Origin: a virus
Lineage: Duplodnaviria > Caudoviricetes
DNA length: 64,000 nt
Virus record (IMG/VR): IMGVR_UViG_2596583697_000001
Span: 1 to 64,000 of that record
Strand: one strand, 5' to 3'
Shown: positions 1 through 64,000 of the stretch, one piece after another
Layout of the letters: every line of letters starts with the position of its first letter
How positions within the stretch are numbered: the first letter of the stretch is position 1
The notes under the pieces: model-generated
What the model was told of the DNA's origin: nothing
The model's input: the letters and a program-made list of their open reading frames with translations, nothing else
Database searches by the model: none
Made by a program: the position numbers and the translations under genes

Positions 1-633
1 TTAGATACCGTCAGCTAATATCAATGCTTTTTCTAATATTTCATCTTTGTCTAATTCTACCTTATCTATAGCATTATCTAAAGTTTTCTGTGTAACATTT
101 TTAAAATCTTTATCCGTTAATAATTTTCCAGTGTTAGGGCTAATCCATGCAGAATAATAGCTCGAAACTCTTCCACCAAAACTATTAGTTGCGGAATATT
201 TAACAACAGCCTGTCTTAGTTCTTGGCTACCATTAAAATAGATTGTTTGGCAATAAACTTTAGAAACTTTTAGTGAATCAGGATCTTTTAAAATCCTTAT
301 TAAACTTGTCATGGTTCTTGTTGCTAGCACTTTATCCTCATCCAAGTTTTTGTATTCTGAAATATCTTGTTCATTACCCTGAATCCATGCTCCATCTGCT
401 CCGACCTTATAGCCATCTGGCGTAGTAGTATCGTGAAGCATATAGCCAATTGCATCAAAATAATATTGCTTTCCATCAATTTCTTTCCATGAGGAAGACG
501 GATAGGTTAAATCGTCATTCTGATACCACCAGCCCGCACCATCTTGCTTCCATTCACCGGCAAATGAAACCATTGAAGTAGTAGCTAATATTATCATGGT
601 TGTTAATGTAACCGTGATAAAATTCTTTTTCAT
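1..633 (-). CDS. Secreted cell-wall-binding repeat protein (moron-like)
   Basis: Signal peptide followed by AGEWKQDGAGWWYQNDD...YYFDAIGYML...TPDGYKVGADGAW repeats typical of Lachnospiraceae; separated from tail genes by a terminator. Confidence 0.8.
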   Translation of the reverse strand: MKKNFITVTLTTMIILATTSMVSFAGEWKQDGAGWWYQNDDLTYPSSSWKEIDGKQYYFDAIGYMLHDTTTPDGYKVGADGAWIQGNEQDISEYKNLDEDKVLATRTMTSLIRILKDPDSLKVSKVYCQTIYFNGSQELRQAVVKYSATNSFGGRVSSYYSAWISPNTGKLLTDKDFKNVTQKTLDNAIDKVELDKDEILEKALILADGI

Positions 634-730
634 AAACAGCCCTCCATATATTTTATTTTCAGCAATTATATCATCTTTTAAATCTTTAATCTACATCTAT
701 CTTTGACAAATTAATATTAATAAAAATAGT

Positions 731-782
731 AAAAAATAGGGAATAGAAGAGTATTAAACTCAACTATTCCCTATTTTTTATT
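731..782. terminator. Bidirectional intrinsic terminator
   Basis: AAAAAATAGGGAATAG...CTATTCCCTATTTTTT inverted repeat at the end of the late operon. Confidence 0.8.
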
Positions 783-790
783 TATGTATA

Positions 791-931
791 TTATGCTCTC
801 TCATATTCTTTTCCAGTGATATCCATGTATTCTTCTTCGGTGATCCAGCGGCTTACAGCATTCCATACCATTCCAATTGACCATAGACTTGCTTCATAAA
901 ATCCTTTGACCTTATCAAAATTCTTACTCAT
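791..931 (-). CDS. XkdX-family small phage protein (not in ORF track)
   Basis: MSKNFDKVKGFYEASLWSIGMVWNAVSRWITEEEYMDITGKEYERA; ITxEEYxxITG motif; follows fibre genes. Confidence 0.85.
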   Translation of the reverse strand: MSKNFDKVKGFYEASLWSIGMVWNAVSRWITEEEYMDITGKEYERA

Positions 932-935
932 GCTT

Positions 936-1226
936 TTATACCTCCTCTACATCAAAACCGGACATCATTGACAAATATGCTATTTGAGCACTCAGTTTAT
1001 CGTTAGATTCTTTTAACTCCGCAAGCTCTTTTTCCAGAGCGCTTTCCTTCGGTAGTGTAAATAACAACTTGTGATTCTCAGGATCTGAGACATCTACCCC
1101 GTCTATCAAGGCACCATCTGGCACCTCCTGATATAATCCTAGTAGCTCGTTTGGGATATGTTGGTTATCTCCATACCTTACGGCATAAATACTGCCTGTT
1201 TCATCGTATATTGCATATACATTCAT
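936..1226 (-). CDS. Tail fibre-associated/chaperone protein (XkdW-like position)
   Basis: 96 aa with C-terminal coiled coil, between fibre and XkdX genes. Confidence 0.6.
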   Translation of the reverse strand: MNVYAIYDETGSIYAVRYGDNQHIPNELLGLYQEVPDGALIDGVDVSDPENHKLLFTLPKESALEKELAELKESNDKLSAQIAYLSMMSGFDVEEV

Positions 1227-1243
1227 GATAAAATCCTCCTGTT

Positions 1244-1705
1244 TTATGTTGTTAAAAATTCTATTTTTTTTATAGTGAGAGATCCACCCGTAGGATGAGT
1301 ATTATAATAATCATAATCTATGGTAATGAATGCCTGTTCATTGATATCGCTAACATCAATAGTACTAGCGCTGTTTTCCAACCAGCCGGCCCATAAAGAT
1401 CCAACAGCAGTTGTTTTGAGTAGCGTCTTTCTGTCAGTTTTGTAAATCCTCACCCTCCCGGTAGCACTCAGTCCGTTAGACCCTTTGTACAATTCTGATC
1501 TGGCAGTAATGATTAAGCGCTTAAATGGAGTTAGATTAATTGACGTTTTGTTTGCTATGAGCGTAAAGTCGCTATACCACATTTCTTCACTATCCCAATC
1601 ACCTTTTAGTAGAATGCCGTTTGAATCTACTGTGAAACCATAATCGTTTATGCTATTCCATGCCTTGACTCCCCCAGTTAGCACGCCTGAGAAAGTCCCG
1701 TTTAA
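1244..1705 (-). CDS. Tail fibre C-terminal (receptor-binding) domain, probably reached by -1 frameshift from the upstream ORF
   Basis: No convincing own start; the plausible frame LNGTFSGVL... begins at TCT TTT TAA of the upstream ORF. Confidence 0.6.
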   Translation of the reverse strand, partial: LNGTFSGVLTGGVKAWNSINDYGFTVDSNGILLKGDWDSEEMWYSDFTLIANKTSINLTPFKRLIITARSELYKGSNGLSATGRVRIYKTDRKTLLKTTAVGSLWAGWLENSASTIDVSDINEQAFITIDYDYYNTHPTGGSLTIKKIEFLTT

Positions 1706-2289
1706 AAAGACGTTTGACCCACTGCTAAATATGAGTAATCTACAAGTGTGCCAGCTACGCCACATGTGGTAACACCACTTCTTAGATTGGTAGCAGTTAA
1801 TCCAATTGTACTGGCGACTTGTGCATAAGTCATATATTCATAACCACCACCTGCCCAGTATTCTCCATGATATCCTGCCGCAACTGCTACTTCAAATCTA
1901 CTGTTATTAAGTCTGACATTGTTTATTTGCGTTGGGGTTGTACTATAATCTGGCATTACCCCCGTGATTTTGCTTCCATTCACCCAGGCCGTTTGTCCGC
2001 TTAAGATCTTTCCCGCCGTAGCTGTTGCACTGGTTTGACTTGCTAAACTATTTGCTGCCACTATAAAATTCTGCTCATGATATCCTTTTTTTACAATAAA
2101 AGAACCACTAGCATTCAAATTCTGATTGCTAGTGGTTTTATTATCAACCATTGTACCGGCACCTATTTCATCGTTAGTATCGGCACCAACATATGTCTTT
2201 CCGTTTAATACATATTCTTTTGTAACAGAGAGTTCATCTGATCCAATTCCTCCGCCACCACTTATATTTGTAATGCCGCATTTAGCCAT
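1702..2289 (-). CDS. Tail fibre protein, N-terminal part
   Basis: GGGG linker, VLNGKTY, ATATAGKILSGQTAWVNGSKITG and GYH repeats typical of clostridial phage fibres. Confidence 0.8.
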   Translation of the reverse strand: MAKCGITNISGGGGIGSDELSVTKEYVLNGKTYVGADTNDEIGAGTMVDNKTTSNQNLNASGSFIVKKGYHEQNFIVAANSLASQTSATATAGKILSGQTAWVNGSKITGVMPDYSTTPTQINNVRLNNSRFEVAVAAGYHGEYWAGGGYEYMTYAQVASTIGLTATNLRSGVTTCGVAGTLVDYSYLAVGQTSF

Positions 2290-2908
2290 TTCTTCTCATC
2301 ACCTCCACAGTTTCGATTACTAATGCAACACTAGGTTTTTTGTTTGCCTTCAGTACAAAGTTACCGTCACCTGTGTTACTCTTTACATAAATAAAGGCCT
2401 TTGAAGCAGTCAATTTACTTGCATCAGCAAAGTAAATATTGACCCTATCGTCGGCCAAAATTGAGCCAGAAGTATATTTATACTCTAAGTTAGAATCCCA
2501 ATCAGCTATATTAATAGTGATATTACTTACGATGGTCACGCCAGTCAAATTATCAATCTTCTCCGCAGAGTATGTATTTGTTTTCTTTTCAGCGCCAGTA
2601 GCGTTATCTTTTATACCAATCGTGTTCTGTACTACAGTGTCAATCATTGTAGCTACCTTTTCTAAAAAGAACTTCTCCAATGATTTTATATGATCAAGTA
2701 AAACATTAAACTTTTTAGCATTAAATAATGACTTGTCTAAATTTGGATACTGTAAGGTTAATTGTGCCATTTTATCAGTATCGTTGTTTATCCATGCATT
2801 ATCGTATTGTTCAACAATCGGTCTGAGAGTGGGAGATACATCTTGCATATTTGGGAAGTCACATATTTCTTCTGGAAAGTTACTATTCGGATATTCTGGA
2901 TAACTCAT
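2282..2908 (-). CDS. Tail/baseplate structural protein
   Basis: Position between DUF5048-like gene and fibre; TYSAEKID motif. Confidence 0.6.
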   Translation of the reverse strand: MSYPEYPNSNFPEEICDFPNMQDVSPTLRPIVEQYDNAWINNDTDKMAQLTLQYPNLDKSLFNAKKFNVLLDHIKSLEKFFLEKVATMIDTVVQNTIGIKDNATGAEKKTNTYSAEKIDNLTGVTIVSNITINIADWDSNLEYKYTSGSILADDRVNIYFADASKLTASKAFIYVKSNTGDGNFVLKANKKPSVALVIETVEVMRRNG

Positions 2909-2925
2909 TCAATCAACTCCCTTCT

Positions 2926-4425
2926 TTACTTATTTTTATTCTTACGGTCATATACAAAAGAAAAACTCTCTAGAAATTTATAGAGAGTAACGTTCATAGT
3001 TCCTTCGCCTGTAGACCAATTCAAATTTTTAATTATATATTGATTTTTTATATTATTGGTATTATTGTATCTTGGCGTATATTCTATTTTTGTGTTGACC
3101 TCTAACCAAGGCACAACCAACATAATTAGACTGATCGTATCCATCATAGCCGTTGATTTATAAGTTAAATATTCCGCCTGATTATAACAGGCTGCATCGT
3201 CTGATAGATTATCATAATCAAGCGAATTAACTATCTCATAACCGAGATTTGGCACCGAGAATGGACAATCCAGCGATTCTTCAACATACCTTCCATAGCA
3301 CTGGAATTGCCCCAATAAAAAAAGAGCGTTCTGCTCTGGGGTTAGTCTTCTGTATCTGAACACATAAATATTATTTGCCTTTAATACTCCTTCCGACAAA
3401 GGATTTCCGTCACCATCATAAATTGGAATGGGAGATAAGTTGTTAATGGAGAAACTAGGTGCTTTCAAATTATCGGTTAAAACTTTAAAAGATATCTGAG
3501 TAAGGTTATCTACGTCTTGCCAAGAAGATAATAAATCAAGATTGATTTTATATACATTATTGGAGTATGTAGAAGTATCTGCATACCTATCTGATTTATC
3601 TAATTCCAATACTTTTCCCCAAACTTCTGTGACATTGTAAATGCCGCTAAACTTCGTGTCTGCGTTTTCATCTTTTACAAGGCCTTGCATGATTACATCA
3701 TCTAGCACAACCGATTCGCTTAAACCGGTAGGAGATTGCCTCCATATAAAAGTACCGTCAACGTCAAAATAAAATTCCCATGAATCATACAGATCCCTAA
3801 TTTTTGTCCATACATCAGCATAAGTGGAACCTGTCGCGAAGGTTAAATCATAAGGGATAGGCTTACCAATGTCCTCTACAATGTATTTGGTAATACCGGC
3901 CTCTTTTAGTGTAGCAATAATTGATAAACGAATATCTTCACCAGCTGGGATAAGAAGATTTTTGACTGCGTAATCTGGAGCGTTAGGAGATGATCCCTTA
4001 CCATGTAATTGCCCGTTGAGTGTTCCGTCGTACAAGGCCATTAAGTCTCCACAGGTTAATGAGAGAGTTTTATCTGTACCTGGACTACTGTATTTCATAC
4101 TTATATAGCAGAATATTCCTAGTTGATACCATATAATGCGATTTTCTCTTATTGATTCTATGCCATAAAAAACACGAAGTCTTTTATCTAGCCATATTTT
4201 TTTATCTTTTCCAATAACAAATGAAGAGTTTAGTACTTTTAAGTCACAGCTAAAGCTTCGTCTCTGTATTGATTCAGAATCTTGCGAAAAGTTGTCATTT
4301 ACGATATTTCCCTCTAACGAATCTAAAACCTTAAAATTACTGCTGAGTAATTCAACCTTTAAACGTTTTTTTTGTTCTCCTTGGCGCAAAATACTTAAGT
4401 CTGTTTGTGTTACTTCACGTCCCAT
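2926..4425 (-). CDS. Baseplate hub/Tal-like protein (DUF5048/YomG-like)
   Basis: RRSFSCDL, YQLGIF, EFYFDVDGTF and VPWLEVNTKI motifs; tail module position. Confidence 0.75.
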   Translation of the reverse strand: MGREVTQTDLSILRQGEQKKRLKVELLSSNFKVLDSLEGNIVNDNFSQDSESIQRRSFSCDLKVLNSSFVIGKDKKIWLDKRLRVFYGIESIRENRIIWYQLGIFCYISMKYSSPGTDKTLSLTCGDLMALYDGTLNGQLHGKGSSPNAPDYAVKNLLIPAGEDIRLSIIATLKEAGITKYIVEDIGKPIPYDLTFATGSTYADVWTKIRDLYDSWEFYFDVDGTFIWRQSPTGLSESVVLDDVIMQGLVKDENADTKFSGIYNVTEVWGKVLELDKSDRYADTSTYSNNVYKINLDLLSSWQDVDNLTQISFKVLTDNLKAPSFSINNLSPIPIYDGDGNPLSEGVLKANNIYVFRYRRLTPEQNALFLLGQFQCYGRYVEESLDCPFSVPNLGYEIVNSLDYDNLSDDAACYNQAEYLTYKSTAMMDTISLIMLVVPWLEVNTKIEYTPRYNNTNNIKNQYIIKNLNWSTGEGTMNVTLYKFLESFSFVYDRKNKNK

Positions 4426-4432
4426 ATTTTAC

Positions 4433-5323
4433 CTACCTATCAATATCCGTATCTATAAATCCGTTATCATATAAATCGCCCATAGACGAAGTTTCTCCAC
4501 ACTCGGTAACTGAGAATTTACTTTTCACATGCTGGTAATGGTCTGAGTCCTCAGATATTCCACTTGTAACGGCAATCATCCATGTGTTACCCTCGAAGTC
4601 TTTTAAAATCTTTGGTCTACCGTTGGTTAAAAATTGATATATCTGATTACGATATTCCCAAGAAGAGTCTATCAGCCAATTGCAGTCTTGGTTTTCTATA
4701 AATGTGCATTCTATATCCCCTGAAATATAGTTTGTAATACCTCCCTTGATTACAACCGGTTTTAAACGGTTAGGCAGTTCCACTACACCTACAAGATGAT
4801 TTAATTGCTTTGAAAATTTCGTATCTAAAACCATCGGATAAGAGACATCTTTTTCGCAAATAAAATAAGAGTCAAACTTCGACTCTACTCTACTTACAAT
4901 ATAATCACCCTCACCACCAGAAATGATAGGCACATAAGCATATTCTATATTGCCTACTGGTTCCATATAATCCAACAGGTTAATTTTGAAATCATCATTT
5001 ACGACTATTGGTTTCTCATAGATAGTTTTGAATATAAGTTCACCTTTAACTCTACGCTTTATCCTAATTGATTCAACAATGTCTGTAGAGAAATTTACAT
5101 TTCCACCGTTTAAATTATTTTTGAAAAGTGCATGTAGCCTAGTGTTAAAATCCCAATCTTGAGGTACAGAACCATTGAAGTCGGCCATGGTCATTAAATC
5201 GTTACTTGCATATACCTCTCCGAAGATTGCAAATCTTACAGTTAAAAACTCAATATTCTTTGCTTCAACAGGAGATGAAACTAGTGTTTTATCTGATGAA
5301 GCGAAGCTATTTCCTAAAAACAT
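4433..5323 (-). CDS. Distal tail/baseplate protein
   Basis: FLTNGRPKILKDFEG and GDLYDNGFID motifs of SPbeta-like tail genes. Confidence 0.65.
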   Translation of the reverse strand: MFLGNSFASSDKTLVSSPVEAKNIEFLTVRFAIFGEVYASNDLMTMADFNGSVPQDWDFNTRLHALFKNNLNGGNVNFSTDIVESIRIKRRVKGELIFKTIYEKPIVVNDDFKINLLDYMEPVGNIEYAYVPIISGGEGDYIVSRVESKFDSYFICEKDVSYPMVLDTKFSKQLNHLVGVVELPNRLKPVVIKGGITNYISGDIECTFIENQDCNWLIDSSWEYRNQIYQFLTNGRPKILKDFEGNTWMIAVTSGISEDSDHYQHVKSKFSVTECGETSSMGDLYDNGFIDTDIDR

Positions 5324-5340
5324 TTATTTATCTCCTTTCT

Positions 5341-7029
5341 TTATAGTGGCTTCCATACATAGTTACTTGGATCAACAACCCAATCTGAGGGGGCTGGTGT
5401 CCATGGTGTTGCAACTGGGCCACTTTCAAACTTTAAGTCCCATATAATAACTGATTCTCCTACTTTGATAGTGGATGCTTCTTCAAATCCTGGAGTAAAT
5501 CCAGCCCATGCATTTGAATAATCATTGGTGTTTGAAATAATATATTGGATAGACTCACCAGTAGTATTTCCTGGTAAGTTTTTATAAGATGCTACATCAT
5601 TAACACCCATTCTATAGCCAAACCTCGAGCCGATAGCAGATGTTTGGTATTTAAAAGACATAACAAACGGACCTATCATTGAACTTAAATCTTGAAATGC
5701 AGGAATTGGGCGGTAATATGGATCATTACTTGCATTAGTCGTCACCTTAAGTTTATATTCATCTACCCAAGAAGTATCCACTCTGGATGTTACACCACTT
5801 GTTCCTGTACGGTTTTTTATAATCGGGAGTTTATTGTATTGGTTAGTGTACAGAATAAGGTTCTCATGCTCAAGTATTTCTGCTGGCATGTAACCCATAC
5901 CTATATACTTACTGTTCGCCTGTTTTGTTTCAGTCATATTGGAACCATCTGCACTAGCAGAGTATCTGACAACCGTACTTATGACTACAACCTTTAGATC
6001 ATAATAGCTACCCTGTCTGTTGACAAGTAAAGCAAACTGCTGATAATTAGAATTTGGAATGTCTACATAGTTGCTATTCATAACATAATTAATTCCACAA
6101 GAGTTGGCGTCCAACTCAAAATAAGCCTTTTCACCGTTTGAGTCTGAGTACTTGCCTTTACGATAATAAACATCTACCTTTAGCCTATCACCATCTCCAA
6201 ATGAAATAATGGATTTATTTCTTTCAGGTTCGTAAAATACGAATATCTTTGTGAAATCTCCTCTAACCTCGAAACCCTCATCAAATGTTACTGAGTTATC
6301 ACGCAGGTCAGCATATTCGTCGCCAATATAAATTACATCTTTTTCTGACAAACCGATGGCAGACACAATATTACTCTTTATCTCTATAGCACCAGATTCT
6401 GCTTTGTTATTCAATTCAAGTGTATTAAAGACTTGCGCGATAGTATATGAAACAGTGATAAGAATAAAACCAGTATCAAGTGTTATTCCATGCAAAGTTT
6501 TACCGGTAGCTCTTAGGTAATATTGTTTTGCGTTTTCCAGTCCTGAAATAACATATGACATATCTGATGTATTATAAATATCACCAGAAGAGGAGATTAC
6601 TGTTTTTTGATATGTATATAGTGTAAAAGAGTAGGAATTTAGTGATTCACCTTGCGACTGTGAGTAGTTAAGTCCAACCTTATATGCTGATGTCTTAATA
6701 ATTTCGCCATCAGAAACGGATAAGTTAAATATGGGTTTTGAAAAACAATAAAATGGAGTGCCAATATCCTGAAGATCAGATTCATTGTTATTTACATCTA
6801 AAACCGTTATATATACAACATAATACACACCGTTAACTAAGCCTGAGTTTGTTGGTATGGTATAAGATTGTTTCATGGTACTTTCTGTGTTGTCATATAC
6901 AGTTACACCAGTTTCATTATTCTTGACAATACATCGGACTTTATATATCTGATTACCACGCCAGGTAAACTTTATTTCTGTTCCTATAGTAGCGTCAAAC
7001 GGCTCTAAGGGATGTATTATTGAATACAT
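5341..7029 (-). CDS. Tail protein with Fn3-like domains and a C-terminal carbohydrate-binding-like module
   Basis: ISGLENAKQYYLRATG Fn3 pattern; C-terminal KFESGPVATPWTPAPSD. Confidence 0.65.
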   Translation of the reverse strand: MYSIIHPLEPFDATIGTEIKFTWRGNQIYKVRCIVKNNETGVTVYDNTESTMKQSYTIPTNSGLVNGVYYVVYITVLDVNNNESDLQDIGTPFYCFSKPIFNLSVSDGEIIKTSAYKVGLNYSQSQGESLNSYSFTLYTYQKTVISSSGDIYNTSDMSYVISGLENAKQYYLRATGKTLHGITLDTGFILITVSYTIAQVFNTLELNNKAESGAIEIKSNIVSAIGLSEKDVIYIGDEYADLRDNSVTFDEGFEVRGDFTKIFVFYEPERNKSIISFGDGDRLKVDVYYRKGKYSDSNGEKAYFELDANSCGINYVMNSNYVDIPNSNYQQFALLVNRQGSYYDLKVVVISTVVRYSASADGSNMTETKQANSKYIGMGYMPAEILEHENLILYTNQYNKLPIIKNRTGTSGVTSRVDTSWVDEYKLKVTTNASNDPYYRPIPAFQDLSSMIGPFVMSFKYQTSAIGSRFGYRMGVNDVASYKNLPGNTTGESIQYIISNTNDYSNAWAGFTPGFEEASTIKVGESVIIWDLKFESGPVATPWTPAPSDWVVDPSNYVWKPL

Positions 7030-7050
7030 ATTTCACCTCCTTATTGGTTA

Positions 7051-7311
7051 TTAATGATTTACATTTACTACAAATAAATTAACCATATTGTTCTCAGGGG
7101 CGCAAACCCACACCATTTCATTAACTTGTAAAGTTCCATTATATTTAACTGGATACTCCGCATTTTTATAATTGATAATATATCGTCCATCAGGATTTTG
7201 TCTTACCACTCTGACGCGGAAAGTTCTATCAAAAGATTGATGATTTATTAAATCCTTAACTGCCATTAGCATGGATTCAACATATTCTTTAGATGATTCA
7301 ATATAATTCAT
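7051..7311 (-). CDS. Small tail protein (OB-fold-like)
   Basis: FDRT...VWVCAPENN motif after tape measure. Confidence 0.55.
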   Translation of the reverse strand: MNYIESSKEYVESMLMAVKDLINHQSFDRTFRVRVVRQNPDGRYIINYKNAEYPVKYNGTLQVNEMVWVCAPENNMVNLFVVNVNH

Positions 7312-7548
7312 TTAATCACCTTCAGATTCGTTTAATACTTTATATAGAGTTTCTACAACAATTTTTATTGTATTTTTTAAATTTTCAGAATGAAAAAATG
7401 ATATCGCTTTTATAAGTGCATCATCATAATCATCACATTTGCTTGTTGCTTCAGCTAGCCTTAGTTCAACATTCCCCCAATTTTTAACAATTTCATCATC
7501 TACTATTTTTACAACAATATTATTTATTTTTTCTTTATCATATTTCAT
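7312..7548 (-). CDS. Hypothetical protein
   Basis: 78 aa ORF with AAGGAG RBS. Confidence 0.6.
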   Translation of the reverse strand: MKYDKEKINNIVVKIVDDEIVKNWGNVELRLAEATSKCDDYDDALIKAISFFHSENLKNTIKIVVETLYKVLNESEGD

Positions 7549-7596
7549 AAATTATTCTCCTTTTATCTTAGAAAAAGAGAGATATTTTCTATCTCT

Positions 7597-10500
7597 CTAT
7601 TTTATAAATTTAGATTTTGATTGTCTAATTGCAGTTGCAACTGAATCGAACATTTCTTTCATAGCATCATCGGTATCTCTCACATTCGGGAACGATAAAT
7701 CTCCATATTGAAGATTCACAACAAAAGGTTCTGACCGAGTAGATGTATTCATATTAGCTAATGTCTTGCTGTAATCTGGAATATTTGGTTTAAAACTATA
7801 AGCAGACGCTAAGTTTTTAAGTAGATTATTTTGCTGTTCCTCATTGAATACGGCTTCACCCATATGTAATACAGCTGGAAGTTCGTCTGGATCAAGTTTC
7901 TTAAGCCCAAGAAGCTTCATAGATGCTTCTCTATCAGAATCAGAAGATGAGCCTACTAATCCTCTTGTAATACCGTCTTTACGACTTGTTGCTAATTTAA
8001 CTCCTGGGCCACTATTTACGTAGTCGCCCTTTCCGGGAGTTCCGGGGCTTCCGTCTTTACCTCCTCCATATCTGGTGTTATCATTATCACGATCTCGCTC
8101 ATAATCATAACTGTCTTCTAAATTATCCCTGACTTCTTTTAGCACATCAAGCATTGAAGACACATTGTCGGTAAGTTGCTGCCAACTAGAAGTATATTCA
8201 GATATCATTCCTGAGTTCTTATTATACTGTTCTAGAGACTTTAACAGTTCAGTGGCAGTATCTTTCAACCCACTCTGAATACCCGTCAGAATCGCATCTG
8301 CGTTAGCTGTGGTGTTGTTTGTTGTGCCTAAGTGATCAAAAATGTTCTGTAAATTATCAGTAGCAGACATTTTCTGATTAAGCTGAGAGAGAAGACCATT
8401 GATACCTTTTACGGCTTCAGCATAGGTTATTTCACCTGCCTTATAGGAAGCTATATAATCCTCTAATAAGGACTGAATGTTATTTGTTGAGTCTATCTGA
8501 TCCTGATACTTTTTGAGCTGTTCAGCAGTATTAACGTACATTCCTGAGAACGTATTAAATAGGGCAGTATCGTTACCTGAGAGGACTTTATCTTTCCAGC
8601 CGGCACCGAGAATTTCGTCAGCCTTTGCTTCATTTTGTCCTTGTACAATCTTTTCATTAATTTCAGACCACTTGTCACTGATTTTCTGTAACGCATCGAT
8701 CTGATCTTGGAGGCCATCGTTATATAAATCTAAGGATTCCTGCGCTTTATCTATCTGTTCCTGAAGATTGTACTTTTCTAAATTGTACTGTGAATCGAGA
8801 AGAGCTTGTTGCGCATCTCTTTCAGCCTGTGCGTCTTTTTCGTAATCGACGATTCCATCACGGACAACTTTGTTTGTCTTCTGATTTCTGGCACGCTCAA
8901 GATCATACTGTTTTTGCTCTAAGTCAAATAGAAGCTTACGCTCCTCATTGCTTTTTTCCAGAAGTTTTAACTTTTCCTTTAGAGCATCTATTTCAGCCGT
9001 CTTTTGCTCGTTAACAGCATCCTTCTGTTCATTGAGTAAGTCAATTTGATCCTTAATAGCTCCCGTTACAGCAGATATAACCTGATCCTGTTCACTCTGT
9101 ACTTTACTTAGTCCTTCAGCAACCTTTTGTAATTCAGAAGAGAAGTTGCCCATATTTTCAAGAGGCATTTTCAGCAATTCTTCATTGAATTTTCTGATGT
9201 TCTGAATTGCACTTGACATTTCGGAGTTTACCGATTGCAACTGTTTGTATAAATCATTCCAGTTATCGGAGCCAACCGTGTAATTATCCATAACGTCTTT
9301 TATCAGAGAACTTTGTTTCTGAAGCTGTCCAACTACGGTTGCCCCATTTGAAATTAAACTCTGATAATAATTAGCGTCTAATTTCCCTCCAGAAGCTACA
9401 ACATCATCGCCCCAGCCCCGAATAGCTGCCCCAATATCCTGATACATCGAAACAAGAATAGAAGCATTTTCAATTGGCATTTGGAGTAATTTGTTGTTAA
9501 ATTCTTCCTGTTCAAGCTTCAGCCCTTGTATTTCATTCTTTGCAGCCCTTACTTTTGCCTTTAATTCTTTATAATATTTTGAATTTGTATCAAAATTTAC
9601 GGCACGAAGGTCGGCCATTTCAGATTCCCATTCAGCAATATTTTGTTGGTTGCCAGAAATCAAACCCCTATTATTATTTATCTGCCGTTTGTAGAAATCT
9701 GCATCAACAATCTTTCCACGCGCTTCCATCAATTCCATTTGAGATTTGATTATTTTATTGGACTGTTGAAGTTTTTCGTTCTCAATATCGATTGAGGCAA
9801 CTCTATTTTCATGTAAATCTCGAATAGTTTGAATCTGTTTTTCTCTTCCATCTTCTAGCTGTTCTTCAGATTTTTTCAGTCTATCATTAGCATCTATTGC
9901 TGCTTGAACTTTTTCGGCCAAATCACTAGGTAAAGATTCAATATCTACTCCACCATTCTCAATTTTGTCCTTATATCCAGATGGAATAGCCTTTAAAGCG
10001 TCTTCATATGCCTTTGAATATGCTTCGACTTCTCGTTGATATTGCGGAAGCAATGTTTCAGTTTGCATTTTTAGCATACTTTGCAACGCATTTTCTTTTG
10101 ATGCACTAGGCGCACCAGATTGAATCATTGTGTATAATTCGCCCAAACTTAATCCCGCTTTATCAGCATAACTTTGTAACTGAGATAGGCCATCTATTGT
10201 GTTGCCAAGGCCATTATCGAAAATTGATTTTGCTTTATCAAATTCTTCTTGTGTCAATCCAAGGTATGCAATTGTATCTTTATTGGCTAATTCTTCTAAT
10301 TTTGCATACTCATCTTGCAGTACTTTAGTTCCACGAGCGATCCAATCAATAGGCTTTTCGGTGTCTTTTTTATCTTTTTTAGAGCCAGATTTTGACCCAA
10401 CAGAGCCTATTCCGCCAAAGTCAGGAGTTTCAACCTGTATACTAGCAGCTTCGTTCAATTTATTAATAATCTGGTTATACTTGTTGGCTTGCTTAGTAGC

Positions 10501-12963
10501 GGCAGTCCATGCTTCTTGTTGTTCTTGACTAACAGCCATACCATGGGAACTAGCACGACTTAAATCCATTCCATCAAGACTAGCCAGTCCAGAAACAGAG
10601 TCAAATACGATATTATAATACTTAGACCATGCAGAGGATAAACTTTGAATTAACTTCTGGTCAATTTCAGCTTTAGCTTGTGCCATGGTTTTCCAATTCT
10701 CAACATCTAAACCATAGGCTTTACTTAAATCATCAAACAGTGATTGATTATTATTAACAATCGTACTGAAAAAGTCTTCATTTCCTGACAACTTATAGGC
10801 CATTGCAGACCTAAATGCAATAGCGTCATTATCGTAGGCAGTCTGAAGCTGAGTCATCATATCTTCGGCACTAATCAAACCGTTTACATACTCATTAACC
10901 GCTGTACGTAATTGGGGGTACTGTTTGACAATTGATTCAAGTGATGAAAGTCCGATTAATCCTGTCTTTTTGTATTGTTCACCAACATTCTTTAGAAGAT
11001 CATATGCGCCTTGCATGTTAGAAATTAAATCTGTAGACAGGGTATACCCATCGGCATAATCTTTAAGCGCTTTTGCTGCATCTTTAGCACTCATACCAGT
11101 TTCAGACATTAGCTTCTTCAATTCAGAGAATGATGCAATTGTCTCTTCATCGATTTTGCCAGATTTAACGAGTAACACATATTCCTCTATTTTGTCGATT
11201 GGGAGATTCTCAAACGCAGCAGAGAAGCTTGGTTTCTCATCCCCTTTTCCCTGTTCAAGATACAATTTTTCCGCTTCAGCCGCACTGCCAGCAGCCTGTG
11301 CAACTTCCAACCATGCATCAATTTCTTCCTGTGTGTTGATTGAATTTTCTTTAAAGAATTTGGTTGGATCATAACCATCAAACTTTGCCGTTGTGGTCTT
11401 AATGGCATTTTCGTACTTTGTTGCAAGATCATCAGCATCTACAGATAATTTCAGACGTAAACTGTTTGCATCGGCATCTGAGATATTCAATTGAGAAATA
11501 ACGTTATCTAAAATTTCTTTGTACTGATTTACATAATCGGTGACATTCAGATCTTTGGCATCTAAGGCGAACAAACTGTTGATTGCAGATTTTACATTTT
11601 CATCAGAAGATACACCTTCCACCATATCTACTATAGAAGACTTCACTTTTATAGCGTTATTTTCCAAATCGTAGGCGTTAAATCCATTTCTAATGTATTC
11701 GCTAATAAAGGATTTCTGAGAATTTGTTAAAGTATCATATCCACTTACCAATTGTGGTATTTTCTGTAGATACTCATCAATATAGCCAGAATCAATAGAA
11801 GCAAGTTCAGCATTTAAGGTCTGCCATTCCTGAACATATAGTTTAAGGTTTTTAGCCTGGTCAGAGGTAGGATCAATATTTGCCTTTGCAAGTATTTCGT
11901 CCATATGTTTTGAGAAAGTATCAATATTCCTCTGCAAATATCCCTCTATGTCTAAATCCATATCTTCATCTGAAACATTGAAACCGAGTGTTTTCAACCA
12001 GTCACTCTTACCGTTCATCTTCTCAAATGGGCGAGAATTTGTATAATCGAAAAATGCCTTTACTGTTTCATCATTAAATAACTTCGCAGCCTCTGCGCCG
12101 AAACGGGAAGCCTGGCCCGATACAGTCTCCAAGTCAAATGAACCAAACTGTCCAATAACATCAGTTCCCATAAGTTCATTGCGTTTTGCAATTGCACCCT
12201 CTCCAATGGTTTTTAAATTACTGGAAGAGGCAGACTTTTCTAATTCTAATTGACGTTCTCTTTCCAAAAGCTCAATGGTATCTGACAATGCACTATTCTT
12301 ATCAATAATCGCCTGATTCTCTGCATCGTATCCTTTTACTAAAGCAGGATTTATGGCTATTAAATCCTTGATAAGTCCGTTGTATTCCTCCATCTGCTCC
12401 TTAGTAAGTGAAACGTTATTTCCATAATCATCTACGCCTTTCGATAATTCTGCAAATCTATCGCTTAAAGAGTCTAATGTACTTTGATGTTCGTTAATCG
12501 TCGAAATGCTGGATTCAAGAGTTGACTTTAATTCACTTGCCTTACTAATTGCTATTTCATTACTGCGGATATAATTGTCTATTGCTTTCGCAGTTAATTC
12601 AATTCCTTTGAAAACAGCAAACATAATTGCTGCATTCAATGCCATATTAAAAGCTTTGGCTCCAAGCGCGGCAAAGTTAAAAGCCTTGCCCGTTTTATTT
12701 ACAACATCTGGGTACTGTTTAAATGCTTCAAGTGATTTGTCGGTTTGATTCGCATCGTTGAGGAATTTGGTTAAGGTTTCATCAGCAACGCCGGTATTCT
12801 TAATAAATGGCTCCCATCCGTCTGTGGTATATTCTTTTAATACGTCCGGAGATAGATTCCCAATTTTGCTAAAAGTTTCATTTACTTCATCGCTTATTTT
12901 TATTGCCTTTGTTTTGAAGGCATCTAAAAAGCTAAATCCATTTTCACTGCTATAATTTGCGAG
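7597..12963 (-). CDS. Tape measure protein, exon 2
   Basis: Long coiled-coil ORF; frame stays open >100 codons upstream of the track ATG (12645) with no start or RBS: LANYSSENGFSFLDAFK...AKAFNM. Confidence 0.85.
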   Translation of the reverse strand, partial: LANYSSENGFSFLDAFKTKAIKISDEVNETFSKIGNLSPDVLKEYTTDGWEPFIKNTGVADETLTKFLNDANQTDKSLEAFKQYPDVVNKTGKAFNFAALGAKAFNMALNAAIMFAVFKGIELTAKAIDNYIRSNEIAISKASELKSTLESSISTINEHQSTLDSLSDRFAELSKGVDDYGNNVSLTKEQMEEYNGLIKDLIAINPALVKGYDAENQAIIDKNSALSDTIELLERERQLELEKSASSSNLKTIGEGAIAKRNELMGTDVIGQFGSFDLETVSGQASRFGAEAAKLFNDETVKAFFDYTNSRPFEKMNGKSDWLKTLGFNVSDEDMDLDIEGYLQRNIDTFSKHMDEILAKANIDPTSDQAKNLKLYVQEWQTLNAELASIDSGYIDEYLQKIPQLVSGYDTLTNSQKSFISEYIRNGFNAYDLENNAIKVKSSIVDMVEGVSSDENVKSAINSLFALDAKDLNVTDYVNQYKEILDNVISQLNISDADANSLRLKLSVDADDLATKYENAIKTTTAKFDGYDPTKFFKENSINTQEEIDAWLEVAQAAGSAAEAEKLYLEQGKGDEKPSFSAAFENLPIDKIEEYVLLVKSGKIDEETIASFSELKKLMSETGMSAKDAAKALKDYADGYTLSTDLISNMQGAYDLLKNVGEQYKKTGLIGLSSLESIVKQYPQLRTAVNEYVNGLISAEDMMTQLQTAYDNDAIAFRSAMAYKLSGNEDFFSTIVNNNQSLFDDLSKAYGLDVENWKTMAQAKAEIDQKLIQSLSSAWSKYYNIVFDSVSGLASLDGMDLSRASSHGMAVSQEQQEAWTAATKQANKYNQIINKLNEAASIQVETPDFGGIGSVGSKSGSKKDKKDTEKPIDWIARGTKVLQDEYAKLEELANKDTIAYLGLTQEEFDKAKSIFDNGLGNTIDGLSQLQSYADKAGLSLGELYTMIQSGAPSASKENALQSMLKMQTETLLPQYQREVEAYSKAYEDALKAIPSGYKDKIENGGVDIESLPSDLAEKVQAAIDANDRLKKSEEQLEDGREKQIQTIRDLHENRVASIDIENEKLQQSNKIIKSQMELMEARGKIVDADFYKRQINNNRGLISGNQQNIAEWESEMADLRAVNFDTNSKYYKELKAKVRAAKNEIQGLKLEQEEFNNKLLQMPIENASILVSMYQDIGAAIRGWGDDVVASGGKLDANYYQSLISNGATVVGQLQKQSSLIKDVMDNYTVGSDNWNDLYKQLQSVNSEMSSAIQNIRKFNEELLKMPLENMGNFSSELQKVAEGLSKVQSEQDQVISAVTGAIKDQIDLLNEQKDAVNEQKTAEIDALKEKLKLLEKSNEERKLLFDLEQKQYDLERARNQKTNKVVRDGIVDYEKDAQAERDAQQALLDSQYNLEKYNLQEQIDKAQESLDLYNDGLQDQIDALQKISDKWSEINEKIVQGQNEAKADEILGAGWKDKVLSGNDTALFNTFSGMYVNTAEQLKKYQDQIDSTNNIQSLLEDYIASYKAGEITYAEAVKGINGLLSQLNQKMSATDNLQNIFDHLGTTNNTTANADAILTGIQSGLKDTATELLKSLEQYNKNSGMISEYTSSWQQLTDNVSSMLDVLKEVRDNLEDSYDYERDRDNDNTRYGGGKDGSPGTPGKGDYVNSGPGVKLATSRKDGITRGLVGSSSDSDREASMKLLGLKKLDPDELPAVLHMGEAVFNEEQQNNLLKNLASAYSFKPNIPDYSKTLANMNTSTRSEPFVVNLQYGDLSFPNVRDTDDAMKEMFDSVATAIRQSKSKFIK

Positions 12964-13001
12964 CGTATTACAGAAAAATGGAATAAATAATATACAGTTA
13001 C

Positions 13002-13030
13002 TTGCAATAATTATATATTAATGTTAAAAT
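13002..13030 (+). promoter_or_regulatory. sigmaA promoter for the Zn-ribbon cargo gene
   Basis: TTGCAA-17bp-TAAAAT with extended TG. Confidence 0.6.
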
Positions 13031-13060
13031 TCAGGTAAAAATCTGATTAGAGGGAATCGT

Positions 13061-13573
13061 ATGGGAAAGCCTATATATTTTTGCGAACATTGTGAAAAAA
13101 CAAATGAGAATAACCGTGAGTTAGTGTCTGCTGGATTTCTTCCAGAAAGACTTGATTTTAAAAGAGGTTACATTTATGGAGACTTGTGCAATAACGATTT
13201 CTCCATCTGTCCTTACTGTGGTGGTGAGTTATTAAAAGCCGACATAACAGAAGAGGATTACATTTTGCTCGGAAAAGCTACCAACAATAACCGTAAACTC
13301 CTCGATGCCATGGTCGAACTCCATAAGAAAGATATCATAGAGTATGAACTGAAAATGTCTCAATTCAGAAATCAGTATGAACAGGGGCAACAGGCTCAGA
13401 AGCAGGAGAGTAGTAGTAATAGCAACATACCTAAATGTCCGTACTGCAATTCAACCGATTTAAAGAAAATCTCTGGTTTCTCAAAGGCAGGAAGCGTTGC
13501 GCTCTTTGGAATATTCTCCGTTGGTAAAGTTAGCAAGCAATGGCATTGCAATAGTTGTAAGAGCGATTTTTGA
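13061..13573 (+). CDS. Zn-ribbon membrane-associated protein (intron cargo, antisense)
   Basis: CEHC, CPYC, KCPYCNST...WHCNSC; hydrophobic SVALFGIFSVG segment. Confidence 0.85.
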   Translation: MGKPIYFCEHCEKTNENNRELVSAGFLPERLDFKRGYIYGDLCNNDFSICPYCGGELLKADITEEDYILLGKATNNNRKLLDAMVELHKKDIIEYELKMSQFRNQYEQGQQAQKQESSSNSNIPKCPYCNSTDLKKISGFSKAGSVALFGIFSVGKVSKQWHCNSCKSDF

Positions 13574-13578
13574 GTATT

Positions 13579-13616
13579 AAAAAAAAGTAGGAGATTATTC
13601 CTACTCTTTTTTATTT
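13579..13616. terminator. Bidirectional intrinsic terminator inside the intron
   Basis: A-tract, AGTAGGA/TCCTACT stem, T-tract. Confidence 0.75.
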
Positions 13617-13719
13617 AACGATTAAAAATAGCCAGTCCATTGACTGACTCTATAGATGAATGAATAAAATATAACCTATGACATTTAAATCGAGCAAAAT
13701 CGACATAAACTAACCAAAG

Positions 13720-13800
13720 ATCAATAATAAAGGAACTAGAATATTCTAGTTCCTTTAAAAATATGCCCTTGAACCACGTAGGTTACCAAGGTACTATCAA
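13720..13800 (-). ncRNA. Candidate AbiF RNA antitoxin (type III TA-like)
   Basis: Tandem promoters upstream; hairpin CCUUG-GU-AACC-UACGU-GGUU-CAAGG; ends in a 30-bp perfect palindrome (13728-13757). Confidence 0.65.
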
Positions 13801-13804
13801 CTAT

Positions 13805-13870
13805 ATTATATGTTGATTAAAAAAATTTAGTCAACGTATTTAGTATAAACCAATAATTTGTTTTTGTCAA
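13805..13870 (-). promoter_or_regulatory. Two tandem sigmaA promoters driving the small RNA
   Basis: TTGACA-17-TATACT (13870-13842) and TTGACT-18-TATAAT (13834-13805), no ORF downstream. Confidence 0.75.
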
Positions 13871-13882
13871 TCAGTTATTTTT

Positions 13883-14803
13883 TTATTGTAAAGGACCTAA
13901 ACTTCTCCAGTTACTTGGAAGTCCCATCATATTTCGAATCTTTTTAATAGGAATAGTGGTCAATTTCGATGATAACTCACTATACAATAAATCTATTTGA
14001 TCAAAATACGACATATATCTTTTATTCGGAAACACTAATTTAAAAGCTACCATCACTGAAAAATAATCATTTGTATTTTTAGTTTTATTAAAATATTTAA
14101 AGTAATTATTATTACTAAGGTACGAATAAGATGAGTATGAATATAACAATTCATCATGCGCACATCGATTTCTAATTGTAGAAAGAAAAAATAGACAATT
14201 AGCTAATTGATGATCTCTAATTCCCCACTTAACTCTTTTTGCGATATCATCTTGATTATGCTGTAGCATATTTGAATAAAATTTACTAATGTCACCCATG
14301 GAAATAGCATTCACTAAAACCCATAAAGGTATGTAGTTTTTTCCGTTAACGTAATGCGAAATTGATAAATCATTTTTAATATTTAATGTGATTTTTTTAT
14401 ATAAATTACTTAACAGCTTACAAGTTTGTTCATATTTTTTTGTTCCTCTAATATCAAAATTTTCCATGTTAAGATAATTTTTATAACCATATTCTTTTGA
14501 AAATTCAAAAGCAACAAGTGACTTAACTTGCTTTTCAAATTCTAATATGTATTCTAAAGTTATCAATCTTAAATTTCTATCAAATTCGTACAAAGCATAG
14601 ATTTCCTCTAACCGAGTTCCAGAAAGATACTTTTCATAAGGTGTAGCTGTTTGAAGAAAAGGCTCTTTGTACCCGTTTATTAGATTATAATAGTTCGTTT
14701 TAATAATAATCTGTTTAGCTCTTTTCTTATTTTTAATAATAATTCCACGACTTTTTAATATTCCAATTTGAGTCCGAGTATCCCTAAATACTTTTTCCTC
14801 CAT
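13883..14803 (-). CDS. Abi family (AbiD/AbiF, Abi_2) HEPN ribonuclease (intron cargo)
   Basis: QIGILKSRGI, NYYNLINGYK, LYEFDRNLR, HY...IPLWV motifs; HEPN RNRCAH (RxxxxH); lower GC than flanks. Confidence 0.9.
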   Translation of the reverse strand: MEEKVFRDTRTQIGILKSRGIIIKNKKRAKQIIIKTNYYNLINGYKEPFLQTATPYEKYLSGTRLEEIYALYEFDRNLRLITLEYILEFEKQVKSLVAFEFSKEYGYKNYLNMENFDIRGTKKYEQTCKLLSNLYKKITLNIKNDLSISHYVNGKNYIPLWVLVNAISMGDISKFYSNMLQHNQDDIAKRVKWGIRDHQLANCLFFLSTIRNRCAHDELLYSYSSYSYLSNNNYFKYFNKTKNTNDYFSVMVAFKLVFPNKRYMSYFDQIDLLYSELSSKLTTIPIKKIRNMMGLPSNWRSLGPLQ

Positions 14804-14868
14804 ACTCCCATTCCCCTATCATAAGTAATGCTTCCAATTATATACCATAATTTTCCATATTTCTACAA

Positions 14869-14880
14869 GAACGTAGGTTC
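14869..14880. promoter_or_regulatory. Possible LexA/DinR (Cheo) box next to the abi promoter
   Basis: GAAC-GTAG-GTTC. Confidence 0.4.
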
Positions 14881-15311
14881 TTATTTAGGGGGTGTATTTT
14901 TTGATACATTAACTATTATACGTTTGCAAGCCGTATAAAAATCTGGGAGTATCTACCCAACTATTTTTGGTACATCGCATAGCTACGATTGACTTTTTAT
15001 TATTGTCATCTGACAACCTGGCCTGACTCTACCTTCATGAAATATAATATTCCATGTTCCCTGGGAGTCGATGGGGGCAACACTTATCATAAATTAATAT
15101 GACAGACCGTTTCCCTGCTGATTAGCCATTTTCATGGCGATTCCAGTCTCAAAACCACGCAGTCACGCATGGTCATATAAGGAATTTTTCTAAAGCCCTC
15201 TTGTTTATGTGAACATACATAAACTCGTTCCCGTTTTACCTATGGCTTTTAACCATAGCAGTAGCGACTTCTTGAGCCTCGCAGCCAATTGTACCTACAA
15301 CGATTTCGCTG

Positions 15312-16871
15312 ACCCAAGCTTTTTGCACCTAAAATCCCTCCTCCTATTGCACCGATTGTTCCTAAACTACTTAATGCTTTGACAATACTGTCTATGCTAT
15401 TAACGCCAACCGTTCCAAAATCAACAAAAAACTTTATTAAATCAGAATCGATTATAGTGTTTGACAATGATTGGAACGCGGCTTCGAATTGACCTAACTT
15501 TGCCACAATTGATTCTAACCATTTTTCATTTTCTTCATAAGCTGATCCAGCAGAGTTCATTGAAGCCTCTAATGCTTTTTGTACTTGTCCAGACTGAAAT
15601 GCCTGAATTACAGCCGCACCTTGATTGCCGCGCTGTTTCCCGAAAAGTGTTTCTAAAAGATCGGCACGTTTCGTCTGATCTAATGAATTAAATACCTTAG
15701 AAACACCTTCAAGAATTTCGTAATAATCTTTGAATTTCGATGGATCTGCGTCGTTCATAATATTAACCTGGCCTTTTGTCAGATTAAGAATATGAGTTTG
15801 TATTTTACTAACTGATTCAAGCCCTTCTGCTTCTTCGCCAAGTTCTTCTAAAGCGCCTTTCATGCCCATTACACGCATTTGACCGACTTTTAAAGCGTTG
15901 CCTAATTCTCCAGCATTTTGAGTGATTTCAGATCCACCAGTTAAAAGCGCTAGTGATTTGTTAATATCCATTCCACCAAGAGCCAGTGCAGAGGCAGCAT
16001 TTCTTAATCCTTCACCGAGCGATCCTGCATCTGTCGCAAATTCGTTTCCAAGTTTGTTTAGCGAGTCCACAATTGTAATACTTTTTGAACTTTCGATGTT
16101 AAAACTTTTCATTGCTGTTACGAGATCAGACACGGCAGTCTTATCATCAACTTCACCTACATTAGCGTAAATAGAAGAAATTTTAGCTAGTTGTTCTGCC
16201 TGGTCAATATTAAATCCAAGTTTTGCCCATGTCGCCGTTTGTTCCACTAAACTTGATACAGATCGTCCAAGTTCTTGTGCATTTTTATTGGCATTTACAA
16301 GAAACTGATTGTACTTGCTATCTGTCTCATCTGTAACCTTATAAAGATTTGTCATTGCCGTATCGAGTTTTACGACGTTTGAAATCATTTGTTTCACAGA
16401 CTGTACCACAGTCATTACAGCCCCAGCAGATACAATCCATTCAGAGAATTTACGTGCACTTGAAGCGAAAGTGTCGCCAACACTTTTACCAGTAACCCCT
16501 AAGGCGTCAGCTTCAGCCTTTACACCTCGAAATTTCTTTTGTAGATTACTAAAATCTGATTTATTGTCGATTTCTTTCAGTTTGATGAGTAGTCCGTCAA
16601 GTGTGCCACCAAAATCTTTTTCTGCTGCGGAATTAACTCTACGCCATGCTTGTACTTGATTGGCAAAAGTAATTTTATCTATCTCATTTAGATTATTTTT
16701 TACCTTTAACAATTGATTTGCGTATTTAGTCGCAGTTTTATCATCTACATCTACACCAAGTTTTAATTTATATTGTTCTTTTACCTGGGTAATTAATTTT
16801 GGTAATTGCTCATTCTTCAATTTCGATGAATCAATCATAGTTTGAAGAATAAGAGAAATATTATCAGCCAT
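15312..16871 (-). CDS. Tape measure protein, exon 1 (TP901-type/PhageMin_Tail core)
   Basis: LDTAMTNLYKVTD, WAKLGF, DSLNKLGNEFA, LFGKQRGN; the track ORF runs 20 non-TMP-like residues past ...GAKSLG into the intron. Confidence 0.9.
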
Positions 16872-16987
16872 GTAACACTCCTTTCATATTTTTGGGCATA
16901 AAAATAACCGCCATATGAGAGGGCGGCAGTAGTAATAGTAATGTTTTATATTTTTGATTTACAAGCAAAGTGGGATTTTATAGTGAG

Positions 16988-18040
16988 TTAATCCATAAAT
17001 AACTCATCAGAATCTTCATCTTCATCATCTCTAATTACGTATATCTGCGTGGTTTGGCTCGATTCGTGTCCAAGCAAGGCTTGAGCTGCTTCAATATTCT
17101 TGCCTTCTTCAACAACTATACTTGTCGCACGTCCTTCTCTAAGAATATGCGGATGGAATCGTCTACCAATGATAGGAGAGAATACATCTGTACACCAATT
17201 ATTAAATGTGGTTTCGCCTACTTGATTAATGCCACCATTATATTTCGTGATAAACATATATGGGCAATCATCATCTCCACGTTCTTCTAACCATTTTTTA
17301 AATGCTTCCATGGAATAATCGGAGAATTTTAAACGTCTTATCTTACCAGTTTTTCCTTTACCTTTGCAACGGATCTTTGGGGTAAGATAGTATTTGATTT
17401 CTTTTTCTTCTTCAGTTCCATCTTCCAACTTTACCATTTTCTTTTTTACAATGGACTTTGAGGTGATTATATCTTTCAAAATCTGCATTGTTTCGGCTCT
17501 ACGACAACCAGTTTCCCATGTGAATTTTAAGTAAGCGATTTTTTGGTATTTATCTTTAACCTTACTTTCCTCTAACGTAGATATCAACATCTCCATTTCA
17601 GACTTAGTAGGAGGAGTCTTTTCTCTAACAAATGACTTTTCCGGTTTTTTAATTGACGAATTTATGAAATTTCGGAATGTAGGATATTCACTTTCATAAT
17701 AAACCATTATATAATTATTCAAACTACTAACGGCGGCGCGCTTGTTGGAAATATCAGCAGAAGAGTGCTCAAGAGTTATTAACCAATTTTGATATCTCTT
17801 GAAATCTAATCCTTTTATATCTGTCTGCTGTTTATTATTTAGATTTTCCATAACCCACCTAAACCATATCTTTAAAGAGCTGCGATAAGCCTTAATGGAT
17901 TTATCTGATAGTTCAATATTGTTGGCAAAGAAATCGTCATAAATAAACCTGTTAAACTCATTTACTTTACCCCATTCTTCATTTGTTACTTCTGGTATTT
18001 TTTTCATACAAAAATCACTACCTTTCATTTTTAAATACAA
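16988..18040 (-). CDS. Tyrosine recombinase (YomM-like, late region); likely start 18007
   Basis: TGCRRAE, KGKG, HPHILR, LLGH...TTQIY catalytic residues. Confidence 0.9.
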   Translation of the reverse strand: MYLKMKGSDFCMKKIPEVTNEEWGKVNEFNRFIYDDFFANNIELSDKSIKAYRSSLKIWFRWVMENLNNKQQTDIKGLDFKRYQNWLITLEHSSADISNKRAAVSSLNNYIMVYYESEYPTFRNFINSSIKKPEKSFVREKTPPTKSEMEMLISTLEESKVKDKYQKIAYLKFTWETGCRRAETMQILKDIITSKSIVKKKMVKLEDGTEEEKEIKYYLTPKIRCKGKGKTGKIRRLKFSDYSMEAFKKWLEERGDDDCPYMFITKYNGGINQVGETTFNNWCTDVFSPIIGRRFHPHILREGRATSIVVEEGKNIEAAQALLGHESSQTTQIYVIRDDEDEDSDELFMD

Positions 18041-18098
18041 AAAACGCCCATACCTGTTACAGCATGAGCGCCTAAAATCTAAACAAATCAGTATTTAA

Positions 18099-18302
18099 TC
18101 AATTTATTACCATTACATACATTTCCCATTTTGCATTAGGGTATTGACTAAAATTTTCACCAACAATCTTATGTACATCTTCAATGTCGCCTCTGTTTTC
18201 ATCAATATGGATAATCTTACCACCAGTAATGCTAACTTCTTCGCAAATCACATTAAAATACACGTTTTTACCATTCGTCATCATCATAGAAATACCCCTC
18301 AC
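18099..18302 (-). CDS. Hypothetical protein
   Basis: Short ORF overlapping the HTH gene end. Confidence 0.5.
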   Translation of the reverse strand: MRGISMMMTNGKNVYFNVICEEVSITGGKIIHIDENRGDIEDVHKIVGENFSQYPNAKWEMYVMVIN

Positions 18303-18486
18303 ATTCTACCATTTTATCAATAGCTACTCCTAATGCAGAACATAATTTACATATTGTTAAAACCGTTGGTCGTATTTCATGGTTTTCAATTCTGCTAATA
18401 GTACCAACTCCTACATGTGCCCTCTCAGATAACTCCTCAATGGTTAGTCCATTTTTCAGTCTTAATTTGCGCAAATTAATTTTCAT
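18268..18486 (-). CDS. XRE-family HTH regulator
   Basis: LRKLR..GLTIEELSERAHVGVGTISRIEN..PTV. Confidence 0.9.
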   Translation of the reverse strand: MKINLRKLRLKNGLTIEELSERAHVGVGTISRIENHEIRPTVLTICKLCSALGVAIDKMVECEGYFYDDDEW

Positions 18487-18615
18487 GTAAGAAACTCCTC
18501 ATTTTTCGGTCGTTATCTTACATCTTATCTGAATTATGCCTGCAAAAGCATTGTAACATTTTTCCATTTCCATATGTGGAAGTCTTCCTAAGCGTTATAT
18601 TTTACTTCCTAAGCG

Positions 18616-18801
18616 TCATAATTCAACTTTTTCCAACAGATTTTCAATACAGTTAATGCACAATTGTTCTGTATTCCAATGGTAGAGCCGATCCTCGTTT
18701 CCACATTTGTCACAATAATAATGAACTACATGTGTCAACGGGCATCGAGAACCAATACATGTCAAATCACAGTCACAACAATCATTCTCTATACTAATCA
18801 A
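18616..18801 (-). CDS. Small Cys-rich Zn-binding protein
   Basis: CCDC, CIGSRCP, CDKC, CINC. Confidence 0.7.
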   Translation of the reverse strand: MISIENDCCDCDLTCIGSRCPLTHVVHYYCDKCGNEDRLYHWNTEQLCINCIENLLEKVEL

Positions 18802-18814
18802 ATTAACTACCCTC

Positions 18815-19306
18815 TTACTTTATCTGTAATCCAGCAGTACTATTCAAATACTTCTTGAAATCTGCAAATAAATCATAAATGCCACCATGGTTCACAGAGT
18901 CCACAAAAGACTGCCAAAAGTCTCCGTCTGTCACAGCGATAGACTCCTGTCCATGTATACCACTTCTCATCAAGTCCCAAACATCTTCTACAGTATCACC
19001 ATGAATTGATGACTCTGTTCCTGTAATGGGACTTTTCCATGTTTCCGGGTCATATGATACTTTACTTGGATCGAGATAGATTTCCATAGATATGGTTTTA
19101 CCTGACATTTTTATATTGCTGACCATAATAGCATTAATAATTCTGTACTGTCTTTCGTACATTTCTGGCTCAAATTTATCATAAAATTCACTGTAAATAA
19201 ATTGCTCCAAATATCTTGGAAGATCTTCCTGCAACTGTTTATACTTAGCAACAATTATTTTAATTATATGAGCATCAATTTGGTCAGGGGTAATTGTTTC
19301 ACCCAT
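18815..19306 (-). CDS. Phage morphogenesis (neck/tail) protein
   Basis: FYDKFEPEMYER motif; late module position. Confidence 0.5.
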   Translation of the reverse strand: MGETITPDQIDAHIIKIIVAKYKQLQEDLPRYLEQFIYSEFYDKFEPEMYERQYRIINAIMVSNIKMSGKTISMEIYLDPSKVSYDPETWKSPITGTESSIHGDTVEDVWDLMRSGIHGQESIAVTDGDFWQSFVDSVNHGGIYDLFADFKKYLNSTAGLQIK

Positions 19307-19307
19307 A

Positions 19308-19619
19308 TTACTTTACGGCCTTTAACTCAGCTATCTTTTCGGCATGGGCATTTTCATTTACTGCCTTGAAATAATCAGTAGTCAATTCTGGATTATTAGC
19401 TACCTTTGAGATGTCGCCCATGAATTTCTTCATGTCATCTGGGTTAAAGTTTCCGGTGAATCCAGACATTGATTTAATTACCTCTTGCTGTTCAAGCGTT
19501 ACCTGTTTCTGTAATTCCATAAGGTCACTATACTGATTTAACAGCAGAAGAGTAAGTGCTTTCTTTGCCTCGTTGTATTCTTTTCTTTCCATATACCATT
19601 CTTTTAATTTCTTTAACAT
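19308..19619 (-). CDS. Putative tail assembly chaperone
   Basis: 103 aa helical protein in the tail block. Confidence 0.45.
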   Translation of the reverse strand: MLKKLKEWYMERKEYNEAKKALTLLLLNQYSDLMELQKQVTLEQQEVIKSMSGFTGNFNPDDMKKFMGDISKVANNPELTTDYFKAVNENAHAEKIAELKAVK

Positions 19620-19639
19620 ATAATCATTCCTCCATTAAT

Positions 19640-20065
19640 TTACTTATTTCGCTTCCTATCCGCTCTGGCTTTCTTAACCTTTTCATACTCACACCATCCA
19701 CCATCAATTACCGAATAGCAAATCCACTTATAATCGACTGAAGGATAGTGATACCAGAATAATTTTCTTTTCAATAAAGCTACGCTATCGGGGCAACCTT
19801 TTGTGTCAATAACTTCTTCGTGTCCGTCTTTGTAGACAATAAAAAAGTCAGCCACATACTTTATTGGCTGAACAGATTTATTGTTATGTATAAACTTTGG
19901 TTGTAACTCATATGGTTTTTGCAATTCATATTTAACTATATCGCCACTCTCCACTAACGGGCAAAGTATATCACGGTAGTATTTCATTTCGAGAACTGAA
20001 TCAAAAGTTATTTCGTTGTAAGTTCTTTTGTTAACATCTTTAGTTACATTAAATTTTGTTCTATT
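19640..20065 (-). CDS. DUF1064-family PD-(D/E)xK nuclease; probable ATA start upstream of the track ATG
   Basis: Extension INRTKFNV...RTYNEITFDSVLE joins KYVADF...VIDTKG; AGAAGGA RBS before ATA. Confidence 0.8.
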   Translation of the reverse strand, partial: NRTKFNVTKDVNKRTYNEITFDSVLEMKYYRDILCPLVESGDIVKYELQKPYELQPKFIHNNKSVQPIKYVADFFIVYKDGHEEVIDTKGCPDSVALLKRKLFWYHYPSVDYKWICYSVIDGGWCEYEKVKKARADRKRNK

Positions 20066-20146
20066 TATTTTTATTTCCTTCTTTCACTATTATCTCCAAT
20101 AAAATAGGACAGAAGAGTAGCGATTACTCAACTGCCCTTTAACCTT

Positions 20147-20518
20147 TTACCATTTGAAATTTGGCAAAATCTGATACAAGATTGTCCCAGCTATACCACC
20201 AATAACCAGCCACGCGGCCTTATCTTTAATATTATCCAAGAATCGTTTGCTTTCTTTGGCTGGGCGATTTTCAATTTCAGTCACCTTAACCGTCAATGCG
20301 TCTTGTGATTCCTGGATTTTAGAAACTTTGCCGTCCATGCTGATAACAGACTTACCGATATTCTCAACACTATTAGCTATCTTAACAAGTGATATCTGAG
20401 TCTCATTTAACTTTTCCATATTTTCTTCAAGAGTATCAACTCTATGTTCCGTAGACCTTGATCTACTATCGACCTCTTGCACCTTTACGGCAAGCTGAGT
20501 GTAGTCTTTCTCATCCAT
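20147..20518 (-). CDS. XhlA-like holin/haemolysin
   Basis: Coiled coil plus C-terminal TM, next to endolysin. Confidence 0.65.
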   Translation of the reverse strand: MDEKDYTQLAVKVQEVDSRSRSTEHRVDTLEENMEKLNETQISLVKIANSVENIGKSVISMDGKVSKIQESQDALTVKVTEIENRPAKESKRFLDNIKDKAAWLVIGGIAGTILYQILPNFKW

Positions 20519-20529
20519 ACCATTCCCCC

Positions 20530-21477
20530 TTAGAAAACTTTGAAATGGCTAGTATCTGGATTAATTTCCTCCTTGCCTTCCCAAATTCCATCTTTATTTA
20601 TAAAATAATACACATCCTTCTTGCTTTTAGATTTTACATATGCATTTGCAACCATTTCCCCGGAATTACAAAAGTAATACCACTTTCCACCGTAATCTAA
20701 CCACTGGTTTGTAAGCATGGCACAGTTATCATCAAAGTAATACCATCTCTCATTATGTTGATACCAGTCGCCTTGAACGGCAAATCCGTTATCACCCAGG
20801 AAAAAACTCCAATAATCATTACCGTCCGTTTTAGAATTCCATCTGTACCAATTATTCTTTACGCAGTTACCAGTGTCACCAAGATAAAATCTCCAATGGT
20901 CATATTCAAACAACCAACCAGATTTCTTTTGCTCGAACTGATCATAGTCGATATAGCAATATCCTTTGATTGCGGAATCATTTGCCAAACGTTCTTTAGT
21001 TTTAACTTGTCCGCCATTTCTGTCGTTTAAATTAGAAGATGTATTTCCTTCTATGCACGATATGTACGTTAGACCATTTCTCTTATAGATATCAATAACT
21101 CGTCCAGCATGTGAAAAGTCAAATATAACAATCGCCCCTAGTTTTGGTGTTTTACCAACTTTACCTTTATTAGCATAGGCATTATATGTAGCGAAACAGT
21201 TGTATCCAACGTATGTTGCTCTGGTCATATTCCAAAGATAAAGAGCAATTTCTACCCCAAAGGTCTTAAGATCAAGCCAAAATTGGAACGTGCAGCACCA
21301 CGCCTGTGCCTGACAACCATTCAAACCAACATTATTAATATCTCTGGAAAACTTCTGATAGTTATTGCTACCTTTATTGGCCGTTTTGGAATCAAGATTA
21401 AAATTGGATGCCTTTTCAATATATCCCTCTTGCGCTTTGGCGAGAGCAATTAAATCCGATAAGGTTTTTCCCATCAT
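20530..21477 (-). CDS. Endolysin (CHAP domain plus cell-wall-binding repeats)
   Basis: AWCCTF, SHAG, IEGNTS; WYYFD repeats. Confidence 0.9.
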   Translation of the reverse strand: MMGKTLSDLIALAKAQEGYIEKASNFNLDSKTANKGSNNYQKFSRDINNVGLNGCQAQAWCCTFQFWLDLKTFGVEIALYLWNMTRATYVGYNCFATYNAYANKGKVGKTPKLGAIVIFDFSHAGRVIDIYKRNGLTYISCIEGNTSSNLNDRNGGQVKTKERLANDSAIKGYCYIDYDQFEQKKSGWLFEYDHWRFYLGDTGNCVKNNWYRWNSKTDGNDYWSFFLGDNGFAVQGDWYQHNERWYYFDDNCAMLTNQWLDYGGKWYYFCNSGEMVANAYVKSKSKKDVYYFINKDGIWEGKEEINPDTSHFKVF

Positions 21478-21803
21478 TATTCCTCCGTTTTTATTTCAAC
21501 TCCGATAATTTTTGCAAGAGTTTTTAAATCTTTACCTGCATACAGCACGATTGCTGAATACATAATTAATGTAGGAGTGATACCAATGGAAGAGAGGTCT
21601 GTCTTATCAAAGCAATAAGCAAGCCCAATAAATGCGGTACCAATGATAATGGCCTTAACAAACCCATTGATAAACACTTTATAATCGAAATTAAATGACT
21701 TAACCCCGATGCTGTAATACATACCAAGAGAAATATTTATTGCCATTGTGATGCAGAGCAAAGGCATGAGATCAATTATTTCCGTCATAGTTTCTCCTTT
21801 CAT
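21477..21803 (-). CDS. Holin
   Basis: Three hydrophobic segments, directly upstream of endolysin. Confidence 0.75.
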   Translation of the reverse strand: MKGETMTEIIDLMPLLCITMAINISLGMYYSIGVKSFNFDYKVFINGFVKAIIIGTAFIGLAYCFDKTDLSSIGITPTLIMYSAIVLYAGKDLKTLAKIIGVEIKTEE

Positions 21804-21836
21804 TTTTAAAGCAAAGTTGAATTTTATAGTAACTTA

Positions 21837-22088
21837 TTACAATTTTCTTTTACACCATAAATCGTACAAATTGTATGTATCCTTTCGATCAAAGACATAA
21901 ACAATTTTTTCATTTTCTCCTGGTAAAACATCAAGCAAAACAGCATTATTCATTAAATACTTCCAAACCTGTAGACGGTTTAATATATAAACGCTATTCT
22001 CTGTGTCGTACATTTTACCTGTTACAAGACTTTGAACCTTCAATAGTTCACCACTTTCCGTAAAATAGTAAAAAATAGGGTATACCAC
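21837..22088 (-). CDS. Small phage protein (DUF5659-like)
   Basis: IVYVFDRKDTYNLYDLW motif. Confidence 0.55.
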   Translation of the reverse strand: MVYPIFYYFTESGELLKVQSLVTGKMYDTENSVYILNRLQVWKYLMNNAVLLDVLPGENEKIVYVFDRKDTYNLYDLWCKRKL

Positions 22089-22146
22089 AAATCATAAATA
22101 ATGAATGGCATACCCTATAATTAAAATCCATTCACTATATAATTCT

Positions 22147-22542
22147 CTATTTTCTGATCCTAGATACTGATTTCTTTTTTATATCTTTATTAATATCATC
22201 AACAATTTCTGCAATATCAGAATTCTCATTCTCTTGTATATACTTTGAAAGTTCTATTTTGGTTTCTGCCAAAATTTCCTCCGCTGGTCTTTGTAACATC
22301 TCAGATAATTCGGTTTTTGACATATCAGTTCTCTCTGGAGATGTGTCTACTATTACATTCTTAGATCTTTCATCAAGCACTTGTTTCATATACTCCTGAT
22401 AACAATCAAATGAACAAGCTACAGACCGCCAGTTAAACGATTTGTCACAATGGTTACAAGCATAATAATGATTTCTGCCTCCATCGTGCCCCTTGTTGCA
22501 ATTTCTGTTTTTACATATGTGATTTGGCTTAATTTCTGCCAC
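22147..22542 (-). CDS. Cys-rich phage protein after tail tube
   Basis: YYACNHC...WRSVACSFDC. Confidence 0.65.
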   Translation of the reverse strand: MAEIKPNHICKNRNCNKGHDGGRNHYYACNHCDKSFNWRSVACSFDCYQEYMKQVLDERSKNVIVDTSPERTDMSKTELSEMLQRPAEEILAETKIELSKYIQENENSDIAEIVDDINKDIKKKSVSRIRK

Positions 22543-22590
22543 TTATTCACCTCCATTAAAAAGAGGCAACAATAAAGTTACCTCTAGCTG

Positions 22591-23391
22591 TTAAGCATTG
22601 CTTACATCTTCCATATTGTACTTATACAACTTCCATAAAGATTTCTCGCCGCATGTCGTCATGGCATCAATTGTAAGTCCCTGAACCGCAGCCTGATCAC
22701 CCATCTGCAAAGAAATTTCACCACTAACTTTTCCTGCTGGTAAAATCATCTGCAACGGAACATCTGTCTTTGTACAGATATCGGTAAACCAAGCATCAAG
22801 ATAGACAGCAACGGTTTCAGAGAATTTATCTGATTCATTATCAAGTTCTTCGTATGAAGTAAACTTCGGGAAATATTCTACATATACCTTATCGGCAGAT
22901 GTAAATTTGCCCGTAGGAAGTGTAATTGTCTTTGTTTCTGGATCGTAAGCAAATTCAGTAGCGGAAGCGGCAGCCCCCTGTACAAATGCATTAAGTCTGT
23001 CTGGATCACCAGTAGCATCAATCTTATACACAAATCCAATCTCATTACCTACTGCACCAGAAGCCTTATGTGTTGTAACGGCACTTGTGCCATTAGCAGT
23101 AACAATTGTCTCTGAGAAAAGTACGTCATTACCGTTAGAAACCTTTTTTAATGTTCCACCAGTCTGAGTTTCAAGGTATCCAATGTCAATTGCACCATTT
23201 TCCGCAGTCAGACCAGCAACTTTGTTTACGTCGAATCCAACTAAATGCGCACCGTCCTGACCATCTGCCCATACTACATCTGAATTACCAGTAAGAGTAG
23301 CAGTCTTTAAATCAGATAAGATGAATTTATTCTTGCCAGTAGCAATATCTCTACCAGTAATCTTTCTGATTTTCTTAAGAGCATATTTCAT
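22591..23391 (-). CDS. Major tail (tube) protein
   Basis: 266 aa beta-rich, strong RBS, followed by terminator; position after neck genes. Confidence 0.7.
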   Translation of the reverse strand: MKYALKKIRKITGRDIATGKNKFILSDLKTATLTGNSDVVWADGQDGAHLVGFDVNKVAGLTAENGAIDIGYLETQTGGTLKKVSNGNDVLFSETIVTANGTSAVTTHKASGAVGNEIGFVYKIDATGDPDRLNAFVQGAAASATEFAYDPETKTITLPTGKFTSADKVYVEYFPKFTSYEELDNESDKFSETVAVYLDAWFTDICTKTDVPLQMILPAGKVSGEISLQMGDQAAVQGLTIDAMTTCGEKSLWKLYKYNMEDVSNA

Positions 23392-23427
23392 TATAAAATC
23401 CTCCTTTAAGCATAAAAATAACGCTGG

Positions 23428-24264
23428 TTAATTAAACCAGCGCAGTTCCTCAAAATCTATTTTTTTAGTGTCTACAAAACCAGAATGTATTGCAGACATA
23501 GTGTGGTTATATCTTAACACTTTATCAGTTCTTTCAATTGCTTCCATCAAATCATAGATGTGTAGATTATTTCTATTGAAAGGGGTGATTCCACCACTAC
23601 AACCCCAAGTGACAGATGATATTAAGTTACCAAGCCTGTTATTGTCGGTCTTATCATTAATTTTCCTATTCACCTGTTTTTTGATTTTCTCACGTTCATC
23701 TTCAATGAGAATTTTCTTTGCGAATTCATCTGCTGGATTAATTCTTATACCATCTTGAATACCATTCATCATTTTAACGAATTGATATATGTATTCATAA
23801 ATCTCAGAGTTAATAACTAGATGATTATCATTAGCAATAACTTCATTACCTTCGCATGTTGCTATGTAAAAACTTTCAATTCCAATAAAAAATTTGAATG
23901 CTTGATAATAGATATTATTTTTAGCTAAAATCTCGTATTGTTCTTTATCATATTTGTCTTTAACATTCTCAATGTTTTTAAAATAATCCTTTAACAACAG
24001 CAAAAACACTTCATAGGCGGTTGTCTTTTCATAATCCATTTCATGGTCATCTAAATAAACCATGTATAAATAAGGATCTGTAAGAAAAATATTAATCATG
24101 CTGAAATATATATCTTCGCTGTATATACCGTTATGTATACTATCTATAGCAAGTACGTCACCTACAGTCGGATGACGAAATGAATATCTGGTTGTAAGTG
24201 GGAGATTATTGCCAGTTTGTAGAAAACTTTTTTTAATCAAACTTTTATTCTTCTCGACAGGCAT
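23428..24264 (-). CDS. Tail assembly protein
   Basis: HPTVGDV...SGFVDTKKI..ELRW motif of SPbeta-like phages. Confidence 0.6.
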   Translation of the reverse strand: MPVEKNKSLIKKSFLQTGNNLPLTTRYSFRHPTVGDVLAIDSIHNGIYSEDIYFSMINIFLTDPYLYMVYLDDHEMDYEKTTAYEVFLLLLKDYFKNIENVKDKYDKEQYEILAKNNIYYQAFKFFIGIESFYIATCEGNEVIANDNHLVINSEIYEYIYQFVKMMNGIQDGIRINPADEFAKKILIEDEREKIKKQVNRKINDKTDNNRLGNLISSVTWGCSGGITPFNRNNLHIYDLMEAIERTDKVLRYNHTMSAIHSGFVDTKKIDFEELRWFN

Positions 24265-24730
24265 TTGAATTAAACTCCTCTACTACGAATCTTAATTCTC
24301 TGCATCTATGCACATTAGTAATACTACCTTCTGTGCTAGACTTTAGAACCATTTCACCAAAACCAAAATCATCCCTTGAATCAAATAGGTTTTCAATAGC
24401 TTCACCCATAAGGTCTATTCTCGTTCCGCCACCATTTTTTACATACATCAATCTCTGGTGGCATATTACCGAAATGAAAACTTCAACATTTTTGTACATA
24501 TTATTTATTCTGTTTAAGGCATTTACCTTCATTATTACATAAGACATCTCTGAATCCTGCGTATCTGGTATGTAGTAATATGGAAATATCAGCTTGTACA
24601 TTAAATCCTCAGTTTCCACACATTCACCATCTTCAATGTAACTAGAATCTATAAGAGAAATTAGATCCACTGAGTTAAGCATGGAAGACACAAGTTTCTG
24701 CTTGTATCTTTTTATTGGAGTTGCCGCCAT
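24245..24730 (-). CDS. Tail terminator-like protein
   Basis: IFPYYYIPDTQ, RIDL, FGFG motifs. Confidence 0.6.
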   Translation of the reverse strand: MAATPIKRYKQKLVSSMLNSVDLISLIDSSYIEDGECVETEDLMYKLIFPYYYIPDTQDSEMSYVIMKVNALNRINNMYKNVEVFISVICHQRLMYVKNGGGTRIDLMGEAIENLFDSRDDFGFGEMVLKSSTEGSITNVHRCRELRFVVEEFNSNACREE

Positions 24731-24743
24731 ATCATAACACCTC

Positions 24744-25826
24744 CTATATACCAGACACTATGGAAACGTCCAATATTTTAGAAAATTTGCCATCTGTGCT
24801 TGAGTATTTTAATCTAACTATTCCGCCTATAGCAGAATCATAGTTTAATGTCTTGACTTTGATTGTGTTTCCAATTGTTGTATAATCAACAAACTTTGAC
24901 AGTTCATCAATTGTATCAACAGACCATACACCGGTATCGTTTACTTCGCTATTACTTTCATCATAAAACTTTCCTGTAAAAGCCTTATAAGTACCACCAA
25001 TTTTTAGTTCAGGATTACCTTTATAGGTGATTTCAGTTCTTAATAAAATTGGACTTTGCTGAGAATTATCGTTGTCGCCTGGATCAGTGGGAGAGGACGG
25101 AGTAGTAGGTTCTTTATAGTCACATATCCACACGTTATTGCCAGTGCCATCATCAACGAGTTTATCATTAGTTGGGCTTGCTTGAACTTGAGTGAAGATT
25201 AGATTAATCAGCCCCTTATCCGTAAAATCATAGGATATGTCATCAATCCTTGTAATCTCATATGGCTTACACTTCCGAATGTTTTTTGACATATGTATTC
25301 TCTTATTATCGTCCAACAACATGGTTTCATTGTCATATGGTAGATATACCATAAACTGATTTGATTGAAGGGTAAGAGTTTTATTCTCGTTTTCTCCATT
25401 GTTATAGGCTGATGCATTTAAGACGTAGGCATATCGAGATACTATTTCGCCTAATTCGCTTTGCCAATGAAGTTTGTAGTTACATATACTTGCGGCTGAT
25501 TTATCATAGATACCATTATTATCAACCTTACCTTTTAACAGCCAGATTACACCTGATTTATCCTTGACATAATGATACAAGTTTAATGTTCCTATATTAG
25601 CCAAAACTTGTCGCTTAATTGAATTAGTGTCGGAATCTGCCGTTTTGTTTTGAATGATGGCTCTTGACGCGAATTCAATTGATATATCATTATTGTAAAA
25701 AACAACATCTTCACCAACCTCTGTAGATAATACTTCCGCAAATGAATCTGACTTGTAATCATTGAACACATCGTTTTCCAATCCACTAGATAGAGATGGT
25801 GAACCGATCAAATACCATTCTTTCAT
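24744..25826 (-). CDS. Head closure/neck protein with Ig-like C-terminus
   Basis: CNYKLHWQ, LPYDNET, WICDY motifs. Confidence 0.6.
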   Translation of the reverse strand: MKEWYLIGSPSLSSGLENDVFNDYKSDSFAEVLSTEVGEDVVFYNNDISIEFASRAIIQNKTADSDTNSIKRQVLANIGTLNLYHYVKDKSGVIWLLKGKVDNNGIYDKSAASICNYKLHWQSELGEIVSRYAYVLNASAYNNGENENKTLTLQSNQFMVYLPYDNETMLLDDNKRIHMSKNIRKCKPYEITRIDDISYDFTDKGLINLIFTQVQASPTNDKLVDDGTGNNVWICDYKEPTTPSSPTDPGDNDNSQQSPILLRTEITYKGNPELKIGGTYKAFTGKFYDESNSEVNDTGVWSVDTIDELSKFVDYTTIGNTIKVKTLNYDSAIGGIVRLKYSSTDGKFSKILDVSIVSGI

Positions 25827-25836
25827 AGTTCACCGC

Positions 25837-26229
25837 CTAAACAAAAGCGGTTGGCTTTTGATTTTCGACCATTTCAGTTGACTTGCTTTCAATGTATTCT
25901 AGGTGTGCTTTTTCTGCTGTTTTGGCTCCATTAGATCCGTCCCAACTTAAATCCTTTGTGACAATGCTAACTCTTTTATTTACTAGTGAAACTTGCCGTT
26001 CTTGATATAATTGATACATAAATTGAGCAAGCGTATCTATTATATATTGGTCTAGCTTCACATCAAATTCCATCAATTCTTCATTGAAATGCAGTTCATC
26101 TAACTCAACAGAGTATCTTCCAACTGCTTTCTTTAACCATATTAATTCAAGAGAATCTGGCAATACGGTTTTTTCGGCAAATGAAGATTCAAAAGAGTCG
26201 ATAACATCTTTTGCTAATGTATTAGCCAT
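25837..26229 (-). CDS. Head-tail adaptor
   Basis: 130 aa, downstream of capsid genes. Confidence 0.55.
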   Translation of the reverse strand: MANTLAKDVIDSFESSFAEKTVLPDSLELIWLKKAVGRYSVELDELHFNEELMEFDVKLDQYIIDTLAQFMYQLYQERQVSLVNKRVSIVTKDLSWDGSNGAKTAEKAHLEYIESKSTEMVENQKPTAFV

Positions 26230-26242
26230 AACTCCTCCAATC

Positions 26243-26707
26243 TTACAGTTTGTTTCCAGTATGACTAAGGCAAAACTGTATCTTTTGATAATCGTTAATG
26301 TTTAACGTTTTAATCATTTCAATAAGAAATACTTTTTCAGCACGTGTTACAATTGTCTTTTTGATATTATCTTCAAAGGCTTTCATTGTTTTTAACTCAA
26401 AAAGCTTTTTAATAGTATCACTGTCAACCACTTGCTGTTTTCTTCCGTCTGTATCAAAGTCTAACTGGTTTCTTACATATTCATCTTCAATGATCCATGT
26501 TGCATGAGAACCGTATCCGTCAGTTCCAGTCAATAGCTTATTGCCACTCTGCCCCTGAGCAATAACTTCTTCTCTGGTTAGATAGATAATACCGTTAGCC
26601 GGGACATTGATATCTCCGGTAGTTGTTTTTCTAGCAGCTCCGGTGAGCCATGGAGCTATGCTTCTAACTTTTATTTTTTCATCAAGTCTAATTTCTTTGG
26701 GTTCCAT
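26243..26707 (-). CDS. YonA-like capsid-associated protein
   Basis: Follows the major capsid gene. Confidence 0.5.
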   Translation of the reverse strand: MEPKEIRLDEKIKVRSIAPWLTGAARKTTTGDINVPANGIIYLTREEVIAQGQSGNKLLTGTDGYGSHATWIIEDEYVRNQLDFDTDGRKQQVVDSDTIKKLFELKTMKAFEDNIKKTIVTRAEKVFLIEMIKTLNINDYQKIQFCLSHTGNKL

Positions 26708-26737
26708 TATAATCTCCTTAACAATTATTTTAAATTT

Positions 26738-26914
26738 TCAATTATTTTTGATTGAACTCCACAGTTGAATGAGAGCATTGAGTCTATCTGATTTTGCAAA
26801 TGTCCAATATCTCATACCGCTGTTTTTATTAACTTTTGTTGAAATATATCTCAAGTCAAAACTTCTCAAAAAGTATGTCATCTTTTTTGAATAACAATAG
26901 AATACCTCATTCAT
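26738..26914 (-). CDS. Small DUF5659-like protein (not in ORF track)
   Basis: MNEVFYCYSKKMTYFLRSFDLRYISTKVNKNSGMRYWTFAKSDRLNALIQLWSSIKNN. Confidence 0.7.
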   Translation of the reverse strand: MNEVFYCYSKKMTYFLRSFDLRYISTKVNKNSGMRYWTFAKSDRLNALIQLWSSIKNN

Positions 26915-26961
26915 AAAACCACCAAAAAAGAGGGCATAAAGCCCTCCCTATATCCTTTTAA

Positions 26962-28059
26962 TTAGTCGGCTAAATCATCAAGATTTGTATCGTGAATTGT
27001 TCCAACTTTGTATTCCTGTCCTGGAGCCACAATCGCACCAACTTCAAGATCAAATCTGGAAATCAACTGACCAGTTGTTACATCGTTACCGCTGAAAGAA
27101 GTTAAACCACCTCTTGTAACTGTATAGATTGGAGATGCAGAACCAGCAGGTAATACAAAACCAAGACCGGCAGGAAGCATGGTATTAAAGTTGTCTCCTG
27201 TAGAATTGACGCTTGTTAAATCATACGGATTCGGAATTTCTGACAAGATAGTACCGTTATACATTCCCATCAATCCGCTATCATGGATTTCTTTCATAAT
27301 AGCTTCGGAAATTCCGTTTACTGTAGGAGTTGTACCAACATAACCAGCCCAAGGATTAAACTGTGTAAGTAAAGCGTAGTCACCTGATACAGTAGTCTTT
27401 CCAAAACGCCTAATCTTAGTAATTACATCATCAACTCCAGTTTTTGTAAGACCGGCTCCCTCAAAGAAATACTTAATTCCAGTAGCAGCCTTGATTGCGT
27501 CATAAACAGTCTGAATAACGTATTTTGTAGCTTTATTTCTAATCTGGACTCTTACCTGATTCTGTAACTCGTTCTCATCAGACATATCTCCAAGAGTAGC
27601 TTTACGATAATCTACAGCATAACCGCCAGAAATAACGGTAGTTGCAATTGGGACTCTTTTCTTACGAATAACGGGGAAACCAACGTCCTGCCCAGCAGCT
27701 TGTTCTTTAGCTGGCAAATTAGCGTACTCTGTAATTTCTACTTCACAAGACTCATTGTATCCAAGCGGCTTATAGTTACCATAAATACCAAGTAATTTAA
27801 TTTCCTGAAGCAAAACGGGTTCGATAGCAAGTCTACGAATTGTATTCAGCTCAGAAATTGCAGTCGAATCACCATTAGTTGCCTTAGAATTTAATTCTTT
27901 AATATATTTCGCCGCAGCATCGGCCTTTTTACCATAAGAAGATAACTCTTTACCATTTACCATTGCGGAGAAGATTTCTACAACAGCAGACTTGCCATTT
28001 ACCTTTCCACTTGCGTACTCAGAATCTCTTCTTTCATTGTTTAATTCGATTGTATACAT
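26962..28059 (-). CDS. Major capsid protein
   Basis: 365 aa after scaffold and decoration genes, AAGGAGG RBS, followed by terminator. Confidence 0.85.
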   Translation of the reverse strand: MYTIELNNERRDSEYASGKVNGKSAVVEIFSAMVNGKELSSYGKKADAAAKYIKELNSKATNGDSTAISELNTIRRLAIEPVLLQEIKLLGIYGNYKPLGYNESCEVEITEYANLPAKEQAAGQDVGFPVIRKKRVPIATTVISGGYAVDYRKATLGDMSDENELQNQVRVQIRNKATKYVIQTVYDAIKAATGIKYFFEGAGLTKTGVDDVITKIRRFGKTTVSGDYALLTQFNPWAGYVGTTPTVNGISEAIMKEIHDSGLMGMYNGTILSEIPNPYDLTSVNSTGDNFNTMLPAGLGFVLPAGSASPIYTVTRGGLTSFSGNDVTTGQLISRFDLEVGAIVAPGQEYKVGTIHDTNLDDLAD

Positions 28060-28085
28060 TATCTTTATTCCTCCTTAAAAGTCGA

Positions 28086-28541
28086 TTACTCACCATCTGC
28101 CGGTGCAACTACAGATGCGATAATTCCAAGTTTATTCCCAATGATTTCATCAACAACAAGATATAATCCAGTCGGAGATGCGGTTACAACAAGTTTTCCA
28201 GTTGCATCAGAAGCTAATTTATTACCCCTTGCATATGTAGATGGAAGAGGAGAATCATAAACCTCAATTTTCTTTCCAGTTGCAGCTACTTTCTTTAAAT
28301 CAACTACTCTAACATGAGTGTTTTTGGCAATAGGATAAACATCCAAGTCAGCATTGTCACCTACCTCTACCTGCATAACTGCTTTGGTTGCGTTTGCGGC
28401 AACAGTGAATAATCCATTGGCAACAGAACCAAAGTCACCATTTGCAATTGCTGCGGATGTTACCGCATCTTCAAAAAAGTACTCCTTCTCAATCTGAGAG
28501 ATTTTATTAAATTTAATCATGTTTTTCCTCCTTGATTTCAT
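28086..28541 (-). CDS. Capsid decoration/cement protein (likely start 28520)
   Basis: Ala/Gly-rich, IANGDF motif, between scaffold and capsid genes. Confidence 0.65.
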   Translation of the reverse strand: MKSRRKNMIKFNKISQIEKEYFFEDAVTSAAIANGDFGSVANGLFTVAANATKAVMQVEVGDNADLDVYPIAKNTHVRVVDLKKVAATGKKIEVYDSPLPSTYARGNKLASDATGKLVVTASPTGLYLVVDEIIGNKLGIIASVVAPADGE

Positions 28542-29710
28542 TAAAAAATGTTAACATCATCGTCATCATCGCCATCGGAATATGTACACACTTCTGAGAA
28601 AATGTCTTCAGTAGTCGTTTCTTTCTTTGAGTTGATTTCGGATGTTTTAGACTGTTCTTTCTGAGTCGCTACAATGCCAACACAGATCTTTGATGTGATT
28701 GTATTGATATCACCCTTGGTTGGATCCTCGTTAAAAGAATTAATTTCTGATTCGGCAAATTTCTTTTCATCTTCCGTATATACAGAAATTGCTTCATTCA
28801 ATTCTGCAATTCTCTTTTCTGCTTTTAAAGTTGCAAGTTCCTTTTCAAGAACCTCTCTTTCGGCCCAGTAAGTGTCATGATCTTTTTTTAGCTGGTCAAG
28901 TGCCGCCTGAACCTGTTCTACCGTTGCATTCAGTTCAACAATGGTATTTTCCTTTGTGATTACTAATTCATTGAGTTCATTAATTTTTGTTTCATATTCA
29001 GCAGTTTTGTTGTTCGTCTCAGAAATAGTATCTCTGATAACATTTTTAACTTCGTTCATATCAAATTCCATTAATTCTTGTTCCTCCTTCTTTTTCTTTT
29101 CAGCTACTTCCAAAACAATTGCATCATCATCAGCTGGTGATACAGATAAAATTGCAGTACCAGATAATAAAAACTCCTTTGGCGTTCTGAATTTGTCAGT
29201 TGGTTTATCTTCTTCGTAGACAATCTTATTTTTATTAGTTTCTAACCCCATAACCTCAACCGACGAATCCACTTTGTCGATGGCGTAATTCTGTCTAACC
29301 CATTTCACGAAATTAGGATATCTTGAATGAAAAAGAAATCCTTCACCTGCCAAGACTTTAATTGTGCCTTCTCCGTCTGAAATTTCTTCAATAGAATATT
29401 TTTCAATTGATCCAACAACTTCGCTATTCTCAAAAACTGGTTCTTTTGACCCGTCTTCATTAACCAAGTCGTTGGTATAACCATGCCCAAGAGGAGCAGT
29501 TTTTGTATCATCGCAAAACTCACTACAAATTGGTATAGAACCTGAGTTGTTAGCTGCGTTCAATACATATTCTTCATTCCAATGAATTCCGTTTTTATTT
29601 GTATCAGTGGCATTTTCATGAATTTTTAGAAGTGCAATTTTGATAGGTACTTTTCCGCCCCTAACGGCACGTTTTGAAAGTTCGAGGATATTATTTTGAT
29701 ACATAGTCAA
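28541..29710 (-). CDS. Prohead protease/scaffold (YonD-like)
   Basis: NKNG, LGHG, SSVE N-terminal domain plus acidic coiled coil. Confidence 0.75.
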   Translation of the reverse strand: MTMYQNNILELSKRAVRGGKVPIKIALLKIHENATDTNKNGIHWNEEYVLNAANNSGSIPICSEFCDDTKTAPLGHGYTNDLVNEDGSKEPVFENSEVVGSIEKYSIEEISDGEGTIKVLAGEGFLFHSRYPNFVKWVRQNYAIDKVDSSVEVMGLETNKNKIVYEEDKPTDKFRTPKEFLLSGTAILSVSPADDDAIVLEVAEKKKKEEQELMEFDMNEVKNVIRDTISETNNKTAEYETKINELNELVITKENTIVELNATVEQVQAALDQLKKDHDTYWAEREVLEKELATLKAEKRIAELNEAISVYTEDEKKFAESEINSFNEDPTKGDINTITSKICVGIVATQKEQSKTSEINSKKETTTEDIFSEVCTYSDGDDDDDVNIF

Positions 29711-29761
29711 TCCTCCTTAAATTTTTGTATAATAAAAAGACGGTCAATGACCGTCTTAAAA

Positions 29762-31393
29762 TTATTTGTTGTCGCTAGGACTTGGCATCGCATTACCATT
29801 ATTCGATTTACTTATTAGTGTACTTTGATTGGTGGGATTTTCAGATTCTGGTCTACCTGCCGTATTCGTCTTTTCGTTAGCCGTAAAAGATGTCATGTGT
29901 ACCGGATATTTATGCTCAATATCTTCATCAAGTTCAGTATCCATAAGTTCAAAATATGCCTCTGAATTAATACCAGTACTTGCAATCCATGCGGTTAAAG
30001 ACCCTTTTCCTTGCAAATACAAGTCTTTCATTTGTTGAGTAAATTCTTTTCTCGTGATGATACTACATGGTAGGTAATACAAACTGACAATATTATTTGA
30101 ATCTTTAATAATATTTTGATTTATCACCTTCACAAATTCTTCTGTAATTGGCTCCATCCACATAAAGATTTCAGATAGTAGTAGCTGAAGATTATTCTGT
30201 TGAGAAGCAAAGTTTCCAGATCCGGTTCCAGATACCAAATTTGCCATGAATCCCAAATCCACGCCAATCTGGTCATTAATATACGAACTGTTCTTTTCGT
30301 CAAGCAACGATACATCTGCTTTGATTTGATCTATCTTAGTTCCTGCCGAAACAGTAAAGAAACTTGTTGAGTTACGATTATTCTTTGTTAGAACGGCACC
30401 CTTAACAGCGTCATGCTGATCTGTCTGTTGTTTTTTTGTAAGTGCGCATGAGCCAGGATCTTTCCCTTGCGGTAATGTCTGATAGATAATGCGGTTGTTT
30501 ATTTCATCAAGCGTACCACGAGCAGTGTCTTGAAAATATGACGAATAAAGAATGTTCTTGATTGCAGCTAAACACAAAGGTCTCCCCCATGCCTCCTCTA
30601 GCTTACTTCTGATTTTTGACACTATGGTCTTTGAATTGTCGAGAACAAGCCAATTGTTTGAGGAGGTATTTGGCTTGTTAAAATTCGTCCATCCGTCTCT
30701 GATTTCAGCGGGATATAAACGCAATTTACGCTCTAGCTCGTTTGAATCTAATCCTTCAAAATATCTTAGATTGAACGCAAGGACATACGAAGAATTTTTT
30801 CTTCCCACAATCTTTGTATAGTTAGTTGGAAGTGGGATAACGGACATATTTATTCCAAGCTCATTTATTTCAAGGATGTTTTCAACATCGTAGTCACTCA
30901 TAGTTTTCTTATTATCATTTGTGCTGTTAGTAAAAGCACAATAATAAAAAGACACCCCGTCAATCATTGATTTATACAAGGCGTCTCTCATAATTTCTTT
31001 ATGATGAAAACTTCTTAATGCGGATTCCATTAATTTTTTATTGGTTTGTCTTTTTGATTTATTTTTACCTCTTGGTATAACCACGCTGTCTAACGTAGGG
31101 AGAGCAGTACAATAATCAATACACTGTGTAAGCAATCCATTGGAAGAATAGAGCTGATTTGACAGTTTTCTTAACTGTTCATTATGTATCATTGGGCTTT
31201 TAATCATTGCTGAGATTTCTTTTGGTTCATATATCTCAAAGATATCAAGTCCAAATATATACTCTGAAACGCCTCTTGATGAAAAACTGTTAAATTCGTG
31301 GGTATTATCGGCAGTGGGAGAGGAGATTACGCCGCTGTCCACAGGTTGTATTTTTCTTGGACGTCCCCTACCACGTTTTATTTCTTCTGCCAT
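29762..31393 (-). CDS. Portal protein (YonE-like)
   Basis: 543 aa after terL; N-terminal AT-hook RGRGRPRK; C-terminal AGRP. Confidence 0.8.
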   Translation of the reverse strand: MAEEIKRGRGRPRKIQPVDSGVISSPTADNTHEFNSFSSRGVSEYIFGLDIFEIYEPKEISAMIKSPMIHNEQLRKLSNQLYSSNGLLTQCIDYCTALPTLDSVVIPRGKNKSKRQTNKKLMESALRSFHHKEIMRDALYKSMIDGVSFYYCAFTNSTNDNKKTMSDYDVENILEINELGINMSVIPLPTNYTKIVGRKNSSYVLAFNLRYFEGLDSNELERKLRLYPAEIRDGWTNFNKPNTSSNNWLVLDNSKTIVSKIRSKLEEAWGRPLCLAAIKNILYSSYFQDTARGTLDEINNRIIYQTLPQGKDPGSCALTKKQQTDQHDAVKGAVLTKNNRNSTSFFTVSAGTKIDQIKADVSLLDEKNSSYINDQIGVDLGFMANLVSGTGSGNFASQQNNLQLLLSEIFMWMEPITEEFVKVINQNIIKDSNNIVSLYYLPCSIITRKEFTQQMKDLYLQGKGSLTAWIASTGINSEAYFELMDTELDEDIEHKYPVHMTSFTANEKTNTAGRPESENPTNQSTLISKSNNGNAMPSPSDNK

Positions 31394-31409
31394 TTTTCAC
31401 CTCCATTCT

Positions 31410-33065
31410 TTAATTAATTAGTGTCGAATATTCGTAATCTGACGACGTATATAGGTCTCTACAAAATTCATTTATGTACCACAACACATAGATCAGAGCT
31501 GACACCCTATCCTTGTCTAACTTTTTTACAACTTTTTCAATGGTTAAACCACCGGTGGGTAGTTGCTTTAGTTTAAGATTTGCAATTTCTTCAAATAGGC
31601 AATCTGTCTGTATAAAAGGAGCCACAGCATCATCAAAATTATCTTGTTCGTCAACTGTAAACTCATTTAATTGCTTGGATACAAGCAGTCTTAGTTTACT
31701 ACTATCAACCATATCTATAAAATTAGTAACAACCTTACTTTGTACAGATTGAGCCTTTAAATTATATAATATTTGTTCAGACCCATCTAATAATTCAGGT
31801 GTATTATCATCATTTATAGTGTTCCAGCAGCCAAGAGATTCGTTGGTAATTGGATCAAAGCTTTCTTTAAGGCACTCATCAACTAGTCCTGCACCAAGCC
31901 CATTCCCGTCAATTACTACTGCCATTGCATTGTATCGTTTTCTGATTTTCTTAATCATACATGCTTGCGCTGTGAAATTCATGATATTTGGAATATTTAT
32001 GATGGTGACAATATCAATGGAAACAATTTTTGTCTTATCCTTATTTCTTTTAACTTTAGCTACGCATACAGATGATTGATTATTATTTGTATTTTGAGAC
32101 CTAGCTACGTCAACACCCAGATAAAATTCTTCATCAGATTTTGCGGCCTTTTGTGTTGTAGTTAAAGAACGACAACTCATTAGTTTATTAATATTTACAA
32201 GAGCGTTATCTGAAGAGCCTACCCATTTTGATTCATAGTTTTGTGCAAAGGCAATCGGTGACATTTCCTTTTTCTTTTTTAAAATCTGACTTTTTGAACT
32301 CCCTCGCCCATACCAACATGCTAAAAACCATGAAGAACCTAATACGATATCTCCTCCGAGGTTAGTCATATTTTCAACCATTTGAATACTTCGCTGAAAT
32401 TCATCACTGCCTCTAAACCCCGAAGTGGTAAAAAAGTTTATTTGTTGATTTAACTCACAAGGATCTACGACTCCGAGTTTGCCAATAGTATATCTTGGAA
32501 CTTCTACAATTGGTTTCAGCGCATCCTGAAAAGTAACATCATTCAGAAGAGCAGACTCCTCAATATTAATTCTTTTCCTTCTTTGTCCCTTTGAGGTTTG
32601 GGCATTGGCAAGATTATCAATTCTTGAATCGGACTTGAATTTTACCTCAGCGTCACCCTTAGAAAATTTCTCTTTTCTTTCAAGTTCATTTTCCAACATG
32701 GGAAAGTGGCGCATAATTTCATAATGCTTGTCTTTTAATAGTTCTGCGGCATTTTCCTTGGTTTGAGCTGTCATAGCTAAATCAATGCCAGGAAAAAATA
32801 TTGATACCAAGTACATCGCCAATACTTCATCGTAAGTTTTTCCCCAACCTCTAGGAAACACACCATACATACTTACGAATCTCATAATGCATCGCAGATA
32901 CGTTCTTTGGTCTGGGTGTAAATTTATTCCTCCAGAATCGGGCTTAATTAAGTCTAAAAAAAGATCAGGATACCACCTACACCAAGAACAGAACTCAACG
33001 TATTTGTATATATTCTTACCAAATATAGATTCATCTTGTAGATTAAGTATTTGCTCTTTGGTCAT
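31410..33065 (-). CDS. Terminase large subunit
   Basis: Walker A PRGWGKT, INIEES, nuclease LGVDVAR, IDGNGLG, KDRVSAL. Confidence 0.92.
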   Translation of the reverse strand: MTKEQILNLQDESIFGKNIYKYVEFCSWCRWYPDLFLDLIKPDSGGINLHPDQRTYLRCIMRFVSMYGVFPRGWGKTYDEVLAMYLVSIFFPGIDLAMTAQTKENAAELLKDKHYEIMRHFPMLENELERKEKFSKGDAEVKFKSDSRIDNLANAQTSKGQRRKRINIEESALLNDVTFQDALKPIVEVPRYTIGKLGVVDPCELNQQINFFTTSGFRGSDEFQRSIQMVENMTNLGGDIVLGSSWFLACWYGRGSSKSQILKKKKEMSPIAFAQNYESKWVGSSDNALVNINKLMSCRSLTTTQKAAKSDEEFYLGVDVARSQNTNNNQSSVCVAKVKRNKDKTKIVSIDIVTIINIPNIMNFTAQACMIKKIRKRYNAMAVVIDGNGLGAGLVDECLKESFDPITNESLGCWNTINDDNTPELLDGSEQILYNLKAQSVQSKVVTNFIDMVDSSKLRLLVSKQLNEFTVDEQDNFDDAVAPFIQTDCLFEEIANLKLKQLPTGGLTIEKVVKKLDKDRVSALIYVLWYINEFCRDLYTSSDYEYSTLIN

Positions 33066-34198
33066 TACTCATCACCTTCCTCATAATCTTTGGGAAGAGT
33101 AATGAATTTCTTTATACTTTCTCTATTTTTTTCACTAGTATCTTCATCGAAAATTCCATATGGATCACCATATTGATCAAGATATTCCTGCTTTTTCTTG
33201 TCGTAAAATTTATATACATCTTCGTACTCACAAGATGGCAATCCCTGCAAATCTCTAATATAATTTACATAACACCAAATATTAAAATCTAATGCATCAT
33301 TTGGTCTGAACTTAAATTTGGGCAATATTGGAATTACCTCAACAGCCTGTTCAACAGCCTTAAATATTTCGGAAAAGCTATTTAAACCACCTTGTAAATC
33401 TGATTGAGTTAATTGTTTTGGTGTTAACTTTGCCGATTCGGCTGCACCCATGGCTGCGTCATACCATTTTTTTGCTGCTGTAACATCGCCTTCAGCGGTT
33501 GATATTTCTTCCTGTACTTTAAACCTGACATATGTAGCCAACGCTTCTTGATGCAAATTGGTTTGAAGAGAGTAATTGAGTTTCAATTTCTCATACTTTT
33601 CATACATCTTTTTGTAAATTAATGGATCTTCATATCCATCACCAAATAATTCAATCATTTCAGGAGTTGGTATAAACTCAATAATGTCTTTTTTTTTATT
33701 AGTTTTTATTTGTGTGTTTACATCGTTATAGTTTTTTTCAACGAATTCTTTTTCTTGTTTTATCCTATTGTTATTTTGGTGCATGAACCCATCTTTTTCA
33801 GAATCAGAGTACGACTTTGCTTTATCCTGTCTCATCGCAATGAGTGTAAAATATTTTTGTAATATTTCCATGCCATGAAGTTTTAATTCATCATCGCTAA
33901 TATAACTGTTTTCTTTTTTAACAGATCTCTCTGATGAAAAAATTAAATCTTTGTAGTATGGCTTATCAATGGATCGAAGTAATTCGTTCAATTTGATTTC
34001 ATTTACAGAACCATCATTGTTTAATGCCATTGATTTACAGCATTCCTTGCAAACAGGAACTCGTTTATCTATAGAATAAAGAGGACTATAACTGACATAA
34101 AAGTCCGTTAGCTTTTTCTCTTCATGACAACAAGTACATATCTTACTTCCTTTTTGTTTATTAGCTGGCACTTTGCCAGCAGTATTCGATTTTGGCAT
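33065..34198 (-). CDS. Putative terminase small subunit with N-terminal Zn finger
   Basis: CTCC..FY..CKEC; overlaps the terL start. Confidence 0.7.
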   Translation of the reverse strand: MPKSNTAGKVPANKQKGSKICTCCHEEKKLTDFYVSYSPLYSIDKRVPVCKECCKSMALNNDGSVNEIKLNELLRSIDKPYYKDLIFSSERSVKKENSYISDDELKLHGMEILQKYFTLIAMRQDKAKSYSDSEKDGFMHQNNNRIKQEKEFVEKNYNDVNTQIKTNKKKDIIEFIPTPEMIELFGDGYEDPLIYKKMYEKYEKLKLNYSLQTNLHQEALATYVRFKVQEEISTAEGDVTAAKKWYDAAMGAAESAKLTPKQLTQSDLQGGLNSFSEIFKAVEQAVEVIPILPKFKFRPNDALDFNIWCYVNYIRDLQGLPSCEYEDVYKFYDKKKQEYLDQYGDPYGIFDEDTSEKNRESIKKFITLPKDYEEGDE

Positions 34199-34314
34199 TA
34201 TGCCACCTCCCTTTTCACAATATAAAAAGAGCCTTCAATGGCTCCAAATTCTCAAGCAAATCGCTATTCAATACAAAAATAGAAGAGTAGATTGTTACAT
34301 CCACACTTCCTAAA

Positions 34315-34518
34315 TTACTGCTGAGCTTTTCTCTTAGTACACTCTTCTTTAAAAGAGGTTCCTGAGAAGGTCTTCCAACCACGAGCTGCACAATAAGCGC
34401 AGTCATCAGGATGTACTTTTCCGGTTCCGGGGCCATATTCTGCCATATGTGCCTTATAATCGGCTTCCTCTGCTGGGCTTTCAAATGTAATTACTTCTTT
34501 TTCGTAATCATAAATCAT
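34315..34518 (-). CDS. Hypothetical protein
   Basis: AAGGAGTG RBS; CAYC. Confidence 0.6.
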   Translation of the reverse strand: MIYDYEKEVITFESPAEEADYKAHMAEYGPGTGKVHPDDCAYCAARGWKTFSGTSFKEECTKRKAQQ

Positions 34519-34572
34519 GTGTATTCACTCCTTTATATGTTATATTTATACATAAAAATATGTATTTCGCAG

Positions 34573-34716
34573 TTAATCCAACTTCTCCAGAAGTCCTTCA
34601 ATGGTCATCGTTTCTCCAATAGATACACATGTATCCTGGCGAGTTTCAAGAACTTCTTTCAGAATTGAGATTTCGTCATCAGTAAGGTTGATTGTCTTCG
34701 TTATAATGTCAAACAC
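34573..34716 (-). CDS. Small hypothetical protein (not in ORF track)
   Basis: GTG start after AGGGGTGA; MFDIITKTINLTDDEISILKEVL... Confidence 0.55.
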   Translation of the reverse strand: MFDIITKTINLTDDEISILKEVLETRQDTCVSIGETMTIEGLLEKLD

Positions 34717-34728
34717 TCATATCACCCC

Positions 34729-35001
34729 TTACTTTACGGCTTCTTTTAACGCTTTACCGGCTTTGAATTTAGGCGTTTTTGTCGCTTCAATGTGAAGTGC
34801 TTCGCCCGTCTTGGGATTCCGACCTTCTCTGGCAGCTCTTTCGGCAACTTCAAATGTGCCAAAGCCAACTAACTGAACTTTCTCACCCTTTACCAATTCC
34901 TCAGCAACAACTTCTGTTAATGCCTTCACAAATATCTCTGTATCTTTTACCTGTAAACCTGTCTTGGTAACAATAGCGCTGATTAATTCTGGTTTGTTCA
35001 T
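34729..35001 (-). CDS. hup: DNA-binding protein HU
   Basis: MNKPELISAI...VQLVGFGTFEV..RAAREGRNPKTG..PKFKAGKALKEAV. Confidence 0.95.
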   Translation of the reverse strand: MNKPELISAIVTKTGLQVKDTEIFVKALTEVVAEELVKGEKVQLVGFGTFEVAERAAREGRNPKTGEALHIEATKTPKFKAGKALKEAVK

Positions 35002-35220
35002 ATATAAATCTCCTTGTATTTTAAAATAGTGGGAGAGGATAGCAACAACCTCTCTTTGCTTCATGTTATTACAGGGGTACTCCTCATCACCTGTTTATCT
35101 CCAAGCGCCCGGCTCACCGTATGTCTACGGATTCGTAGAGAACATCTTCTCTAACTAATTGCGCTATTTCCCTAATTTGACCGCACAGCAGTCATTCGCA
35201 ACTTTTTTAACCAACAAAAT

Positions 35221-35415
35221 CTAATACTTCTCTGCTACTGCAAGAATGGCATTTGCAATTCTAATTGCTTCACAATCTCCTAAATCATGAAGAATAGACT
35301 CTGAAACTTTTAATGGAAAATATTTTATATATTCTCTATCATCTTCTGACACAATATTTTTGCTGGCAATCTCCTGAAATTTTGTTAAAGTATCGATTGT
35401 TTTAAAGTCGTTCAT
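35221..35415 (-). CDS. Hypothetical protein
   Basis: GAGGTG RBS, 64 aa. Confidence 0.6.
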   Translation of the reverse strand: MNDFKTIDTLTKFQEIASKNIVSEDDREYIKYFPLKVSESILHDLGDCEAIRIANAILAVAEKY

Positions 35416-35484
35416 AAATACACCTCTTCTCTGTTAAAGCAATAAAAAAGAACCGCCACAAGCGATTCGCAATCAAATGTATGT

Positions 35485-36528
35485 TTAATTTAGAACAACC
35501 AATTTAGTCTTGTCGTCGATTGTATTACCTTCATGATCTTGGCACATAAAAATAAACCCTTCCTTTTGACTATTGAAGAGTTTCCCATCAGAATAATTAT
35601 TCTTTTTTACGTCGCAAAAAGCACCTTGCTCATAAATAGTAGTGTTACCAATAGTGTATTGACCACTGCGATGAGTATGAGCCATTACAAGGCGCCTGAA
35701 ATCAAATCCCTCGTTCCTGAACCAAAGCATAGCCTTTTCCGCTGTTTTCAATATTCCAGATGAATATGCCATTGGGTGACAGAAAATAGTGTCATTAATT
35801 TGACAGTACCAATTATCCGTATATTCAATTTCGATATTTTCAAATACATTTTTTAGTGGTTTATATTCTATTTTAGTCCGTTCGCGTTTATCAAAATGTC
35901 TGAATCCATCTATGAAAATTAATTCAAGAGATGTTTTTGGCATCAGCTCTAATAAATCGCTATCCAAGTTTTTTGCCAAGTATGACTGAAAACGGATGTC
36001 ATGGTTGCCGTATGTAATAACTACCTTCTTTGGATTGATATATTCAATCAGTTCAATCAAATATTTTCTGGTCTCAATAATTTCTTCCATAGGGCTTACC
36101 CTATATGCTTTTGGGAAAGTTGAGATTGATTGCATATCTGATATATCCCCGTTAAGTTGCAAAATGTCTGTTCTGCCTACATAATCAGACAGTAATTCCT
36201 TTGGGAGCTGAAATGGTACATGCAAATCAGAAATGGATAGGATAGTAGTAGAAACGCTATTATACCCATGTATATAGCTATCATATTCTTCATATCCAAC
36301 GGCCTGTTTTCTTAACTGATCTGAAGTAATATCCAGTCCTAGCATATCTCGGATTTCTACCCAATCCATGTCAGTATTTCCACGCTTCTTTGCCAAGCAG
36401 CACCTAATCTTCCAGCCAGTTAAATCTTCGCCATCTTGTCTATATAAATTTATCTCATTCACCGCCTTACCAGTTATTCTGCATCGAACATTGTAGAAGA
36501 GAGTGGCAATGCTCCGCCGAGTTTGCAA
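35485..36528 (-). CDS. Calcineurin-like metallophosphoesterase (YonJ-like); true start probably ~36462
   Basis: SDLH, NGD, GNHD, HTHR motifs. Confidence 0.9.
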   Translation of the reverse strand: MQTRRSIATLFYNVRCRITGKAVNEINLYRQDGEDLTGWKIRCCLAKKRGNTDMDWVEIRDMLGLDITSDQLRKQAVGYEEYDSYIHGYNSVSTTILSISDLHVPFQLPKELLSDYVGRTDILQLNGDISDMQSISTFPKAYRVSPMEEIIETRKYLIELIEYINPKKVVITYGNHDIRFQSYLAKNLDSDLLELMPKTSLELIFIDGFRHFDKRERTKIEYKPLKNVFENIEIEYTDNWYCQINDTIFCHPMAYSSGILKTAEKAMLWFRNEGFDFRRLVMAHTHRSGQYTIGNTTIYEQGAFCDVKKNNYSDGKLFNSQKEGFIFMCQDHEGNTIDDKTKLVVLN

Positions 36529-36683
36529 TCAACTAACTGATCCTTATATTCCATAAACATATCTTTTACGTTAATAGGTTCCCCAAACTCCTCGTGGCTC
36601 AAATACAGTTCACCATCAATTTCTTCAACCTTTGCTCCTACTATATTGTAGATACTTTGTTTTGTATTATCTAATTTTGCCAT
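36474..36683 (-). CDS. YonK-like small protein
   Basis: Acidic 69 aa directly upstream of the phosphoesterase, as in SPbeta. Confidence 0.55.
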   Translation of the reverse strand: MAKLDNTKQSIYNIVGAKVEEIDGELYLSHEEFGEPINVKDMFMEYKDQLVDCKLGGALPLSSTMFDAE

Positions 36684-36698
36684 AATTTTCCCTCCAAA

Positions 36699-36992
36699 TT
36701 AAAAAGACTTCTTATGTGGGTTGAAATATCTCTGTCGAGATTTATTCGCCCTTACATCAAGAAGTTGTTCTACTTTTTCTTTATATTTTTCATTTTTAGT
36801 CAGTCTTGAGATACATGATAAATAGTAATTACCTACTCTACGAGGTATTTTTTCATCTACCACATTGTCAATTAATTTTTTGGCGGCGTGATAGTTTTTG
36901 AAATGTATGTGAGCGTTATTGTTATCGCTTCTACACACTCTATAACCCGTTTCTGTACGTTGTATTATGAAACCATGGTATTCTTCACCCAT
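36699..36992 (-). CDS. Hypothetical phage protein
   Basis: HIHF...YYLSCISRL conserved-looking motif. Confidence 0.6.
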   Translation of the reverse strand: MGEEYHGFIIQRTETGYRVCRSDNNNAHIHFKNYHAAKKLIDNVVDEKIPRRVGNYYLSCISRLTKNEKYKEKVEQLLDVRANKSRQRYFNPHKKSF

Positions 36993-36997
36993 AATAT

Positions 36998-37177
36998 TTA
37001 GTTGCCACGAATGGCTTTTAATGCCTTTAAAACAGCCACCTTTTCAGCGGCATAATACTTCCTGTGACGCTTGTTTGCAGAATGACATAGGTCTGCTTCA
37101 TAATAATTTTTGTGATCAGAATATCTGAAACCTTGAGATTCTAACAGCTTAGCTTCCTTCTTGCTTATTGATAAAAT
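36998..37177 (-). CDS. Small basic protein with probable ATT start (not in ORF track)
   Basis: ILSISKKEAKLLESQGFRY...RKYYAAEKVAVLKALKAIRGN; AAAGCGAGTGA RBS upstream. Confidence 0.6.
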   Translation of the reverse strand: MLSISKKEAKLLESQGFRYSDHKNYYEADLCHSANKRHRKYYAAEKVAVLKALKAIRGN

Positions 37178-37225
37178 TTTATTTCACTCGCTTTCATTTT
37201 AAAATTTCTCCGGAGAGGAGAGTAG

Positions 37226-37309
37226 CACTAGAATGAGGTGTCGATCCCCATGCTGTTAAACACACACTGCTTTCAAGGCAGGTTACGGAGCCGTCCGGAT
37301 TATTCTAGC
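37226..37309 (-). tRNA. tRNA-Ser(TGA), atypical
   Basis: Acceptor GCTAGAA/TTCTAGT, G discriminator, anticodon loop CT-TGA-AA in CTGC/GCAG stem, long variable arm, T arm TGGGG-ATCGACA-CCTCA; no encoded CCA. Confidence 0.75.
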
Positions 37310-37318
37310 AAGATTTCA

Positions 37319-37715
37319 TTTGCAATTACTACAGCTCTGTACAAGCCATAGCGTCAATTACGCATCACGACTAAACTCAACCGGAGATTCTATCGAATTT
37401 TAGTGATTATATTTTAATTTTTACAAACAAAGAGGTTTGAAAATTAAACTTTGAAATTTAAGTGCTGAATATTGAATTTTTATTCAATTAGTATGGATAT
37501 TTAACGCATCTATGAGCGTATTATAATCTCCATTCAATAATTTAGATAATCATTCAAATGTCATCTACTATTTGAACATACCTTCTTCATATACTTAAAT
37601 ATGTATTTGATGTTATATAATAGTAAAAGTTAATTCCTCTTAGCATTAAATTTTACCTATGAATGTCCGCATAGGTGACGGAGCGTAAGTTTATGGTTTT
37701 CGTAATAATTGCAAA
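37319..37715 (-). ncRNA. Candidate ~400-nt ncRNA closed by a 13-bp terminal helix
   Basis: UUUGCAAUUAUUA pairs with UAGUAAUUGCAAA; internal hairpins; six 7-nt repeats; no ORF. Confidence 0.6.
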
Positions 37716-37723
37716 GGTTTAAA

Positions 37724-38356
37724 TTATGACTCTAATTCAATGAAATTTGTTGCGTTAGACAACACGAGAGCCGTGTTGACATTACTGTTAAAAGCATCGA
37801 TTTCCGCTTCCAATGCAATCATATTGTCAAAGATTCCAATCGGATCAATGAACTCAAACTCATTTTTGTCTCTATATGGTTTTTCGATGTTTTCCTGATC
37901 TTCCTTTGAAATCTTCTTATCAGAGTCCTTACCTACCAAAGTCTGTAATAATTCATCAACCTTGGAATCAACCTTTTTATTTTCCTTATTTACAGTATCG
38001 GTAGAAGTTGCATACTGACGTTTCATCTCTGTGAGAAAATCCACCTCATACTGAATTGAGTTCTTTCTTTCAATAGCTTCAGCGACGGTCATTTTCTTAC
38101 CGGAAATTACAACTTCTGTGGTAGCGTTTGACTTAACAATAGCTGACTTCAGAGCGTTTCTGTTTTCAATCAAATCGGTGATAGACTGATAGGACGCCTT
38201 AGACTTCTCAATAAAGGTCTCTTTGGTAACTACACCTACTTTATCAGAAGATTTCTTTGCTGCTCCAACGAGTTTCGCATTCCCAATTGCCTTAGAGATT
38301 TTGGAATCATAAAGTTTCAATTCATTAAGTGCCTCTGTAATACTAATTTCTCTCAT
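37724..38356 (-). CDS. Coiled-coil protein resembling the DIP1984/DUF6847 family (from recall, unverified)
   Basis: ISITEALNELK, LKSAIVKSNATT, MTVAEAIERK, LVLSNATNFIE. Confidence 0.75.
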   Translation of the reverse strand: MREISITEALNELKLYDSKISKAIGNAKLVGAAKKSSDKVGVVTKETFIEKSKASYQSITDLIENRNALKSAIVKSNATTEVVISGKKMTVAEAIERKNSIQYEVDFLTEMKRQYATSTDTVNKENKKVDSKVDELLQTLVGKDSDKKISKEDQENIEKPYRDKNEFEFIDPIGIFDNMIALEAEIDAFNSNVNTALVLSNATNFIELES

Positions 38357-39037
38357 TGAACAAATTTCTCCTTTAAATAATGAATTTTAATTGTCTAATT
38401 CTTCTTCGGTGGGATTTCACACCCTAAAATTGAATTTGTTTGAGCTGTCAGCTCAGTTCTTATTAATAATTTGGACTTACTCCAATTGTTAAATTCAAAC
38501 CGCTATTGTGCAGAGCGATGTACTTTTGACGAGTAATCACAACTCGTAGTTATCTCTATTAAAACAACATTTATTAATCGTATCTGTGAACGATGCACTC
38601 TGCTTGATTTAATATTTATACTGTTAGCCGGGAGGCGTATCCGACATCTCTTTAAGACCTTTTGAACGATAAGGCGTGATAGCTGCCCATTCTATCCTTA
38701 ACAGTATTTTTAATAACCGCATAAAACGGGTATTTTCTAAGTATTGGTTTAGGATTTTCCTTTCCGTTGGCATGGGCTTAAAGTCTCCATACCGACTTAT
38801 TTCGAGGAGGTGTCGTTAACCACTTACCGAGTGTAAGTCAATCAACGACTTTATGAGAATAAGTTGAATTATGAGCTATTCTTATGTATTTTTTGATTTT
38901 CTTTTCTCTCTTACCTAGGGCTCCCTTATAATTTTTCTTCGAAATTAATGGAAGTTTCCCATACCTCTTACGGAAGAGTTCCGCGAAAAAATGATAGGTT
39001 AAAATTGAAAAAAGTAACTTTTCATCTCAATAATGCC

Positions 39038-39340
39038 TTATCTACAAGCCTTTTGATACTTACATCCATTTTTAATTCTATTTTTAATTCCGGTTGCAAT
39101 TTTAAAAGTAGGATAAATACATTTTTCTAAATTTAATTCTGGATTTCCAAATAGATTTTTGCCCTGCATAGGTTTTCGTTCAACCAAAGTAAATCTTCCA
39201 AGCTTGGGAATTTCAACTTCTTCTCCGCAGATAAGTTTCTCTGCTGTCAAACTAGAAGAAGTATTAAAAACTTCTTCTACAGCATAATCAGATAACATGC
39301 ACCTCTTTGCAACTTCTTTCACAAATTCGCTTTTATTCAA
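39038..39340 (-). CDS. Divergent HU/IHF-like DNA-binding protein
   Basis: MNKSEFVKEVA...VEIPKLGRF..PTFKIA. Confidence 0.85.
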   Translation of the reverse strand: MNKSEFVKEVAKRCMLSDYAVEEVFNTSSSLTAEKLICGEEVEIPKLGRFTLVERKPMQGKNLFGNPELNLEKCIYPTFKIATGIKNRIKNGCKYQKACR

Positions 39341-42161
39341 ATAATTTACCTCCGTATCTTTTAAATTTTATATTAAAGATATCAATATCTCCCTCGTTTG
39401 ATTCTTCTATGTATGTGTTTGATGGTGTTAGTTCATACATTATTTCTGTCAAGACATCGTTCTCATAGTTAAATAGCGCATAAAATAATAACTTCGAAAT
39501 ATGTGAATATTTTTTCATGTCTACATATTCTATCAAGGATAGCATCGTATGTTTGTTAATTTTCAATTTACTGATATCGTATACTAATGATTCCCTGTAT
39601 CGATCAGTTAATAGAAACTTTTCAGATGGAGCATAGTATTCTTTCGACCATATAGCATTAATTGAAGAATTAGTAGACTCGCACATTTTCACAATTTTAT
39701 TGAGCTGTTTTTTGTTTACTGAATTTTGACTAAAATCACCAAACCTAAAACACGATGATAATGGAGTAAAATCACTTCCTTTTGTTTTATCCGATCGATA
39801 TCTATTAACTTCTCTTAATAAATAATCCATCGCTGTATGGTGATAGTTATATTTCTTCTTATCAGGGTTACGATATCCCTTGGTCTGAGCTATAAACCCT
39901 ATAAAAGCTGGTTTTATTGCTTTGTTATTAAATGTGCGTCTATCCCACTTGTCTTTTATCGTCTTAAGTTCTCTTACAGAAGAAATATCAAATTCCTTTT
40001 TCGCTTTATCAATTTCAATACACGATAATACGTTTAAAATACAAATATCGTGATAGATCCCTTCAATGTCTTTATAGCATTCGGCTAAAGATTTTCCGGA
40101 TCGATTTATGTAATCCCACATCAAAGTATTTAATTCCTGAGATAAATTGACTATCTCACCGATTTTGTTTTCGCTTGTTTTGTAATCCAAGTCCGCCTTA
40201 TCTGCATTTGTGTAGTGTCTTTGAGATTTCTTAGCGGAGACACGATTGGCTGGAACTTTGAAATACTCGTAGTTCTTTAATGCAGCGTCAATTAATATTT
40301 CATTGTCAGTTACTATCATTTGGTCTGAATCGAAGTCAGCTCCGCTTAATCGTTCTAAGATATTTTCTCCGATAGAGTTAATACAAACAATTTCATCTGT
40401 TAAATTAAAGTATTTATCAATTAGATCATGCTGCATGTTGGTTGATACCAAAATATTCGATGTTGATATATGTGGGCTACGGCAACCTAAGACTTTTTTA
40501 CCATACTTATATCGAGTAGTATGGATATGTCCAGATGGGAGAGAAGTAGTTCCGTCAAATTTCCCGATACTATGGAGTAACATTTCAAATGGATTTCCAA
40601 ATAATACAGAATAATTACCATCAATTAAAATGTGACCTTTTTTAATATTTTTCAAGTAAGCTTTGCATGTTTCCTTTTTAAAATCATAATAATATTTAGT
40701 GTCATAAAATGTATCTGAAAGATTCATCATCGTGTAAATAATATCATTTTTATCTTTAAATACATTGCTCAATTCTTCTCCATCGTCTACCGCACACTTA
40801 ACATGATATTTTAAAACATCACTATCTGTATTTAACAGATTTACATATTCAAGAGACGGCTTTAGCAACGTATGCACATCATCTGATGATAGCTGTAGTG
40901 TATTTAATAATTGGTAATGAGTTTGAACCATCCTGCCATCAAAGAAGTGTGTCTTTTTTTCATGTTTTACTATGCTAAATGTAGGGTCTATATTATTAAG
41001 CCATTGCTCGATAGGAGCAAATTTTATGTATTTTATGCTATTTGGAGTGGTAATAAGTTTTATATCACCAATATCTTTCGCAAGAGTAATATGATCTTTG
41101 TGAAGTTGCGAAATACTGGAGATGTTATTATCTTCAAACCATTTCTGTATATTTGTATTAAAACAGCATGATTTAAAAAATCTATTTCTCAAAAGAACCA
41201 TTCCATATTTTGAATAGTCACCAAGAAGACTGATGTCTATCAAAGATTGTCCATCAAATATTGAGTTGGATATCTCAGCAGTACCTTCTCGCACCGATAT
41301 CTTCTTTTCAGCGTCCATTTCTACGATAATAGAATCTTCAGAAAATGCACTATCGTAATCTGGGATTATTAATATATTTTTAGGATCTATCGTGAGTAAA
41401 TCTATAGCACTGCTGGTCGGCAATGAAATATAAGACTCGAAGGCTGCTAAATCAATCAAATCTCCCTCTTTAATATCAAGTCCACATAAATCCCATTCAT
41501 GAATGTCTGCGTATAATCTTTCGTCTACAAATAGACACTTTCCGACTCTCGATGATCCAGATGTCCTTTTTAAACGAATATAATGTGTGCCATTACAATT
41601 AAATCCACTTTTATATAGGTAATCTCTTAGTTCTTTTTTTGTATATGAGACTTGCACTGTTTTGACGGTATATACTTGATTTCCATACCTATCTTCTTCA
41701 AAATTAAAACCGTCTGGTAGCTCGAAACGGGTGATTTCTCTGGTGGGAGTGAGAGCTACAACTCCTACTATGACACCATCATCTAAGGCAATATTGTCTG
41801 TAAAATGAAGATCGTCAAGTAAGTATCCATCCATAACATATGTATTGGCTTTGACCTTATTAAAATCTTTGCTACTATACTTAAAAGTTACATTTATAAT
41901 TTTATCAGTAAATTCTTTCCCATTGTGTGTAAAAGTGAATGTATCGCTTTTATCGTAAATGCGACTTACAATCTCTCTTATTTTTTCACTATCAAGGCTA
42001 AAATCCAGTGAGTTAATAAACCGATTGAAATTCACATCGCCCTTCTTTGTCAATAATCTATAGCCTATTTTATTTTTCTTTTCGTCTAAAAAATTGTTTG
42101 CAAGGAACAAATCCTTCGCATCAACGCTTGGTATATAAATACAATTTCTTTTTGACTGCAA
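39333..42161 (-). CDS. yonO: YonO-like single-subunit (double-psi-barrel) RNA polymerase
   Basis: RSPH motif, catalytic LSGADFDSD, IGEIVNLSQ, IEIDKAKK; next to HU as in SPbeta. Confidence 0.85.
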   Translation of the reverse strand: MQSKRNCIYIPSVDAKDLFLANNFLDEKKNKIGYRLLTKKGDVNFNRFINSLDFSLDSEKIREIVSRIYDKSDTFTFTHNGKEFTDKIINVTFKYSSKDFNKVKANTYVMDGYLLDDLHFTDNIALDDGVIVGVVALTPTREITRFELPDGFNFEEDRYGNQVYTVKTVQVSYTKKELRDYLYKSGFNCNGTHYIRLKRTSGSSRVGKCLFVDERLYADIHEWDLCGLDIKEGDLIDLAAFESYISLPTSSAIDLLTIDPKNILIIPDYDSAFSEDSIIVEMDAEKKISVREGTAEISNSIFDGQSLIDISLLGDYSKYGMVLLRNRFFKSCCFNTNIQKWFEDNNISSISQLHKDHITLAKDIGDIKLITTPNSIKYIKFAPIEQWLNNIDPTFSIVKHEKKTHFFDGRMVQTHYQLLNTLQLSSDDVHTLLKPSLEYVNLLNTDSDVLKYHVKCAVDDGEELSNVFKDKNDIIYTMMNLSDTFYDTKYYYDFKKETCKAYLKNIKKGHILIDGNYSVLFGNPFEMLLHSIGKFDGTTSLPSGHIHTTRYKYGKKVLGCRSPHISTSNILVSTNMQHDLIDKYFNLTDEIVCINSIGENILERLSGADFDSDQMIVTDNEILIDAALKNYEYFKVPANRVSAKKSQRHYTNADKADLDYKTSENKIGEIVNLSQELNTLMWDYINRSGKSLAECYKDIEGIYHDICILNVLSCIEIDKAKKEFDISSVRELKTIKDKWDRRTFNNKAIKPAFIGFIAQTKGYRNPDKKKYNYHHTAMDYLLREVNRYRSDKTKGSDFTPLSSCFRFGDFSQNSVNKKQLNKIVKMCESTNSSINAIWSKEYYAPSEKFLLTDRYRESLVYDISKLKINKHTMLSLIEYVDMKKYSHISKLLFYALFNYENDVLTEIMYELTPSNTYIEESNEGDIDIFNIKFKRYGGKLFE

Positions 42162-42163
42162 TA

Positions 42164-43975
42164 TTATTCCTCCATTAATCTAATGTCTCCATACTCACCA
42201 GATGCCAATTTCTTCATCGCTTCAAGCAATATACTTTTAAAATATTCTTCCCCTTCGTAGATTGACATGCTAATCGGGATGAAATTGACCCAACAATATG
42301 TGTCGAATAAAAACAAACGCTTATTAAAGTCACTATTGTTTTCAATTGCCCAATAATGATTGTTAGAAGAGTTAATCGAATCACATAAAGAGTCAATTAT
42401 GTTTTTAATGCGATAAATGTTCTTTATTTTATCTTCAAATCTTTTAAAAATAACCTCACCTAACGAATCAAAATTGTGATCCATGCAATATTCATACATA
42501 TCCAACTCTTTGTATCCACACATCAACCATAATCTTCTAAAATCAGATGATACTCTTAGTTCCAAGTTGCCAAAGCACATTGCGCTCAACCGTTCAATCG
42601 CCTCTTTATATTTTGAATTATTCATAAGTACAGTTTTTATTTGTTCATTTCTCAATTTATCAAGCGCAGAGTTTTTAAAGTCATTATAATACTTTTTTAA
42701 TTTTTCCAGCGAGATCTGATCATATAAACTTGGTTCATATTTTCCAATCTCTTCTTTTATATAAGAATTATGTATATGATCAAAAAAAGTAAAAGTGAAA
42801 TACAATTCACTAAAAGGATAATGAGTAGTAGCCCAATGACTTCTTGGAGTAACAGATTTTATATAATCCAAGCTGGAACACTCGTTAATTATTTCTAGTT
42901 TTTGATGAGCATCATTAACTCTATTCTTCAAGATACCTAATTCGCTGGATAGATCTACTTTAATCAACACCCCACCATATGCTCTAATTTTAACCGATAC
43001 CTTTTCATAACAATTATAATCTAAATATGGAATCCGACTAATCATTTCCACAACATATATTAAAGGAGAAACATGATTGCAATTAACTAGAAATCCTGGT
43101 ATGTCAGTATGCTCATCTTGCAAACACTTCAATGAATCAAAAAAAATTTTATTAATAATTTCTTTAAATTGCTCTTTAAAAGATGTGCATGTCTTATTTT
43201 TTATGTTTTTATAGCACCATACCTGATCATTGTAATCCATTGACTTGAAAGCTGATACTACATCGTCCTCAGCCACTTTGCCATTTTTATATTGACACAA
43301 CATGTTCCAAAACCAATCCAATTTTTCCCATTGTATTTTGTAATTGAGTTTATCCTGTCTTTTCCATTCTGATTTTCTTTTCCCGATAGTATCATCATAA
43401 TCACTTTTTGTATAACTTTTAATAAAGCATTCGCCATCTGAATAAATTACCTTAAATTCCGGGACATCATTATTATGTTTCTGATTTATAAATTCCCTTG
43501 CATTAATTTCAACCACATCGATTCCAAGTTCATCCCAAATAGGAATGTAATGTGCTGATTTCTTACTGGAATATGCAATTTCAAAGAAAAGAGTTTTACC
43601 ATCTTTAGTTTCCACTATAATATCTGGGCGGTAATCACCGAATGAAGTGTGTAATGTTTTTTCAGTCTCGACATTTAATACAGTATAGGTGTGACCATCA
43701 ACCATAAATATACTACCATTTTCAAACAGCCACGTTTTGCAAATATAATGTACGAAACTTTCTTCTGAACAGCCACAGGATTCATGATAGAAGTGTGGTT
43801 GCACCTGATAGTCATTCTCTTTTTTATATGCCCTTGGTTTTACAACACCTTTACAACAGGGGCAGTAGTAAATTACATCTTCTTTGACATCATTAATATG
43901 TATATAGTTTGCAGTATCATCTTTGCTATCTAAAGCAACGATAAGCTGTGGCAAATCGTCATAGTTATTTTTCAA
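42164..43975 (-). CDS. CoiA-like Zn-ribbon plus PD-(D/E)xK nuclease domain protein
   Basis: YYCPCC..PHFYH..C..ESFVHYICK; RPDI..FFEIAYS. Confidence 0.7.
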   Translation of the reverse strand: MKNNYDDLPQLIVALDSKDDTANYIHINDVKEDVIYYCPCCKGVVKPRAYKKENDYQVQPHFYHESCGCSEESFVHYICKTWLFENGSIFMVDGHTYTVLNVETEKTLHTSFGDYRPDIIVETKDGKTLFFEIAYSSKKSAHYIPIWDELGIDVVEINAREFINQKHNNDVPEFKVIYSDGECFIKSYTKSDYDDTIGKRKSEWKRQDKLNYKIQWEKLDWFWNMLCQYKNGKVAEDDVVSAFKSMDYNDQVWCYKNIKNKTCTSFKEQFKEIINKIFFDSLKCLQDEHTDIPGFLVNCNHVSPLIYVVEMISRIPYLDYNCYEKVSVKIRAYGGVLIKVDLSSELGILKNRVNDAHQKLEIINECSSLDYIKSVTPRSHWATTHYPFSELYFTFTFFDHIHNSYIKEEIGKYEPSLYDQISLEKLKKYYNDFKNSALDKLRNEQIKTVLMNNSKYKEAIERLSAMCFGNLELRVSSDFRRLWLMCGYKELDMYEYCMDHNFDSLGEVIFKRFEDKIKNIYRIKNIIDSLCDSINSSNNHYWAIENNSDFNKRLFLFDTYCWVNFIPISMSIYEGEEYFKSILLEAMKKLASGEYGDIRLMEE

Positions 43976-43996
43976 ATAATCCCTCCCTTTGTAACT

Positions 43997-44344
43997 CTAC
44001 GCAATTTCTTTCATCCACTCGATTGTTAATGCAATGCCATTAGAAAAGTCTCTGATATGGGTATCAATAGTTTTCATCTCAATCATCACGCTGACAACTC
44101 TGGAGATATTGCTTTTAATTGTGGATTTAGTGCCACTAACATCTTGAGTATCAATTAGGTGTTTGAATTCCTGTTGTTTTTCATATGGAGTATCTATATA
44201 CTTGCGCAGCTCCAGCTTAACTGTAAATTTATCTCGGTCAGCACGAGATGGTAAAAAAGTTGCAATGATATCGCATACCGGCCTACCTAATGCGTCAGCA
44301 TAATCAAATCTAATAGTTTCTCCCTCGTTTTTGTATGTAAGCAT
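43997..44344 (-). CDS. Hypothetical protein
   Basis: AAGGAGG RBS, 115 aa. Confidence 0.65.
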   Translation of the reverse strand: MLTYKNEGETIRFDYADALGRPVCDIIATFLPSRADRDKFTVKLELRKYIDTPYEKQQEFKHLIDTQDVSGTKSTIKSNISRVVSVMIEMKTIDTHIRDFSNGIALTIEWMKEIA

Positions 44345-44477
44345 TTATAATCCTCCTTATTAGTTATATAGAATTTTCAATAGTGTTTTCGGCGTTTAGT
44401 GGTGCTGTCGATAATTTTACTGGCAAGTATGATTTGAGCCGAAATCAATACTGATTTTGTGAGCTGTATATTACAAA

Positions 44478-44765
44478 TTACATATTGTTTCTCATTTCTC
44501 TGGCACGTCTCATTCTTTCCGCACGTTCTTCTTTTTGCTCATCTGTTAAATTTACTGTTTTTGGTTTCGAAAATTTAATAGCATATTTCAGTGGCATTCT
44601 TACGTAAATAGTACCATCATCATTTTCAGCTATGATTTTTACATCATCTGGGCATTTCTCCGCCAGACTCTTGATTCTTGAAATATACTTTTGATGAGAT
44701 ATGGTGCAGCTACATTTGTCCTGTCCCGTGAGCCACTCGATGCAATTTTCTTTATTTTCTGCCAT
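44478..44765 (-). CDS. Conserved phage protein
   Basis: ENCIEW...ENDDGTI..LTDEQKEERAERM. Confidence 0.7.
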   Translation of the reverse strand: MAENKENCIEWLTGQDKCSCTISHQKYISRIKSLAEKCPDDVKIIAENDDGTIYVRMPLKYAIKFSKPKTVNLTDEQKEERAERMRRAREMRNNM

Positions 44766-44955
44766 AATTCATAATCTCCTTGTAATATTTATTTTTGATT
44801 CTTATCTCTGCGGCCGTTCTCTCGACAATCCTATGTGGGTTAGGTTTCGATGTATCAAAGTCGCACTCCGAAATAATTCCTGCAAATTCTCTATGTAGTT
44901 CTGATCTTGGCGGCATAGTGTAGCCGCAAGTCGTCATGTTGTAAACTTTCTCCAA
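44752..44955 (-). CDS. Hypothetical protein
   Basis: RBS AAGGAG; coupled to the next gene. Confidence 0.6.
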   Translation of the reverse strand: MEKVYNMTTCGYTMPPRSELHREFAGIISECDFDTSKPNPHRIVERTAAEIRIKNKYYKEIMNYGRK

Positions 44956-45061
44956 TATTTATATCTCCTTTTAGTTTTGATAGAATTTTTTACTGCTGTA
45001 TTTACGTTCTTGCAAAAATTTAATTCCATATTGAATCTCCTTTTCGTAGTCGTAGTTATTA

Positions 45062-46072
45062 CTACACTGCTATTGGCTCCAACTTCTTGTTGGCAACAAC
45101 CATTGAGCACAAATAACCATCATTTTCATATAACTCTTTACATGAAAAGATATTTGAGCCATCTACAATGCCATGAATGTTATCGGATAATTCTTTTCTC
45201 TTTTTCTCAATGTTTCTTTCATTAAACAAAAGATATTCATTGCTGCTCCAGAAATCCTCTTTGGTAACAACGTCATAATCAAAACATAGTTGTTTCACCG
45301 AGAAACCTTCCTCTTTAATGAGTTCTATTGTGTTATGTTTAGCAATATCTTTTAATTCAAACGAAGGCGAATCATTACAAATTGAATCAGTATTAAAGAC
45401 TGGATTGTATTTTGCTATGTAATATAACTCATAAATATTTGTGTCTGCGTGAGTCGGCATTTCTAATAGCTCAATTTTATGAAATTTACCATCCACTCTT
45501 TGCCTAGCTGATGCAGAACATCTTTGTAGTAAATTGGAATTACTTTTACCAACATAAACAATTTTATCTGCCAAGTCATAATCATATATAAAATAGCAAC
45601 CATAGTTGTTAGTTAAATACTTTTTGGGATTTGAATAACAGTACACAGTTCCCGTAGAATTTCTAATTTTTGTCGATAAAACATTAAGCGTAAATGGATA
45701 ATAAATATCACCATTATTAGGCTTCATGCTCAAATATCCACTACGATAGTTCATATTTAAATCTAAACAAGGGAAGAGTTTGTCAAAAGAAACTTCTTTG
45801 TTTTTAAACTTATCAATAATAACAATTGCGTTTTTGACGATACTTACTAAATCTTTTACTTTTCCTTGTTGTGCAAGCGCAATCCAATTTGCAAACGAAT
45901 TATCATATGTTACAGGACATTCAACTATATCTATATATGCGTCGATGAATTCATAAACCTCTTTGAAGTGTCTTAAGTCGCTTACATGATCTGATGATAT
46001 TTCTGAATTTGTATTTTTTAAGATTTTTATTAAATAATTTGATAAATGTCTTCCGTTTTCAAATTTTAACAC
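45062..46072 (-). CDS. Protein with GIY-YIG-like nuclease domain
   Basis: GCYFIY..IVYVGKS..L.QR...ELYYIAKYNPVFN. Confidence 0.7.
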   Translation of the reverse strand: MLKFENGRHLSNYLIKILKNTNSEISSDHVSDLRHFKEVYEFIDAYIDIVECPVTYDNSFANWIALAQQGKVKDLVSIVKNAIVIIDKFKNKEVSFDKLFPCLDLNMNYRSGYLSMKPNNGDIYYPFTLNVLSTKIRNSTGTVYCYSNPKKYLTNNYGCYFIYDYDLADKIVYVGKSNSNLLQRCSASARQRVDGKFHKIELLEMPTHADTNIYELYYIAKYNPVFNTDSICNDSPSFELKDIAKHNTIELIKEEGFSVKQLCFDYDVVTKEDFWSSNEYLLFNERNIEKKRKELSDNIHGIVDGSNIFSCKELYENDGYLCSMVVANKKLEPIAV

Positions 46073-46076
46073 TCAA

Positions 46077-46886
46077 TCATCCTTTCGCTTCTAAAAATTT
46101 TATTGTTCCTGGTACATTATCTTTTTTATATACCGTCCTTTTGTATATGCGTTCCAATTCAAATAAGCAAGAATCATCTGTTAAATCAGATTTTTTTAAC
46201 GCATAAACATTTCTGGTCGGAATGTATACCCCTTCTTCTTCCGAATCTTCAATAAACATATCGCCTCTTATGTAAATCATACCCATTTCACTTAATGTGT
46301 TTATGGCATTCTCAATAGTGGATACAGAAGATACGCCAACCCCACTCTTTATTTGCTGCTTTGAAGGATATGATATTTTTGAACAATCACTTGTTATGTA
46401 TGAATCTTCCGGTATATATTGCTTGATAAATAAATAAACGCCCACCAGTATTGATTTATTTAAACTAGAAGTGGAAGACGATATTTTTTCATACTCATCA
46501 ATTGTAAGCAGTACAAAATTATCTTTACTAAAAAATATTGGTTTGTCCCTTGATAGGGATATTGTAAAAATGGCAGATGGTGGAATCTTCATAACATCTT
46601 CATCAATCTTTCCAAAACCCTTACTTACAATTTCGTTTTTTATAATTGTTCTGAAATCCTTATATATTGATTGGTTATGGGACTTTGTGGAATATCCACA
46701 TTCGGTTAATAGCTTATTCAATGTTAGAGATATTTCCCCAAAAGTTTCCAGGTGCTTTCTTAAGTACATGATAACAAGATAATACTTCAGTCCAGATATT
46801 CCTTTATGGTGCTTTAATTCTTTTTTTGAAAATCCTACAGCGATATCGGCCTTATCCTCGTCTGATAAAAAAATACAATTCTCTAT
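46077..46886 (-). CDS. Winged-helix/replication-initiator-like protein; probable ATA start
   Basis: SYPSKQQI..GVSSVSTIENAINTL..GMI wHTH; frame open 39 codons upstream of the track ATG to an ATA after AGAGGTGA. Confidence 0.6.
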   Translation of the reverse strand: MENCIFLSDEDKADIAVGFSKKELKHHKGISGLKYYLVIMYLRKHLETFGEISLTLNKLLTECGYSTKSHNQSIYKDFRTIIKNEIVSKGFGKIDEDVMKIPPSAIFTISLSRDKPIFFSKDNFVLLTIDEYEKISSSTSSLNKSILVGVYLFIKQYIPEDSYITSDCSKISYPSKQQIKSGVGVSSVSTIENAINTLSEMGMIYIRGDMFIEDSEEEGVYIPTRNVYALKKSDLTDDSCLFELERIYKRTVYKKDNVPGTIKFLEAKG

Positions 46887-47186
46887 ATTTAAAACTCACC
46901 TCTTTTCTATTGTGTAATTACGATGGGGACATTTCCCCATTAAATTCATTGTTCCTGTTAATACAGTGGGGGATTTTACCCATCGTTATTAAAATATAAT
47001 GGGGGAATATGCGATTTTTTTGGGATAAAGTAAAAACTCTAATCATCCTATAAAAATTCTAATAATATAAAAAGATTAATTCATTTCGTTGGTAAACCAA
47101 CTCAATGAGGATTCTTTTTCTCTGGTATTATTTTCTAGTAAGTACCATCTCTACTGTAATAATTCTGCATATGTAAATGTATCCCC

Positions 47187-47474
47187 CTATATAAATTTCA
47201 CTTCTACAGTTTTATATCCCATCATTTTGGCAATCAGATATGTAATGTAGCCATCTGTTAGTGTATTCTTCTTATCAACTACGATGGGAGATAAGAAGTC
47301 ACCGGTACGAATGTAATATGTATACTTTGCTGCTAGGTTATCTACTCTAGGTGGGTGAGATAACATTTTTGGTGGTATAGTGATCTTGGATAGAGGTATT
47401 TCTTTTCTCTGTAAGGTCTGTAATTTCAAATTACTTCTGATATGTAACAGGTTAGTGAATCTAATAATCTTCAT
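47187..47474 (-). CDS. ParB/Srx-like small protein
   Basis: IPLSKITIP...SPIVVD...LTDGYITYL. Confidence 0.65.
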   Translation of the reverse strand: MKIIRFTNLLHIRSNLKLQTLQRKEIPLSKITIPPKMLSHPPRVDNLAAKYTYYIRTGDFLSPIVVDKKNTLTDGYITYLIAKMMGYKTVEVKFI

Positions 47475-47750
47475 TTAAATCCTCCTTGTAGTGTGATTAT
47501 GGTTTTCTTTATTTGCTTGTATGAATCATAACACTTACGGATTATGATGTCAATAGTTTTCTTTATTTATTTGTAATTATATTTTCAAACAATTGGTTAG
47601 GGAAATTATTAGTTGTGAAAATGGTGAGTTCGGTAGATATGATAATTTTTTACATTATATAGGAAGCGAATGCTTATCCTGTAATGGTTTGTTGGGTGTG
47701 AGAGTAGTAAGAGATATGTGATCGGAGATATGATTTTTATGAAAACAGAG

Positions 47751-47872
47751 GTGAGTTCGTAAAGATGCTTATTTTATAAGGGTTTGCTTGCTTCAGAGAG
47801 CGAAAAGTGTTGATTTTAAATTGTCTGTAAATTCAATTTGGCCTTATTTTATAAGTATTCCTTCGAACTCAC
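47751..47872. repeat. Inverted pair of composite 30-bp sites
   Basis: GTGAGTTCG-N8-CTTATTTTATAAG (47751-47780) and CTTATTTTATAAG-N8-CGAACTCAC (47843-47872). Confidence 0.75.
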
Positions 47873-49049
47873 TGACGAACTCATTTTATGTGATTTCGGA
47901 AATTGTATAGACAATTGGATTGTGTTTATGGCTGAAGTGAAGTTAAGATTTGAAATTTTGATGGTTTTATCGTGTTTGACAAATTGGTTAATTGTATATA
48001 CAATATTGGGTTAATTTTGCGATAAAAGAGGTTGAAATTTTAACTTGATGTGTGAGTAGAACAGATATGTGGTATTCCGACACGTAAAAACAGTCTCAAA
48101 ATGTAAATATACCCCGGTCATGGGTAGTGAAATAATATACAACAAATAGGCATGTCAACCTATGTGTAATAGGGCATAATTACATGTTCAATGTATGCCA
48201 CTTTATATGTCTGCGGTAAACTCTTGTTTAGTGCAATGATAGCAAAAATAGTGCACAGTTAGCAATGACTTAATTTGTGCATGGTGCACAAGTGTTTGAT
48301 GCGTTTGTGTAATTGTATTGAATTGTAGTGATACAATTGGATATTGTCGGATAATTATAATGACTTATGATGGTTAAATGTATCACTATATTAGGTAAAG
48401 GGGCAGTGATTACGATGCCTGACGTGATCTATCATTGAAAGCTTGATGTGGTATTGCAAGTAAGCTGGTAAGGTTCGTTTCAATCAAATACTACAAGTGT
48501 AGTATTAACAAAATATCATTTCATCTTATCACAAATATATGAAATTACTATGTCATACATTTCAGCACTCATATATGAAAATACATTCCATAATTACATA
48601 GTTCATGAAATATAATTACGCCATATACGATGTATGTTAATCGATGCACCTAATCAATTACAAACACCTCACACAATGTCCATATTGCCTATATACACCC
48701 TTCAAACATCATTACCTTAACAACTGTCCATCAATCATATAATATCCCATACAAGGCAAATCAAGCACATTCCATGTGGCAGCATACATTATATACAGTT
48801 ATATCAAATGGCAATGTCCAGACAATCATATCATCATATACCATACAACGCATTTAAACGTTCATATGACGGTTATAACCTCATACCCTAACAACTCTAC
48901 CATAATCCCATTAACCGTCCATATCAGCCGATTAGACGCTTTGTACAGTTATCACAGCGTCAGTCTATATCAATCCAAACACCCATACATTAATCATAGA
49001 AATAACACAACATATCTACAAAATATTTCAAGATTATCCAAAATTCCCC

Positions 49050-49078
49050 TTGACAGTTTCGAAAATACGTTCTATTAT
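49050..49078 (+). promoter_or_regulatory. sigmaA promoter with a Cheo-like box in the spacer
   Basis: TTGACA-17-TATTAT; GAAAATACGTTC at 49061-49072. Confidence 0.55.
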
Positions 49079-49187
49079 TGGATCATGAGTTTCGAACACA
49101 TGTATCAGTATTGCCGAACATGCACATTATACTTACATAGACTAACCGATAGATTAATCATAATTACCAATACTTGGTGTCATAACG

Positions 49188-49415
49188 TCATTGATCACGT
49201 TTTATAAAGGTTATATCAACATCATAACCAATTGCATTGGCAATAGCTTGCAAAGTATCCAGGGTGATGTTATCACGCCTCATATTAAGTATGTTGCTAA
49301 CTGTAGCCTGAGTAAGTCCGGTTGCCTTTGCTATATCAATTTGTTTTATCTCATCGTCAAGCATTAAATGTTGTAAGTGGTTGATTACCTTATCTAAATT
49401 ATGGTTATATATCAA
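49188..49415 (-). CDS. XRE-family HTH regulator (repressor candidate)
   Basis: IKQIDIAKATGLTQATVSNILN..ITLDTL; divergent from the early operon. Confidence 0.85.
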   Translation of the reverse strand: MIYNHNLDKVINHLQHLMLDDEIKQIDIAKATGLTQATVSNILNMRRDNITLDTLQAIANAIGYDVDITFIKRDQ

Positions 49416-49546
49416 TTTATTTACCTCCTCAATGGGTAGTAGTATATGATATCACATTGCAATACTTATATGCAATTGTGCATAGTATATAAAATATCTT
49501 ATAATAGTTTGTGCATAAACACAATGATAACAATGCAATAAAACTA

Positions 49547-49575
49547 TTGCAATACTATAATTAGTATGCTATACT
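49547..49575 (+). promoter_or_regulatory. Early sigmaA promoter
   Basis: TTGCAA-17-TATACT with TG extension; TTGTGCA boxes upstream. Confidence 0.75.
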
Positions 49576-49633
49576 TATATCAAGTTAATAAATACGAAAC
49601 ACACAAACAAGTATCACACAAGGAGGTCATACC

Positions 49634-49786
49634 ATGACAAACGAATTCAAACAAGAAATTACTTCTTACATTATATCTCTTGGCGGTAACAACGAGGATA
49701 TAGAGCAAATCATTGATGAGATAATTGAATCAGGCTATACCACAATGGTAGAGGTTAAAGTCCATATTGAAAATTACTACCAATAA
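49634..49786 (+). CDS. Small acidic early protein (not in ORF track)
   Basis: AGGAGG RBS; MTNEFKQEITSYIISLGGNNEDIEQIIDEII... Confidence 0.7.
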   Translation: MTNEFKQEITSYIISLGGNNEDIEQIIDEIIESGYTTMVEVKVHIENYYQ

Positions 49787-50482
49787 ATACAATATAAAGC
49801 CTAAACGACAAGCGTTCTGTCGGGTGCAATTCCTGACTAGGCTCTCAACAAGTGGATCACTTGTTTCCATTATGAACGGACATAGGCTCATGAGTAGCAA
49901 CGCCTCATAGTTGTGCTACCAATGGTAGTTTGTACACCTACCATATAAAACAGATTGTACACGCAATGGAGCATCGAAAACGGCGTACACTTTTCAGAGG
50001 CCGTCAACCTACGTAGAACGGCAAGAAAATGCAGGTAGGGAGCGAACATAATGAATAAAACTAGGGAACACATCCTATTATAGGGTGCCTGATATTAAAA
50101 AGCCTAGATACTTCCTAAGTTGCCATAAAGGGTAACGAAAACAAATAAGCCGGAATGAGAGAGCCGGAGCAAGGGAGCACAATGACCCCATGAAAGTGCA
50201 ACTCTCATGGAATCAAAAATAAGCGTTGTAGCTTGTACATAAGCAAACGGAATAACCAAAAAGAGCCTGACTACTCGCAATAGTCAGACCCTTTGGGAAC
50301 ACATAGAAATGTGATCACTTTACTGATGATATATCATATCACACTTCTATGAAATATTCAAGTCAGAATATGCTTTCTATTGAATAGCACCTTGACAACT
50401 AAAGAAGTGGTTATAATAGAGTGTAGTAATAGTGTTACTTTTTTGATATAATAAGTACATTCTATAACAAGGTGGTGTAAGT

Positions 50483-50695
50483 ATGGCAATTAAATCCAAT
50501 GAAGAATTAACACAAGCTATTGAAAAAATTATTGAGGATAACGGCATAAAAAAAACATGGCTTTCCGAGAAAATGGGAATTGCCAATCAAAACGTTAATC
50601 GGCTAATCAATAAAAAAAGCATGTCACTTGATGATGCAAATAAGATATTAAAACAGCTTGGATACAGTGCTACAATATCAATCGAAAAAGATTGA
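50483..50695 (+). CDS. XRE/Cro-like HTH protein
   Basis: GIKKTWLSEKMGIANQNVNRLINK..SLDDANKIL. Confidence 0.85.
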   Translation: MAIKSNEELTQAIEKIIEDNGIKKTWLSEKMGIANQNVNRLINKKSMSLDDANKILKQLGYSATISIEKD

Positions 50696-50714
50696 AAAAA
50701 TAATCGAAAAACGA

Positions 50715-50743
50715 TTGACATTCTCCCTTGCCTGTGTTATACT
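50715..50743 (+). promoter_or_regulatory. Strong sigmaA promoter
   Basis: TTGACA-17-TATACT with TG, followed by a CAAGTTAA motif like that after the 49547 promoter. Confidence 0.75.
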
Positions 50744-51683
50744 TAATACAAGTTAAGGGAAGTAAGTAAAATAAAAGACTGGCTGCACACTCCGCAAAAA
50801 GTTTCAGCCAGTCAAAGGATCAAAGCAATTTTACTTGCCATTGATACATTCTATTATAACCATTTCTTTGGTTCAAGTCAATGAAAAATCCCAAAACAAA
50901 AATGAACTATTAATGTATGGTCAAGTGGTGTGCTTACCATATAGCAACAAGGCAGATTAATACGGACTGCAAACGAGGTAAAAGAAATCTTAATTGGTTC
51001 ATTAACCAACCTCATGTTTGAGATCGTTAAAGGATAACAACGAAAAATAGTTATCATGGTTCCGGCCATCTGGCAACGTCCAGGAGAACAGACTAAACCT
51101 GTTTAGACGTTGTGGAATACCATCCAAACCGGAAAAGCAGAATATAAGCCTGAAAATATGGCTAGAGTTTGGCAAGTACTGAATCTGAACTTGTGACCTG
51201 TGGTGGTATGGTGCCAGTAGCGGGAGTGAGAGACTATAACTATCTTAATGGAAAAGTCATGTGATCTTTCAATTAACCGTATGGGGGTAGGAATACGGCG
51301 AAAAGTGACATATGAAAACCTTATTGATTGTTATTAGTAAACCACGGAGCAGGAAGGCAAGAATACGCACCTGATTATATATTTCCCAGAGGTAGAGACT
51401 GGACAAGCAGAGAACGGAATAACAGTAATTAATTTTAGTATCTATTATGCAGACGAAAACAGAAACAAACGTGAGACGTTATAAAAGAATCCTAACCACA
51501 GCCAAACGGGACATACGGCAAACTTTTATAATTAGTTATATCCCTTGAAAAATTCTATTCTCGCCTGTATAAGTACTTACTGAAGTGAGTAAATATACAA
51601 TTCGAAAGGAGAAACCCTAAAATATTAGTGATTATTCACTTTACAAAAGTTATCACATATGATAATATTAAGCAAAAGAGGAG

Positions 51684-52052
51684 GTGAATATAATTTTTGA
51701 ACTAGATTTTTACATGAAAGAAAACGGAAGTGTGCCAGTACAAGAATTTTTGTATTCACTTTCACCTAAGTTACGAGCAAAGGCATTCAGAGACATTGAA
51801 TTATTGCAAGAAATTGGAAACGAATTAAAAGAACCATATGTAAAACCCTTGAAAGGTAAAGATAATAAGGGATTGTATGAGTTGAGAATAAAATTTGCTT
51901 CTGACATAGCACGTATATTTTATTTTACATGTCATAATAATAAGTATATATTATTGCATGGATTTATAAAGAAATCAATAACAACACCGCCTGGAGAAAT
52001 TGACAAGGCTAGAAAATATATGGCTGATTATAAAAGGAGGTTAAGCATATGA
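51684..52052 (+). CDS. RelE/HigB (Gp49-like) toxin
   Basis: PVQEFL, EPYVKPL, GLYELRI, ARIFYF, LLHGFIKK..TPPGEI. Confidence 0.9.
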   Translation: MNIIFELDFYMKENGSVPVQEFLYSLSPKLRAKAFRDIELLQEIGNELKEPYVKPLKGKDNKGLYELRIKFASDIARIFYFTCHNNKYILLHGFIKKSITTPPGEIDKARKYMADYKRRLSI

Positions 52053-52333
52053 ATAAAGTAGGTATTTCTTTTGATAAAATGAAAGAAGATCTGTTGAAGG
52101 ATAGCGAGTTTAAGACAGAATACGACAAATTAGCACCAAGATACGAGGCTATTAAACAGATTATAACAGCAAGAAAAGAGCAAAATATCACACAAGAAGA
52201 ACTTGCTAAAAGGGTAGGGACTCAAAAAAGTAATATTTCAAGGCTTGAAAGTGGAAATTACAATCCTTCATTAGACTTTTTAACAAAAGTCGCTGCTTCT
52301 TTAGGAAAAAGTTTACAAGTGCAACTTAAGTAA
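52049..52333 (+). CDS. HigA-like XRE antitoxin
   Basis: ITQEELAKRVGTQKSNISRLESG..NPSLDFL; overlaps the toxin stop; TTATCA-CATA-TGATAA operator in the promoter. Confidence 0.9.
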   Translation: MNKVGISFDKMKEDLLKDSEFKTEYDKLAPRYEAIKQIITARKEQNITQEELAKRVGTQKSNISRLESGNYNPSLDFLTKVAASLGKSLQVQLK

Positions 52334-52437
52334 ACGAGGGAAGAAACATAATTTTAATAAGCTATAGTAATTTAAAGGGTATAGGCTAATCGCTTATATC
52401 CTTTTTATATTAAGAAAAATAGGAGGAAGGCAAAACA

Positions 52438-53328
52438 ATGAATGCAAATGAATTATTAGAAAGCAAGGAATTACGCGAAAAGTTAGTTGTAAAGGTAGAA
52501 ATTTTAGAGAAGGTTAAGAAATTGCTCCTTATTCCTGGCACTGAATTAGCAACGATTAAACAGGTTGCAGAATTTTATGAAGTAGAGGAAGACACGGTTA
52601 AAAAGTTGGTATTCCGGAATCTTGAAGAGTTAGAAGAAGATGGACTTATATCTTATTCTGGTAAAGAAACCAAGGAGTTTTTTGATAGAGACAATATGTC
52701 CCTTTCAAACTTAAGAGGTGGTTTTGAAGTAAATGGAATACGTTTTAGCAATAGGGGTAATAAATTATTCCCTCGTCGTGCAATTCTACGCATAGGAATG
52801 TTACTTAGAGATTCAGCCGTTGCAAAGGAGATCCGAACTCAACTACTTAATATAGAAGAAAAGGCAACTCCTGAAGTAAAAACCATGGATATCAACGAGG
52901 AACAATCCCTTGCCTTATCCGTTGGAATGGCATATGCAAGCGGAAACCCAGACGCTATTATGATAGCTACCACTAAAATGATGGACTTTAAGAACCGGCA
53001 CATTGCAAGGTTGAACGAGTCTAACAATGCTCTGGCAAATGGTATCCTGGCATGGGAAGACAGAAGCAGGATCAATTTTGCAGTCCGTAAGATGGCAGCT
53101 TATGCCCACATTACAGTGGGTAAAGCATGGAGCGAGTTGTACAAGCAGTTAAAGAATGGTTTCCATATTGATTTACAGAGCAGAGGAAAACAGCCATGGA
53201 TACAACACGTAGATGAAAAAGAATGGCAATGCGTGATTAAAGCATTTTCTGCCTTATGCAAGTATTACGAGTTGGAGCCTAGCGAAATGTTCCATGACTT
53301 AAAAATTGAAGAAGAAACGAAAGTTTGA
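52438..53328 (+). CDS. Phage antirepressor-like DNA-binding protein
   Basis: ATIKQVAEFYEV and LFPRRAILRIGMLLRDSAVAKEIR motifs. Confidence 0.65.
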   Translation: MNANELLESKELREKLVVKVEILEKVKKLLLIPGTELATIKQVAEFYEVEEDTVKKLVFRNLEELEEDGLISYSGKETKEFFDRDNMSLSNLRGGFEVNGIRFSNRGNKLFPRRAILRIGMLLRDSAVAKEIRTQLLNIEEKATPEVKTMDINEEQSLALSVGMAYASGNPDAIMIATTKMMDFKNRHIARLNESNNALANGILAWEDRSRINFAVRKMAAYAHITVGKAWSELYKQLKNGFHIDLQSRGKQPWIQHVDEKEWQCVIKAFSALCKYYELEPSEMFHDLKIEEETKV

Positions 53329-53394
53329 ACAAAGGATTTGTAACGGTCAAATGTTGCAGATCCATTTTTAATTAAATAAACAGGAGGTTTTACT

Positions 53395-53568
53395 ATGAAA
53401 AACAAATTTTTAGTAACTGCACTTATAATAAGTGCTTTTTTATTAGGCAGATTTACAAATATCAATACGGACACCATAGACATGAACAAAGTAGTCAATA
53501 TCCAGGCTAACGATTACGGCGCACAGATAACCCTTCTGGACGGCAATGGCTACTATTGGGAAAGGTAG
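53395..53568 (+). CDS. Small membrane/secreted protein (not in ORF track)
   Basis: AGGAGG RBS; MKNKFLVTALIISAFLLGRF...DGNGYYWER. Confidence 0.65.
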   Translation: MKNKFLVTALIISAFLLGRFTNINTDTIDMNKVVNIQANDYGAQITLLDGNGYYWER

Positions 53569-53575
53569 GGGGATT

Positions 53576-54034
53576 ATGAGAAAATACAACACATCTAATT
53601 GTCTGCCAAGTATAGCGAAAATGAAAAAGTCATTTCCTGAATTAGTAGAGAACAAAAAGGATTTTACTAACAACAAAAAATATCTGTACGATTTTTCAAT
53701 GCTTAATGGCAAAATTCCGACTGACATTATGGAATCGATTTACGACCAGGCCATGAAACAAACTGGCATTATAGATTGTTTTGCTGTATGTGACGCTGTA
53801 TCAAGCACAGAGGACAAGAAGTATTTTGTCTATCTGGACTTTATCCCATACAAGGTAATAAACAAAAATACAGGCAGAACAAGTTATTGTGTCATGGAAC
53901 TATCGGCTATACGAATATCAGTCTATGACATGAATGTATACGGCTATGCAGAGAATATCCAAGCGGATTATATAGAAGCTGGTCACTGGAAAGAGAGCAC
54001 TTTGACATATATCAACGATATAGAAGTGGCATAG
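53576..54034 (+). CDS. Hypothetical early protein
   Basis: MRKYNTS..., RBS-like AGGGGG. Confidence 0.6.
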   Translation: MRKYNTSNCLPSIAKMKKSFPELVENKKDFTNNKKYLYDFSMLNGKIPTDIMESIYDQAMKQTGIIDCFAVCDAVSSTEDKKYFVYLDFIPYKVINKNTGRTSYCVMELSAIRISVYDMNVYGYAENIQADYIEAGHWKESTLTYINDIEVA

Positions 54035-54062
54035 ATTATCCATTTCATAGGGAGGTAAGGAT

Positions 54063-54236
54063 ATGAAACCTGTTGATTATTTGATAACTGATTTACAGAG
54101 AATGAAGGATAAAAGAGAAAATATCTGTAAGGAACTTGGTAATGGATACGATTGGATGCTAGTTGAAAGTTTAATATCCATTGAAAATAAAATTAAACAG
54201 ACAGCCGAGAGGATCGACAAAATGCAAAACCTATAA
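54063..54236 (+). CDS. Small hypothetical protein (not in ORF track)
   Basis: GGAGGT RBS; MKPVDYLITDLQRM... Confidence 0.65.
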   Translation: MKPVDYLITDLQRMKDKRENICKELGNGYDWMLVESLISIENKIKQTAERIDKMQNL

Positions 54237-54269
54237 AACGATTATTTCATGATAGGGAGATAAAAAGAT

Positions 54270-54500
54270 ATGAAAAGAAAATGGGAAATAGTACATGATT
54301 GCGATGGAGACAACGGAGAACCTACTTGCTGGGTTTTAGAAGTAAATCATAACGATTATGGAAAATTTATCTGGATAACGGATTCTGCGTTAGGGTTTGA
54401 TATTGAATACAAAAGTAAATACAGTAATGATATTACTCCTCTTATAACATGTAAAACCTTAACATCTGCAAAAAGATGGGTATCAATAAATATAAGATGA
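54270..54500 (+). CDS. Hypothetical early protein
   Basis: WEIVHDCD...CKTLTSAKRWV. Confidence 0.7.
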   Translation: MKRKWEIVHDCDGDNGEPTCWVLEVNHNDYGKFIWITDSALGFDIEYKSKYSNDITPLITCKTLTSAKRWVSINIR

Positions 54501-54527
54501 AAACCGAATTTTAAGGAGGAAGTTGTT

Positions 54528-54680
54528 ATGCACGGATATGACGTTTATTTCAAAGGTGGAATGAGAGTTTTTGTATCATCTAGCACCCCCAAAGAGGCCA
54601 TTCAAAAGGCAAAAATTAAATTTCCCGGAATGGAGGTTATTGGACATAGTCTTAAATGTATAAAAACAAATATTGTTTAA
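54528..54680 (+). CDS. Small hypothetical protein (not in ORF track)
   Basis: AAGGAGG RBS; MHGYDVYFKGG... Confidence 0.6.
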   Translation: MHGYDVYFKGGMRVFVSSSTPKEAIQKAKIKFPGMEVIGHSLKCIKTNIV

Positions 54681-54694
54681 TGTAAATAATATCA

Positions 54695-54767
54695 GCAGAG
54701 TGGAACGGCTTACATAGCCGTTTTAATGCACATGGCAAAGCCATACGGTCACAAGTCCGTAAGCATT
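54695..54767 (+). ncRNA. Twister ribozyme, circularly permuted
   Basis: GCA-GAGUG-[P1 GAACGGCU/AGCCGUUU]-UAA-UGC-AC-[P3 AUGGC/GCCAU]-[P4 ACGG-UCACAAGU-CCGU]; pseudoknots CAC/GUG and AC/GU. Confidence 0.7.
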
Positions 54768-54787
54768 AAGGAATGGGGGATTAAACA

Positions 54788-54946
54788 ATGAAAAATTACA
54801 AGGTAACTTTTGAGAGAAGCAATAAAACTATTGGATCAGATGTTTTTACAGCAAATTCCAGACAGGGAGCAGGACATGAATTTAAAGAATGTTATCGACA
54901 TGATGTGTATAAAATTTTATCAATAGAGGAAGTCGAGGAACAATAA
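54788..54946 (+). CDS. Small hypothetical protein (not in ORF track)
   Basis: MKNYKVTFERSNKTIGSDVF...YKILSIEEV. Confidence 0.6.
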   Translation: MKNYKVTFERSNKTIGSDVFTANSRQGAGHEFKECYRHDVYKILSIEEVEEQ

Positions 54947-54979
54947 AATTCTTATTTCAAATTGAAAGGATAAAGAAAA

Positions 54980-57900
54980 ATGAACGATGTGGGATATGAT
55001 ACAAGTTTAAAATACAAGGGTTCATATGCTGAGATAAGCGTAAAAACTGCGACACAAGACGGATTAAAGAACTTAAAACCATACTATGAGGGGGCGATAG
55101 CCTATCATACAAAAGAAAATAACAAAAGTCAAATCGCCTTCTTTTCAGAGGGATTGAATCTTATTAATAAAAGACTAAATTAACAATGAATCTATTCATT
55201 CTTTTGAAAATATGGAGGCAAAAACATATGAGTTACGATATACAGTTGGTTAATAAAGAAGATGTAAGGATAGGTGACACAATTCTATGTAATGATGGAA
55301 ATATAAGAACAGTGTGCCGAAATAACATTACTAGCGGATTTATGGGGTCGTGTTTATTTGGCGAGTCCTATCGGTTAGGGCAAGAAAGAGTTAAAAAAAT
55401 AGTCAATCTGAAATATTAATAAATTTTATTTCCAGTCATAAGCCATTAGAGAATATAACTCTAGTGGCTTTTATAGTGGGTATAACACGAAGAAAAAACA
55501 TATGGAGGATATTATCATGAGAAAAGAATATACAGTAGAACAGATGGCAGGTGCAAGATGGTTTTATACATTCACAGAACCTAATGCAAAAGGTGAAAAG
55601 ATAGTGATGGAGCTAAGCAAATGTATTAATCCAGGTGGAAGTAATGCAATTCCTGTATTATGGAATAAACATGGATATATGGATAGGGTTCTGGAAACAT
55701 ATTGGAGTATTCAAACTTATGTGACAGATACAGAGGGATATTGTTATGGAATGTATAATCCTCAAGAGAAACCAGGAAGATATGAAATAAATTTCGATTG
55801 GATATTTGAAGCAACAGAAGAGAACAAAGAAAAGTTAATTGATGAAGTTTATAAATTGGCATCGTCAGCATATGGAGAAACAGCAACAGAGAGGAAGCAC
55901 AGAAAAATTAAAGAATTTGCAGCCAAGGAAAAAGTTGAACTTTTAACAGAGATTCCGGAAGGGTGGAAGAAATTAAAAGGATCGATGACTGCACCTTACG
56001 GATCTGTGTGGGTATCTAACAAGGAACCATTTAAAAGTGGAAACAGAAAAACAGCATTATTGTTAGTTTGTTAAACTATTTTAGAAAATAGAGGTATTAA
56101 AGATGAAAAAATATACGAGAAAAAATTTTTCTGCATATTTGTCTGATTGTGACTATAAAGGTTACAGAACATATGCATGGATTGAAAATTTAACTATAAA
56201 ATATTTTTATCTGCAAACAGTAGAGGACTACACAAAGACCTTTGAGACTCTTGCAGATTTGTATGATTATATTGATAACAAGTAAAAAGTATGGGAAGGC
56301 GGTAAAAAATATGAAAACTATAAAGGTGATTTTTGAAAAAGGTAACAGCTTCACAACAAGAATTAATGGGACAGAAGACGAAATAAAAGCTTATTATGTT
56401 GGGAAGGTCTTTAACTTGGGTTGTGTGGAAGACGATTTACAGAAAGTAATAGGGGTTGAATTTTTATGAATTGCGGATGAAAAGTAAGTTTCATTTAGAA
56501 TGGAGGATTAAAAATCATGACAAACGCATTATTTAATCGTGGGGAAAATGGTCATATGTCAATGCGTGATATGGATCTTGAATGGTTGCGTAAACAGGCA
56601 TATTTAAAATGTAGTTTTGAAAATGCTGATATTAAAAAGATTGATAAAATCGTCAACGGAATTAAGGCAGGTAAAATTAATAAAAGCAATTTATTTGACG
56701 AAGTGCGGAAGCTAACGAAGAATGTAACAAGTGATCATTCTATAGGAAGATGGCAGTGCATTACAGAGTGGTTCAATGATACGGAATGGTTTTGAAGGTA
56801 ATGTTTACGAATCAGAATAAAATGCACGTTTAATGGTGAGTAATCGGAGAATATATATCTGGTTGCTTTTTTTATGTTCAAAACCAGGAAGGGGATTGTA
56901 ATGGACGAAAACATAATCATATGCCCAAATTGTAGCCGAAAATTAAGTATCATCAGAAAAGATGGGAATATAAGGAAAGAAATTCATTGTAGATGCCGTG
57001 ATAAATATGGGCACACGATGATCCAATGGGTATCTGGAGCAGGCTATCATTACTTTAGCAATGAAATGGAATGGATTCCAGTTATACACGGGTAAATAAA
57101 ATACATGATTTATTAGGAGGTAAAAATATATGAGTTATTATAGGAATTGGAAATGCTACAGCTATGGCTTATGTGGAAGTGATAGAGAATATGATTATCA
57201 GGAGCTTAAAGAATACTTTGAAATTGATGGTAGTGACGTTGCATATTGTAAAACAAATATTTTGGAATATAAAGCTGGCAACTATTATAGCATTCTCGCC
57301 GGTGGACAACTCAATGGTAAAGAATACGGATTTGTTATACTGGAAAGATGAAAGGAAAATTTCAAGGGAGGATATATTTTGAATAGAAATAAAATTACTT
57401 TATTCGGTGAAAAGAGCAATGTAGTTATTAAAAAGACTGGCTTATTATCCTATGGAGTATATCAAAATGGAACGCTTCTTGCAAAGTCACGAAAATTCAA
57501 GGCATACCAAAATGATATTTTAAGGATTATGTATACTGGAATTGCTTTCGGAACAGGTGATTATATTCTTGAAGCAGAAAGTATGAGCGGGATAAAAGAA
57601 ATTTATAGATGGAAAGGTTAAGATAAAAGATTTTAATGGAGGTCTTATTATGAGTTTAATTGAATATAGGAGTAATGATATTGATATGAGCGCATTTAAA
57701 GAAGATTTAAAATATTGGAGTAATTGTTGTGGGGAATTACATCACCATGGAGAATATGATATAGAAGAATTTGATTTGCCACAAGAGTTAAAGCGGGCAT
57801 ATACAGACTTATGGACTGAAGGTGGTGGCTCTTTATGCTATCTTGTTGAATACAAAGGCTTATATGGAATTGCCTTAATTAATGAATTTGATGATTGGTT

Positions 57901-59687
57901 CGCAGAAGATGAGGGAGTGTCCATGGATTCTCTTTATGAACAAATGAAACAGAAGGCCAATTCTTTAATTGATAATGATTTATTTAAAGAATCTCAAATT
58001 ATATGTTCCGAATATGCTGGTTTCAATGAATGTCATGAATTAATAGTTATTCTGCCTACTTATATAGAAGAAGATATATTTAATAGAATCATGGATTATC
58101 TTGATAAAACAGTTTATGGATTGAAATTGTAATTTAATTAGAAAGGGTAAAGGCAAAAAGCATGATTAAAATGATTGTAAGATATAGAGTAATGAGCGAA
58201 GTCAGAAGATTAATTAATATTGCAAAAGAAAAGGTTACTAGTGGAGGAGATGAATACGAATGGTTTGATTATGTAAATAAGTACCTTGATTTTATCTGGA
58301 ATGCTAAATTAATCAATAAGAAAAATATAGATATTTTGTGGAGAGAATTGCAAGATGCAACAAATGAAAAATAGATTTTATAAGCATATAAAAATATGGA
58401 GGTAAAAGGGTGAGTGAAAATATGAAGTTTGGAGAGAACACATATAAACAAATGATATATTTATGCAGACAAGATAAATTAACACCTGATGGAAAAGTTA
58501 GATTCAACGTAGGGTTGAAATGGCAACCTATAAATGAAAATTGGAAACCTTATTGTATAAGTGACTTACCCAATACTGTTGATAATGGAGAGGATGCAAA
58601 ACAGTTTACAGGAAGACAAAGGAAAAATGCTATTATATATGCAAAAGAATTGAAGCAAAAATACAATTTAGAAATAGACGAATCTCTTATATAGAAAATA
58701 CAATAGAAAACAGGTTTCATAGGTAGCGAAAGGAGAATAGAGAATAAATGAAAAAGTCAAAATTAGTATTGGAACTTAGCTGTTGCGTTGGTTACGGTTA
58801 TATGGCATATATTGAGTTTGGGGCGAAGGAAGCAGTTGTAGACTTTCTGAAAAATTTCTGTATGTGGGGAGGAAGCACAAAAACATTTAAAAGCTATAAC
58901 ATGTACGAATTATCAGAGGATGTGATGAAATTTATGACTACTAGATCGTTTAAATCGTGGTTGCTAAAGAACAATGTTGAGTTGCTTACAAAATACGAAG
59001 TAGAATATGATAGAGTCTTAAACGAAGTATTTTTACAAGCGTGACAATAGAAAGCACATTTTATAAACAGAGGAGAGAAAAATATAATGAAAAACGTATT
59101 TACGATTTATTTGATTATTAGCATCATAGCATTAAATATACTATTACTAAACATTAAAAAAGACAATGCCAGGCTAAAGACAATACTCAAGGAAGCACAT
59201 TATGCAACGCTTGCAGTAATATCATTTACTCCAATTATACACTTAATTGTCGTTGCATTATCGATTTTTAATAAAGGATCTATTGATATTTATGAAATGA
59301 CTAAGACATGGAAAGAGAGGGAATCATGATAAGCACTGTCAAAGATTATAACAACTCATACAGTTATCAACGAATGCACAAGAGAAAACAACGTAGAAAT
59401 TTCATAATATTGAACCGAATTATAGGAAGCATTTTACCGATGCTTTCTATTTTTTCACTCTTTATGATGTCTGATCAGTGTGGAAACTGGACATTTGCAG
59501 CTTTACTGATTATTATAAGCATGGCTTTATTTATGCAAACAAAAGGAGAATATTAAAAATGAGCAATGTAAAATTTCACTATCAGAAGAATAAGGAAGGG
59601 AAAATCGAAATGTATGCAAATGGTATATACATATCTACATTTGATAACTTTACGGAGATTTTCGCCTTACATAGTCTTTTATCTTAA
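54980..59687 (+). CDS. Run of ~15 short co-oriented hypothetical early genes (54980-55183, ~55228-55419, 55517-56074, 56103-56285, 56310-56469, 56517-56795, 56874-57095, 57130-57351, 57379-57621, 57650-58132, 58162-58374, 58410-58694, 58748-59044, 59087-59329, 59326-59556, 59559-59687)
   Basis: Mostly GGAGG-type RBSs, tightly packed; 59087 and 59326 are membrane proteins; no recognisable families. Confidence 0.65.
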
Positions 59688-59850
59688 TACATAGCCTTGT
59701 CGGTGATCCGGAAGGATAGGCCGTGCTGCAAAAGTAAACAAGGCATTCCCGGCAGTCTGAAAGTGATTGCTGCTTACCACAGGAGAATTAGTGGTTGATC
59801 TGGCATAGGTCACTAACCGCACATAATTAGCGGTAGATTATTAATAGGAG

Positions 59851-60048
59851 GTGTTTCGTATGGGGTATGGAGAATTAGAACAGTGTAAGGACTTTGGCAA
59901 GCTGAAGACGGTATTTGATAGTGATATGCTTGGATACTTTGAGAGGCAGCTAGAACGCTATTTAAATGGATCAGAAGATAGACCAGCGGTAGTATGTTGG
60001 TGGGAAGGTGTATTGAGTACAGAGGAATTTATAAGTCAATGTTCATAA
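59851..60048 (+). CDS. Hypothetical protein
   Basis: AGGAGGTG RBS. Confidence 0.6.
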   Translation: MFRMGYGELEQCKDFGKLKTVFDSDMLGYFERQLERYLNGSEDRPAVVCWWEGVLSTEEFISQCS

Positions 60049-60077
60049 ATATTATAAGAAAATAGGAGGATTATCAA

Positions 60078-60233
60078 ATGAGCTATGAAAAATTTAAACC
60101 AGAAGAAGTAATTGATATTTTAACACAGTTTCAAAAGTATTTGACGGAGGGTAAAGAACTTGAATGCAAACCTACAGAACTTCTTGGAGCCGTAGAATAT
60201 GCAAAAGAGACAGTAAAAATGCTAAAACAGTAA
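60078..60233 (+). CDS. Small hypothetical protein (not in ORF track)
   Basis: AGGAGG RBS; MSYEKFKPEEVIDIL... Confidence 0.6.
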   Translation: MSYEKFKPEEVIDILTQFQKYLTEGKELECKPTELLGAVEYAKETVKMLKQ

Positions 60234-60298
60234 TAGAAGTGTGCTTTCATTTGGAGAATATTCTAGTGAAACTAGAAAACCAAATGAAAGGAGTTTAA

Positions 60299-60859
60299 AT
60301 GCCAAGAAAGAAGAAGGGCAATAATTACATAATTGATAAAGAGAACAATATTGCCAAAATAGAGTTGAGAAGAAGGGGTAAAGAAAATTTATGGACGGTT
60401 GTTGATATTGAAGATTTACGGCGAATATTAGGTTTTCCGTATAGTTGGTTTTCGAAATATGACCCACATATAAATGATTTTTATTCAGTTTCCACTGAAT
60501 ATTTATACTTTGATAATAAAAAGCCTATAAATAGACCGGTGTATTTACATCAATATATTATGAGGGCAGAAGGGAGGATAATTGATCATATAAATAACAA
60601 CACTTTAGATAATCGAAAAAGTAATCTGCGAATTGCGCCAGATGCGAATAACTCTAAAAATCGAAAGGGAAGAAATCGCAATAACAAATCGGGGTACAGA
60701 AATGTATCGAGATTTGATAATCAGTGGTATGTCCAGCTACAGGTTGATGGTAAAAATACATGTTTGGGAAAATTTCCTTTAGATAATCTTGATGATGCCG
60801 TAAAATTTGCAGAAGAAATGAGACAAAAATATTATGGCGAGTACGCTGGAAATGCGTAG
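60299..60859 (+). CDS. HNH-AP2 homing-type endonuclease
   Basis: YLHQYIM..IDHINNNTLDNRKSNLR..N..N; SGYRNVS AP2-like C-terminus. Confidence 0.9.
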   Translation: MPRKKKGNNYIIDKENNIAKIELRRRGKENLWTVVDIEDLRRILGFPYSWFSKYDPHINDFYSVSTEYLYFDNKKPINRPVYLHQYIMRAEGRIIDHINNNTLDNRKSNLRIAPDANNSKNRKGRNRNNKSGYRNVSRFDNQWYVQLQVDGKNTCLGKFPLDNLDDAVKFAEEMRQKYYGEYAGNA

Positions 60860-60910
60860 CTGCCAACGAAAGAGATATTTTAACTATAAAAAGTAAAAGG
60901 AGAATGTGAA

Positions 60911-61810
60911 ATGAAGTTAATAGAAAGAGTTTATGGTTTTGTTATCTATGAATTAGACGAAGTAATGATAAATAAATTTGGAGGAAAATACTTCCTGTCA
61001 CAAGCTGAAATATCTGAATATTGGTTGAAAAATCATTCGGTGGAAGAAACCATTTCCGAATTAAAATCATATAATTACGAGGGTATTTTTCAAACAAGGT
61101 TGGAGGCTTATTATCAAGCCAATTTAGTAGAAATGGAACATCAATATAATTTACTTAAAAATAGCATTAAGGAGACTTGTGAGAAAATGAATAATAGAAC
61201 TGACGTTAACTGGTATGAAATATCTGAATAAAAACAAGATTATATTGTGAAGATGGAGGTTGAGAAGATGAGAAGCGAAGACAGATTACAAAGTGTTTAT
61301 ATAGGAGTTGTTGCCGGGATTAAATGTTGTAAAGAAGGGGAAAGGTCAGATTATAACAAAGGGAAGATGGCAGCATATAGCGAGGTACTTAGCGCAATGG
61401 GTATAAATATTGAAGATGTATGCGTTTTGATGGCAAGTGTATGAGCCAATAAATCCACAATTTCAAGCAAGAAAAGGAGAGTAAACGTGAAAATTAAAGA
61501 GAATTTAACAGTAAGAGAAGCAGAGGACTATGCAAAAGAGAACGGATATAATAAGGTGGCATTTAGCCTTAAGATTAACGATAAATATGTCGTAAGTGGA
61601 AAATATTTAGACGCATACTATGATCTCATTGAGATCCCAGTTCTCGGAAGCGGATTTACAAGATTTGCCGATTTATGCAAAGAACATGGGGAGCGAAATT
61701 TATCTATTGATATTATAGACGAAGAAGAACTTAAAAATAGTATATCTTTTGATTTTATTATCAGGGGTAAATTTGACAGTATTCCAGAAGAATACAAAAT
61801 TGCTGAATAA
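60911..61810 (+). CDS. Three hypothetical early genes (60911-61231, ~61268-61444, 61487-61810)
   Basis: RBS-preceded ORFs separated by the 18-bp motif. Confidence 0.65.
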
Positions 61811-61819
61811 AATCAGGAT

Positions 61820-62866
61820 TTGAATGGAGGTAATATCATGACATACCATGAACAAAATGATATCCAGAATATAAAAAAACTTAGAAGTATTATATCTGCA
61901 TTGCCAGCTTATTGCGAAGACTTCTTTCGGGGAATCGAGCCAAGGACTTCCTCGAAGACTAGGATTGCTTATGTGGCCGATCTGAAGCTATTTTTTGATT
62001 ATCTGATCAGAAGTGGTCAAGTAAAAGATATGGAGTCAATTACTCTTGATATGCTTTCAGGCTTGAAAATCATTGATTTTGAAAAGTATATGGAGTGGAT
62101 AAAATGTTGGACTGATGATTCAGGTAAAGAATATACCAACGGAGAAAAAGCTATTGCAAGAAAGTTGTCTACGTTGAAAGCCTTCTACAAGTATTTTCAG
62201 CAGAACGAAAGGATAGCCACTAATTCAGTATCACTTGTGCAACCACCGAAACTACGTGATAAGGAGATTATCAGGCTTGATAACGACGAAATGAAAGCAT
62301 TTATACAGGCGGTAGAAACTGGAGGTAATTTAGAAGGAAGGGAACGTGCCTTCTTTGAAATAACACAGAAGCGAGACTTTGCAATAATCATGTTGATTCT
62401 TACCACAGGAGTCCGTGTTTCTGAATGTGTTGGTTTGGATATTAATGACGTAGATTTCAAAAACAGTGGAATTAGAATCTATCGGAAAGGAGGAAAAGAA
62501 GAAACAGTATATTTCAGTGATGACACCAGAGAGGCGTTGGAACCTTATTTAGAAGAAAGAAAACAGACCGAGGCAATTAAAGGGCATGAGAATGCTCTGT
62601 TTTTATCTCTACAGAACAAACGAATATCAACCAGAAACGTAGAGGATTTGATTCCTAAGTACGCAAGGTTGGCAGGAATCCAGAAGAAGGTTACGCCTCA
62701 TACACTACGTAGAAGCTATGGAACGGCCTTATATAACGCTACAGGGGACATTTACCTAGTTGCTGGTACATTGGGCCATGCAGATGTGAACACTGCGAAA
62801 CGGCACTATGTGGCATTGGAAGACGAGAAAAAAAGAGAAAATAGAAATGCTGTTAGGCTGAGATGA
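61820..62866 (+). CDS. XerC/D-like tyrosine recombinase (likely start 61838)
   Basis: TGVRVSE, RKGGK, TPHTLRRSYGT, LGHADVNT...Y. Confidence 0.92.
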   Translation: MNGGNIMTYHEQNDIQNIKKLRSIISALPAYCEDFFRGIEPRTSSKTRIAYVADLKLFFDYLIRSGQVKDMESITLDMLSGLKIIDFEKYMEWIKCWTDDSGKEYTNGEKAIARKLSTLKAFYKYFQQNERIATNSVSLVQPPKLRDKEIIRLDNDEMKAFIQAVETGGNLEGRERAFFEITQKRDFAIIMLILTTGVRVSECVGLDINDVDFKNSGIRIYRKGGKEETVYFSDDTREALEPYLEERKQTEAIKGHENALFLSLQNKRISTRNVEDLIPKYARLAGIQKKVTPHTLRRSYGTALYNATGDIYLVAGTLGHADVNTAKRHYVALEDEKKRENRNAVRLR

Positions 62867-62927
62867 TGGAAGTGGGTGATTTGCTCCCAATAAAAGCAGT
62901 CTTTGATGAGAAAGAGAGGAAGACATT

Positions 62928-63882
62928 GTGAAGTATAAAATAAATTGTAAGTGGATACTCAGGCATATTCCGAATTTAATTATCAGAGTAATAACTTGTG
63001 ACAAATATTATATATGTGAAAAGTGTAATTCTATACATCGGAGAGATGGAAAAGAGCTTAGAATGGATATAGATCAGAAGCCGTCTCTATTATACAAAAG
63101 TGTAAGTTTTGAGTGCTATGTTAAACAGCAGCGGGAAGTGGGAGAACTGCTAAGGATGTCAATGTTTAAACAGTTACCATAAAACAACCTCTTAATAAGA
63201 ATGGAGAAAAAACAATATGAGTAAAGATAAGCAGCCGGTATTAAACCACGGAGACAAGATAATTTATAATGAAAACGATCCACATGTATGGTATGATAAC
63301 ATGAAAGAAGCACTTGAAAATGCAGGATTTACATTGTCTAAGGAGGTGGCGTAATGGCAGGACTAATTGTTATTATTTTAATAGTTGCATATTACAAGTA
63401 TGCAACTCGTAGGCCTAGATACGGTACCCAAGAGTATCTCGACTGGAAATATAAGAATTACCATGGCGGTGGCGAATATATGAAGTCATTAGAGAAGAAG
63501 AATATGACATGTTCATATAAAGATATCCCAATGACTCCTTCTGAAAAAGAAGCTTATAATAAGCATGAAAGAGAAAATGGAAGACCTGGAATTGAATAAT
63601 CTAAAATTGTAATCAAACCTAGATTTTGTAGAAAGTGGTGAGAACATGTGGAAATATTATATAGAAATTTTGACTGGTAGCTGTACAGGAGATTATGTTG
63701 AAGGAAAAGAGGTCCCAGGTGATGGTATTCCCGTTTGTGCCGATTTAGCAGTAGCTAAGTGGTTTGATTCACCAGATGAATTAAATAAGTGGGCAAAAGA
63801 AAATACATCGTTAAATCTTGAAGAGGGTGAGTATGCAATTTATGGAGTATATTATCCTGAACTAAAGGAGGAAGCGGTATGA
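62928..63882 (+). CDS. Four small hypothetical genes (62928-63182, 63217-63354, 63354-63599, 63646-63882); another runs off the window from 63879
   Basis: RBS-preceded short ORFs; 63354 has an N-terminal TM segment. Confidence 0.6.
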
Positions 63883-64000
63883 CAATTTGGGAAGCGGAAA
63901 AGGAAATTTTGAAAGCGCAAACACCACAGGAGATGGATGAAATTACAAATGGTTTTGATAAAAAGGACTTACAAAACATTGTTAAATTGCTTGTAGATAG

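Follow-up and report, generated by a model that had tools for sequence, protein, structure and literature searches.

How can the tape-measure protein (TMP) gene of a phage hold an insert of more than two kilobases that carries genes of its own? The question arises in the IMG/VR record IMGVR_UViG_2596583697_000001, of which we analysed positions 1 to 64,000 ('the window', 64,000 nt); its source is an SPbeta-like Lachnospiraceae prophage. The interrupted gene lies among tail, portal and terminase genes, and it has the great length, the tail-module position and the PhageMin_Tail domain of a TMP (PF10145, E 7e-22 in a domain search of the exon 1 translation); a tblastn search returned matches on annotated TMPs, SPbeta yomI among them. 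The translations agree with the exon anatomy given in a first-pass annotation of this DNA: an exon 1 of 520 codons and an exon 2 of 1,788 codons that begins LANYSS with no start codon, both of them open throughout, would together encode a TMP of 2,308 aa if joined. Exon 1 shares 56-87% identity with the corresponding exon in TMPs of related prophages. The first ATG of exon 2 is only at 12645, and its first 106 codons are start-less; since the similarity to a related locus, L009 (79% identity), begins at residue 1, and since these 106 codons have a dN/dS of 0.17-0.21, equal to that of exon 1, exon 2 is coding from its first codon, with the start-less stretch under purifying selection. The insert itself is optional: two relatives (L004 and L005) have uninterrupted TMPs of 2,139 and 2,517 aa over the homologous site.

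Table 1. Features of the interrupted TMP gene and of its insert (paired strands are given 5' to 3' on the minus strand).
Feature	Position	Strand	Basis or remark
TMP exon 1	15312..16871	-	520 codons, ...GAKSLG terminus, last nt U15312; translation and PF10145
TMP exon 2	7597..12963	-	1,788 codons, begins LANYSS; translation
Group I intron, 2,348 nt	12964..15311	-	last nt G12964; P1/P10 search, RF00028 21.1 bits, covariation
Ribozyme core, P1 loop to P9 hairpins (~390 nt)	14918..15311	-	alignment, helices set by coordinates
Internal guide	15271..15283	-	P10 and P1 strands adjacent
P3	15184-15179 with 15062-15057	-	read from sequence
Extra hairpin between P3 and P4	15172-15155	-	core of window copy
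P5 with GAAA loop	15138-15125	-	read from sequence
Q stretch	15123-15114	-	read from sequence
P7	15069-15065 with 15029-15025	-	read from sequence
S stretch	15034-15023	-	read from sequence; P8 likewise present
Long-range helix, 5' strand	14924..14931	-	RNAduplex
Promoter-like element at head of cargo loop	14837..14884	-	blastn; consensus hexamers at 14865-14837
AbiD/Abi_2 gene, HEPN-type abortive infection, 306 aa	13883..14803	-	variable cargo of window copy
Candidate short RNA 3' of abiD	13725..13870	-	two strong promoter-like sites, then 13-bp hairpin
Hairpin between convergent abiD and Zn-ribbon genes	13586..13605	.	terminator-like on plus strand
Double Zn-ribbon ORF, antisense, 170 aa	13061..13573	+	conserved ORF of intron family
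Long-range helix, 3' strand	13000..13007	-	~35 nt ahead of 3' splice site; RNAduplex

The anatomy and the covariation described below confirm, at the level of sequence, that the insert is a group I intron, and from them we infer splicing in vivo. The core elements named in the first-pass annotation are all present, and the splice sites are where it had put them (Table 1): P3 to P8 are found, including the P3/P7 pseudoknot and a P4-P6 domain; the window copy is able to form all helices of the family consensus, and the fold of the region is better than that of all 100 shuffles tried (z -3.46). Between P3 and P4 the family has one or two additional hairpins, an atypical feature; we know of no described group I subgroup that has them. 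The splice sites are defined by an internal guide. Its segment 15277-15271 forms P1 with the final 7 nt of exon 1, with a U15312.G15277 wobble at the splice site, and its segment 15283-15278 forms the 6 bp of P10 with 12963-12958, the opening 6 nt of exon 2. This U.G pair recurs in all of the 22 aligned sequences without a gap at that position, and a script search found P10 pairing of 5-7 bp in 17 relatives. At locus L036, P1 and P10 are wholly different and yet match that locus's own exons; together with the both-side changes seen in P1, this means that the exon-binding guide covaries with both exons. The intron's terminal G (omega-G), G12964, directly precedes the first codon of exon 2. In the relatives our script demanded both a G and P10 pairing, so there these two features are not independent tests; the 3' sites of L009, L013, L020 and L040 coincide with the onset of exon-2 protein similarity, and those that the script proposed for L018 and L051 are doubtful and were left out of the counts.

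The covariance-model search that had been suggested as a check gave a marginal result: RF00028 aligns end to end (model positions 1-253 on 15231-15004 of the minus strand; E 1.9e-4 per genome, E 0.0026 on 371 nt), and its 21.1 bits lie below the gathering threshold of 50. With default filters, Rfam searches of the whole window (gathering thresholds) and of 3.6 kb (E-value mode) missed the intron; that of the window returned only skipping-rope and twister-P5, both elsewhere. Nothing relevant came from an Rfam E-value search of four relatives together (48 kb), probably owing to filters; RF00028 run on four viral relatives had no match in L002 or L003, and its sole match (14 bits) was elsewhere in the record of L004. 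In an alignment of 24 sequences, 80.2% of cells are paired, as against 32-45% in slid controls, and 61 of 97 pairs have changes on both sides, a number reached by none of 500 shuffles. These changes affect 3/7 pairs of P1, 4/6 of P3, 4/4 of P4, 4/7 of P6 and 7/7 of P8. P7 is 100% paired and has the compensatory change that had been read there, a single pair that is A-U in 17 of the 24 sequences and C-G in the other seven. Covariation across these 24 homologues supports selection on the ribozyme, which the first-pass annotation had described as maintained.

How is a 3' splice site so far from the core brought within reach? A long-range helix between the end of the core and the last stretch of the intron (-10.8 to -11.6 kcal/mol by RNAduplex) loops out 1.9 kb; 12 of 13 introns have an equivalent loop-closing helix (the exception is L018), in which the central G-C pair undergoes a compensatory swap to C-G. 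This helix replaces, in our description of the fold, a local hairpin at 14936-14918 that is only 45.8% paired across the family.

Just two ORFs of at least 55 aa lie in the intron: an Abi_2 gene and an antisense gene for a double Zn-ribbon protein. We take the latter to be the conserved ORF of the intron family and not cargo specific to this copy. Its product has 435 homologues, all unnamed; of 37 loci retrieved via the protein, 30 have the ORF next to TMP exon 2; and minimal introns of ~1 kb without other genes (e.g., L013) still keep it. The loop in which it lies is the usual place of homing endonuclease genes, and for this reason the earlier statement that the intron has cargo 'instead of' such an endonuclease is unproven, even with no nuclease hallmark in sight. 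The Zn-ribbon protein might itself be a novel homing or DNA-targeting factor of an ordinary mobile intron, with AbiD only a passenger; the intron would then have a mobility gene after all, and protein-directed homing would account for the conserved site. We judge this unlikely. In its favour are the presence of the ORF in nearly every family member, in the peripheral loop usual for intron ORFs, and the occupation of a single site in TMPs whose identity to the window's exon 1 can be as low as 23-30%. Two different cores at this site both keep the ORF, and the exons are mosaics that break at the intron, a pattern expected of co-conversion that follows a double-strand break: in exon 1 the window and L040 share 96% identity, but in exon 2 it is L009 to which L040 is 96% identical. 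Against it stand several features of the protein and its gene: an alignment of 36 sequences has only Met1, seven Cys and a single Pro as invariant columns, with no His, Asp, Glu or Lys among them; its Pfam matches are to Zn-ribbons only, with no nuclease domain; its model has no fold match (best E 1.0 with Foldseek against the PDB; best Z 4.8, beneath noise level, in a VIA wide search); and its gene is antisense. None of the homing endonuclease classes LAGLIDADG, GIY-YIG, HNH, His-Cys box, PD-(D/E)xK and EDxHD was recognised in the intron's two ORFs, a survey in which the Zn-ribbon fold comparison cannot reach distant folds, and no IS200/IS605 transposase (TnpA/TnpB) reached cut-off there (Zn_ribbon_IS1595 was sub-threshold, E 0.0016). 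For the Zn-ribbon protein, ESM Atlas returned unnamed clusters only, and PADLOC and PHROGs nothing meaningful. In the AF2 model (pLDDT 83.5) the C-terminal ribbon encloses a low-confidence hydrophobic stretch, and L007 has other cargo proteins to which this tail is fused, a picture more in keeping with an anchoring or assembly module. With no recognisable homing endonuclease, the spread of the intron to one site in TMPs that are only 23-55% identical to each other is not accounted for.

The reading that we prefer, and hold to be very probable, is that of a widespread group I intron family at one conserved TMP site, the loop of which is a slot for accessory genes. We found related TMP introns of the same architecture at 39 loci. 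A P7-motif search gave 49 sources, with the P1/P10 layout in 33 (32 by script, L058 by hand); ten of the 49 pattern matches have neither TMP nor Zn-ribbon similarity and may be chance (L021, L023, L026, L027, L031, L032, L037, L043, L052 and L060). Among 17 introns with both ends assigned, 13 are minimal (978-1,230 nt) and hold the Zn-ribbon ORF only; larger introns measure 2,097-2,955 nt or have a length of 5.7 kb or more. Comparison with related prophages bears out the expectation of a conserved core and variable cargo: the core is kept, and the slot holds AbiD, an NsnA/GmrSD-like protein, a PBECR3 RNase, a MazF-like protein, ArdC, antirepressors, or nothing. The 306-aa ORF of the window matches Abi_2 (PF07751, E 1e-41; 143.6 bits, cut-off 25.6), PADLOC AbiD (E 9.9e-51, residues 1-301) and phrog_2158 (E 8e-62), and its translation has the R-x4-H HEPN motif; by these profiles it is a full-length AbiD/AbiF-type member of the Abi_2 family, for which 'defence' is a family label. 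The earlier description of the loop genes as defence cargo fits this variable unit and not the Zn-ribbon gene, which belongs to the family even in minimal introns. Among 81 phage records with Abi_2, the matches listed are mostly within a few kb of one or other record end and not in tail genes, which makes a position in a TMP intron unusual. Elsewhere, the L078 intron carries NsnA/GmrSD_N (E 1e-40), and introns with the second core (L003, L002 and L008) carry PBECR3 with HTH and Bro/ANT; a choline-binding protein; and YbjQ. Cargo in L082, L065 and L088 is only putatively intronic, since exon 1 is outside those loci. Much cargo in relatives has no function assignable by profile searches, and the insert, searched as DNA, had no match among GenBank phages.

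Could the loop genes instead serve the intron or the phage, as regulators of splicing, tail assembly or lysogeny, with the AbiD homologue stabilising the intron as a toxin-type addiction module? In relatives, HTH regulators and Bro/ANT antirepressors do occur as cargo, MazF/PemK-like and PBECR3 toxin domains could be addiction modules, and the candidate short RNA follows abiD, as in toxin-antitoxin pairs. We nevertheless think this decidedly improbable: the cargo (choline-binding protein, ArdC, NsnA/GmrSD-like, none) is too varied for one role, 13 of 17 complete introns are without any, and AbiD and NsnA are classed as anti-phage defence in PADLOC.

If the loop is an accessory-gene slot, how would its genes be expressed? 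The promoter-like element at its head is common to six other loci, with 93% identity in L028, 84% in L003, 94% in L007, 95% in L076, and 100% over 40 nt in L040/L046 (blastn). The candidate short RNA has two promoter-like sites, each with 11/12 hexamer matches, a hairpin at 13757-13728 and no Rfam match. The flank at 13610-13436, beside the Zn-ribbon gene, is 89% identical to L003. The promoters and terminators that had been assigned to each loop gene are present as consensus-level matches only, among 17 promoter-like sites (13.2 expected) and 4 terminator-like sites (1.1 expected). Two terminator-like hairpins on the sense strand (13757-13728 and 13649-13630) could stop the late transcript short of the 3' splice site. 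That a processive phage polymerase, from a YonO-like ORF (39333..42161), might read through them is only a guess, and the part of PMC5467207 available to us describes the processivity of the polymerase, rather than terminator read-through.

We picture the element as working in two phases. During lytic growth, late operon transcription would run through the whole of it; the ribozyme at the 5' end would fold, the long-range helix would loop out the cargo, and the final ~35 nt would reach to G12964. The guide would pair with the end of exon 1 (P1, U.G at U15312) and with the start of exon 2 (P10); guanosine would attack after U15312, and the exons would be joined after G12964 to yield mRNA for the complete TMP. 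In lysogeny, with the late operon silent, abiD (sense) and the Zn-ribbon gene (antisense) would be driven by promoters of their own, abiD behind the element common to intron copies, and an AbiD in this slot would shield the lysogen from other phages. Cargo is probably swapped by recombination between conserved flanks, with the promoter element at one end and the Zn-ribbon gene at the other. The exon mosaic of the window, L040 and L009 is evidence of recombination at the intron. Splicing in lytic growth, combined with separate promoters in lysogeny, would make the loop a slot for moron genes at no cost to the TMP; the earlier interpretation, of which we regard the whole as partly supported, had called it a 'silent landing pad', a phrase that presupposes splicing and defence activity. 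On a broader proposal our judgement is evenly balanced: that in large Clostridia prophages the TMP-intron loop is a general expression slot, exchangeable by recombination, for lysogen-protecting and counter-defence genes (AbiD, NsnA/GmrSD-like, RNase toxins, ArdC, antirepressors), framed by a shared promoter and by a gene of a new, non-nuclease Zn-ribbon family associated with the intron, and that a second structured RNA at the TMP site may be a divergent or new class of splicing ribozyme. That the ribozyme is instead a relic, with the TMP split by a gene island into two polypeptides or the prophage defective and without tails, would suit the sub-threshold RF00028 score, the sense-strand hairpins inside the insert and the rating of this provirus record as 69% complete (by which the phage may be defective), but is very improbable, given that all consensus helices can form in the window copy, that P1 and P10 fit its own exons, that exon 2 is start-less for 106 codons yet under purifying selection, and that the exons are open over their 520 and 1,788 codons in an architecture that recurs in 39 loci.

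The usual view of group I introns is that they are selfish, with homing endonucleases or, in IStrons, transposases as their only passengers. In phage group I introns of the T4 sunY type, in which the ORF is looped out of a peripheral helix, the core comes first, followed by the ORF-bearing loop and a short 3' segment, and pairing brings in the 3' site. The window intron has the same order of core, looped ORF and remote 3' splice site brought in by pairing, but sunY ORFs are sense-strand homing endonucleases, whereas here the ORF is antisense, with no recognisable nuclease and with extra genes beside it. A likeness can also be drawn to prophage morons, such as the Abi_2 genes beside the integrase in streptococcal prophages, which are stand-alone promoter-gene-terminator units, active while the prophage is silent, for abortive-infection proteins of that Pfam family; the window's unit is a predicted one. 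Usual morons are intergenic, whereas this slot interrupts the reading frame of an essential structural gene and would be tolerated through splicing.

Group I introns in TMP genes are not new: the available part of PMC2504315 describes TMP-IVS1, IVS2, IVS3a and IVS3b in prophages of the Bacillus cereus group. Like the introns described here, these are of a self-splicing type in a prophage TMP, with a spread between unrelated prophages that is unexplained; different introns use one site through identical P1/P10 (compare the two cores here), and some copies are without a complete homing endonuclease gene. They differ in being IA1/IA2 introns, with or without endonuclease remnants, and in having Bacillus instead of Lachnospiraceae hosts, and that part of the source reports neither accessory or defence cargo nor a conserved antisense ORF. 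IStrons, i.e., CdISt1 of Clostridioides difficile and its relatives (PMC3984707, PMC4227781), share the group I ribozyme at the 5' end, the Clostridia hosts, a long non-endonuclease payload towards the 3' end and a 3' site that is kilobases from the core, and in them, as we propose here, splicing renders the insertion harmless (PMC3984707). In contrast, their payload, as described there, is the IS605-family TnpA/TnpB that moves the element; the window payload varies, has its own predicted promoters and an antisense gene, and is at a fixed site in one gene.

The literature that we searched, IStron and cargo papers included and most subscription journals outside its scope, holds no account of TMP introns with a cargo slot. 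What sets these introns apart is a loop with ordinary accessory genes under putative promoters of their own, and a payload, recognised anti-phage genes among it, that varies from one to another of introns otherwise nearly identical. If so, group I introns would have a third lifestyle, in which an essential gene harbours a neutral docking site, and the loop would be a new type of hotspot for defence or moron genes, missed by annotation pipelines because they call a 'split' TMP. It also gives an uncharacterised Zn-ribbon family a precise genomic context. Natural ribozymes that, on our reading, splice across 1 to >5 kb of foreign sequence would be of interest for engineered introns.

A second, unclassified RNA is flagged at the same TMP site. 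Its group I helices could not be assigned by eye or with RNAalifold, and a search of all Rfam families against it (L002, 7385-7960) gave chance-level matches only; what is clear is a P1, a P10 and the U/G boundaries, which are group-I-like. The promoter-like element found at the head of the window's cargo loop is also present in one intron with this second core.

The two frames of the tape-measure protein (TMP) gene are separated by 2,348 nt. Only two ORFs of at least 55 aa lie in this insert, an Abi_2/AbiD gene in the sense orientation and a double Zn-ribbon ORF in antisense (see table). The provirus record is 114 kb long, the window being its first 64 kb; tail, portal and terminase genes surround the split TMP gene. 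By TMP similarity, the closest isolates are SPbeta-type Bacillus phages, Brevibacillus phage Sundance and Enterocloster phages; the closest genomes are those of Lachnospiraceae (e.g., Lacrimispora, Acetatifactor, Eisenbergiella and Kineothrix). We also noted an integrase/tyrosine recombinase gene within the tail module, immediately upstream of exon 1 of the TMP gene; such a position is odd for an integrase, and there may be another mobile insert there.

Features of the window and of related viral or metagenomic loci (L-numbers)
Feature	Locus	Coordinates (strand)	Details
TMP exon 1 ORF	window	ends 15312 (-)	PhageMin_Tail; 520 codons; ends ...GAKSLG
TMP exon 2 frame	window	12963-7597 (-)	1,788 codons; opens LANYSS; earliest start codon at 12645
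Guide for exon 1	window	15277-15271	
Guide for exon 2	window	15283-15278	
Long-range helix	window	14931-14924 with 13007-13000	
Promoter-like element	window	14884-14837	
Abi_2/AbiD gene (cargo)	window	14803-13883 (-)	306 aa; PADLOC E 1e-50
Candidate short RNA	window	13725-13870 (-)	
Sense-strand hairpins	window	13757-13630	
Double Zn-ribbon ORF	window	13061-13573 (+)	170 aa; putative promoter near 13030
Integrase/tyrosine recombinase	window	16988-18040 (-)	350 aa; phrog_1, E 3e-36
Putative polymerase ORF	window	39333-42161 (-)	942 aa
Skipping-rope RNA	window	38619-38706	63 bits
Type-P5 twister ribozyme	window	54694-54760	52 bits
Cargo: NsnA/GmrSD_N-like	L078		PADLOC E 1e-40; inside intron bounds
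Cargo: MazE/MazF-like	L036		weak PHROG matches
Cargo: PBECR3 RNase, HTH protein, Bro/ANT antirepressor	L003		
Cargo: choline-binding repeat protein	L002		
Cargo: YbjQ-domain protein	L008		
Cargo: DUF3800	L070		
Putative cargo: PemK-like, ArdC-like, Bro/ANT	L082, L065, L088		intron placement putative
Second core type	L002	7401-7900	
Second core type	L003	7561-7998	
Second core type	L008	11569-12007	
TMP homologue halts at K-N-x-G	L010, L012, L015, L014, L011, L016	11221, 2804, 2859, 3642, 11305, 13773	

The insert is very probably a group I intron with the splice sites proposed in the first-pass annotation. A canonical internal guide pairs with the final 7 nt of exon 1, leaving a U.G wobble at U15312; the guide segment adjoining this P1 strand pairs with the initial 6 nt of exon 2, and the last intron nucleotide is G12964. 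Together with covariation in relatives, these features bear out the original observation. The covariance-model check gave a marginal outcome: Rfam's single group I model found no match in the intron at default filters, and when every candidate was scored the whole model aligned at 15231-15004, but with 21.1 bits against a 50-bit threshold. The low score may reflect the one or two hairpins between P3 and P4, an unusual arrangement for which the Rfam alignment requires a long insertion. The comparative evidence is stronger than the Rfam match. TMP relatives found with exon 1 as query include two, L004 (2,139 aa) and L005 (2,517 aa), that run unbroken across the homologous site; the insert is therefore optional.

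Relatives were sought with a degenerate pattern over P7-P3'-P8-P7', which returned 3 viral and 43 metagenomic loci; with two intron-bearing relatives (L009 and L013) and the window, these make 49 sources. TMP introns account for 39 of them, and the other 10, which are without TMP features, were left out. The 5' splice site was placed in 33 introns (32 by script, and L058 by hand); six of the 39 are cut by a contig end, yet retain the Zn-ribbon ORF or exon 2. Guides change together with exons: several loci have differing exon ends and matching guides, and in L036 both P1 and P10 differ, each fitting that locus's own exons.

Selection acts on the RNA. In an alignment of 24 distinct cores, with helices placed by window coordinates, 80.2% of cells pair, versus 32-45% after shifting the 3' partners by 1-3 columns, and the covariation score is 0.329 versus 0.06-0.12, a control that is biased towards the structure because the latter was derived from the window sequence. 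The compensatory counts are independent of that bias: both sides have changed in 61 of 97 pairs, against a shuffle mean of 39.8, and none of 500 shuffles reached 61. Such pairs are found in P1 (3/7), P2a (5/6), P3 (4/6), P4 (4/4), P6 (4/7), P8 (7/7) and the hairpin after P3 (5/7), as well as at all five positions of a 5-bp helix formed by the P1 loop with the sequence following P9a. P7 is paired in 100% of the cores, and the compensatory pair that the first-pass annotation had singled out in this helix takes the form A-U in 17 of the 24 and C-G in the other 7.

A further observation concerns the 3' part of the intron. In 12 of 13 introns (RNAduplex), the stretch after P9 forms a helix of 8-11 bp with the final 75 nt, its 3' strand stopping 14-36 nt ahead of the 3' splice site; the central pair is G-C in introns of the window type and C-G in those of the L013 type. 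All DNA between the strands of this helix is therefore a peripheral loop, which is where group I introns usually carry ORFs. Exon 2 encodes protein from the first codon onwards: identity to L009 is 79% starting at residue 1, and the 106 codons that precede any start codon have a dN/dS of 0.17-0.21, equal to that of exon 1.

The Zn-ribbon protein has 435 relatives at E <=0.001, none of them named. A search that started from this protein, rather than from the ribozyme, yielded 37 viral loci on 35 contigs. In 30 of these, the gene lies antisense, no more than ~350 nt from a long frame of TMP exon 2; five more have one extra sense ORF in between, one is unclear and one is truncated. The interpretation in the first-pass annotation, a group I intron with defence cargo in place of a homing endonuclease, largely holds, but the main point to correct is that it counted the Zn-ribbon ORF as defence cargo of the window copy: this is instead the intron family's own gene. 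Only Met1, seven Cys and one Pro are invariant among 36 aligned sequences, and the AlphaFold model (pLDDT 83.5; confident save for a hydrophobic stretch, residues 140-156, inside the C-terminal ribbon) matched no fold in structure searches; the protein therefore cannot be called a homing endonuclease. It may have a role in mobility. The C-terminal ribbon also occurs in L007 as a fusion to other cargo proteins, and it seems to be a portable tail on varied heads. Two to four tandem genes, all ending in this same module, occur in L007 (6439-9233), L071, L039, L058 and L049; the three paralogues in L007 are 240-256 aa long, and one has a weak zincin-like match.

Both the anatomy and the cargo pattern are established. 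Both ends could be assigned in 17 introns, 13 of which measure 978-1,230 nt and contain the antisense Zn-ribbon ORF only (e.g., L013 2865-3863). The other four are larger (window, 2,348 nt; L009, 2,955; L040, 2,760; L036, 2,097), and two more loaded introns, L007 (at least 5.7 kb) and L028, run off the ends of their contigs. In every case the added DNA separates the core from the Zn-ribbon ORF. The prediction that related prophages would keep the core and vary the cargo is upheld: extra genes differ between loaded introns and are absent from minimal ones. L040 shares exon 1 with the window at 96-98% and carries different cargo, and abiD is found in the window alone among the loci compared. Many other cargo proteins have no family match. 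Among the matches listed for Abi_2 genes in 81 GenBank phage records, most lie no more than a few kb from a record end, not in tail genes. The same promoter-like element stands at the start of the cargo in the window, L028, L007, L040/L046 and L076, and also in L003, which has a different ribozyme type and shares with the window the terminator and Zn-ribbon flank (89%). This pattern, with flanks conserved on either side of changing genes, suggests that cassettes are exchanged by recombination. The TMP exons agree with this: they form a mosaic (exon 1 is common to the window and L040, at 96%, and exon 2 to L040 and L009, also at 96%), in which the intron marks a recombination breakpoint. Just past the abiD stop codon we observed a candidate short RNA, with two near-consensus promoters that both match the hexamers at 11/12 positions, and with a 13-bp hairpin. 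No Rfam family matches this RNA, which may be the HEPN protein's partner.

We hypothesize that the intron would be spliced from the TMP transcript, that late transcription would read through the sense-strand hairpins, and that the loop genes, including an active AbiD, would be expressed in lysogens; this full explanation, with the loop as a cargo slot, we consider likely. A 942-aa ORF aligns along its full length with phrog_8308, and more weakly with 'RNA-dependent RNA polymerase' entries of Enterocloster phages and an SPbeta-type phage; it is probably the gene for a single-chain RNA polymerase of the YonO type that transcribes late genes. The YonO polymerase of SPbeta is described as transcribing the late operon as a single unit with little pausing (PMC5467207); the relevant passages of that paper do not mention terminators, so read-through by a YonO-like polymerase is conjecture.

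TMP group I introns are already known, having been described in prophages of the B. cereus group (PMC2504315), and IStrons are known group I introns with a non-endonuclease payload at the 3' end (PMC3984707). Our literature searches returned no description of an intron loop with ordinary accessory or defence genes under their own promoters, or of a conserved antisense intron ORF.

At this TMP site, L002, L003 and L008 are interrupted by a second core type, a conserved structured RNA of ~470 nt (identity is 96% between L002 and L003, and 86.5% between L008 and these two). This element starts after U, ends in G and has a guide that pairs with both exons (P1/P10), one guide position covarying with exon position -2; the same 3' Zn-ribbon ORF is retained. 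RF00028 gave no match to it, nor did the remaining Rfam families, and an attempt to assign group I core helices failed. The element is possibly a divergent group I intron, but may also be of another kind. In the B. cereus group, different introns are described as sharing one TMP site through identical P1/P10 (PMC2504315).

There may be several introns or inserts in a single TMP gene: exon 1 is itself split by a further 1-2 kb insert in L040 (residues 255/256), L016 (336/337), L070 (324/325) and L098 (275/276). Several Lachnospiraceae TMP homologues halt at the same K-N-x-G site, which may harbour further intron types; differing sequences follow, two contigs end there, and a Zn-ribbon ORF lies downstream in L010, L015 and L016. 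Elsewhere in the window, a skipping-rope RNA and a type-P5 twister ribozyme were matched at Rfam gathering level.

Follow-up and report, generated by a model that had tools for sequence, protein, structure and literature searches.

A predicted group I-type intron in a phage tape-measure gene carries a gene cargo and may hold its distant 3′ tail by loop pairing

The window analysed here, the first 64,000 nt of the IMG/VR virus record IMGVR_UViG_2596583697_000001 (Caudoviricetes), contains a tape-measure gene on the minus strand that is divided into two exons, both of which are free of stop codons (Table 1). The stretch between the exons holds, in the order of transcription, a predicted ribozyme module, an AbiD/Abi_2 gene, two promoter-like sites followed by three terminator-like hairpins, a zinc-ribbon gene on the opposite strand, and a short 3′ tail. 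A candidate YonO-type RNA polymerase gene lies elsewhere in the window.

Table 1. Positions of the features discussed, numbered along the window.
Feature	Position	Strand	Details
Tape-measure exon 1	15312..16871	-	520 codons; ORF and Pfam PhageMin_Tail
Predicted group I-type intron	15311-12964	-	2,348 nt; length, in-frame junction, covariation
Tape-measure exon 2	7597..12963	-	1,788 codons and stop
Ribozyme module (predicted)	14917..15311	-	~395 nt, first part of intron
P1 3′ strand	15277-15271	-	
P10 strand	15282-15278	-	
P2	15258-15240	-	
P2.1	15224-15203	-	
P3	15184-15180 with 15061-15057	-	
Hairpin A	15174-15153	-	
Hairpin B	15146-15118	-	
Hairpin C	15115-15075	-	
P7	15069-15065 with 15029-15025	-	
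P8	15056-15036	-	
P9	15016-15003	-	
Ribozyme hairpin	14989-14974	-	
Ribozyme hairpin	14959-14944	-	
P1-loop pseudoknot	GGUAC 15295-15291 with GUACC 14973-14969	-	covariation
Terminal ribozyme hairpin	14937-14917	-	loop with CUUGCAA 14930-14924, the 5′ tether partner
AbiD promoter-like site	14865-14837	-	promoter scan
AbiD/Abi_2 gene	13883..14803	-	306 aa, same strand as tape-measure gene
Two strong promoter-like sites	13870-13842, 13834-13805	-	11/12 matches each
Terminator	13757-13728	-	13-bp stem
Third terminator-like hairpin	13649-13630	-	
Bidirectional terminator	13616-13579	both	U8 on minus strand; -16.5 kcal/mol, z = -6.1
Antisense zinc-ribbon gene	13061..13573	+	170 aa; constant cargo gene of intron family
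3′ intron tail	12964..13007	-	44 nt; UUGCAAG 13007-13001 to ωG 12964
YonO-type single-chain RNA polymerase candidate	39333..42161	-	upstream of late gene block

GGU forms the final codon of exon 1 and the 5′ splice site lies directly after U15312, a position that is fixed by the P1 pairing; similarity of exon 1 to its relatives stops at residues 512-520. The start of exon 2, CUCGC(A) 12963-12958, pairs with (U)GCGAG 15283-15278 to form P10, and the predicted ligated RNA across 15312|12963, ...AAGCUUGGGU|CUCGCAAAU..., continues the reading frame (...GAKSLG|LANYSS...). Junctions are in frame in all seven introns for which both exon sides were recovered. Exon 2 begins with CUCGC, CUUGC, CUUGU, GUCGC or AUCGC across the family and is preceded by G at every located 3′ end. 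P10 fits these initial bases wherever an intron's 3′ end was located, yet its guide strand, GCGAG, is invariant. The presence of an intron with its 3′ splice G at 12964, as the original prediction had proposed, is supported by the in-frame junction, P10 and covariation. A pattern search of viral contigs returned no intron-less ligated junction, and no intron-less allele with the exon 2 of the window was found; two relatives (L002 and L003) are uninterrupted at the site, but their sequence diverges past it. The start of exon 2 had no match among phages by tblastn, the region had none among GenBank phages by megablast, and a search for related loci with exon 2 returned only the record of one relative, L014.

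Pair counts for the ribozyme helices were taken on 23 homologous sequences, and the same helices with their partners slid served as the control. Overall, 87.5% of cells were paired, compared with 31-49% when slid, and 40 pairs were changed on both sides, compared with 8-12. The splice-site pair of P1 is U•G in 23/23 sequences, with 93.8% of P1 cells paired and compensatory changes in three of seven pairs, and the guide sequence TGCGAGGCTC is likewise invariant in all 23. P3 and P7 are both 100% paired, with both-side changes in 3/4 and 2/5 pairs, respectively, and P8, which lies between P3′ and P7′, is 85% paired (both-side changes in 2/5). Both-side changes are also found in P2 (3/6 pairs), P2.1 (5/7), hairpin A (5/9) and hairpin C (3/6). 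A further pairing, not previously listed, joins the P1 loop to the P9 region in a pseudoknot; both sides change in 5/5 pairs, and 95.7% of cells are paired. Hairpin B was omitted from the formal count because it misaligns; by eye, it varies between clades. Together, hairpins A, B and C fill the interval between P3 and P7, the place expected for P4-P6. Helices 10 and 13 score poorly (50% and 47% paired); MAFFT misaligns both hairpins between clades, and folding sequence by sequence recovers the two hairpins, as counted for the last. CUAUGG/CCAUAG was rejected as P1, being P2, and the correct 5′ splice site is the one that follows U15312; GACUC/GAGUC and UUGUCA/UGACAA were rejected as P6 and P8, since the covariation of P3 makes them P7 and P9. 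The Rfam group I model had no match in the window, seven relatives or a further locus (L143), either at the gathering score or at E <= 10. The element is a group I-type intron, as judged from its sequence, with a predicted ribozyme that is overlooked by Rfam.

The homologous sequences form a predicted family of group I-type introns without a previous model, inserted at one conserved tape-measure site, ...GA(K/N)xxG|LA..., in temperate phages of Clostridia. A first genome-wide pattern returned at least 120 stretches, mostly chance matches (five were true by blastn among 80 checked), and a metagenome pattern, validated on known loci, found 30. The typical member is ~1 kb in length and comprises the ribozyme, the antisense zinc-ribbon gene and the tail, with ~0.5 kb of cargo; compared with such members, the AbiD cassette of the window, with its own promoter and terminators, is an addition. 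Cargo is swapped within the constant frame in L012, L014 and L161 and in DNA contigs of two sequencing runs, and ribozyme identity to the window is 87-88% in L012 and L014, where it was measured.

The original prediction had joined the end of the ribozyme to the tail by a continuous helix between UAUACGG-CUUGCAA (14937-14924) and UUGCAAG-uaa-CUGUAUA (13007-12991). The coordinates of this helix are exact and, as drawn, it contains 14 bp and a 3-nt bulge, but only its CUUGCAA/UUGCAAG half is conserved, as a 7-bp pairing of loop to tail. The helix alone is modestly above chance, given that 17 of 500 mononucleotide-shuffled tails matched or exceeded its stability when paired with the final 100 nt of the ribozyme module. 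The conserved half is complementary over 7 bp in all 21 distinct paired-up loop/tail sets, a count that leans to match because tails were located via the complement of the loop. It occurs in two compensated variants, CUUGCAA/UUGCAAG (n = 4) and CUUCCAA/UUGGAAG (n = 17), that differ by a change from G-C to C-G, and this single compensatory event between two clades is the support for the putative tether. The exceptions are L176 (equal to L151 and L166), with 4 bp; L165, where the canonical loop motif is absent and a 6-bp variant is kept; and L170, with no visible partner. L176 and its equals, and L170, possess cargo and lack the loop hairpin. A further loop form, CUUCCGA, occurs in L150. The UAUACGG/CUGUAUA half, in turn, reaches 7 bp only in the window and L012 (L014 has 3 bp of it, L161 has 2), and it competes with the local stem 14936-14932/14922-14918 of the terminal hairpin, which folds in 21/21 sets with differing sequences. 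The window allows a second proposed helix, AAAAAU 14968-14963 and GGGUAGAU 14958-14951 with 12988-12974, but it is not conserved: the tail stretch concerned is absent in L012 and the tail of L014 is different, and the GGG of the helix sits in a covarying local hairpin (helix 12). The conserved 7-bp pairing supports docking of the short 3′ piece, over the intervening cargo, at the ribozyme end on the P9 side.

The tail motif doubles as a -35-like hexamer on the other strand, and so promoter use could explain its conservation. If it were kept only as the -35 of the zinc-ribbon gene, the match to the loop would be incidental and the 3′ site would be chosen by P10 and ωG alone. The promoter-like site concerned, TTGCAA-17-TAAAAT with an upstream TG (plus strand 13002-13030), overlaps the motif; the tail of another relative (G003) reads, by eye, TTCCAA, 17 nt and TATAAT after TGG; and L176, which lacks the loop hairpin, retains the tail motif. 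However, of the two hexamers TTCCAA makes the worse -35, a change that selection on the promoter alone would not favour. The loop 7-mer, furthermore, is constant at six of seven positions although the surrounding stem is wholly different between clades, its sole change is the compensating one, and both the loop motif and the tail motif are absent from the 461-nt intron G004, which has no cargo. An incidental match is considered rather unlikely.

The AbiD protein matches Pfam PF07751 (Abi_2; 1.1e-41, profile positions 2-183 of 184) and the PADLOC AbiD profile (9.9e-51, positions 2-273 of 277), a full-length family match that marks the gene as a predicted AbiD defence gene. The two strong promoter-like sites that follow it and the terminator at 13757-13728 may delimit a small RNA of ~75 nt within 13870-13728. 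PHROGs, PADLOC, PDB profile and Atlas searches linked the zinc-ribbon protein to nothing more specific than generic zinc ribbons or clusters named 'hypothetical protein', and its candidacy as a recognisable homing endonuclease was dropped because no conserved nuclease motif was found among five aligned sequences. Pfam detected no transposase family in the cargo, only Abi_2 and weak zinc-ribbon families below gathering scores, and the cargo ORFs of L012 likewise contained no transposase family.

The terminators originally placed at 13579-13616 and 13728-13757 on the transcribed strand are genuine, and a third terminator-like hairpin accompanies them. The U8-tract terminator at 13616-13579 would stop the host polymerase. 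Its strength in the sense direction would fit a dead gene, in which the AbiD cassette and terminators have split the tape-measure gene, the provirus is defective and the RNA helices are relics. Such a reading is also consistent with the estimated completeness of the provirus record (69%) and with relatives that are possibly broken, namely L163/L175, with a tail and no recognisable exon, and L160/L174, with a first tail and then a stub containing stops. However, both exons, P1, P10, ωG and each covarying helix are intact in the window, and L012, L014 and L161 also have expanded cargos, all with open exon-2 frames; a dead gene appears quite improbable.

Terminators within the cargo also bear on whether the intron is assembled from two transcripts, as the original prediction had allowed, one comprising exon 1 and the ribozyme and ending at the cargo terminators, and the other comprising the tail and exon 2, joined by the tether and P10. 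Three terminator-like sites lie on the sense strand of the cargo, and the complementarity of the ribozyme end to the tail would permit association; in another relative, G005, the intron halves are 13.4 kb apart with six sense terminator-like sites between them. Against this, no conserved sense promoter precedes the tail: the sole sense promoter-like site before it (13039-13010) would start at ~13003, inside UUGCAAG, and promoter-like sites in the region are no commoner than in shuffles (17 versus 13.9 ± 4.2). Most members have small cargos with an antisense gene, and 10 of 13 small cargos are without a sense terminator-like site, suggesting that the ground state of the family is cis. Similar hairpins, moreover, lie between other late genes, with at least seven minus-strand terminator-like hairpins in the late gene block upstream (18.8-38.7 kb). 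Assembly from two transcripts finds no support and is judged very improbable for the intron; that the expanded-cargo members in particular (the window and G005) make their tape-measure mRNA from two transcripts, joined by the tether and P10, is likewise very improbable.

Cis splicing, once transcription has read through the terminators, is the favoured reading. A search of sequencing runs listed none that contains the stretch as RNA, and one RNA run mapped to it yielded 0 reads, an outcome without weight either way. Completion of the tape-measure protein had been tied to the late programme; since similar hairpins occur in the late block, such a dependence would apply to the whole block and would not be special to the intron. 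The anticipated YonO-type polymerase has a candidate gene in the window, with a product of 942 aa, a weak Pfam RdRP match (7.8e-6; 25.3 bits, just over the cut-off of 23.8), a tblastn match in Bacillus phage BUCT082 to a 'hypothetical protein' (2e-11; 22% identity over 70% of the candidate) and no PDB match. The same query found no such protein in the records of L012 (71% complete), L014 (34% complete) and G001. According to passages of PMC5467207, YonO pauses little, reads the late genes of SPbeta as a single operon, and lacks most of the domains conserved in multi-subunit polymerases, including the flap that controls hairpin-dependent pausing and termination.

The locus is probably a cis-spliced group I-type intron with cargo and a tethered tail, transcribed through its terminators. 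All catalytic helices would lie in the first ~395 nt, with the 3′ splice site 1.9 kb downstream, set by ωG 12964 and the P10 pairing of GCGAG with exon CUCGC, and the 44-nt tail would be held on the loop of the last ribozyme hairpin via the 7-bp CUUGCAA/UUGCAAG pairing. AbiD, a possible small RNA and the antisense zinc-ribbon gene would form independent transcription units between ribozyme and tail. In the lysogen, the host polymerase may express these genes, insulated by the terminators; in late lytic growth, processive, terminator-insensitive transcription, for which a candidate polymerase is encoded in the window, would pass through, and the intron would fold and splice in cis to yield a tape-measure protein of 2,308 aa.

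If spliced in this way, the intron would allow a temperate phage to park genes inside an essential late gene without cost to that gene, and the parked genes, which have promoters and terminators of their own (AbiD, the antisense gene and perhaps a small RNA), would be expressed in the lysogen. The slot is reused, with relatives carrying other cargo in the same frame, and a title-level literature search returned no publication on defence genes within group I introns. The predicted ribozyme family is compact (461 nt without cargo) and overlooked by current models, the 7-bp loop-tail pairing offers a testable device for locating a 3′ splice site kilobases off, and the locus is a natural case for whether YonO-type polymerases ignore intrinsic terminators. 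The two-transcript reading, if true, would provide the first case outside organelles of a group I intron that trans-splices naturally, with an essential late gene kept in two insulated pieces and lysogeny genes between them.

The group I introns of T4 td, nrdB and sunY loop out an ORF peripherally, restore the core by long-range pairing, and contain genes with their own expression signals, three features that the present intron would share. The T4 cargos, however, encode homing endonucleases on the sense strand and sit within a hairpin loop, whereas the cargo here follows the last hairpin, comprises a predicted defence gene and terminators as well as an antisense gene, and would be bridged by loop-to-strand pairing. 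Organellar trans-spliced group I introns consist of two halves held by base pairing, but separate transcripts are without evidence here; to our knowledge, no natural trans-spliced group I introns occur in bacteria or phages, and a literature search found none among titles.

Passages of PMC4227781 on IStrons (CdISt1, BcISt1; 482-2582 nt) locate the IS portion of every IStron 'downstream of the P9.2 subdomain'. On that description, the architecture is alike: a full ribozyme at the 5′ end, a variable gene-bearing insert beyond the final hairpin of the P9 domain, and the splice site on a short 3′ end. The same paper places IStron ORFs on the forward strand, whereas the constant cargo here is a small antisense zinc-ribbon protein, and an IA2-like ribozyme with P7.1 and P7.2 is described for IStrons, whereas here one hairpin lies between P3′ and P7′. 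The window cargo, unlike that of IStrons, is without a Pfam transposase family, and the intron family occupies one homing-like site in one gene rather than a transposon-like scatter. Prophages of the Bacillus cereus group possess group I introns at three positions of the tape-measure gene (IVS1-3; PMC2504315) and, compared by description only, are alike in occupying defined positions in this prophage gene, but the passages of PMC2504315 drawn on mention no defence-gene or antisense cargo. Prophage 'morons' and defence islands are comparable in that AbiD, with its own promoter and terminator, lies inside a prophage late region; unlike them, the cargo here lies inside a gene, where the intron would make its insertion harmless.

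The tape-measure gene of the window lies in two pieces on the minus strand, and the sequences at their borders, compared with those of relatives gathered from viral contigs, species genomes, and metagenomes, pair as P1 and P10 do in a group I intron. The guide strand GCGAG is complementary to the start of exon 2, which is CUCGC in the window and CUUGC, CUUGU, GUCGC or AUCGC in relatives, and which is preceded by G in every case. P1 is formed by GCAGGGU/GCUCUGU or GCUGGGU/GCUCAGU in a distant clade that includes L005/G005, and its splice-site pair is U•G in 23/23 sequences. This arrangement places the 5' splice site after U15312 and the 3' splice site after G12964. The intron takes in the final 20 codons annotated as part of the upstream ORF, and ligated exons comprise 520 + 1,788 = 2,308 codons. 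The tape-measure frame halts at one position, ...GA(K/N)xxG, in every relative collected and restarts as LA(Q/N).., LVQ.. or VAQ.., and the junction is in frame in all seven introns whose flanking exons are both available. A search of the window and relatives against Rfam returned no group I intron at the gathering score or at E <= 10, and the case for an intron therefore rests on comparison.

Close copies such as L012 and L014 share 88% and 87% ribozyme identity with the window, and the collection contains one chimeric form (G001/L162) and one cargo-less intron of 461 nt (G004; L145 4891-5369, from a metagenome-assembled genome labelled Acetivibrio), which would offer a convenient minimal ribozyme for tests. 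Other tape-measure relatives (L004 and L007-L011, around 6800-8700) carry an unrelated intron-like insert at the same site, where the frame ends at ..KNF(A/D) and the following sequence, by our reading, resembles a group I R element. In L009-L012, some genes are interrupted a second time, about 130-200 codons before the site, and the tape-measure genes of L002 and L003 are uninterrupted.

The fold of the ribozyme module was assessed by counting pairs of a structure specified by us across an alignment of 23 distinct 5' modules. Standard pairs occupy 87.5% of cells, compared with 31-49% after shifting the 3' partners by 1-3 columns; pairs changed on both sides number 40 versus 8-12, and the covariation score is 0.393 versus 0.07-0.14. 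Two helices score low (50% and 47%); the alignment program sets those hairpins out of register from clade to clade. The P7 strands enclose P3' and P8, and P3 spans back over intervening hairpins, a layout that is the group I pseudoknot; the hairpin preceding the upstream-ORF stop codon is P2. Two features are unusual. The place of P4-P6 is taken by three hairpins (A, B, and C) with no confident assignment to P4-P6. The P1 loop pairs with the region beyond P9 in variants GGUAC/GUACC, GGUGU/ACACC, and AACGC/GCGUU, and we know of no standard group I element or name for this helix.

Features of the split tape-measure gene, its intron, and the associated polymerase candidate
Feature	Position	Strand	Description	Pairs changed on both sides
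Tape-measure piece 1	16871-15249	-	ORF, PhageMin_Tail domain	
Tape-measure piece 2	13017-7597	-	Open frame	
P1	15318-15312 with 15277-15271	-	Exon strand CUUGGGU with GCUCAAG	3/7
P10 guide strand	15282-15278	-	GCGAG, directly 5' of P1 strand; invariant	
P2	15258-15240	-	CUAUGG/CCAUAG, just 5' of upstream-ORF stop codon; covaries (CCAAGG/CCUUGG and others)	3/6
P2.1				5/7
P3	15184-15180 with 15061-15057	-	100% paired	3/4
Hairpin A				5/9
Hairpin C				3/6
P7	15069-15065 with 15029-15025	-	100% paired	2/5
P8				2/5
P1-loop pseudoknot	15295-15291 with 14973-14969	-	5 bp, GGUAC with GUACC beyond P9	5/5
Terminal hairpin of module	14937-14917	-	Loop carries CUUGCAA	
AbiD/Abi_2 gene	14803-13883	- (as tape-measure gene)	306 aa; Pfam 1.1e-41; PADLOC AbiD 9.9e-51	
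Third terminator-like site	13649-13630	-		
Zinc-ribbon ORF	13061-13573	+ (antisense)	170 aa	
YonO-type polymerase candidate	39333-42161	-	942-aa ORF; Pfam RdRP just above cut-off	

The original prediction held that two long helices dock the intron tail onto the P9 side, and the sequence strings it named lie exactly where it placed them. Docking itself is borne out, through a 7-bp pairing between the loop of the terminal hairpin and UUGCAAG, 37 nt 5' of the terminal G in the window, with clade-specific extensions up to 14 bp. The hairpin stem varies in sequence by clade yet folds in 21/21 sets, and the loop and tail are CUUCCAA/UUGGAAG in 17 sets and CUUGCAA/UUGCAAG in four (the window, L012, L014, and L161), a count that leans to a match as tails were located by script through the complement of the loop; no mixed set occurs among the 21. 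The CUUGCAA/UUGCAAG half of the first helix is thus complementary throughout in two compensated variants, but a continuous long helix is not upheld: the UAUACGG/CUGUAUA half forms 7 bp only in the window and L012 and requires a conserved local stem to open. The second helix is confined to the window; the corresponding stretch of the tail is missing from L012, and the GGG of the helix sits in a covarying local hairpin.

In every locus with the loop motif and enough downstream sequence, the complementary 7-mer lies 23-40 nt 5' of a splice site compatible with P10, with few exceptions: in L155 and L169 the sequence probably ends too early, and L163/L175 have a tail and no recognisable exon. The canonical loop is absent from three cargo-bearing variants, of which L176 (=L151, L166) retains the tail motif, for which the partner offers only 4 bp, L165 has a 6-bp variant (UUUCCA/UGGAAG), and L170 has a tail motif UUGAAAA with no visible partner. 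Both motifs are missing from the cargo-less intron. L150 has, at about 1300, a third loop variant, CUUCCGA, which predicts a tail partner UCGGAAG; the contig stops short of the tail. On the plus strand the zinc-ribbon promoter (TTGCAA-17-TAAAAT with TG) has the tail motif as its -35-like hexamer, which may give the sequence a dual role. RNA pairing is favoured because the compensating change lies in the loop, across the cargo from the tail.

The common family form, of approximately 1 kb (985 nt in G001, 1,008 nt in G003, and many metagenome copies), consists of the ribozyme, an antisense zinc-ribbon gene (~135-145 aa), and the tail. Comparisons with Pfam, PHROGs, PADLOC, and PDB gave no known function for the zinc-ribbon protein. 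Expanded forms carry extra units between the ribozyme and this gene: AbiD in the window, four antisense ORFs in L012, about 5 kb in L014, and 13.4 kb in G005. In DNA contigs from two public runs the frame is the same, and 2,252 or 2,749 different nucleotides replace 13441-14920 or 13611-14800. Both predicted terminators were recovered, one with a 13-bp stem (13757-13728) and one bidirectional (13616-13579; -16.5 kcal/mol, z = -6.1), whose minus strand has a U8 run. Sense-strand terminator-like sites are absent from 10 of 13 small cargos and number 1-6 in expanded cargos.

Directly after the AbiD stop codon, the minus strand at 13870-13728 holds two promoter-like sites (11/12 matches), then a two-hairpin stretch of ~75 nt, a candidate small RNA with no match in Rfam, and then a terminator. 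Before AbiD, the minus-strand segment 14900-14800 contains a palindrome (AAGAAC-CUAC-GUUCUU) and a promoter-like site, matches at 71% the cargo that another intron family carries at this gene site (L007, L008, L010, and L011), and in one public sequencing run (X1) reaches a depth of 131-246 and is located at several contig ends; it resembles a regulated promoter or a repeated boundary of a cassette. Four cargos (L144 (G002), L146 (G005), L160, and L174) include 1-3 extra copies, from diverged sources, of a module of antisense zinc-ribbon gene, tail, and short exon-2 stub. These tandem modules supply alternative 3' splice sites and suggest that the 3' module has recombined or homed repeatedly.

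Every ORF of at least 350 aa between 42 kb and 2.9 kb lies on the minus strand. The 942-aa ORF has a further match in a gene of an SPbeta-like phage of Bacillus, which fits a YonO-type polymerase; this query found no such protein in the records of L012, L014, and G001. YonO is described in PMC5467207 as pausing little, with SPbeta late genes transcribed as one operon. The late block (18.8-38.7 kb) has at least seven minus-strand terminator-like hairpins, and 17 such sites on both strands compared with 9.3 +/- 3.4 in shuffles; read-through is therefore needed across the whole block, not the intron alone. Cis-splicing after terminator read-through is most likely; a search of sequencing runs listed no RNA run that contains the stretch. 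Trans-splicing of separate transcripts, also raised in the original prediction, is unlikely, as it would require a start site just before 13007, where the sole promoter-like site would start inside the loop-tail pairing. It is also unlikely that the tape-measure gene is dead, given that neither exon nor any helix is disrupted in the window and that exon-2 frames are open in expanded relatives too.

Rfam also identified a Type-P5 twister ribozyme (plus strand, 54694-54760; 51.9 bits; gathering score 37.6) and a Skipping-rope RNA (minus strand, 38619-38706; 63.3 bits) that immediately follows the YonO-type gene and heads the late block. The latter may correspond to the 'unannotated non-coding RNA' that PMC5467207 places at the start of the YonO-transcribed SPbeta operon.

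A limited literature search turned up no group I intron described as carrying terminators, a defence gene or an antisense gene. Prophage tape-measure genes with group I introns are already in print (PMC2504315). The nearest architecture is that of the IStron, in which, according to PMC4227781, the insert likewise follows the last P9 hairpin; unlike the cargo of the window, that insert is a transposon with forward-strand ORFs.

Follow-up and report, generated by a model that had tools for sequence, protein, structure and literature searches.

Whether short inverted elements at the gene boundaries of a phage serve to exchange genes or to express them is the question raised by the early region of an SPbeta-like provirus. 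The window analyzed here is a stretch of 64,000 nt, the left part of a 114,483-bp provirus record that encodes an RNA polymerase of the YonO type and a recombinase of the YomM type. A preliminary description of the window noted an array of 18-bp elements of the form ATRAAA-N6-TTTYAT around a tyrosine recombinase gene, and proposed integron-like cassette shuffling, with operators or RNA-processing signals as the alternative. We found no published description of these elements in the literature.

Junction Elements in the Early Operon

The 18-mer is present at all 21 positions reported for it, that is, at 20 array sites and at 52341 (Table 1); three copies match the pattern exactly, ten have one mismatch, and eight have two. 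In the whole window, the exact pattern occurs four times (0.24 expected; at least four in 0/100 shuffles), and the pattern with at most one mismatch occurs 21 times (7.13 expected; shuffle maximum 16, at least 21 in 0/100), 13 of these 21 matches being located in 54,233-62,907. With at most two mismatches, 82 matches compare with 68.5 expected, a count reached in 6/100 shuffles; therefore the eight two-mismatch sites are not supported by the pattern alone. For + strand genes at 52-90 kb, an unbiased count of upstream dyads yielded ATA-N9-TTT (10 versus 1.3) and AAA-N6-TTT (15 versus 2.2); among the top-listed dyads of + strand genes at 90-114 kb and of minus-strand late genes, the motif was absent. 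The comparison with shuffled DNA and with the late region that had been suggested as a check thus gives enrichment at zero and one mismatch, and late genes without the motif.

The placement of the elements agrees with the preliminary description, which put them at stop codons and before the next ribosome-binding site. At 10/21 sites the upstream gene terminates inside the element (stop codon in the left arm at eight, in the core at two more), and the distance to the next start is 13-28 nt at 18/21 sites, the other three gaps being longer (Table 1). Among the called + strand genes in 54,000-63,700, 18 of 31 have an element. The array extends past the end of the window, up to ~83 kb of the record. 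In this provirus and five related phages, an element lies at most 45 nt upstream of 41/124, 46/151, 28/125, 26/112, 45/127, and 39/142 + strand genes, versus 8/64, 6/82, 3/66, 0/5, 4/70, and 6/75 minus-strand genes. The array elements are genuine, and they are restricted to the early operon on the + strand.

Table 1. Junction elements and candidate recombinase genes of the window (mismatches to ATRAAA-N6-TTTYAT; G1-G5, related phages)
Feature	Position	Strand	Core	Mismatches	Remarks
YomM-type tyrosine recombinase, second candidate enzyme	16988..18007	-			Tail-gene block
Doubtful copy	52341..52358	+		2	79 nt to next start; spacer sought in relatives, no match
Junction element	54031..54048	+	TATCCA	2	Upstream stop codon at element positions 2-4; core at gene junction in 5/5 relatives, collinear
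Junction element	54233..54250	+	CGATTA	0	Core also in G2, G3, G4, flanking genes unrelated
Junction element	54497..54514	+	ACCGAA	1	Same core in G1, G2, G4
Junction element	54943..54960	+	TTCTTA	1	Same core in G1
Junction element	56477..56494	+	AGTAAG	0	Core in 5/5 relatives (G4, G5 by ascertainment), 5 different downstream gene families
Junction element	56817..56834	+	TGCACG	1	66 nt to called start
Junction element	57096..57113	+	TACATG	1
Junction element	57348..57365	+	GGAAAA	1	Same core in G5
Junction element	58121..58138	+	TTGTAA	2	Stop codon within core; core also in G4, G5
Junction element	58364..58381	+	AATAGA	0	Stop codon within core; core in 5 genomes, 5 different downstream gene families
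Junction element	58703..58720	+	AACAGG	1	Same core in G4, G5; GACAGG in this slot in G1, G2, G3
Junction element	59047..59064	+	AGCACA	1	Core in 5 genomes, 5 different upstream gene families
Junction element	60233..60250	+	GTGTGC	1	48 nt to next start
Junction element	60866..60883	+	GAGATA	2	Same core in G2, G3, G4
Junction element	61228..61245	+	ACAAGA	1	Same core in G2
Junction element	61449..61466	+	CCACAA	2	Exact islands with G2 and G3
Junction element	61807..61824	+	TCAGGA	2	Directly upstream of recombinase gene; in G2, G5 core precedes gene of another family
Xer-like tyrosine recombinase, candidate enzyme	61838..62866	+			342 aa; 348 aa from TTG at 61820
Junction element	62890..62907	+	GCAGTC	1	Downstream of recombinase gene; core sought in G1-G5, no match
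Probable junction element	63179..63196	+	CAACCT	2	Assigned by position; core sought in G1-G5, no match
Probable junction element	63612..63629	+	CCTAGA	2	Assigned by position; core sought in G1-G5, no match

Conserved Cores between Unrelated Genes

Six related phages were compared, namely the present provirus (G0) and the relatives G1-G5, whose records are 47-82% complete; genes and gene families were called by an in-house simple rule based on ORFs and ribosome-binding sites. Two of the six, G4 and G5, were recovered by scanning for the element at 56477, so that their copies of its core represent ascertainment. The 225 junction elements of the six phages form 163 cross-genome pairs with identical cores, these pairs being phylogenetically non-independent; two null models (200 shuffles each) gave means of 9.8 (largest 18) and 11.2 (largest 20). 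Of 131 distinct cores, 48 were found in at least two genomes. Their order is collinear, with a Spearman coefficient of 1.00 in 14/15 genome pairs and 0.83 in the remaining pair. Within five of the genomes every core is unique (41/41, 28/28, 26/26, 45/45, and 39/39 distinct). The G1 genome contains a duplication, and 43 of its 46 cores are distinct. Hence the spacer, initially characterized as fixed in length and free in sequence, is indeed free when one genome is considered, but between phages it is conserved; the suggested analogy with Tn916, whose integrase tolerates mismatched spacers, misses the main point, since the cores are slot-specific and conserved.

The genes around identical cores are mostly unrelated: both flanking gene families (BLASTP, 1e-3) differ in 136 of the 163 pairs, and in these pairs sequence identity is at background within ~8 nt on either side of the element. 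Isolated blastn matches of 53 and 90 nt span two elements. Homologous gene pairs have the same upstream core in 20/36 cases and the same downstream core in 11/25; among pairs with only the downstream gene in common, 16/32 share the core, and among those with only the upstream one, 7/21 do. Genes and cores thus assort nearly independently. Neighboring genes remain adjacent in 21/146 comparisons for element junctions versus 174/485 for other compact junctions (p 4e-7), and in the early 29 kb in 16/94 versus 77/229 (p 0.003). As had been proposed, the elements delimit gene units that can be exchanged: an element with a given core stands beside unrelated genes in related phages, and adjacency is less often kept. 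Homology does break at the elements, but element-less junctions break as well, and an element-specific excess of blastn match ends was sought and not found (98/199 element versus 174/374 element-less compact junctions, p 0.54).

The same element type is present in the Bacillus phages SPbeta, phi3T, SPR, and SPbetaL2; in SPbeta, the 50-100 kb region contains 23 matches versus 5.6 expected. The cores TGTAAG, GATGCA, GTAAAA, AGACTG, and CAGAGA are shared among these four phages, and the sequence downstream of them differs. Partial matches from other Bacillus phages at three SPbeta elements begin or stop, without exception, at the element and contain it; left-only and right-only classes of matches are both present. 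In a control, the element-less SPbeta junctions yopY/yopZ, yopZ/yoqA, and yoqA/yoqB also have breakpoints, and therefore the element is not required for gene-boundary mosaicism. The arms are the same in Bacillus phages and in Acetobacterium-type phages, and the YomM proteins of the two share only 32% identity.

Candidate Recombinases and Known Recombination Systems

The 61838 gene product contains the Pfam domain Phage_integrase (7e-37) and a SAM-like N-terminal domain, and matches XerA (2.5e-22) and XerD (1.9e-19); in these alignments its catalytic residues (R, K, H-x-x-R, H, and Y) are in place. Similarity to YopR/MrpR was sought and not found. Its gene is bracketed by the elements at 61807 and 62890, as first noted, and is itself a swappable unit. 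Among the relatives, 85% homologues occur only in G1-G3, and no close homologue was found in the records of G4 and G5 (47-82% complete), which have full arrays; this type of enzyme is present in 4/6 array-bearing phages. Moreover, 79/80 genomic loci with 47-59% homologues are without an array. The initially favored link of the array to this recombinase (there taken from 61820) is therefore weak.

The second candidate, encoded at 16988, also contains Phage_integrase (1.9e-16) and aligns over its full length with SPbeta YomM (32% identity, E 3e-45). YomM homologues were found in G0, G1, G4, G5, and SPbeta; among the six phages compared, this type is present in 4/5 whose records include the late block. 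No role for tyrosine recombinases such as YomM is given in the available portions of the SPbeta literature. A recombinase common to all array-bearing phages was not found among the examined records, which are 47-82% complete.

The inverted arms around 6 bp do have the layout of a tyrosine recombinase core, as initially recognized. According to the available text of a review of dif-type sites, these consist of inverted half-sites and a 6-bp central region where strands exchange, and the left arm of H. pylori difH terminates in ATGAAAA (PMC5357621). Known sites have arms of 11-13 bp, whereas here the conserved arms are only 6 bp and identity beyond them is near background. The term integron-like is not appropriate: individual cassettes carry no attC-type site of their own, and each unit is flanked by two different elements, with cores unique within the genome (apart from the duplication in G1). 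The proposed core-matched exchange would rather resemble engineered cassette exchange through heterospecific lox or FRT sites.

Discussion

We consider the elements to be probable crossover points for gene-cassette exchange, whichever enzyme is involved, with a probability of about 0.65. A more specific version, in which they are slot-addressed junctions for exchange within the early accessory-gene operon of SPbeta-like phages and are acted on by a tyrosine recombinase, is tentative and somewhat less than an even bet. Against a matched-core mechanism, about half of the homologous gene pairs adjoin different cores, which its strict form does not predict, and identical cores at recombinant junctions are expected from microhomology-driven recombination too.

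The main alternative, which we regard as unlikely though only slightly less plausible than that version, is that the element is primarily an expression signal of the early polycistronic operon, whether bound by a dimeric protein, used for RNA processing, or acting in translation, and that its use as the preferred crossover point is secondary, the element being the longest identical stretch that the very short intergenic regions offer to homologous or microhomology-driven exchange. The fixed position just 5' of the ribosome-binding site and the restriction to the early + strand operon point to a role in expression, and identical arms despite the divergence of YomM fit a very conserved reader, for instance a host factor. 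A twister ribozyme at one element-less junction means that inter-cistron transcript cutting does occur in this phage, and the breakpoints at element-less junctions fit this alternative too. A precedent would be the T4-type phages, where, as far as the available text goes, modules are shuffled via recombination between PeSLs (PMC2839356). However, no sigma-70-type promoter or terminator was found associated with the junctions, so these are not promoter-terminator units of the PeSL type. As RNA, the elements fold only weakly, with minimum free energies from 0 to -4.4 kcal/mol, and of eight tested, four had the arm hairpin as their best fold. For homologous recombination, an 18-bp stretch is very short, and a signal residing in the arms leaves the slot-specific conserved cores unexplained, unless they survive through recombination.

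A role in expression or as operators only, with mosaicism arising from random illegitimate recombination and selection for intact genes and signals, is still less probable. In these phages, breakpoints at gene boundaries are a general feature whether or not an element is present, and operators of dimeric regulators are commonly built as inverted hexamers with a 6-bp spacing. In SPbeta, MrpR, a protein with a recombinase fold, serves as a repressor that binds a repeated element, as stated in the accessible part of its description (PMC10516654). Yet the motif derived from seven MrpR-bound SPbeta promoter regions differs from the junction element, the 61838 protein is unlike YopR/MrpR and retains its catalytic residues, and ~40 sites lie within one operon rather than at promoters. 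The 136 identical-core pairs with unrelated flanks would require breaks to fall precisely at both edges of an 18-mer time after time; the reduced adjacency and the presence of the whole element in both left-only and right-only homologues at three SPbeta sites also argue against this explanation. Finally, a by-product of composition (stop codon context, A/T-rich spacer, and ribosome-binding site in an A+T-rich genome) could account for the missing enrichment at two mismatches, for the RAAA-Nk-TTTY core showing no preference for k=6 in 54-64 kb (10 cases, versus 10 for k=5 and 13 for k=15), and for the stop codon in the left arm, but is highly improbable: enrichment is clear at zero and one mismatch, late genes of the same composition are without the motif upstream, and whole elements conserved between phages inside unrelated flanks already contradict it.

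For gene-cassette exchange, we infer that the element itself would cause the exchange, and suggest the following model. All elements share the inverted arms ATRAAA and TTTYAT, and a separate 6-bp core marks each slot of the operon. The upstream gene often takes its stop codon from the left arm, and beyond the right arm comes the ribosome-binding site of the next gene, so that a crossover within the element would join two intact genes. The arms would most likely be bound by a Xer-type tyrosine recombinase, with the core as an overlap region that needs to match; candidate enzymes are the phage YomM-type protein, the 61838 enzyme, and host Xer proteins. In a cell that contains two related phages or prophages, core-matched exchange between their elements would retain gene order and swap the content between two elements, one gene or a few. 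Since the order of cores is kept while the genes between them are swapped, the elements look like gene-cassette exchange points of these phages.

Conserved element at early gene junctions

The 18-bp element ATRAAA-N6-TTTYAT, in which the inverted arms ATRAAA and TTTYAT stand at a fixed 6-bp spacing, recurs along the early genes of the phage. The 21 sites named in the preliminary description are all present, three of them exact, ten with one mismatch, and eight with two. In the window, the exact pattern occurs four times against 0.24 expected, a count that none of 100 shuffles reached, and 21 matches with at most one mismatch compare with 7.1 expected (largest shuffle 16; 0/100 reach 21), 13 of the 21 falling within 54,233-62,907. 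At up to two mismatches the enrichment is lost (82 matches versus 68.5 expected, a level reached by 6 of 100 shuffles), and for the RAAA-Nk-TTTY core alone the spacing k=6 is not preferred; the weaker copies therefore need other support. Part of this support is given by an unbiased dyad count: ATA-N9-TTT, AAT-N10-TTT, and AAA-N6-TTT are among the top dyads in front of the plus-strand genes at 52-90 kb and are missing from the top lists for the late genes and for the plus-strand genes at 90-114 kb.

The stop codon of the upstream gene lies inside the element at 10 of the 21 sites, and 13-28 nt separate the end of the element from the next start codon at 18 of 21. The element is present at 18 of the 31 plus-strand genes called in 54,000-63,700, and the array extends beyond the window end to approximately 83 kb. 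The conserved arm measures 6 bp only. Agreement between the arms of random site pairs is 0.82-0.95 at positions 4-6 and 14-15, whereas identity outside the element is near background (0.27-0.37 in control pairs; in pairs with the same 6-bp spacer, or core, 0.33-0.44 at -8..-1 and 0.40-0.59 at +1..+9).

The predicted RNA hairpins of the element are weak (0 to -4.4 kcal/mol). The best 60 of 94 promoter-like sites leave the element-to-start intervals empty except for a hexamer pair at 59060-59088 by the element at 59047, and one promoter per gene was not seen among them. None of the nine terminator-like sites falls into the element-to-start-codon interval of any junction.

The phage and its genes

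The record is classed as a provirus of 114,483 bp, with bases 1-64,000 forming the window. The 942-aa minus-strand protein (see the table of features) matches the RdRP two-barrel family, which the SPbeta RNA polymerase YonO also resembles, and marks the phage as SPbeta-like; a YomM-type recombinase in the tail block and a long array of small early genes on the opposite strand are the other SPbeta-like features found. Minus-strand genes reach approximately 47 kb, one of them encoding a minor-tail or tape-measure-type protein, and a long run of small plus-strand genes starts at approximately 52 kb, a layout that agrees with Bacillus phage SPbeta (NC_001884). In the genome collection, the early recombinase has its nearest match on a contig from an Acetobacterium wieringae MAG (89% identity). 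Seven slot proteins tested besides the HNH endonuclease and the anti-repressor-like protein have no PHROG family. The third tyrosine recombinase, located at the right-hand end, probably serves as the integrase of the provirus; homologues with 93-94% identity stand at the ends of the related records G2 and G3.

Features of the provirus record (positions are those of the record; the window ends at 64,000)
Feature	Position	Strand	Evidence
YomM-type tyrosine recombinase	16988-18007	-	32% identical to SPbeta YomM, full length, E 3e-45
942-aa protein	39333-42161	-	Pfam RdRP two-barrel family, 7.8e-06, over cut-off
Anti-repressor-like protein (slot gene)	52438-53328	+	PHROG Ant 2e-05; ORF6N below cut-off
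Type-P5 twister self-cleaving ribozyme	54694-54760	+	Rfam RF02684, 51.9 bits vs gathering score 37.6
Conserved intergenic island	55460-55480		21-nt exact match with G2 and G3
Long intergenic gap	59688-59850	+	163 nt between early genes, without the element
HNH endonuclease (slot gene)	60299-60859	+	PHROG 3.6e-30; Pfam HNH_3
Xer-like tyrosine recombinase	61838-62866	+	Pfam 7e-37; XerA 2.5e-22; XerD 1.9e-19
Third tyrosine recombinase	113338-114483		93-94% homologues in G2 and G3

Slot-specific cores in related phages

The main new finding is that the cores are slot-specific across phages, a slot being a place along the early operon marked by its own core. Viral contigs scanned with the early recombinase yielded three phages with homologues at 85% identity (G1-G3), and a scan with one exact element yielded two more (G4 and G5), whose copies of that element are there by construction, since they were found by searching for it. 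In these records and the one studied here (G0), genes were called in whole records by one simple rule, and the element was sought up to 45 nt upstream of starts with at most two mismatches.

Genes preceded by the element in six related phage records
Record	Plus-strand genes	Minus-strand genes
G0	41/124	8/64
G1	46/151	6/82
G2	28/125	3/66
G3	26/112	0/5
G4	45/127	4/70
G5	39/142	6/75

The spacer, described earlier as free in sequence, is so within a genome (all 41 cores of G0 are distinct, and cores are unique within five of the six genomes) but not between genomes, where identical cores come back in an unchanged order, among them TATCCA, CGATTA, ACCGAA, AGTAAG, AATAGA, AACAGG, AGCACA, GAGATA, TCAGGA, GGATTG, TTTGAG, and TCTAAG. 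The 225 sites of the six phages form 163 cross-genome pairs in which the cores are identical, against means of 9.8 and 11.2 for two kinds of shuffle (200 runs each, maximum 20), and the positions of shared cores have a Spearman correlation of 1.00 in 14 of 15 genome pairs. Both flanking gene families differ in 136 of the 163 pairs, the 781 proteins having been grouped into 519 families by single linkage of BLASTP matches at 1e-3. In these 136 pairs, nucleotide identity beyond the element is at background, save for a slight rise over approximately 8 nt on each side. For instance, the core AATAGA is located upstream of five different gene families in five genomes, and AGCACA downstream of five different families. 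Comparison of the window with the relatives by blastn produced isolated matches of 53 and 90 nt that span two elements.

With 54,000-63,900 as the query, the phage collection gave no match in a DNA search at near identity. In G1 (reoriented), the cores GAGAGG and GTAACG each occur twice (10478/107314 and 11009/108066), the second copies standing approximately 97 kb from the first with their order unchanged, which points to the duplication of a segment or to two related prophages side by side in this record.

Gene turnover and breakpoints

Homologous genes from different phages agree in their upstream core in 20 of 36 pairs (16 differ) and in their downstream core in 11 of 25 (14 differ), counts that are not phylogenetically independent. 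The core is common to 16 of the 32 pairs in which just the downstream gene is shared, to 7 of the 21 with just the upstream gene shared, and to all four with both shared. Crossovers therefore occur to the left or right of the core, or inside it, and genes are able to move to another slot.

Where a second phage carries a given gene as well, the gene on the far side of the junction is also the same in 21 of 146 comparisons at element junctions, compared with 174 of 485 at the remaining compact junctions (p 4e-7), again without phylogenetic independence; in the early 29 kb only, the counts are 16/94 versus 77/229 (p 0.003). The ends of blastn matches are not commoner at the element, being found at 98 of 199 element junctions versus 174 of 374 compact junctions lacking it (p 0.54). 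In a control stretch of SPbeta, breakpoints also lie at the element-less junctions yopY/yopZ, yopZ/yoqA, and yoqA/yoqB. Mosaicism at gene boundaries is thus a general trait of these phages, for which the element is not required. Exact shared islands of at least 17 nt outside long matches number 131 with the element and 281 without it, so that conserved islands include the elements as a large class, one among others; a list compiled at 14 nt consisted mostly of chance matches and was set aside.

Junctions without the element

The intergenic gap around the 21-nt island at 55460-55480, 17 nt of which are also present in G1, measures 82 nt. The island, a conserved sequence at a junction and not an 18-bp element, resembles part of a hairpin that leads into a T-rich run. 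The twister ribozyme occupies a 107-nt gap between two small early genes, also without the element, and is found in the same slot (ACCGAA-TTCTTA) in two relatives (L022, 16315-16383, and L042, 17209-17278, both on the minus strand). No copy was found in the scanned pieces of G2, G3, and G5 or in SPbeta at 50-100 kb. The gap at 59688-59850 is long for this operon and has no Rfam match at E <=0.1; it may hold an RNA of a new kind or a promoter.

The element in Bacillus phages of the SPbeta group

The 50-100 kb region of SPbeta contains 23 element matches at up to one mismatch against 5.6 expected (largest shuffle 10), many of them at junctions of yop and yoq genes. The cores TGTAAG, GATGCA, GTAAAA, AGACTG, and CAGAGA recur among SPbeta, phi3T, SPbetaL2, and SPR, and the sequences downstream of them differ. 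Queries of 590 nt centred on three SPbeta elements were compared with other Bacillus phages, and every partial match begins or stops at the element and includes it. At GATGCA (query positions 284-301), left-only matches stop at 300-302 in four records and right-only matches begin at 283-284 in two. At TGTAAG (288-305), eight right-only records, seven of them phi3T-type, begin at 288, and nine left-only records stop at 310-336. At GTAAAA (286-303), left-only matches stop at 300 or 311 and right-only matches begin at 281 or 299.

In SPbetaL2, the CAGAGA element at 22557-22574 is immediately upstream of a gene annotated as Gad1 (22609-23502), presumably an anti-defence gene. The phi3T copy (22864-22881) precedes the corresponding gene, and SPbeta has another core, ACGATA, and another gene, yoqY, in this slot. 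In a study of laboratory phi3Ts-SPbeta hybrids, 15 of 16 recombination sites were in homologous regions, mostly in the left arm (bioRxiv 10.1101/2020.05.06.055103).

Candidate recombinases

In the Xer-like recombinase encoded within the array, the catalytic R, K, H-x-x-R, and H align with those of XerD, and the Y aligns with that of XerA. Its match to the integron integrase IntI4 (1.8e-16) is weaker than those to XerA and XerD; similarity to SPbeta YopP is marginal, and none to YopR was found. The G4 and G5 records, incomplete and with full arrays, yielded no close homologue of this recombinase. YomM homologues are present in G0, G1, G4, G5, and SPbeta. Neither type occurs in all six array-bearing records, which are incomplete, and by sequence both are at most candidates for a cognate enzyme. 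No role is given to YomM and YopP in the accessible parts of the SPbeta literature.

More distant homologues of the Xer-like protein, at 47-59% identity, occur commonly among Lachnospiraceae and related gut Clostridia; 112 relatives were found, and 79 of the 80 loci kept lack an ATRAAA-N6-TTTYAT array. MT835478 and MT835555, the best protein matches in the phage collection (47-49%), were considered as array carriers and rejected with only two and one element matches, respectively; no equivalent motif is visible at their junctions. A search for co-variation of arms and recombinase, based on palindromic 4-mer dyads at one spacing, gave three weak matches among 71 loci, with the positive controls (the early region of the window, L004-L006, and SPbeta) themselves failing the thresholds.

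Nature of the element

We conclude, with a probability of about two in three, that crossover between alternative left and right modules takes place at the element, whatever the enzyme. In 136 recombinant junction pairs the cores are identical, and the breakpoints of the SPbeta group map to the element; recombination at microhomology predicts the same. As to mechanism, the element may tentatively be read as the core site of a tyrosine recombinase, in which the 6-bp core would act as the overlap region. This reading is suggested by the palindromic arms, the Xer-typical 6-bp spacing, the likeness to the inner arm of difH, and the availability of tyrosine recombinases to which the accessible SPbeta literature gives no role. 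As in dif sites, where it is the place of strand exchange, a 6-bp central region is surrounded by inverted arms, and the inner arm of the element resembles ATGAAAA of the difH left arm (PMC5357621); in addition, the array itself encodes an Xer-like recombinase whose catalytic residues are intact. Unlike dif sites, which have 11-bp arms, occur once per replicon, and serve dimer resolution (PMC5357621), the element keeps 6 bp per arm and exists in approximately 40 copies per genome with differing cores. Of the features of a tyrosine-recombinase core site in general, inverted arms and a centre of 6-8 bp are present, and arms of approximately 11-13 bp are absent.

Somewhat doubtful, in our estimate, is an expression signal that doubles as a microhomology linker, comparable to the PeSLs of T4-type phages. 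The short arms, the lack of a recombinase universal to array-bearing records, the switching of genes between slots, and the fixed place of the element before the ribosome-binding site all speak for it. PeSLs combine strong sigma-70 promoters with terminator stem-loops, and exchange at them proceeds through homologous recombination from one copy to another, neighbouring copies of the same genome among them (Arbiol et al. 2010, PMC2839356). Like the element, they are short conserved motifs among small non-essential genes of hypervariable early regions and, as the element also does, bound insertions, deletions, and replacements between related phages. The element differs from the PeSLs so described in having 18 bp, no promoter or stable hairpin, and cores that vary within a genome and are slot-specific across phages. 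With no promoter or terminator at the junctions among the sites listed, bar the one hexamer pair, it was rejected as a PeSL itself.

Heterospecific lox and FRT sites have common arms and differing spacers, and only sites with matching spacers recombine, a property used for engineered cassette exchange. Two or three site variants are employed, and the segment between unlike sites is swapped with the order kept, which is the pattern seen between the phages; the phage set would be natural and comprise dozens of variants. On this model, one could envisage natural recombinase-mediated cassette exchange, where dozens of heterospecific sites with common arms and a slot-specific 6-bp overlap would let a tyrosine recombinase (YomM-type, Xer-like, or host) swap accessory and counter-defence genes in register between co-resident phages. 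We consider this elaboration of the core-site reading unlikely rather than probable. Since about half of the homologous gene pairs stand beside different cores, any core-matching rule would be leaky.

The idea of cassette exchange put forward in the preliminary description holds, whereas its analogy to integrons does not. The likeness consists in a one-orientation array of mostly promoterless small genes with repeats resembling recombination sites and a tyrosine recombinase nearby. The attC sites of integrons are imperfect palindromes of greater length and recombine in folded, single-stranded form. The phage array has no such site for each cassette: the element has only 18 bp and was rejected as an attC site, its flanks are unrelated beyond approximately 8 nt, and its RNA hairpins are weak. 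Nor is there a single attI with cassettes added at one end; the units lie between two unlike elements, each without a site of its own, and cores are unique in five of six genomes. The recombinase gene is in the middle of the array, itself bounded by elements, and its product matches Xer proteins better than IntI4.

Another repeated intergenic element of the same phage group is SPBRE, a 15-bp motif at about ten SPbeta promoters that is bound by MrpR/YopR, a catalytically dead protein of the tyrosine-recombinase fold (Kohm et al. 2023, PMC10516654). Unlike SPBRE, our elements are inside operons, at approximately 40 junctions, and the Xer-like protein is unrelated to YopR. An SPBRE/MrpR operator was rejected, as the motif that we derived from seven MrpR-bound SPbeta promoter regions, rather than the published logo, differs from the element. 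A role as an expression signal only, close to the operators or RNA-processing signals considered earlier, is improbable and accounts poorly for the shared cores.

Implications for phage mosaicism

It is a long-standing question why the mosaic breakpoints of phages meet gene boundaries, random recombination followed by selection and special linkers being the two answers. In his modular theory of 1980, Botstein reportedly proposed that short conserved linkers between interchangeable modules guide recombination while gene order is kept; to our knowledge, such linkers have remained a hypothesis with few clear examples. Unlike them, the phage elements have a defined, common architecture resembling a protein site. 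In the accessible SPbeta-like phage literature, searched apart from the genome paper of Lazarevic et al. 1999, we found no description of the element.

The question now becomes testable with a defined 18-bp element that stands in register across phages with unrelated neighbouring genes. The element occurs in SPbeta, a model phage, and in its relatives of B. subtilis, where crosses, deletions of yomM, yopP, ripX, codV, and recA, and in vitro assays are routine. The slots hold early genes of fast turnover, and, as one element directly precedes the gene of SPbetaL2 annotated as Gad1, an anti-defence gene, the mechanism would bear on the trade in counter-defence genes. Should a recombinase be involved, the cores would constitute a natural collection of orthogonal sites, and the orphan recombinases YomM and YopP would be offered a role. 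Cassette exchange, if true, would be the molecular form of the linkers of the modular theory and a ready-made set of orthogonal recombination sites.
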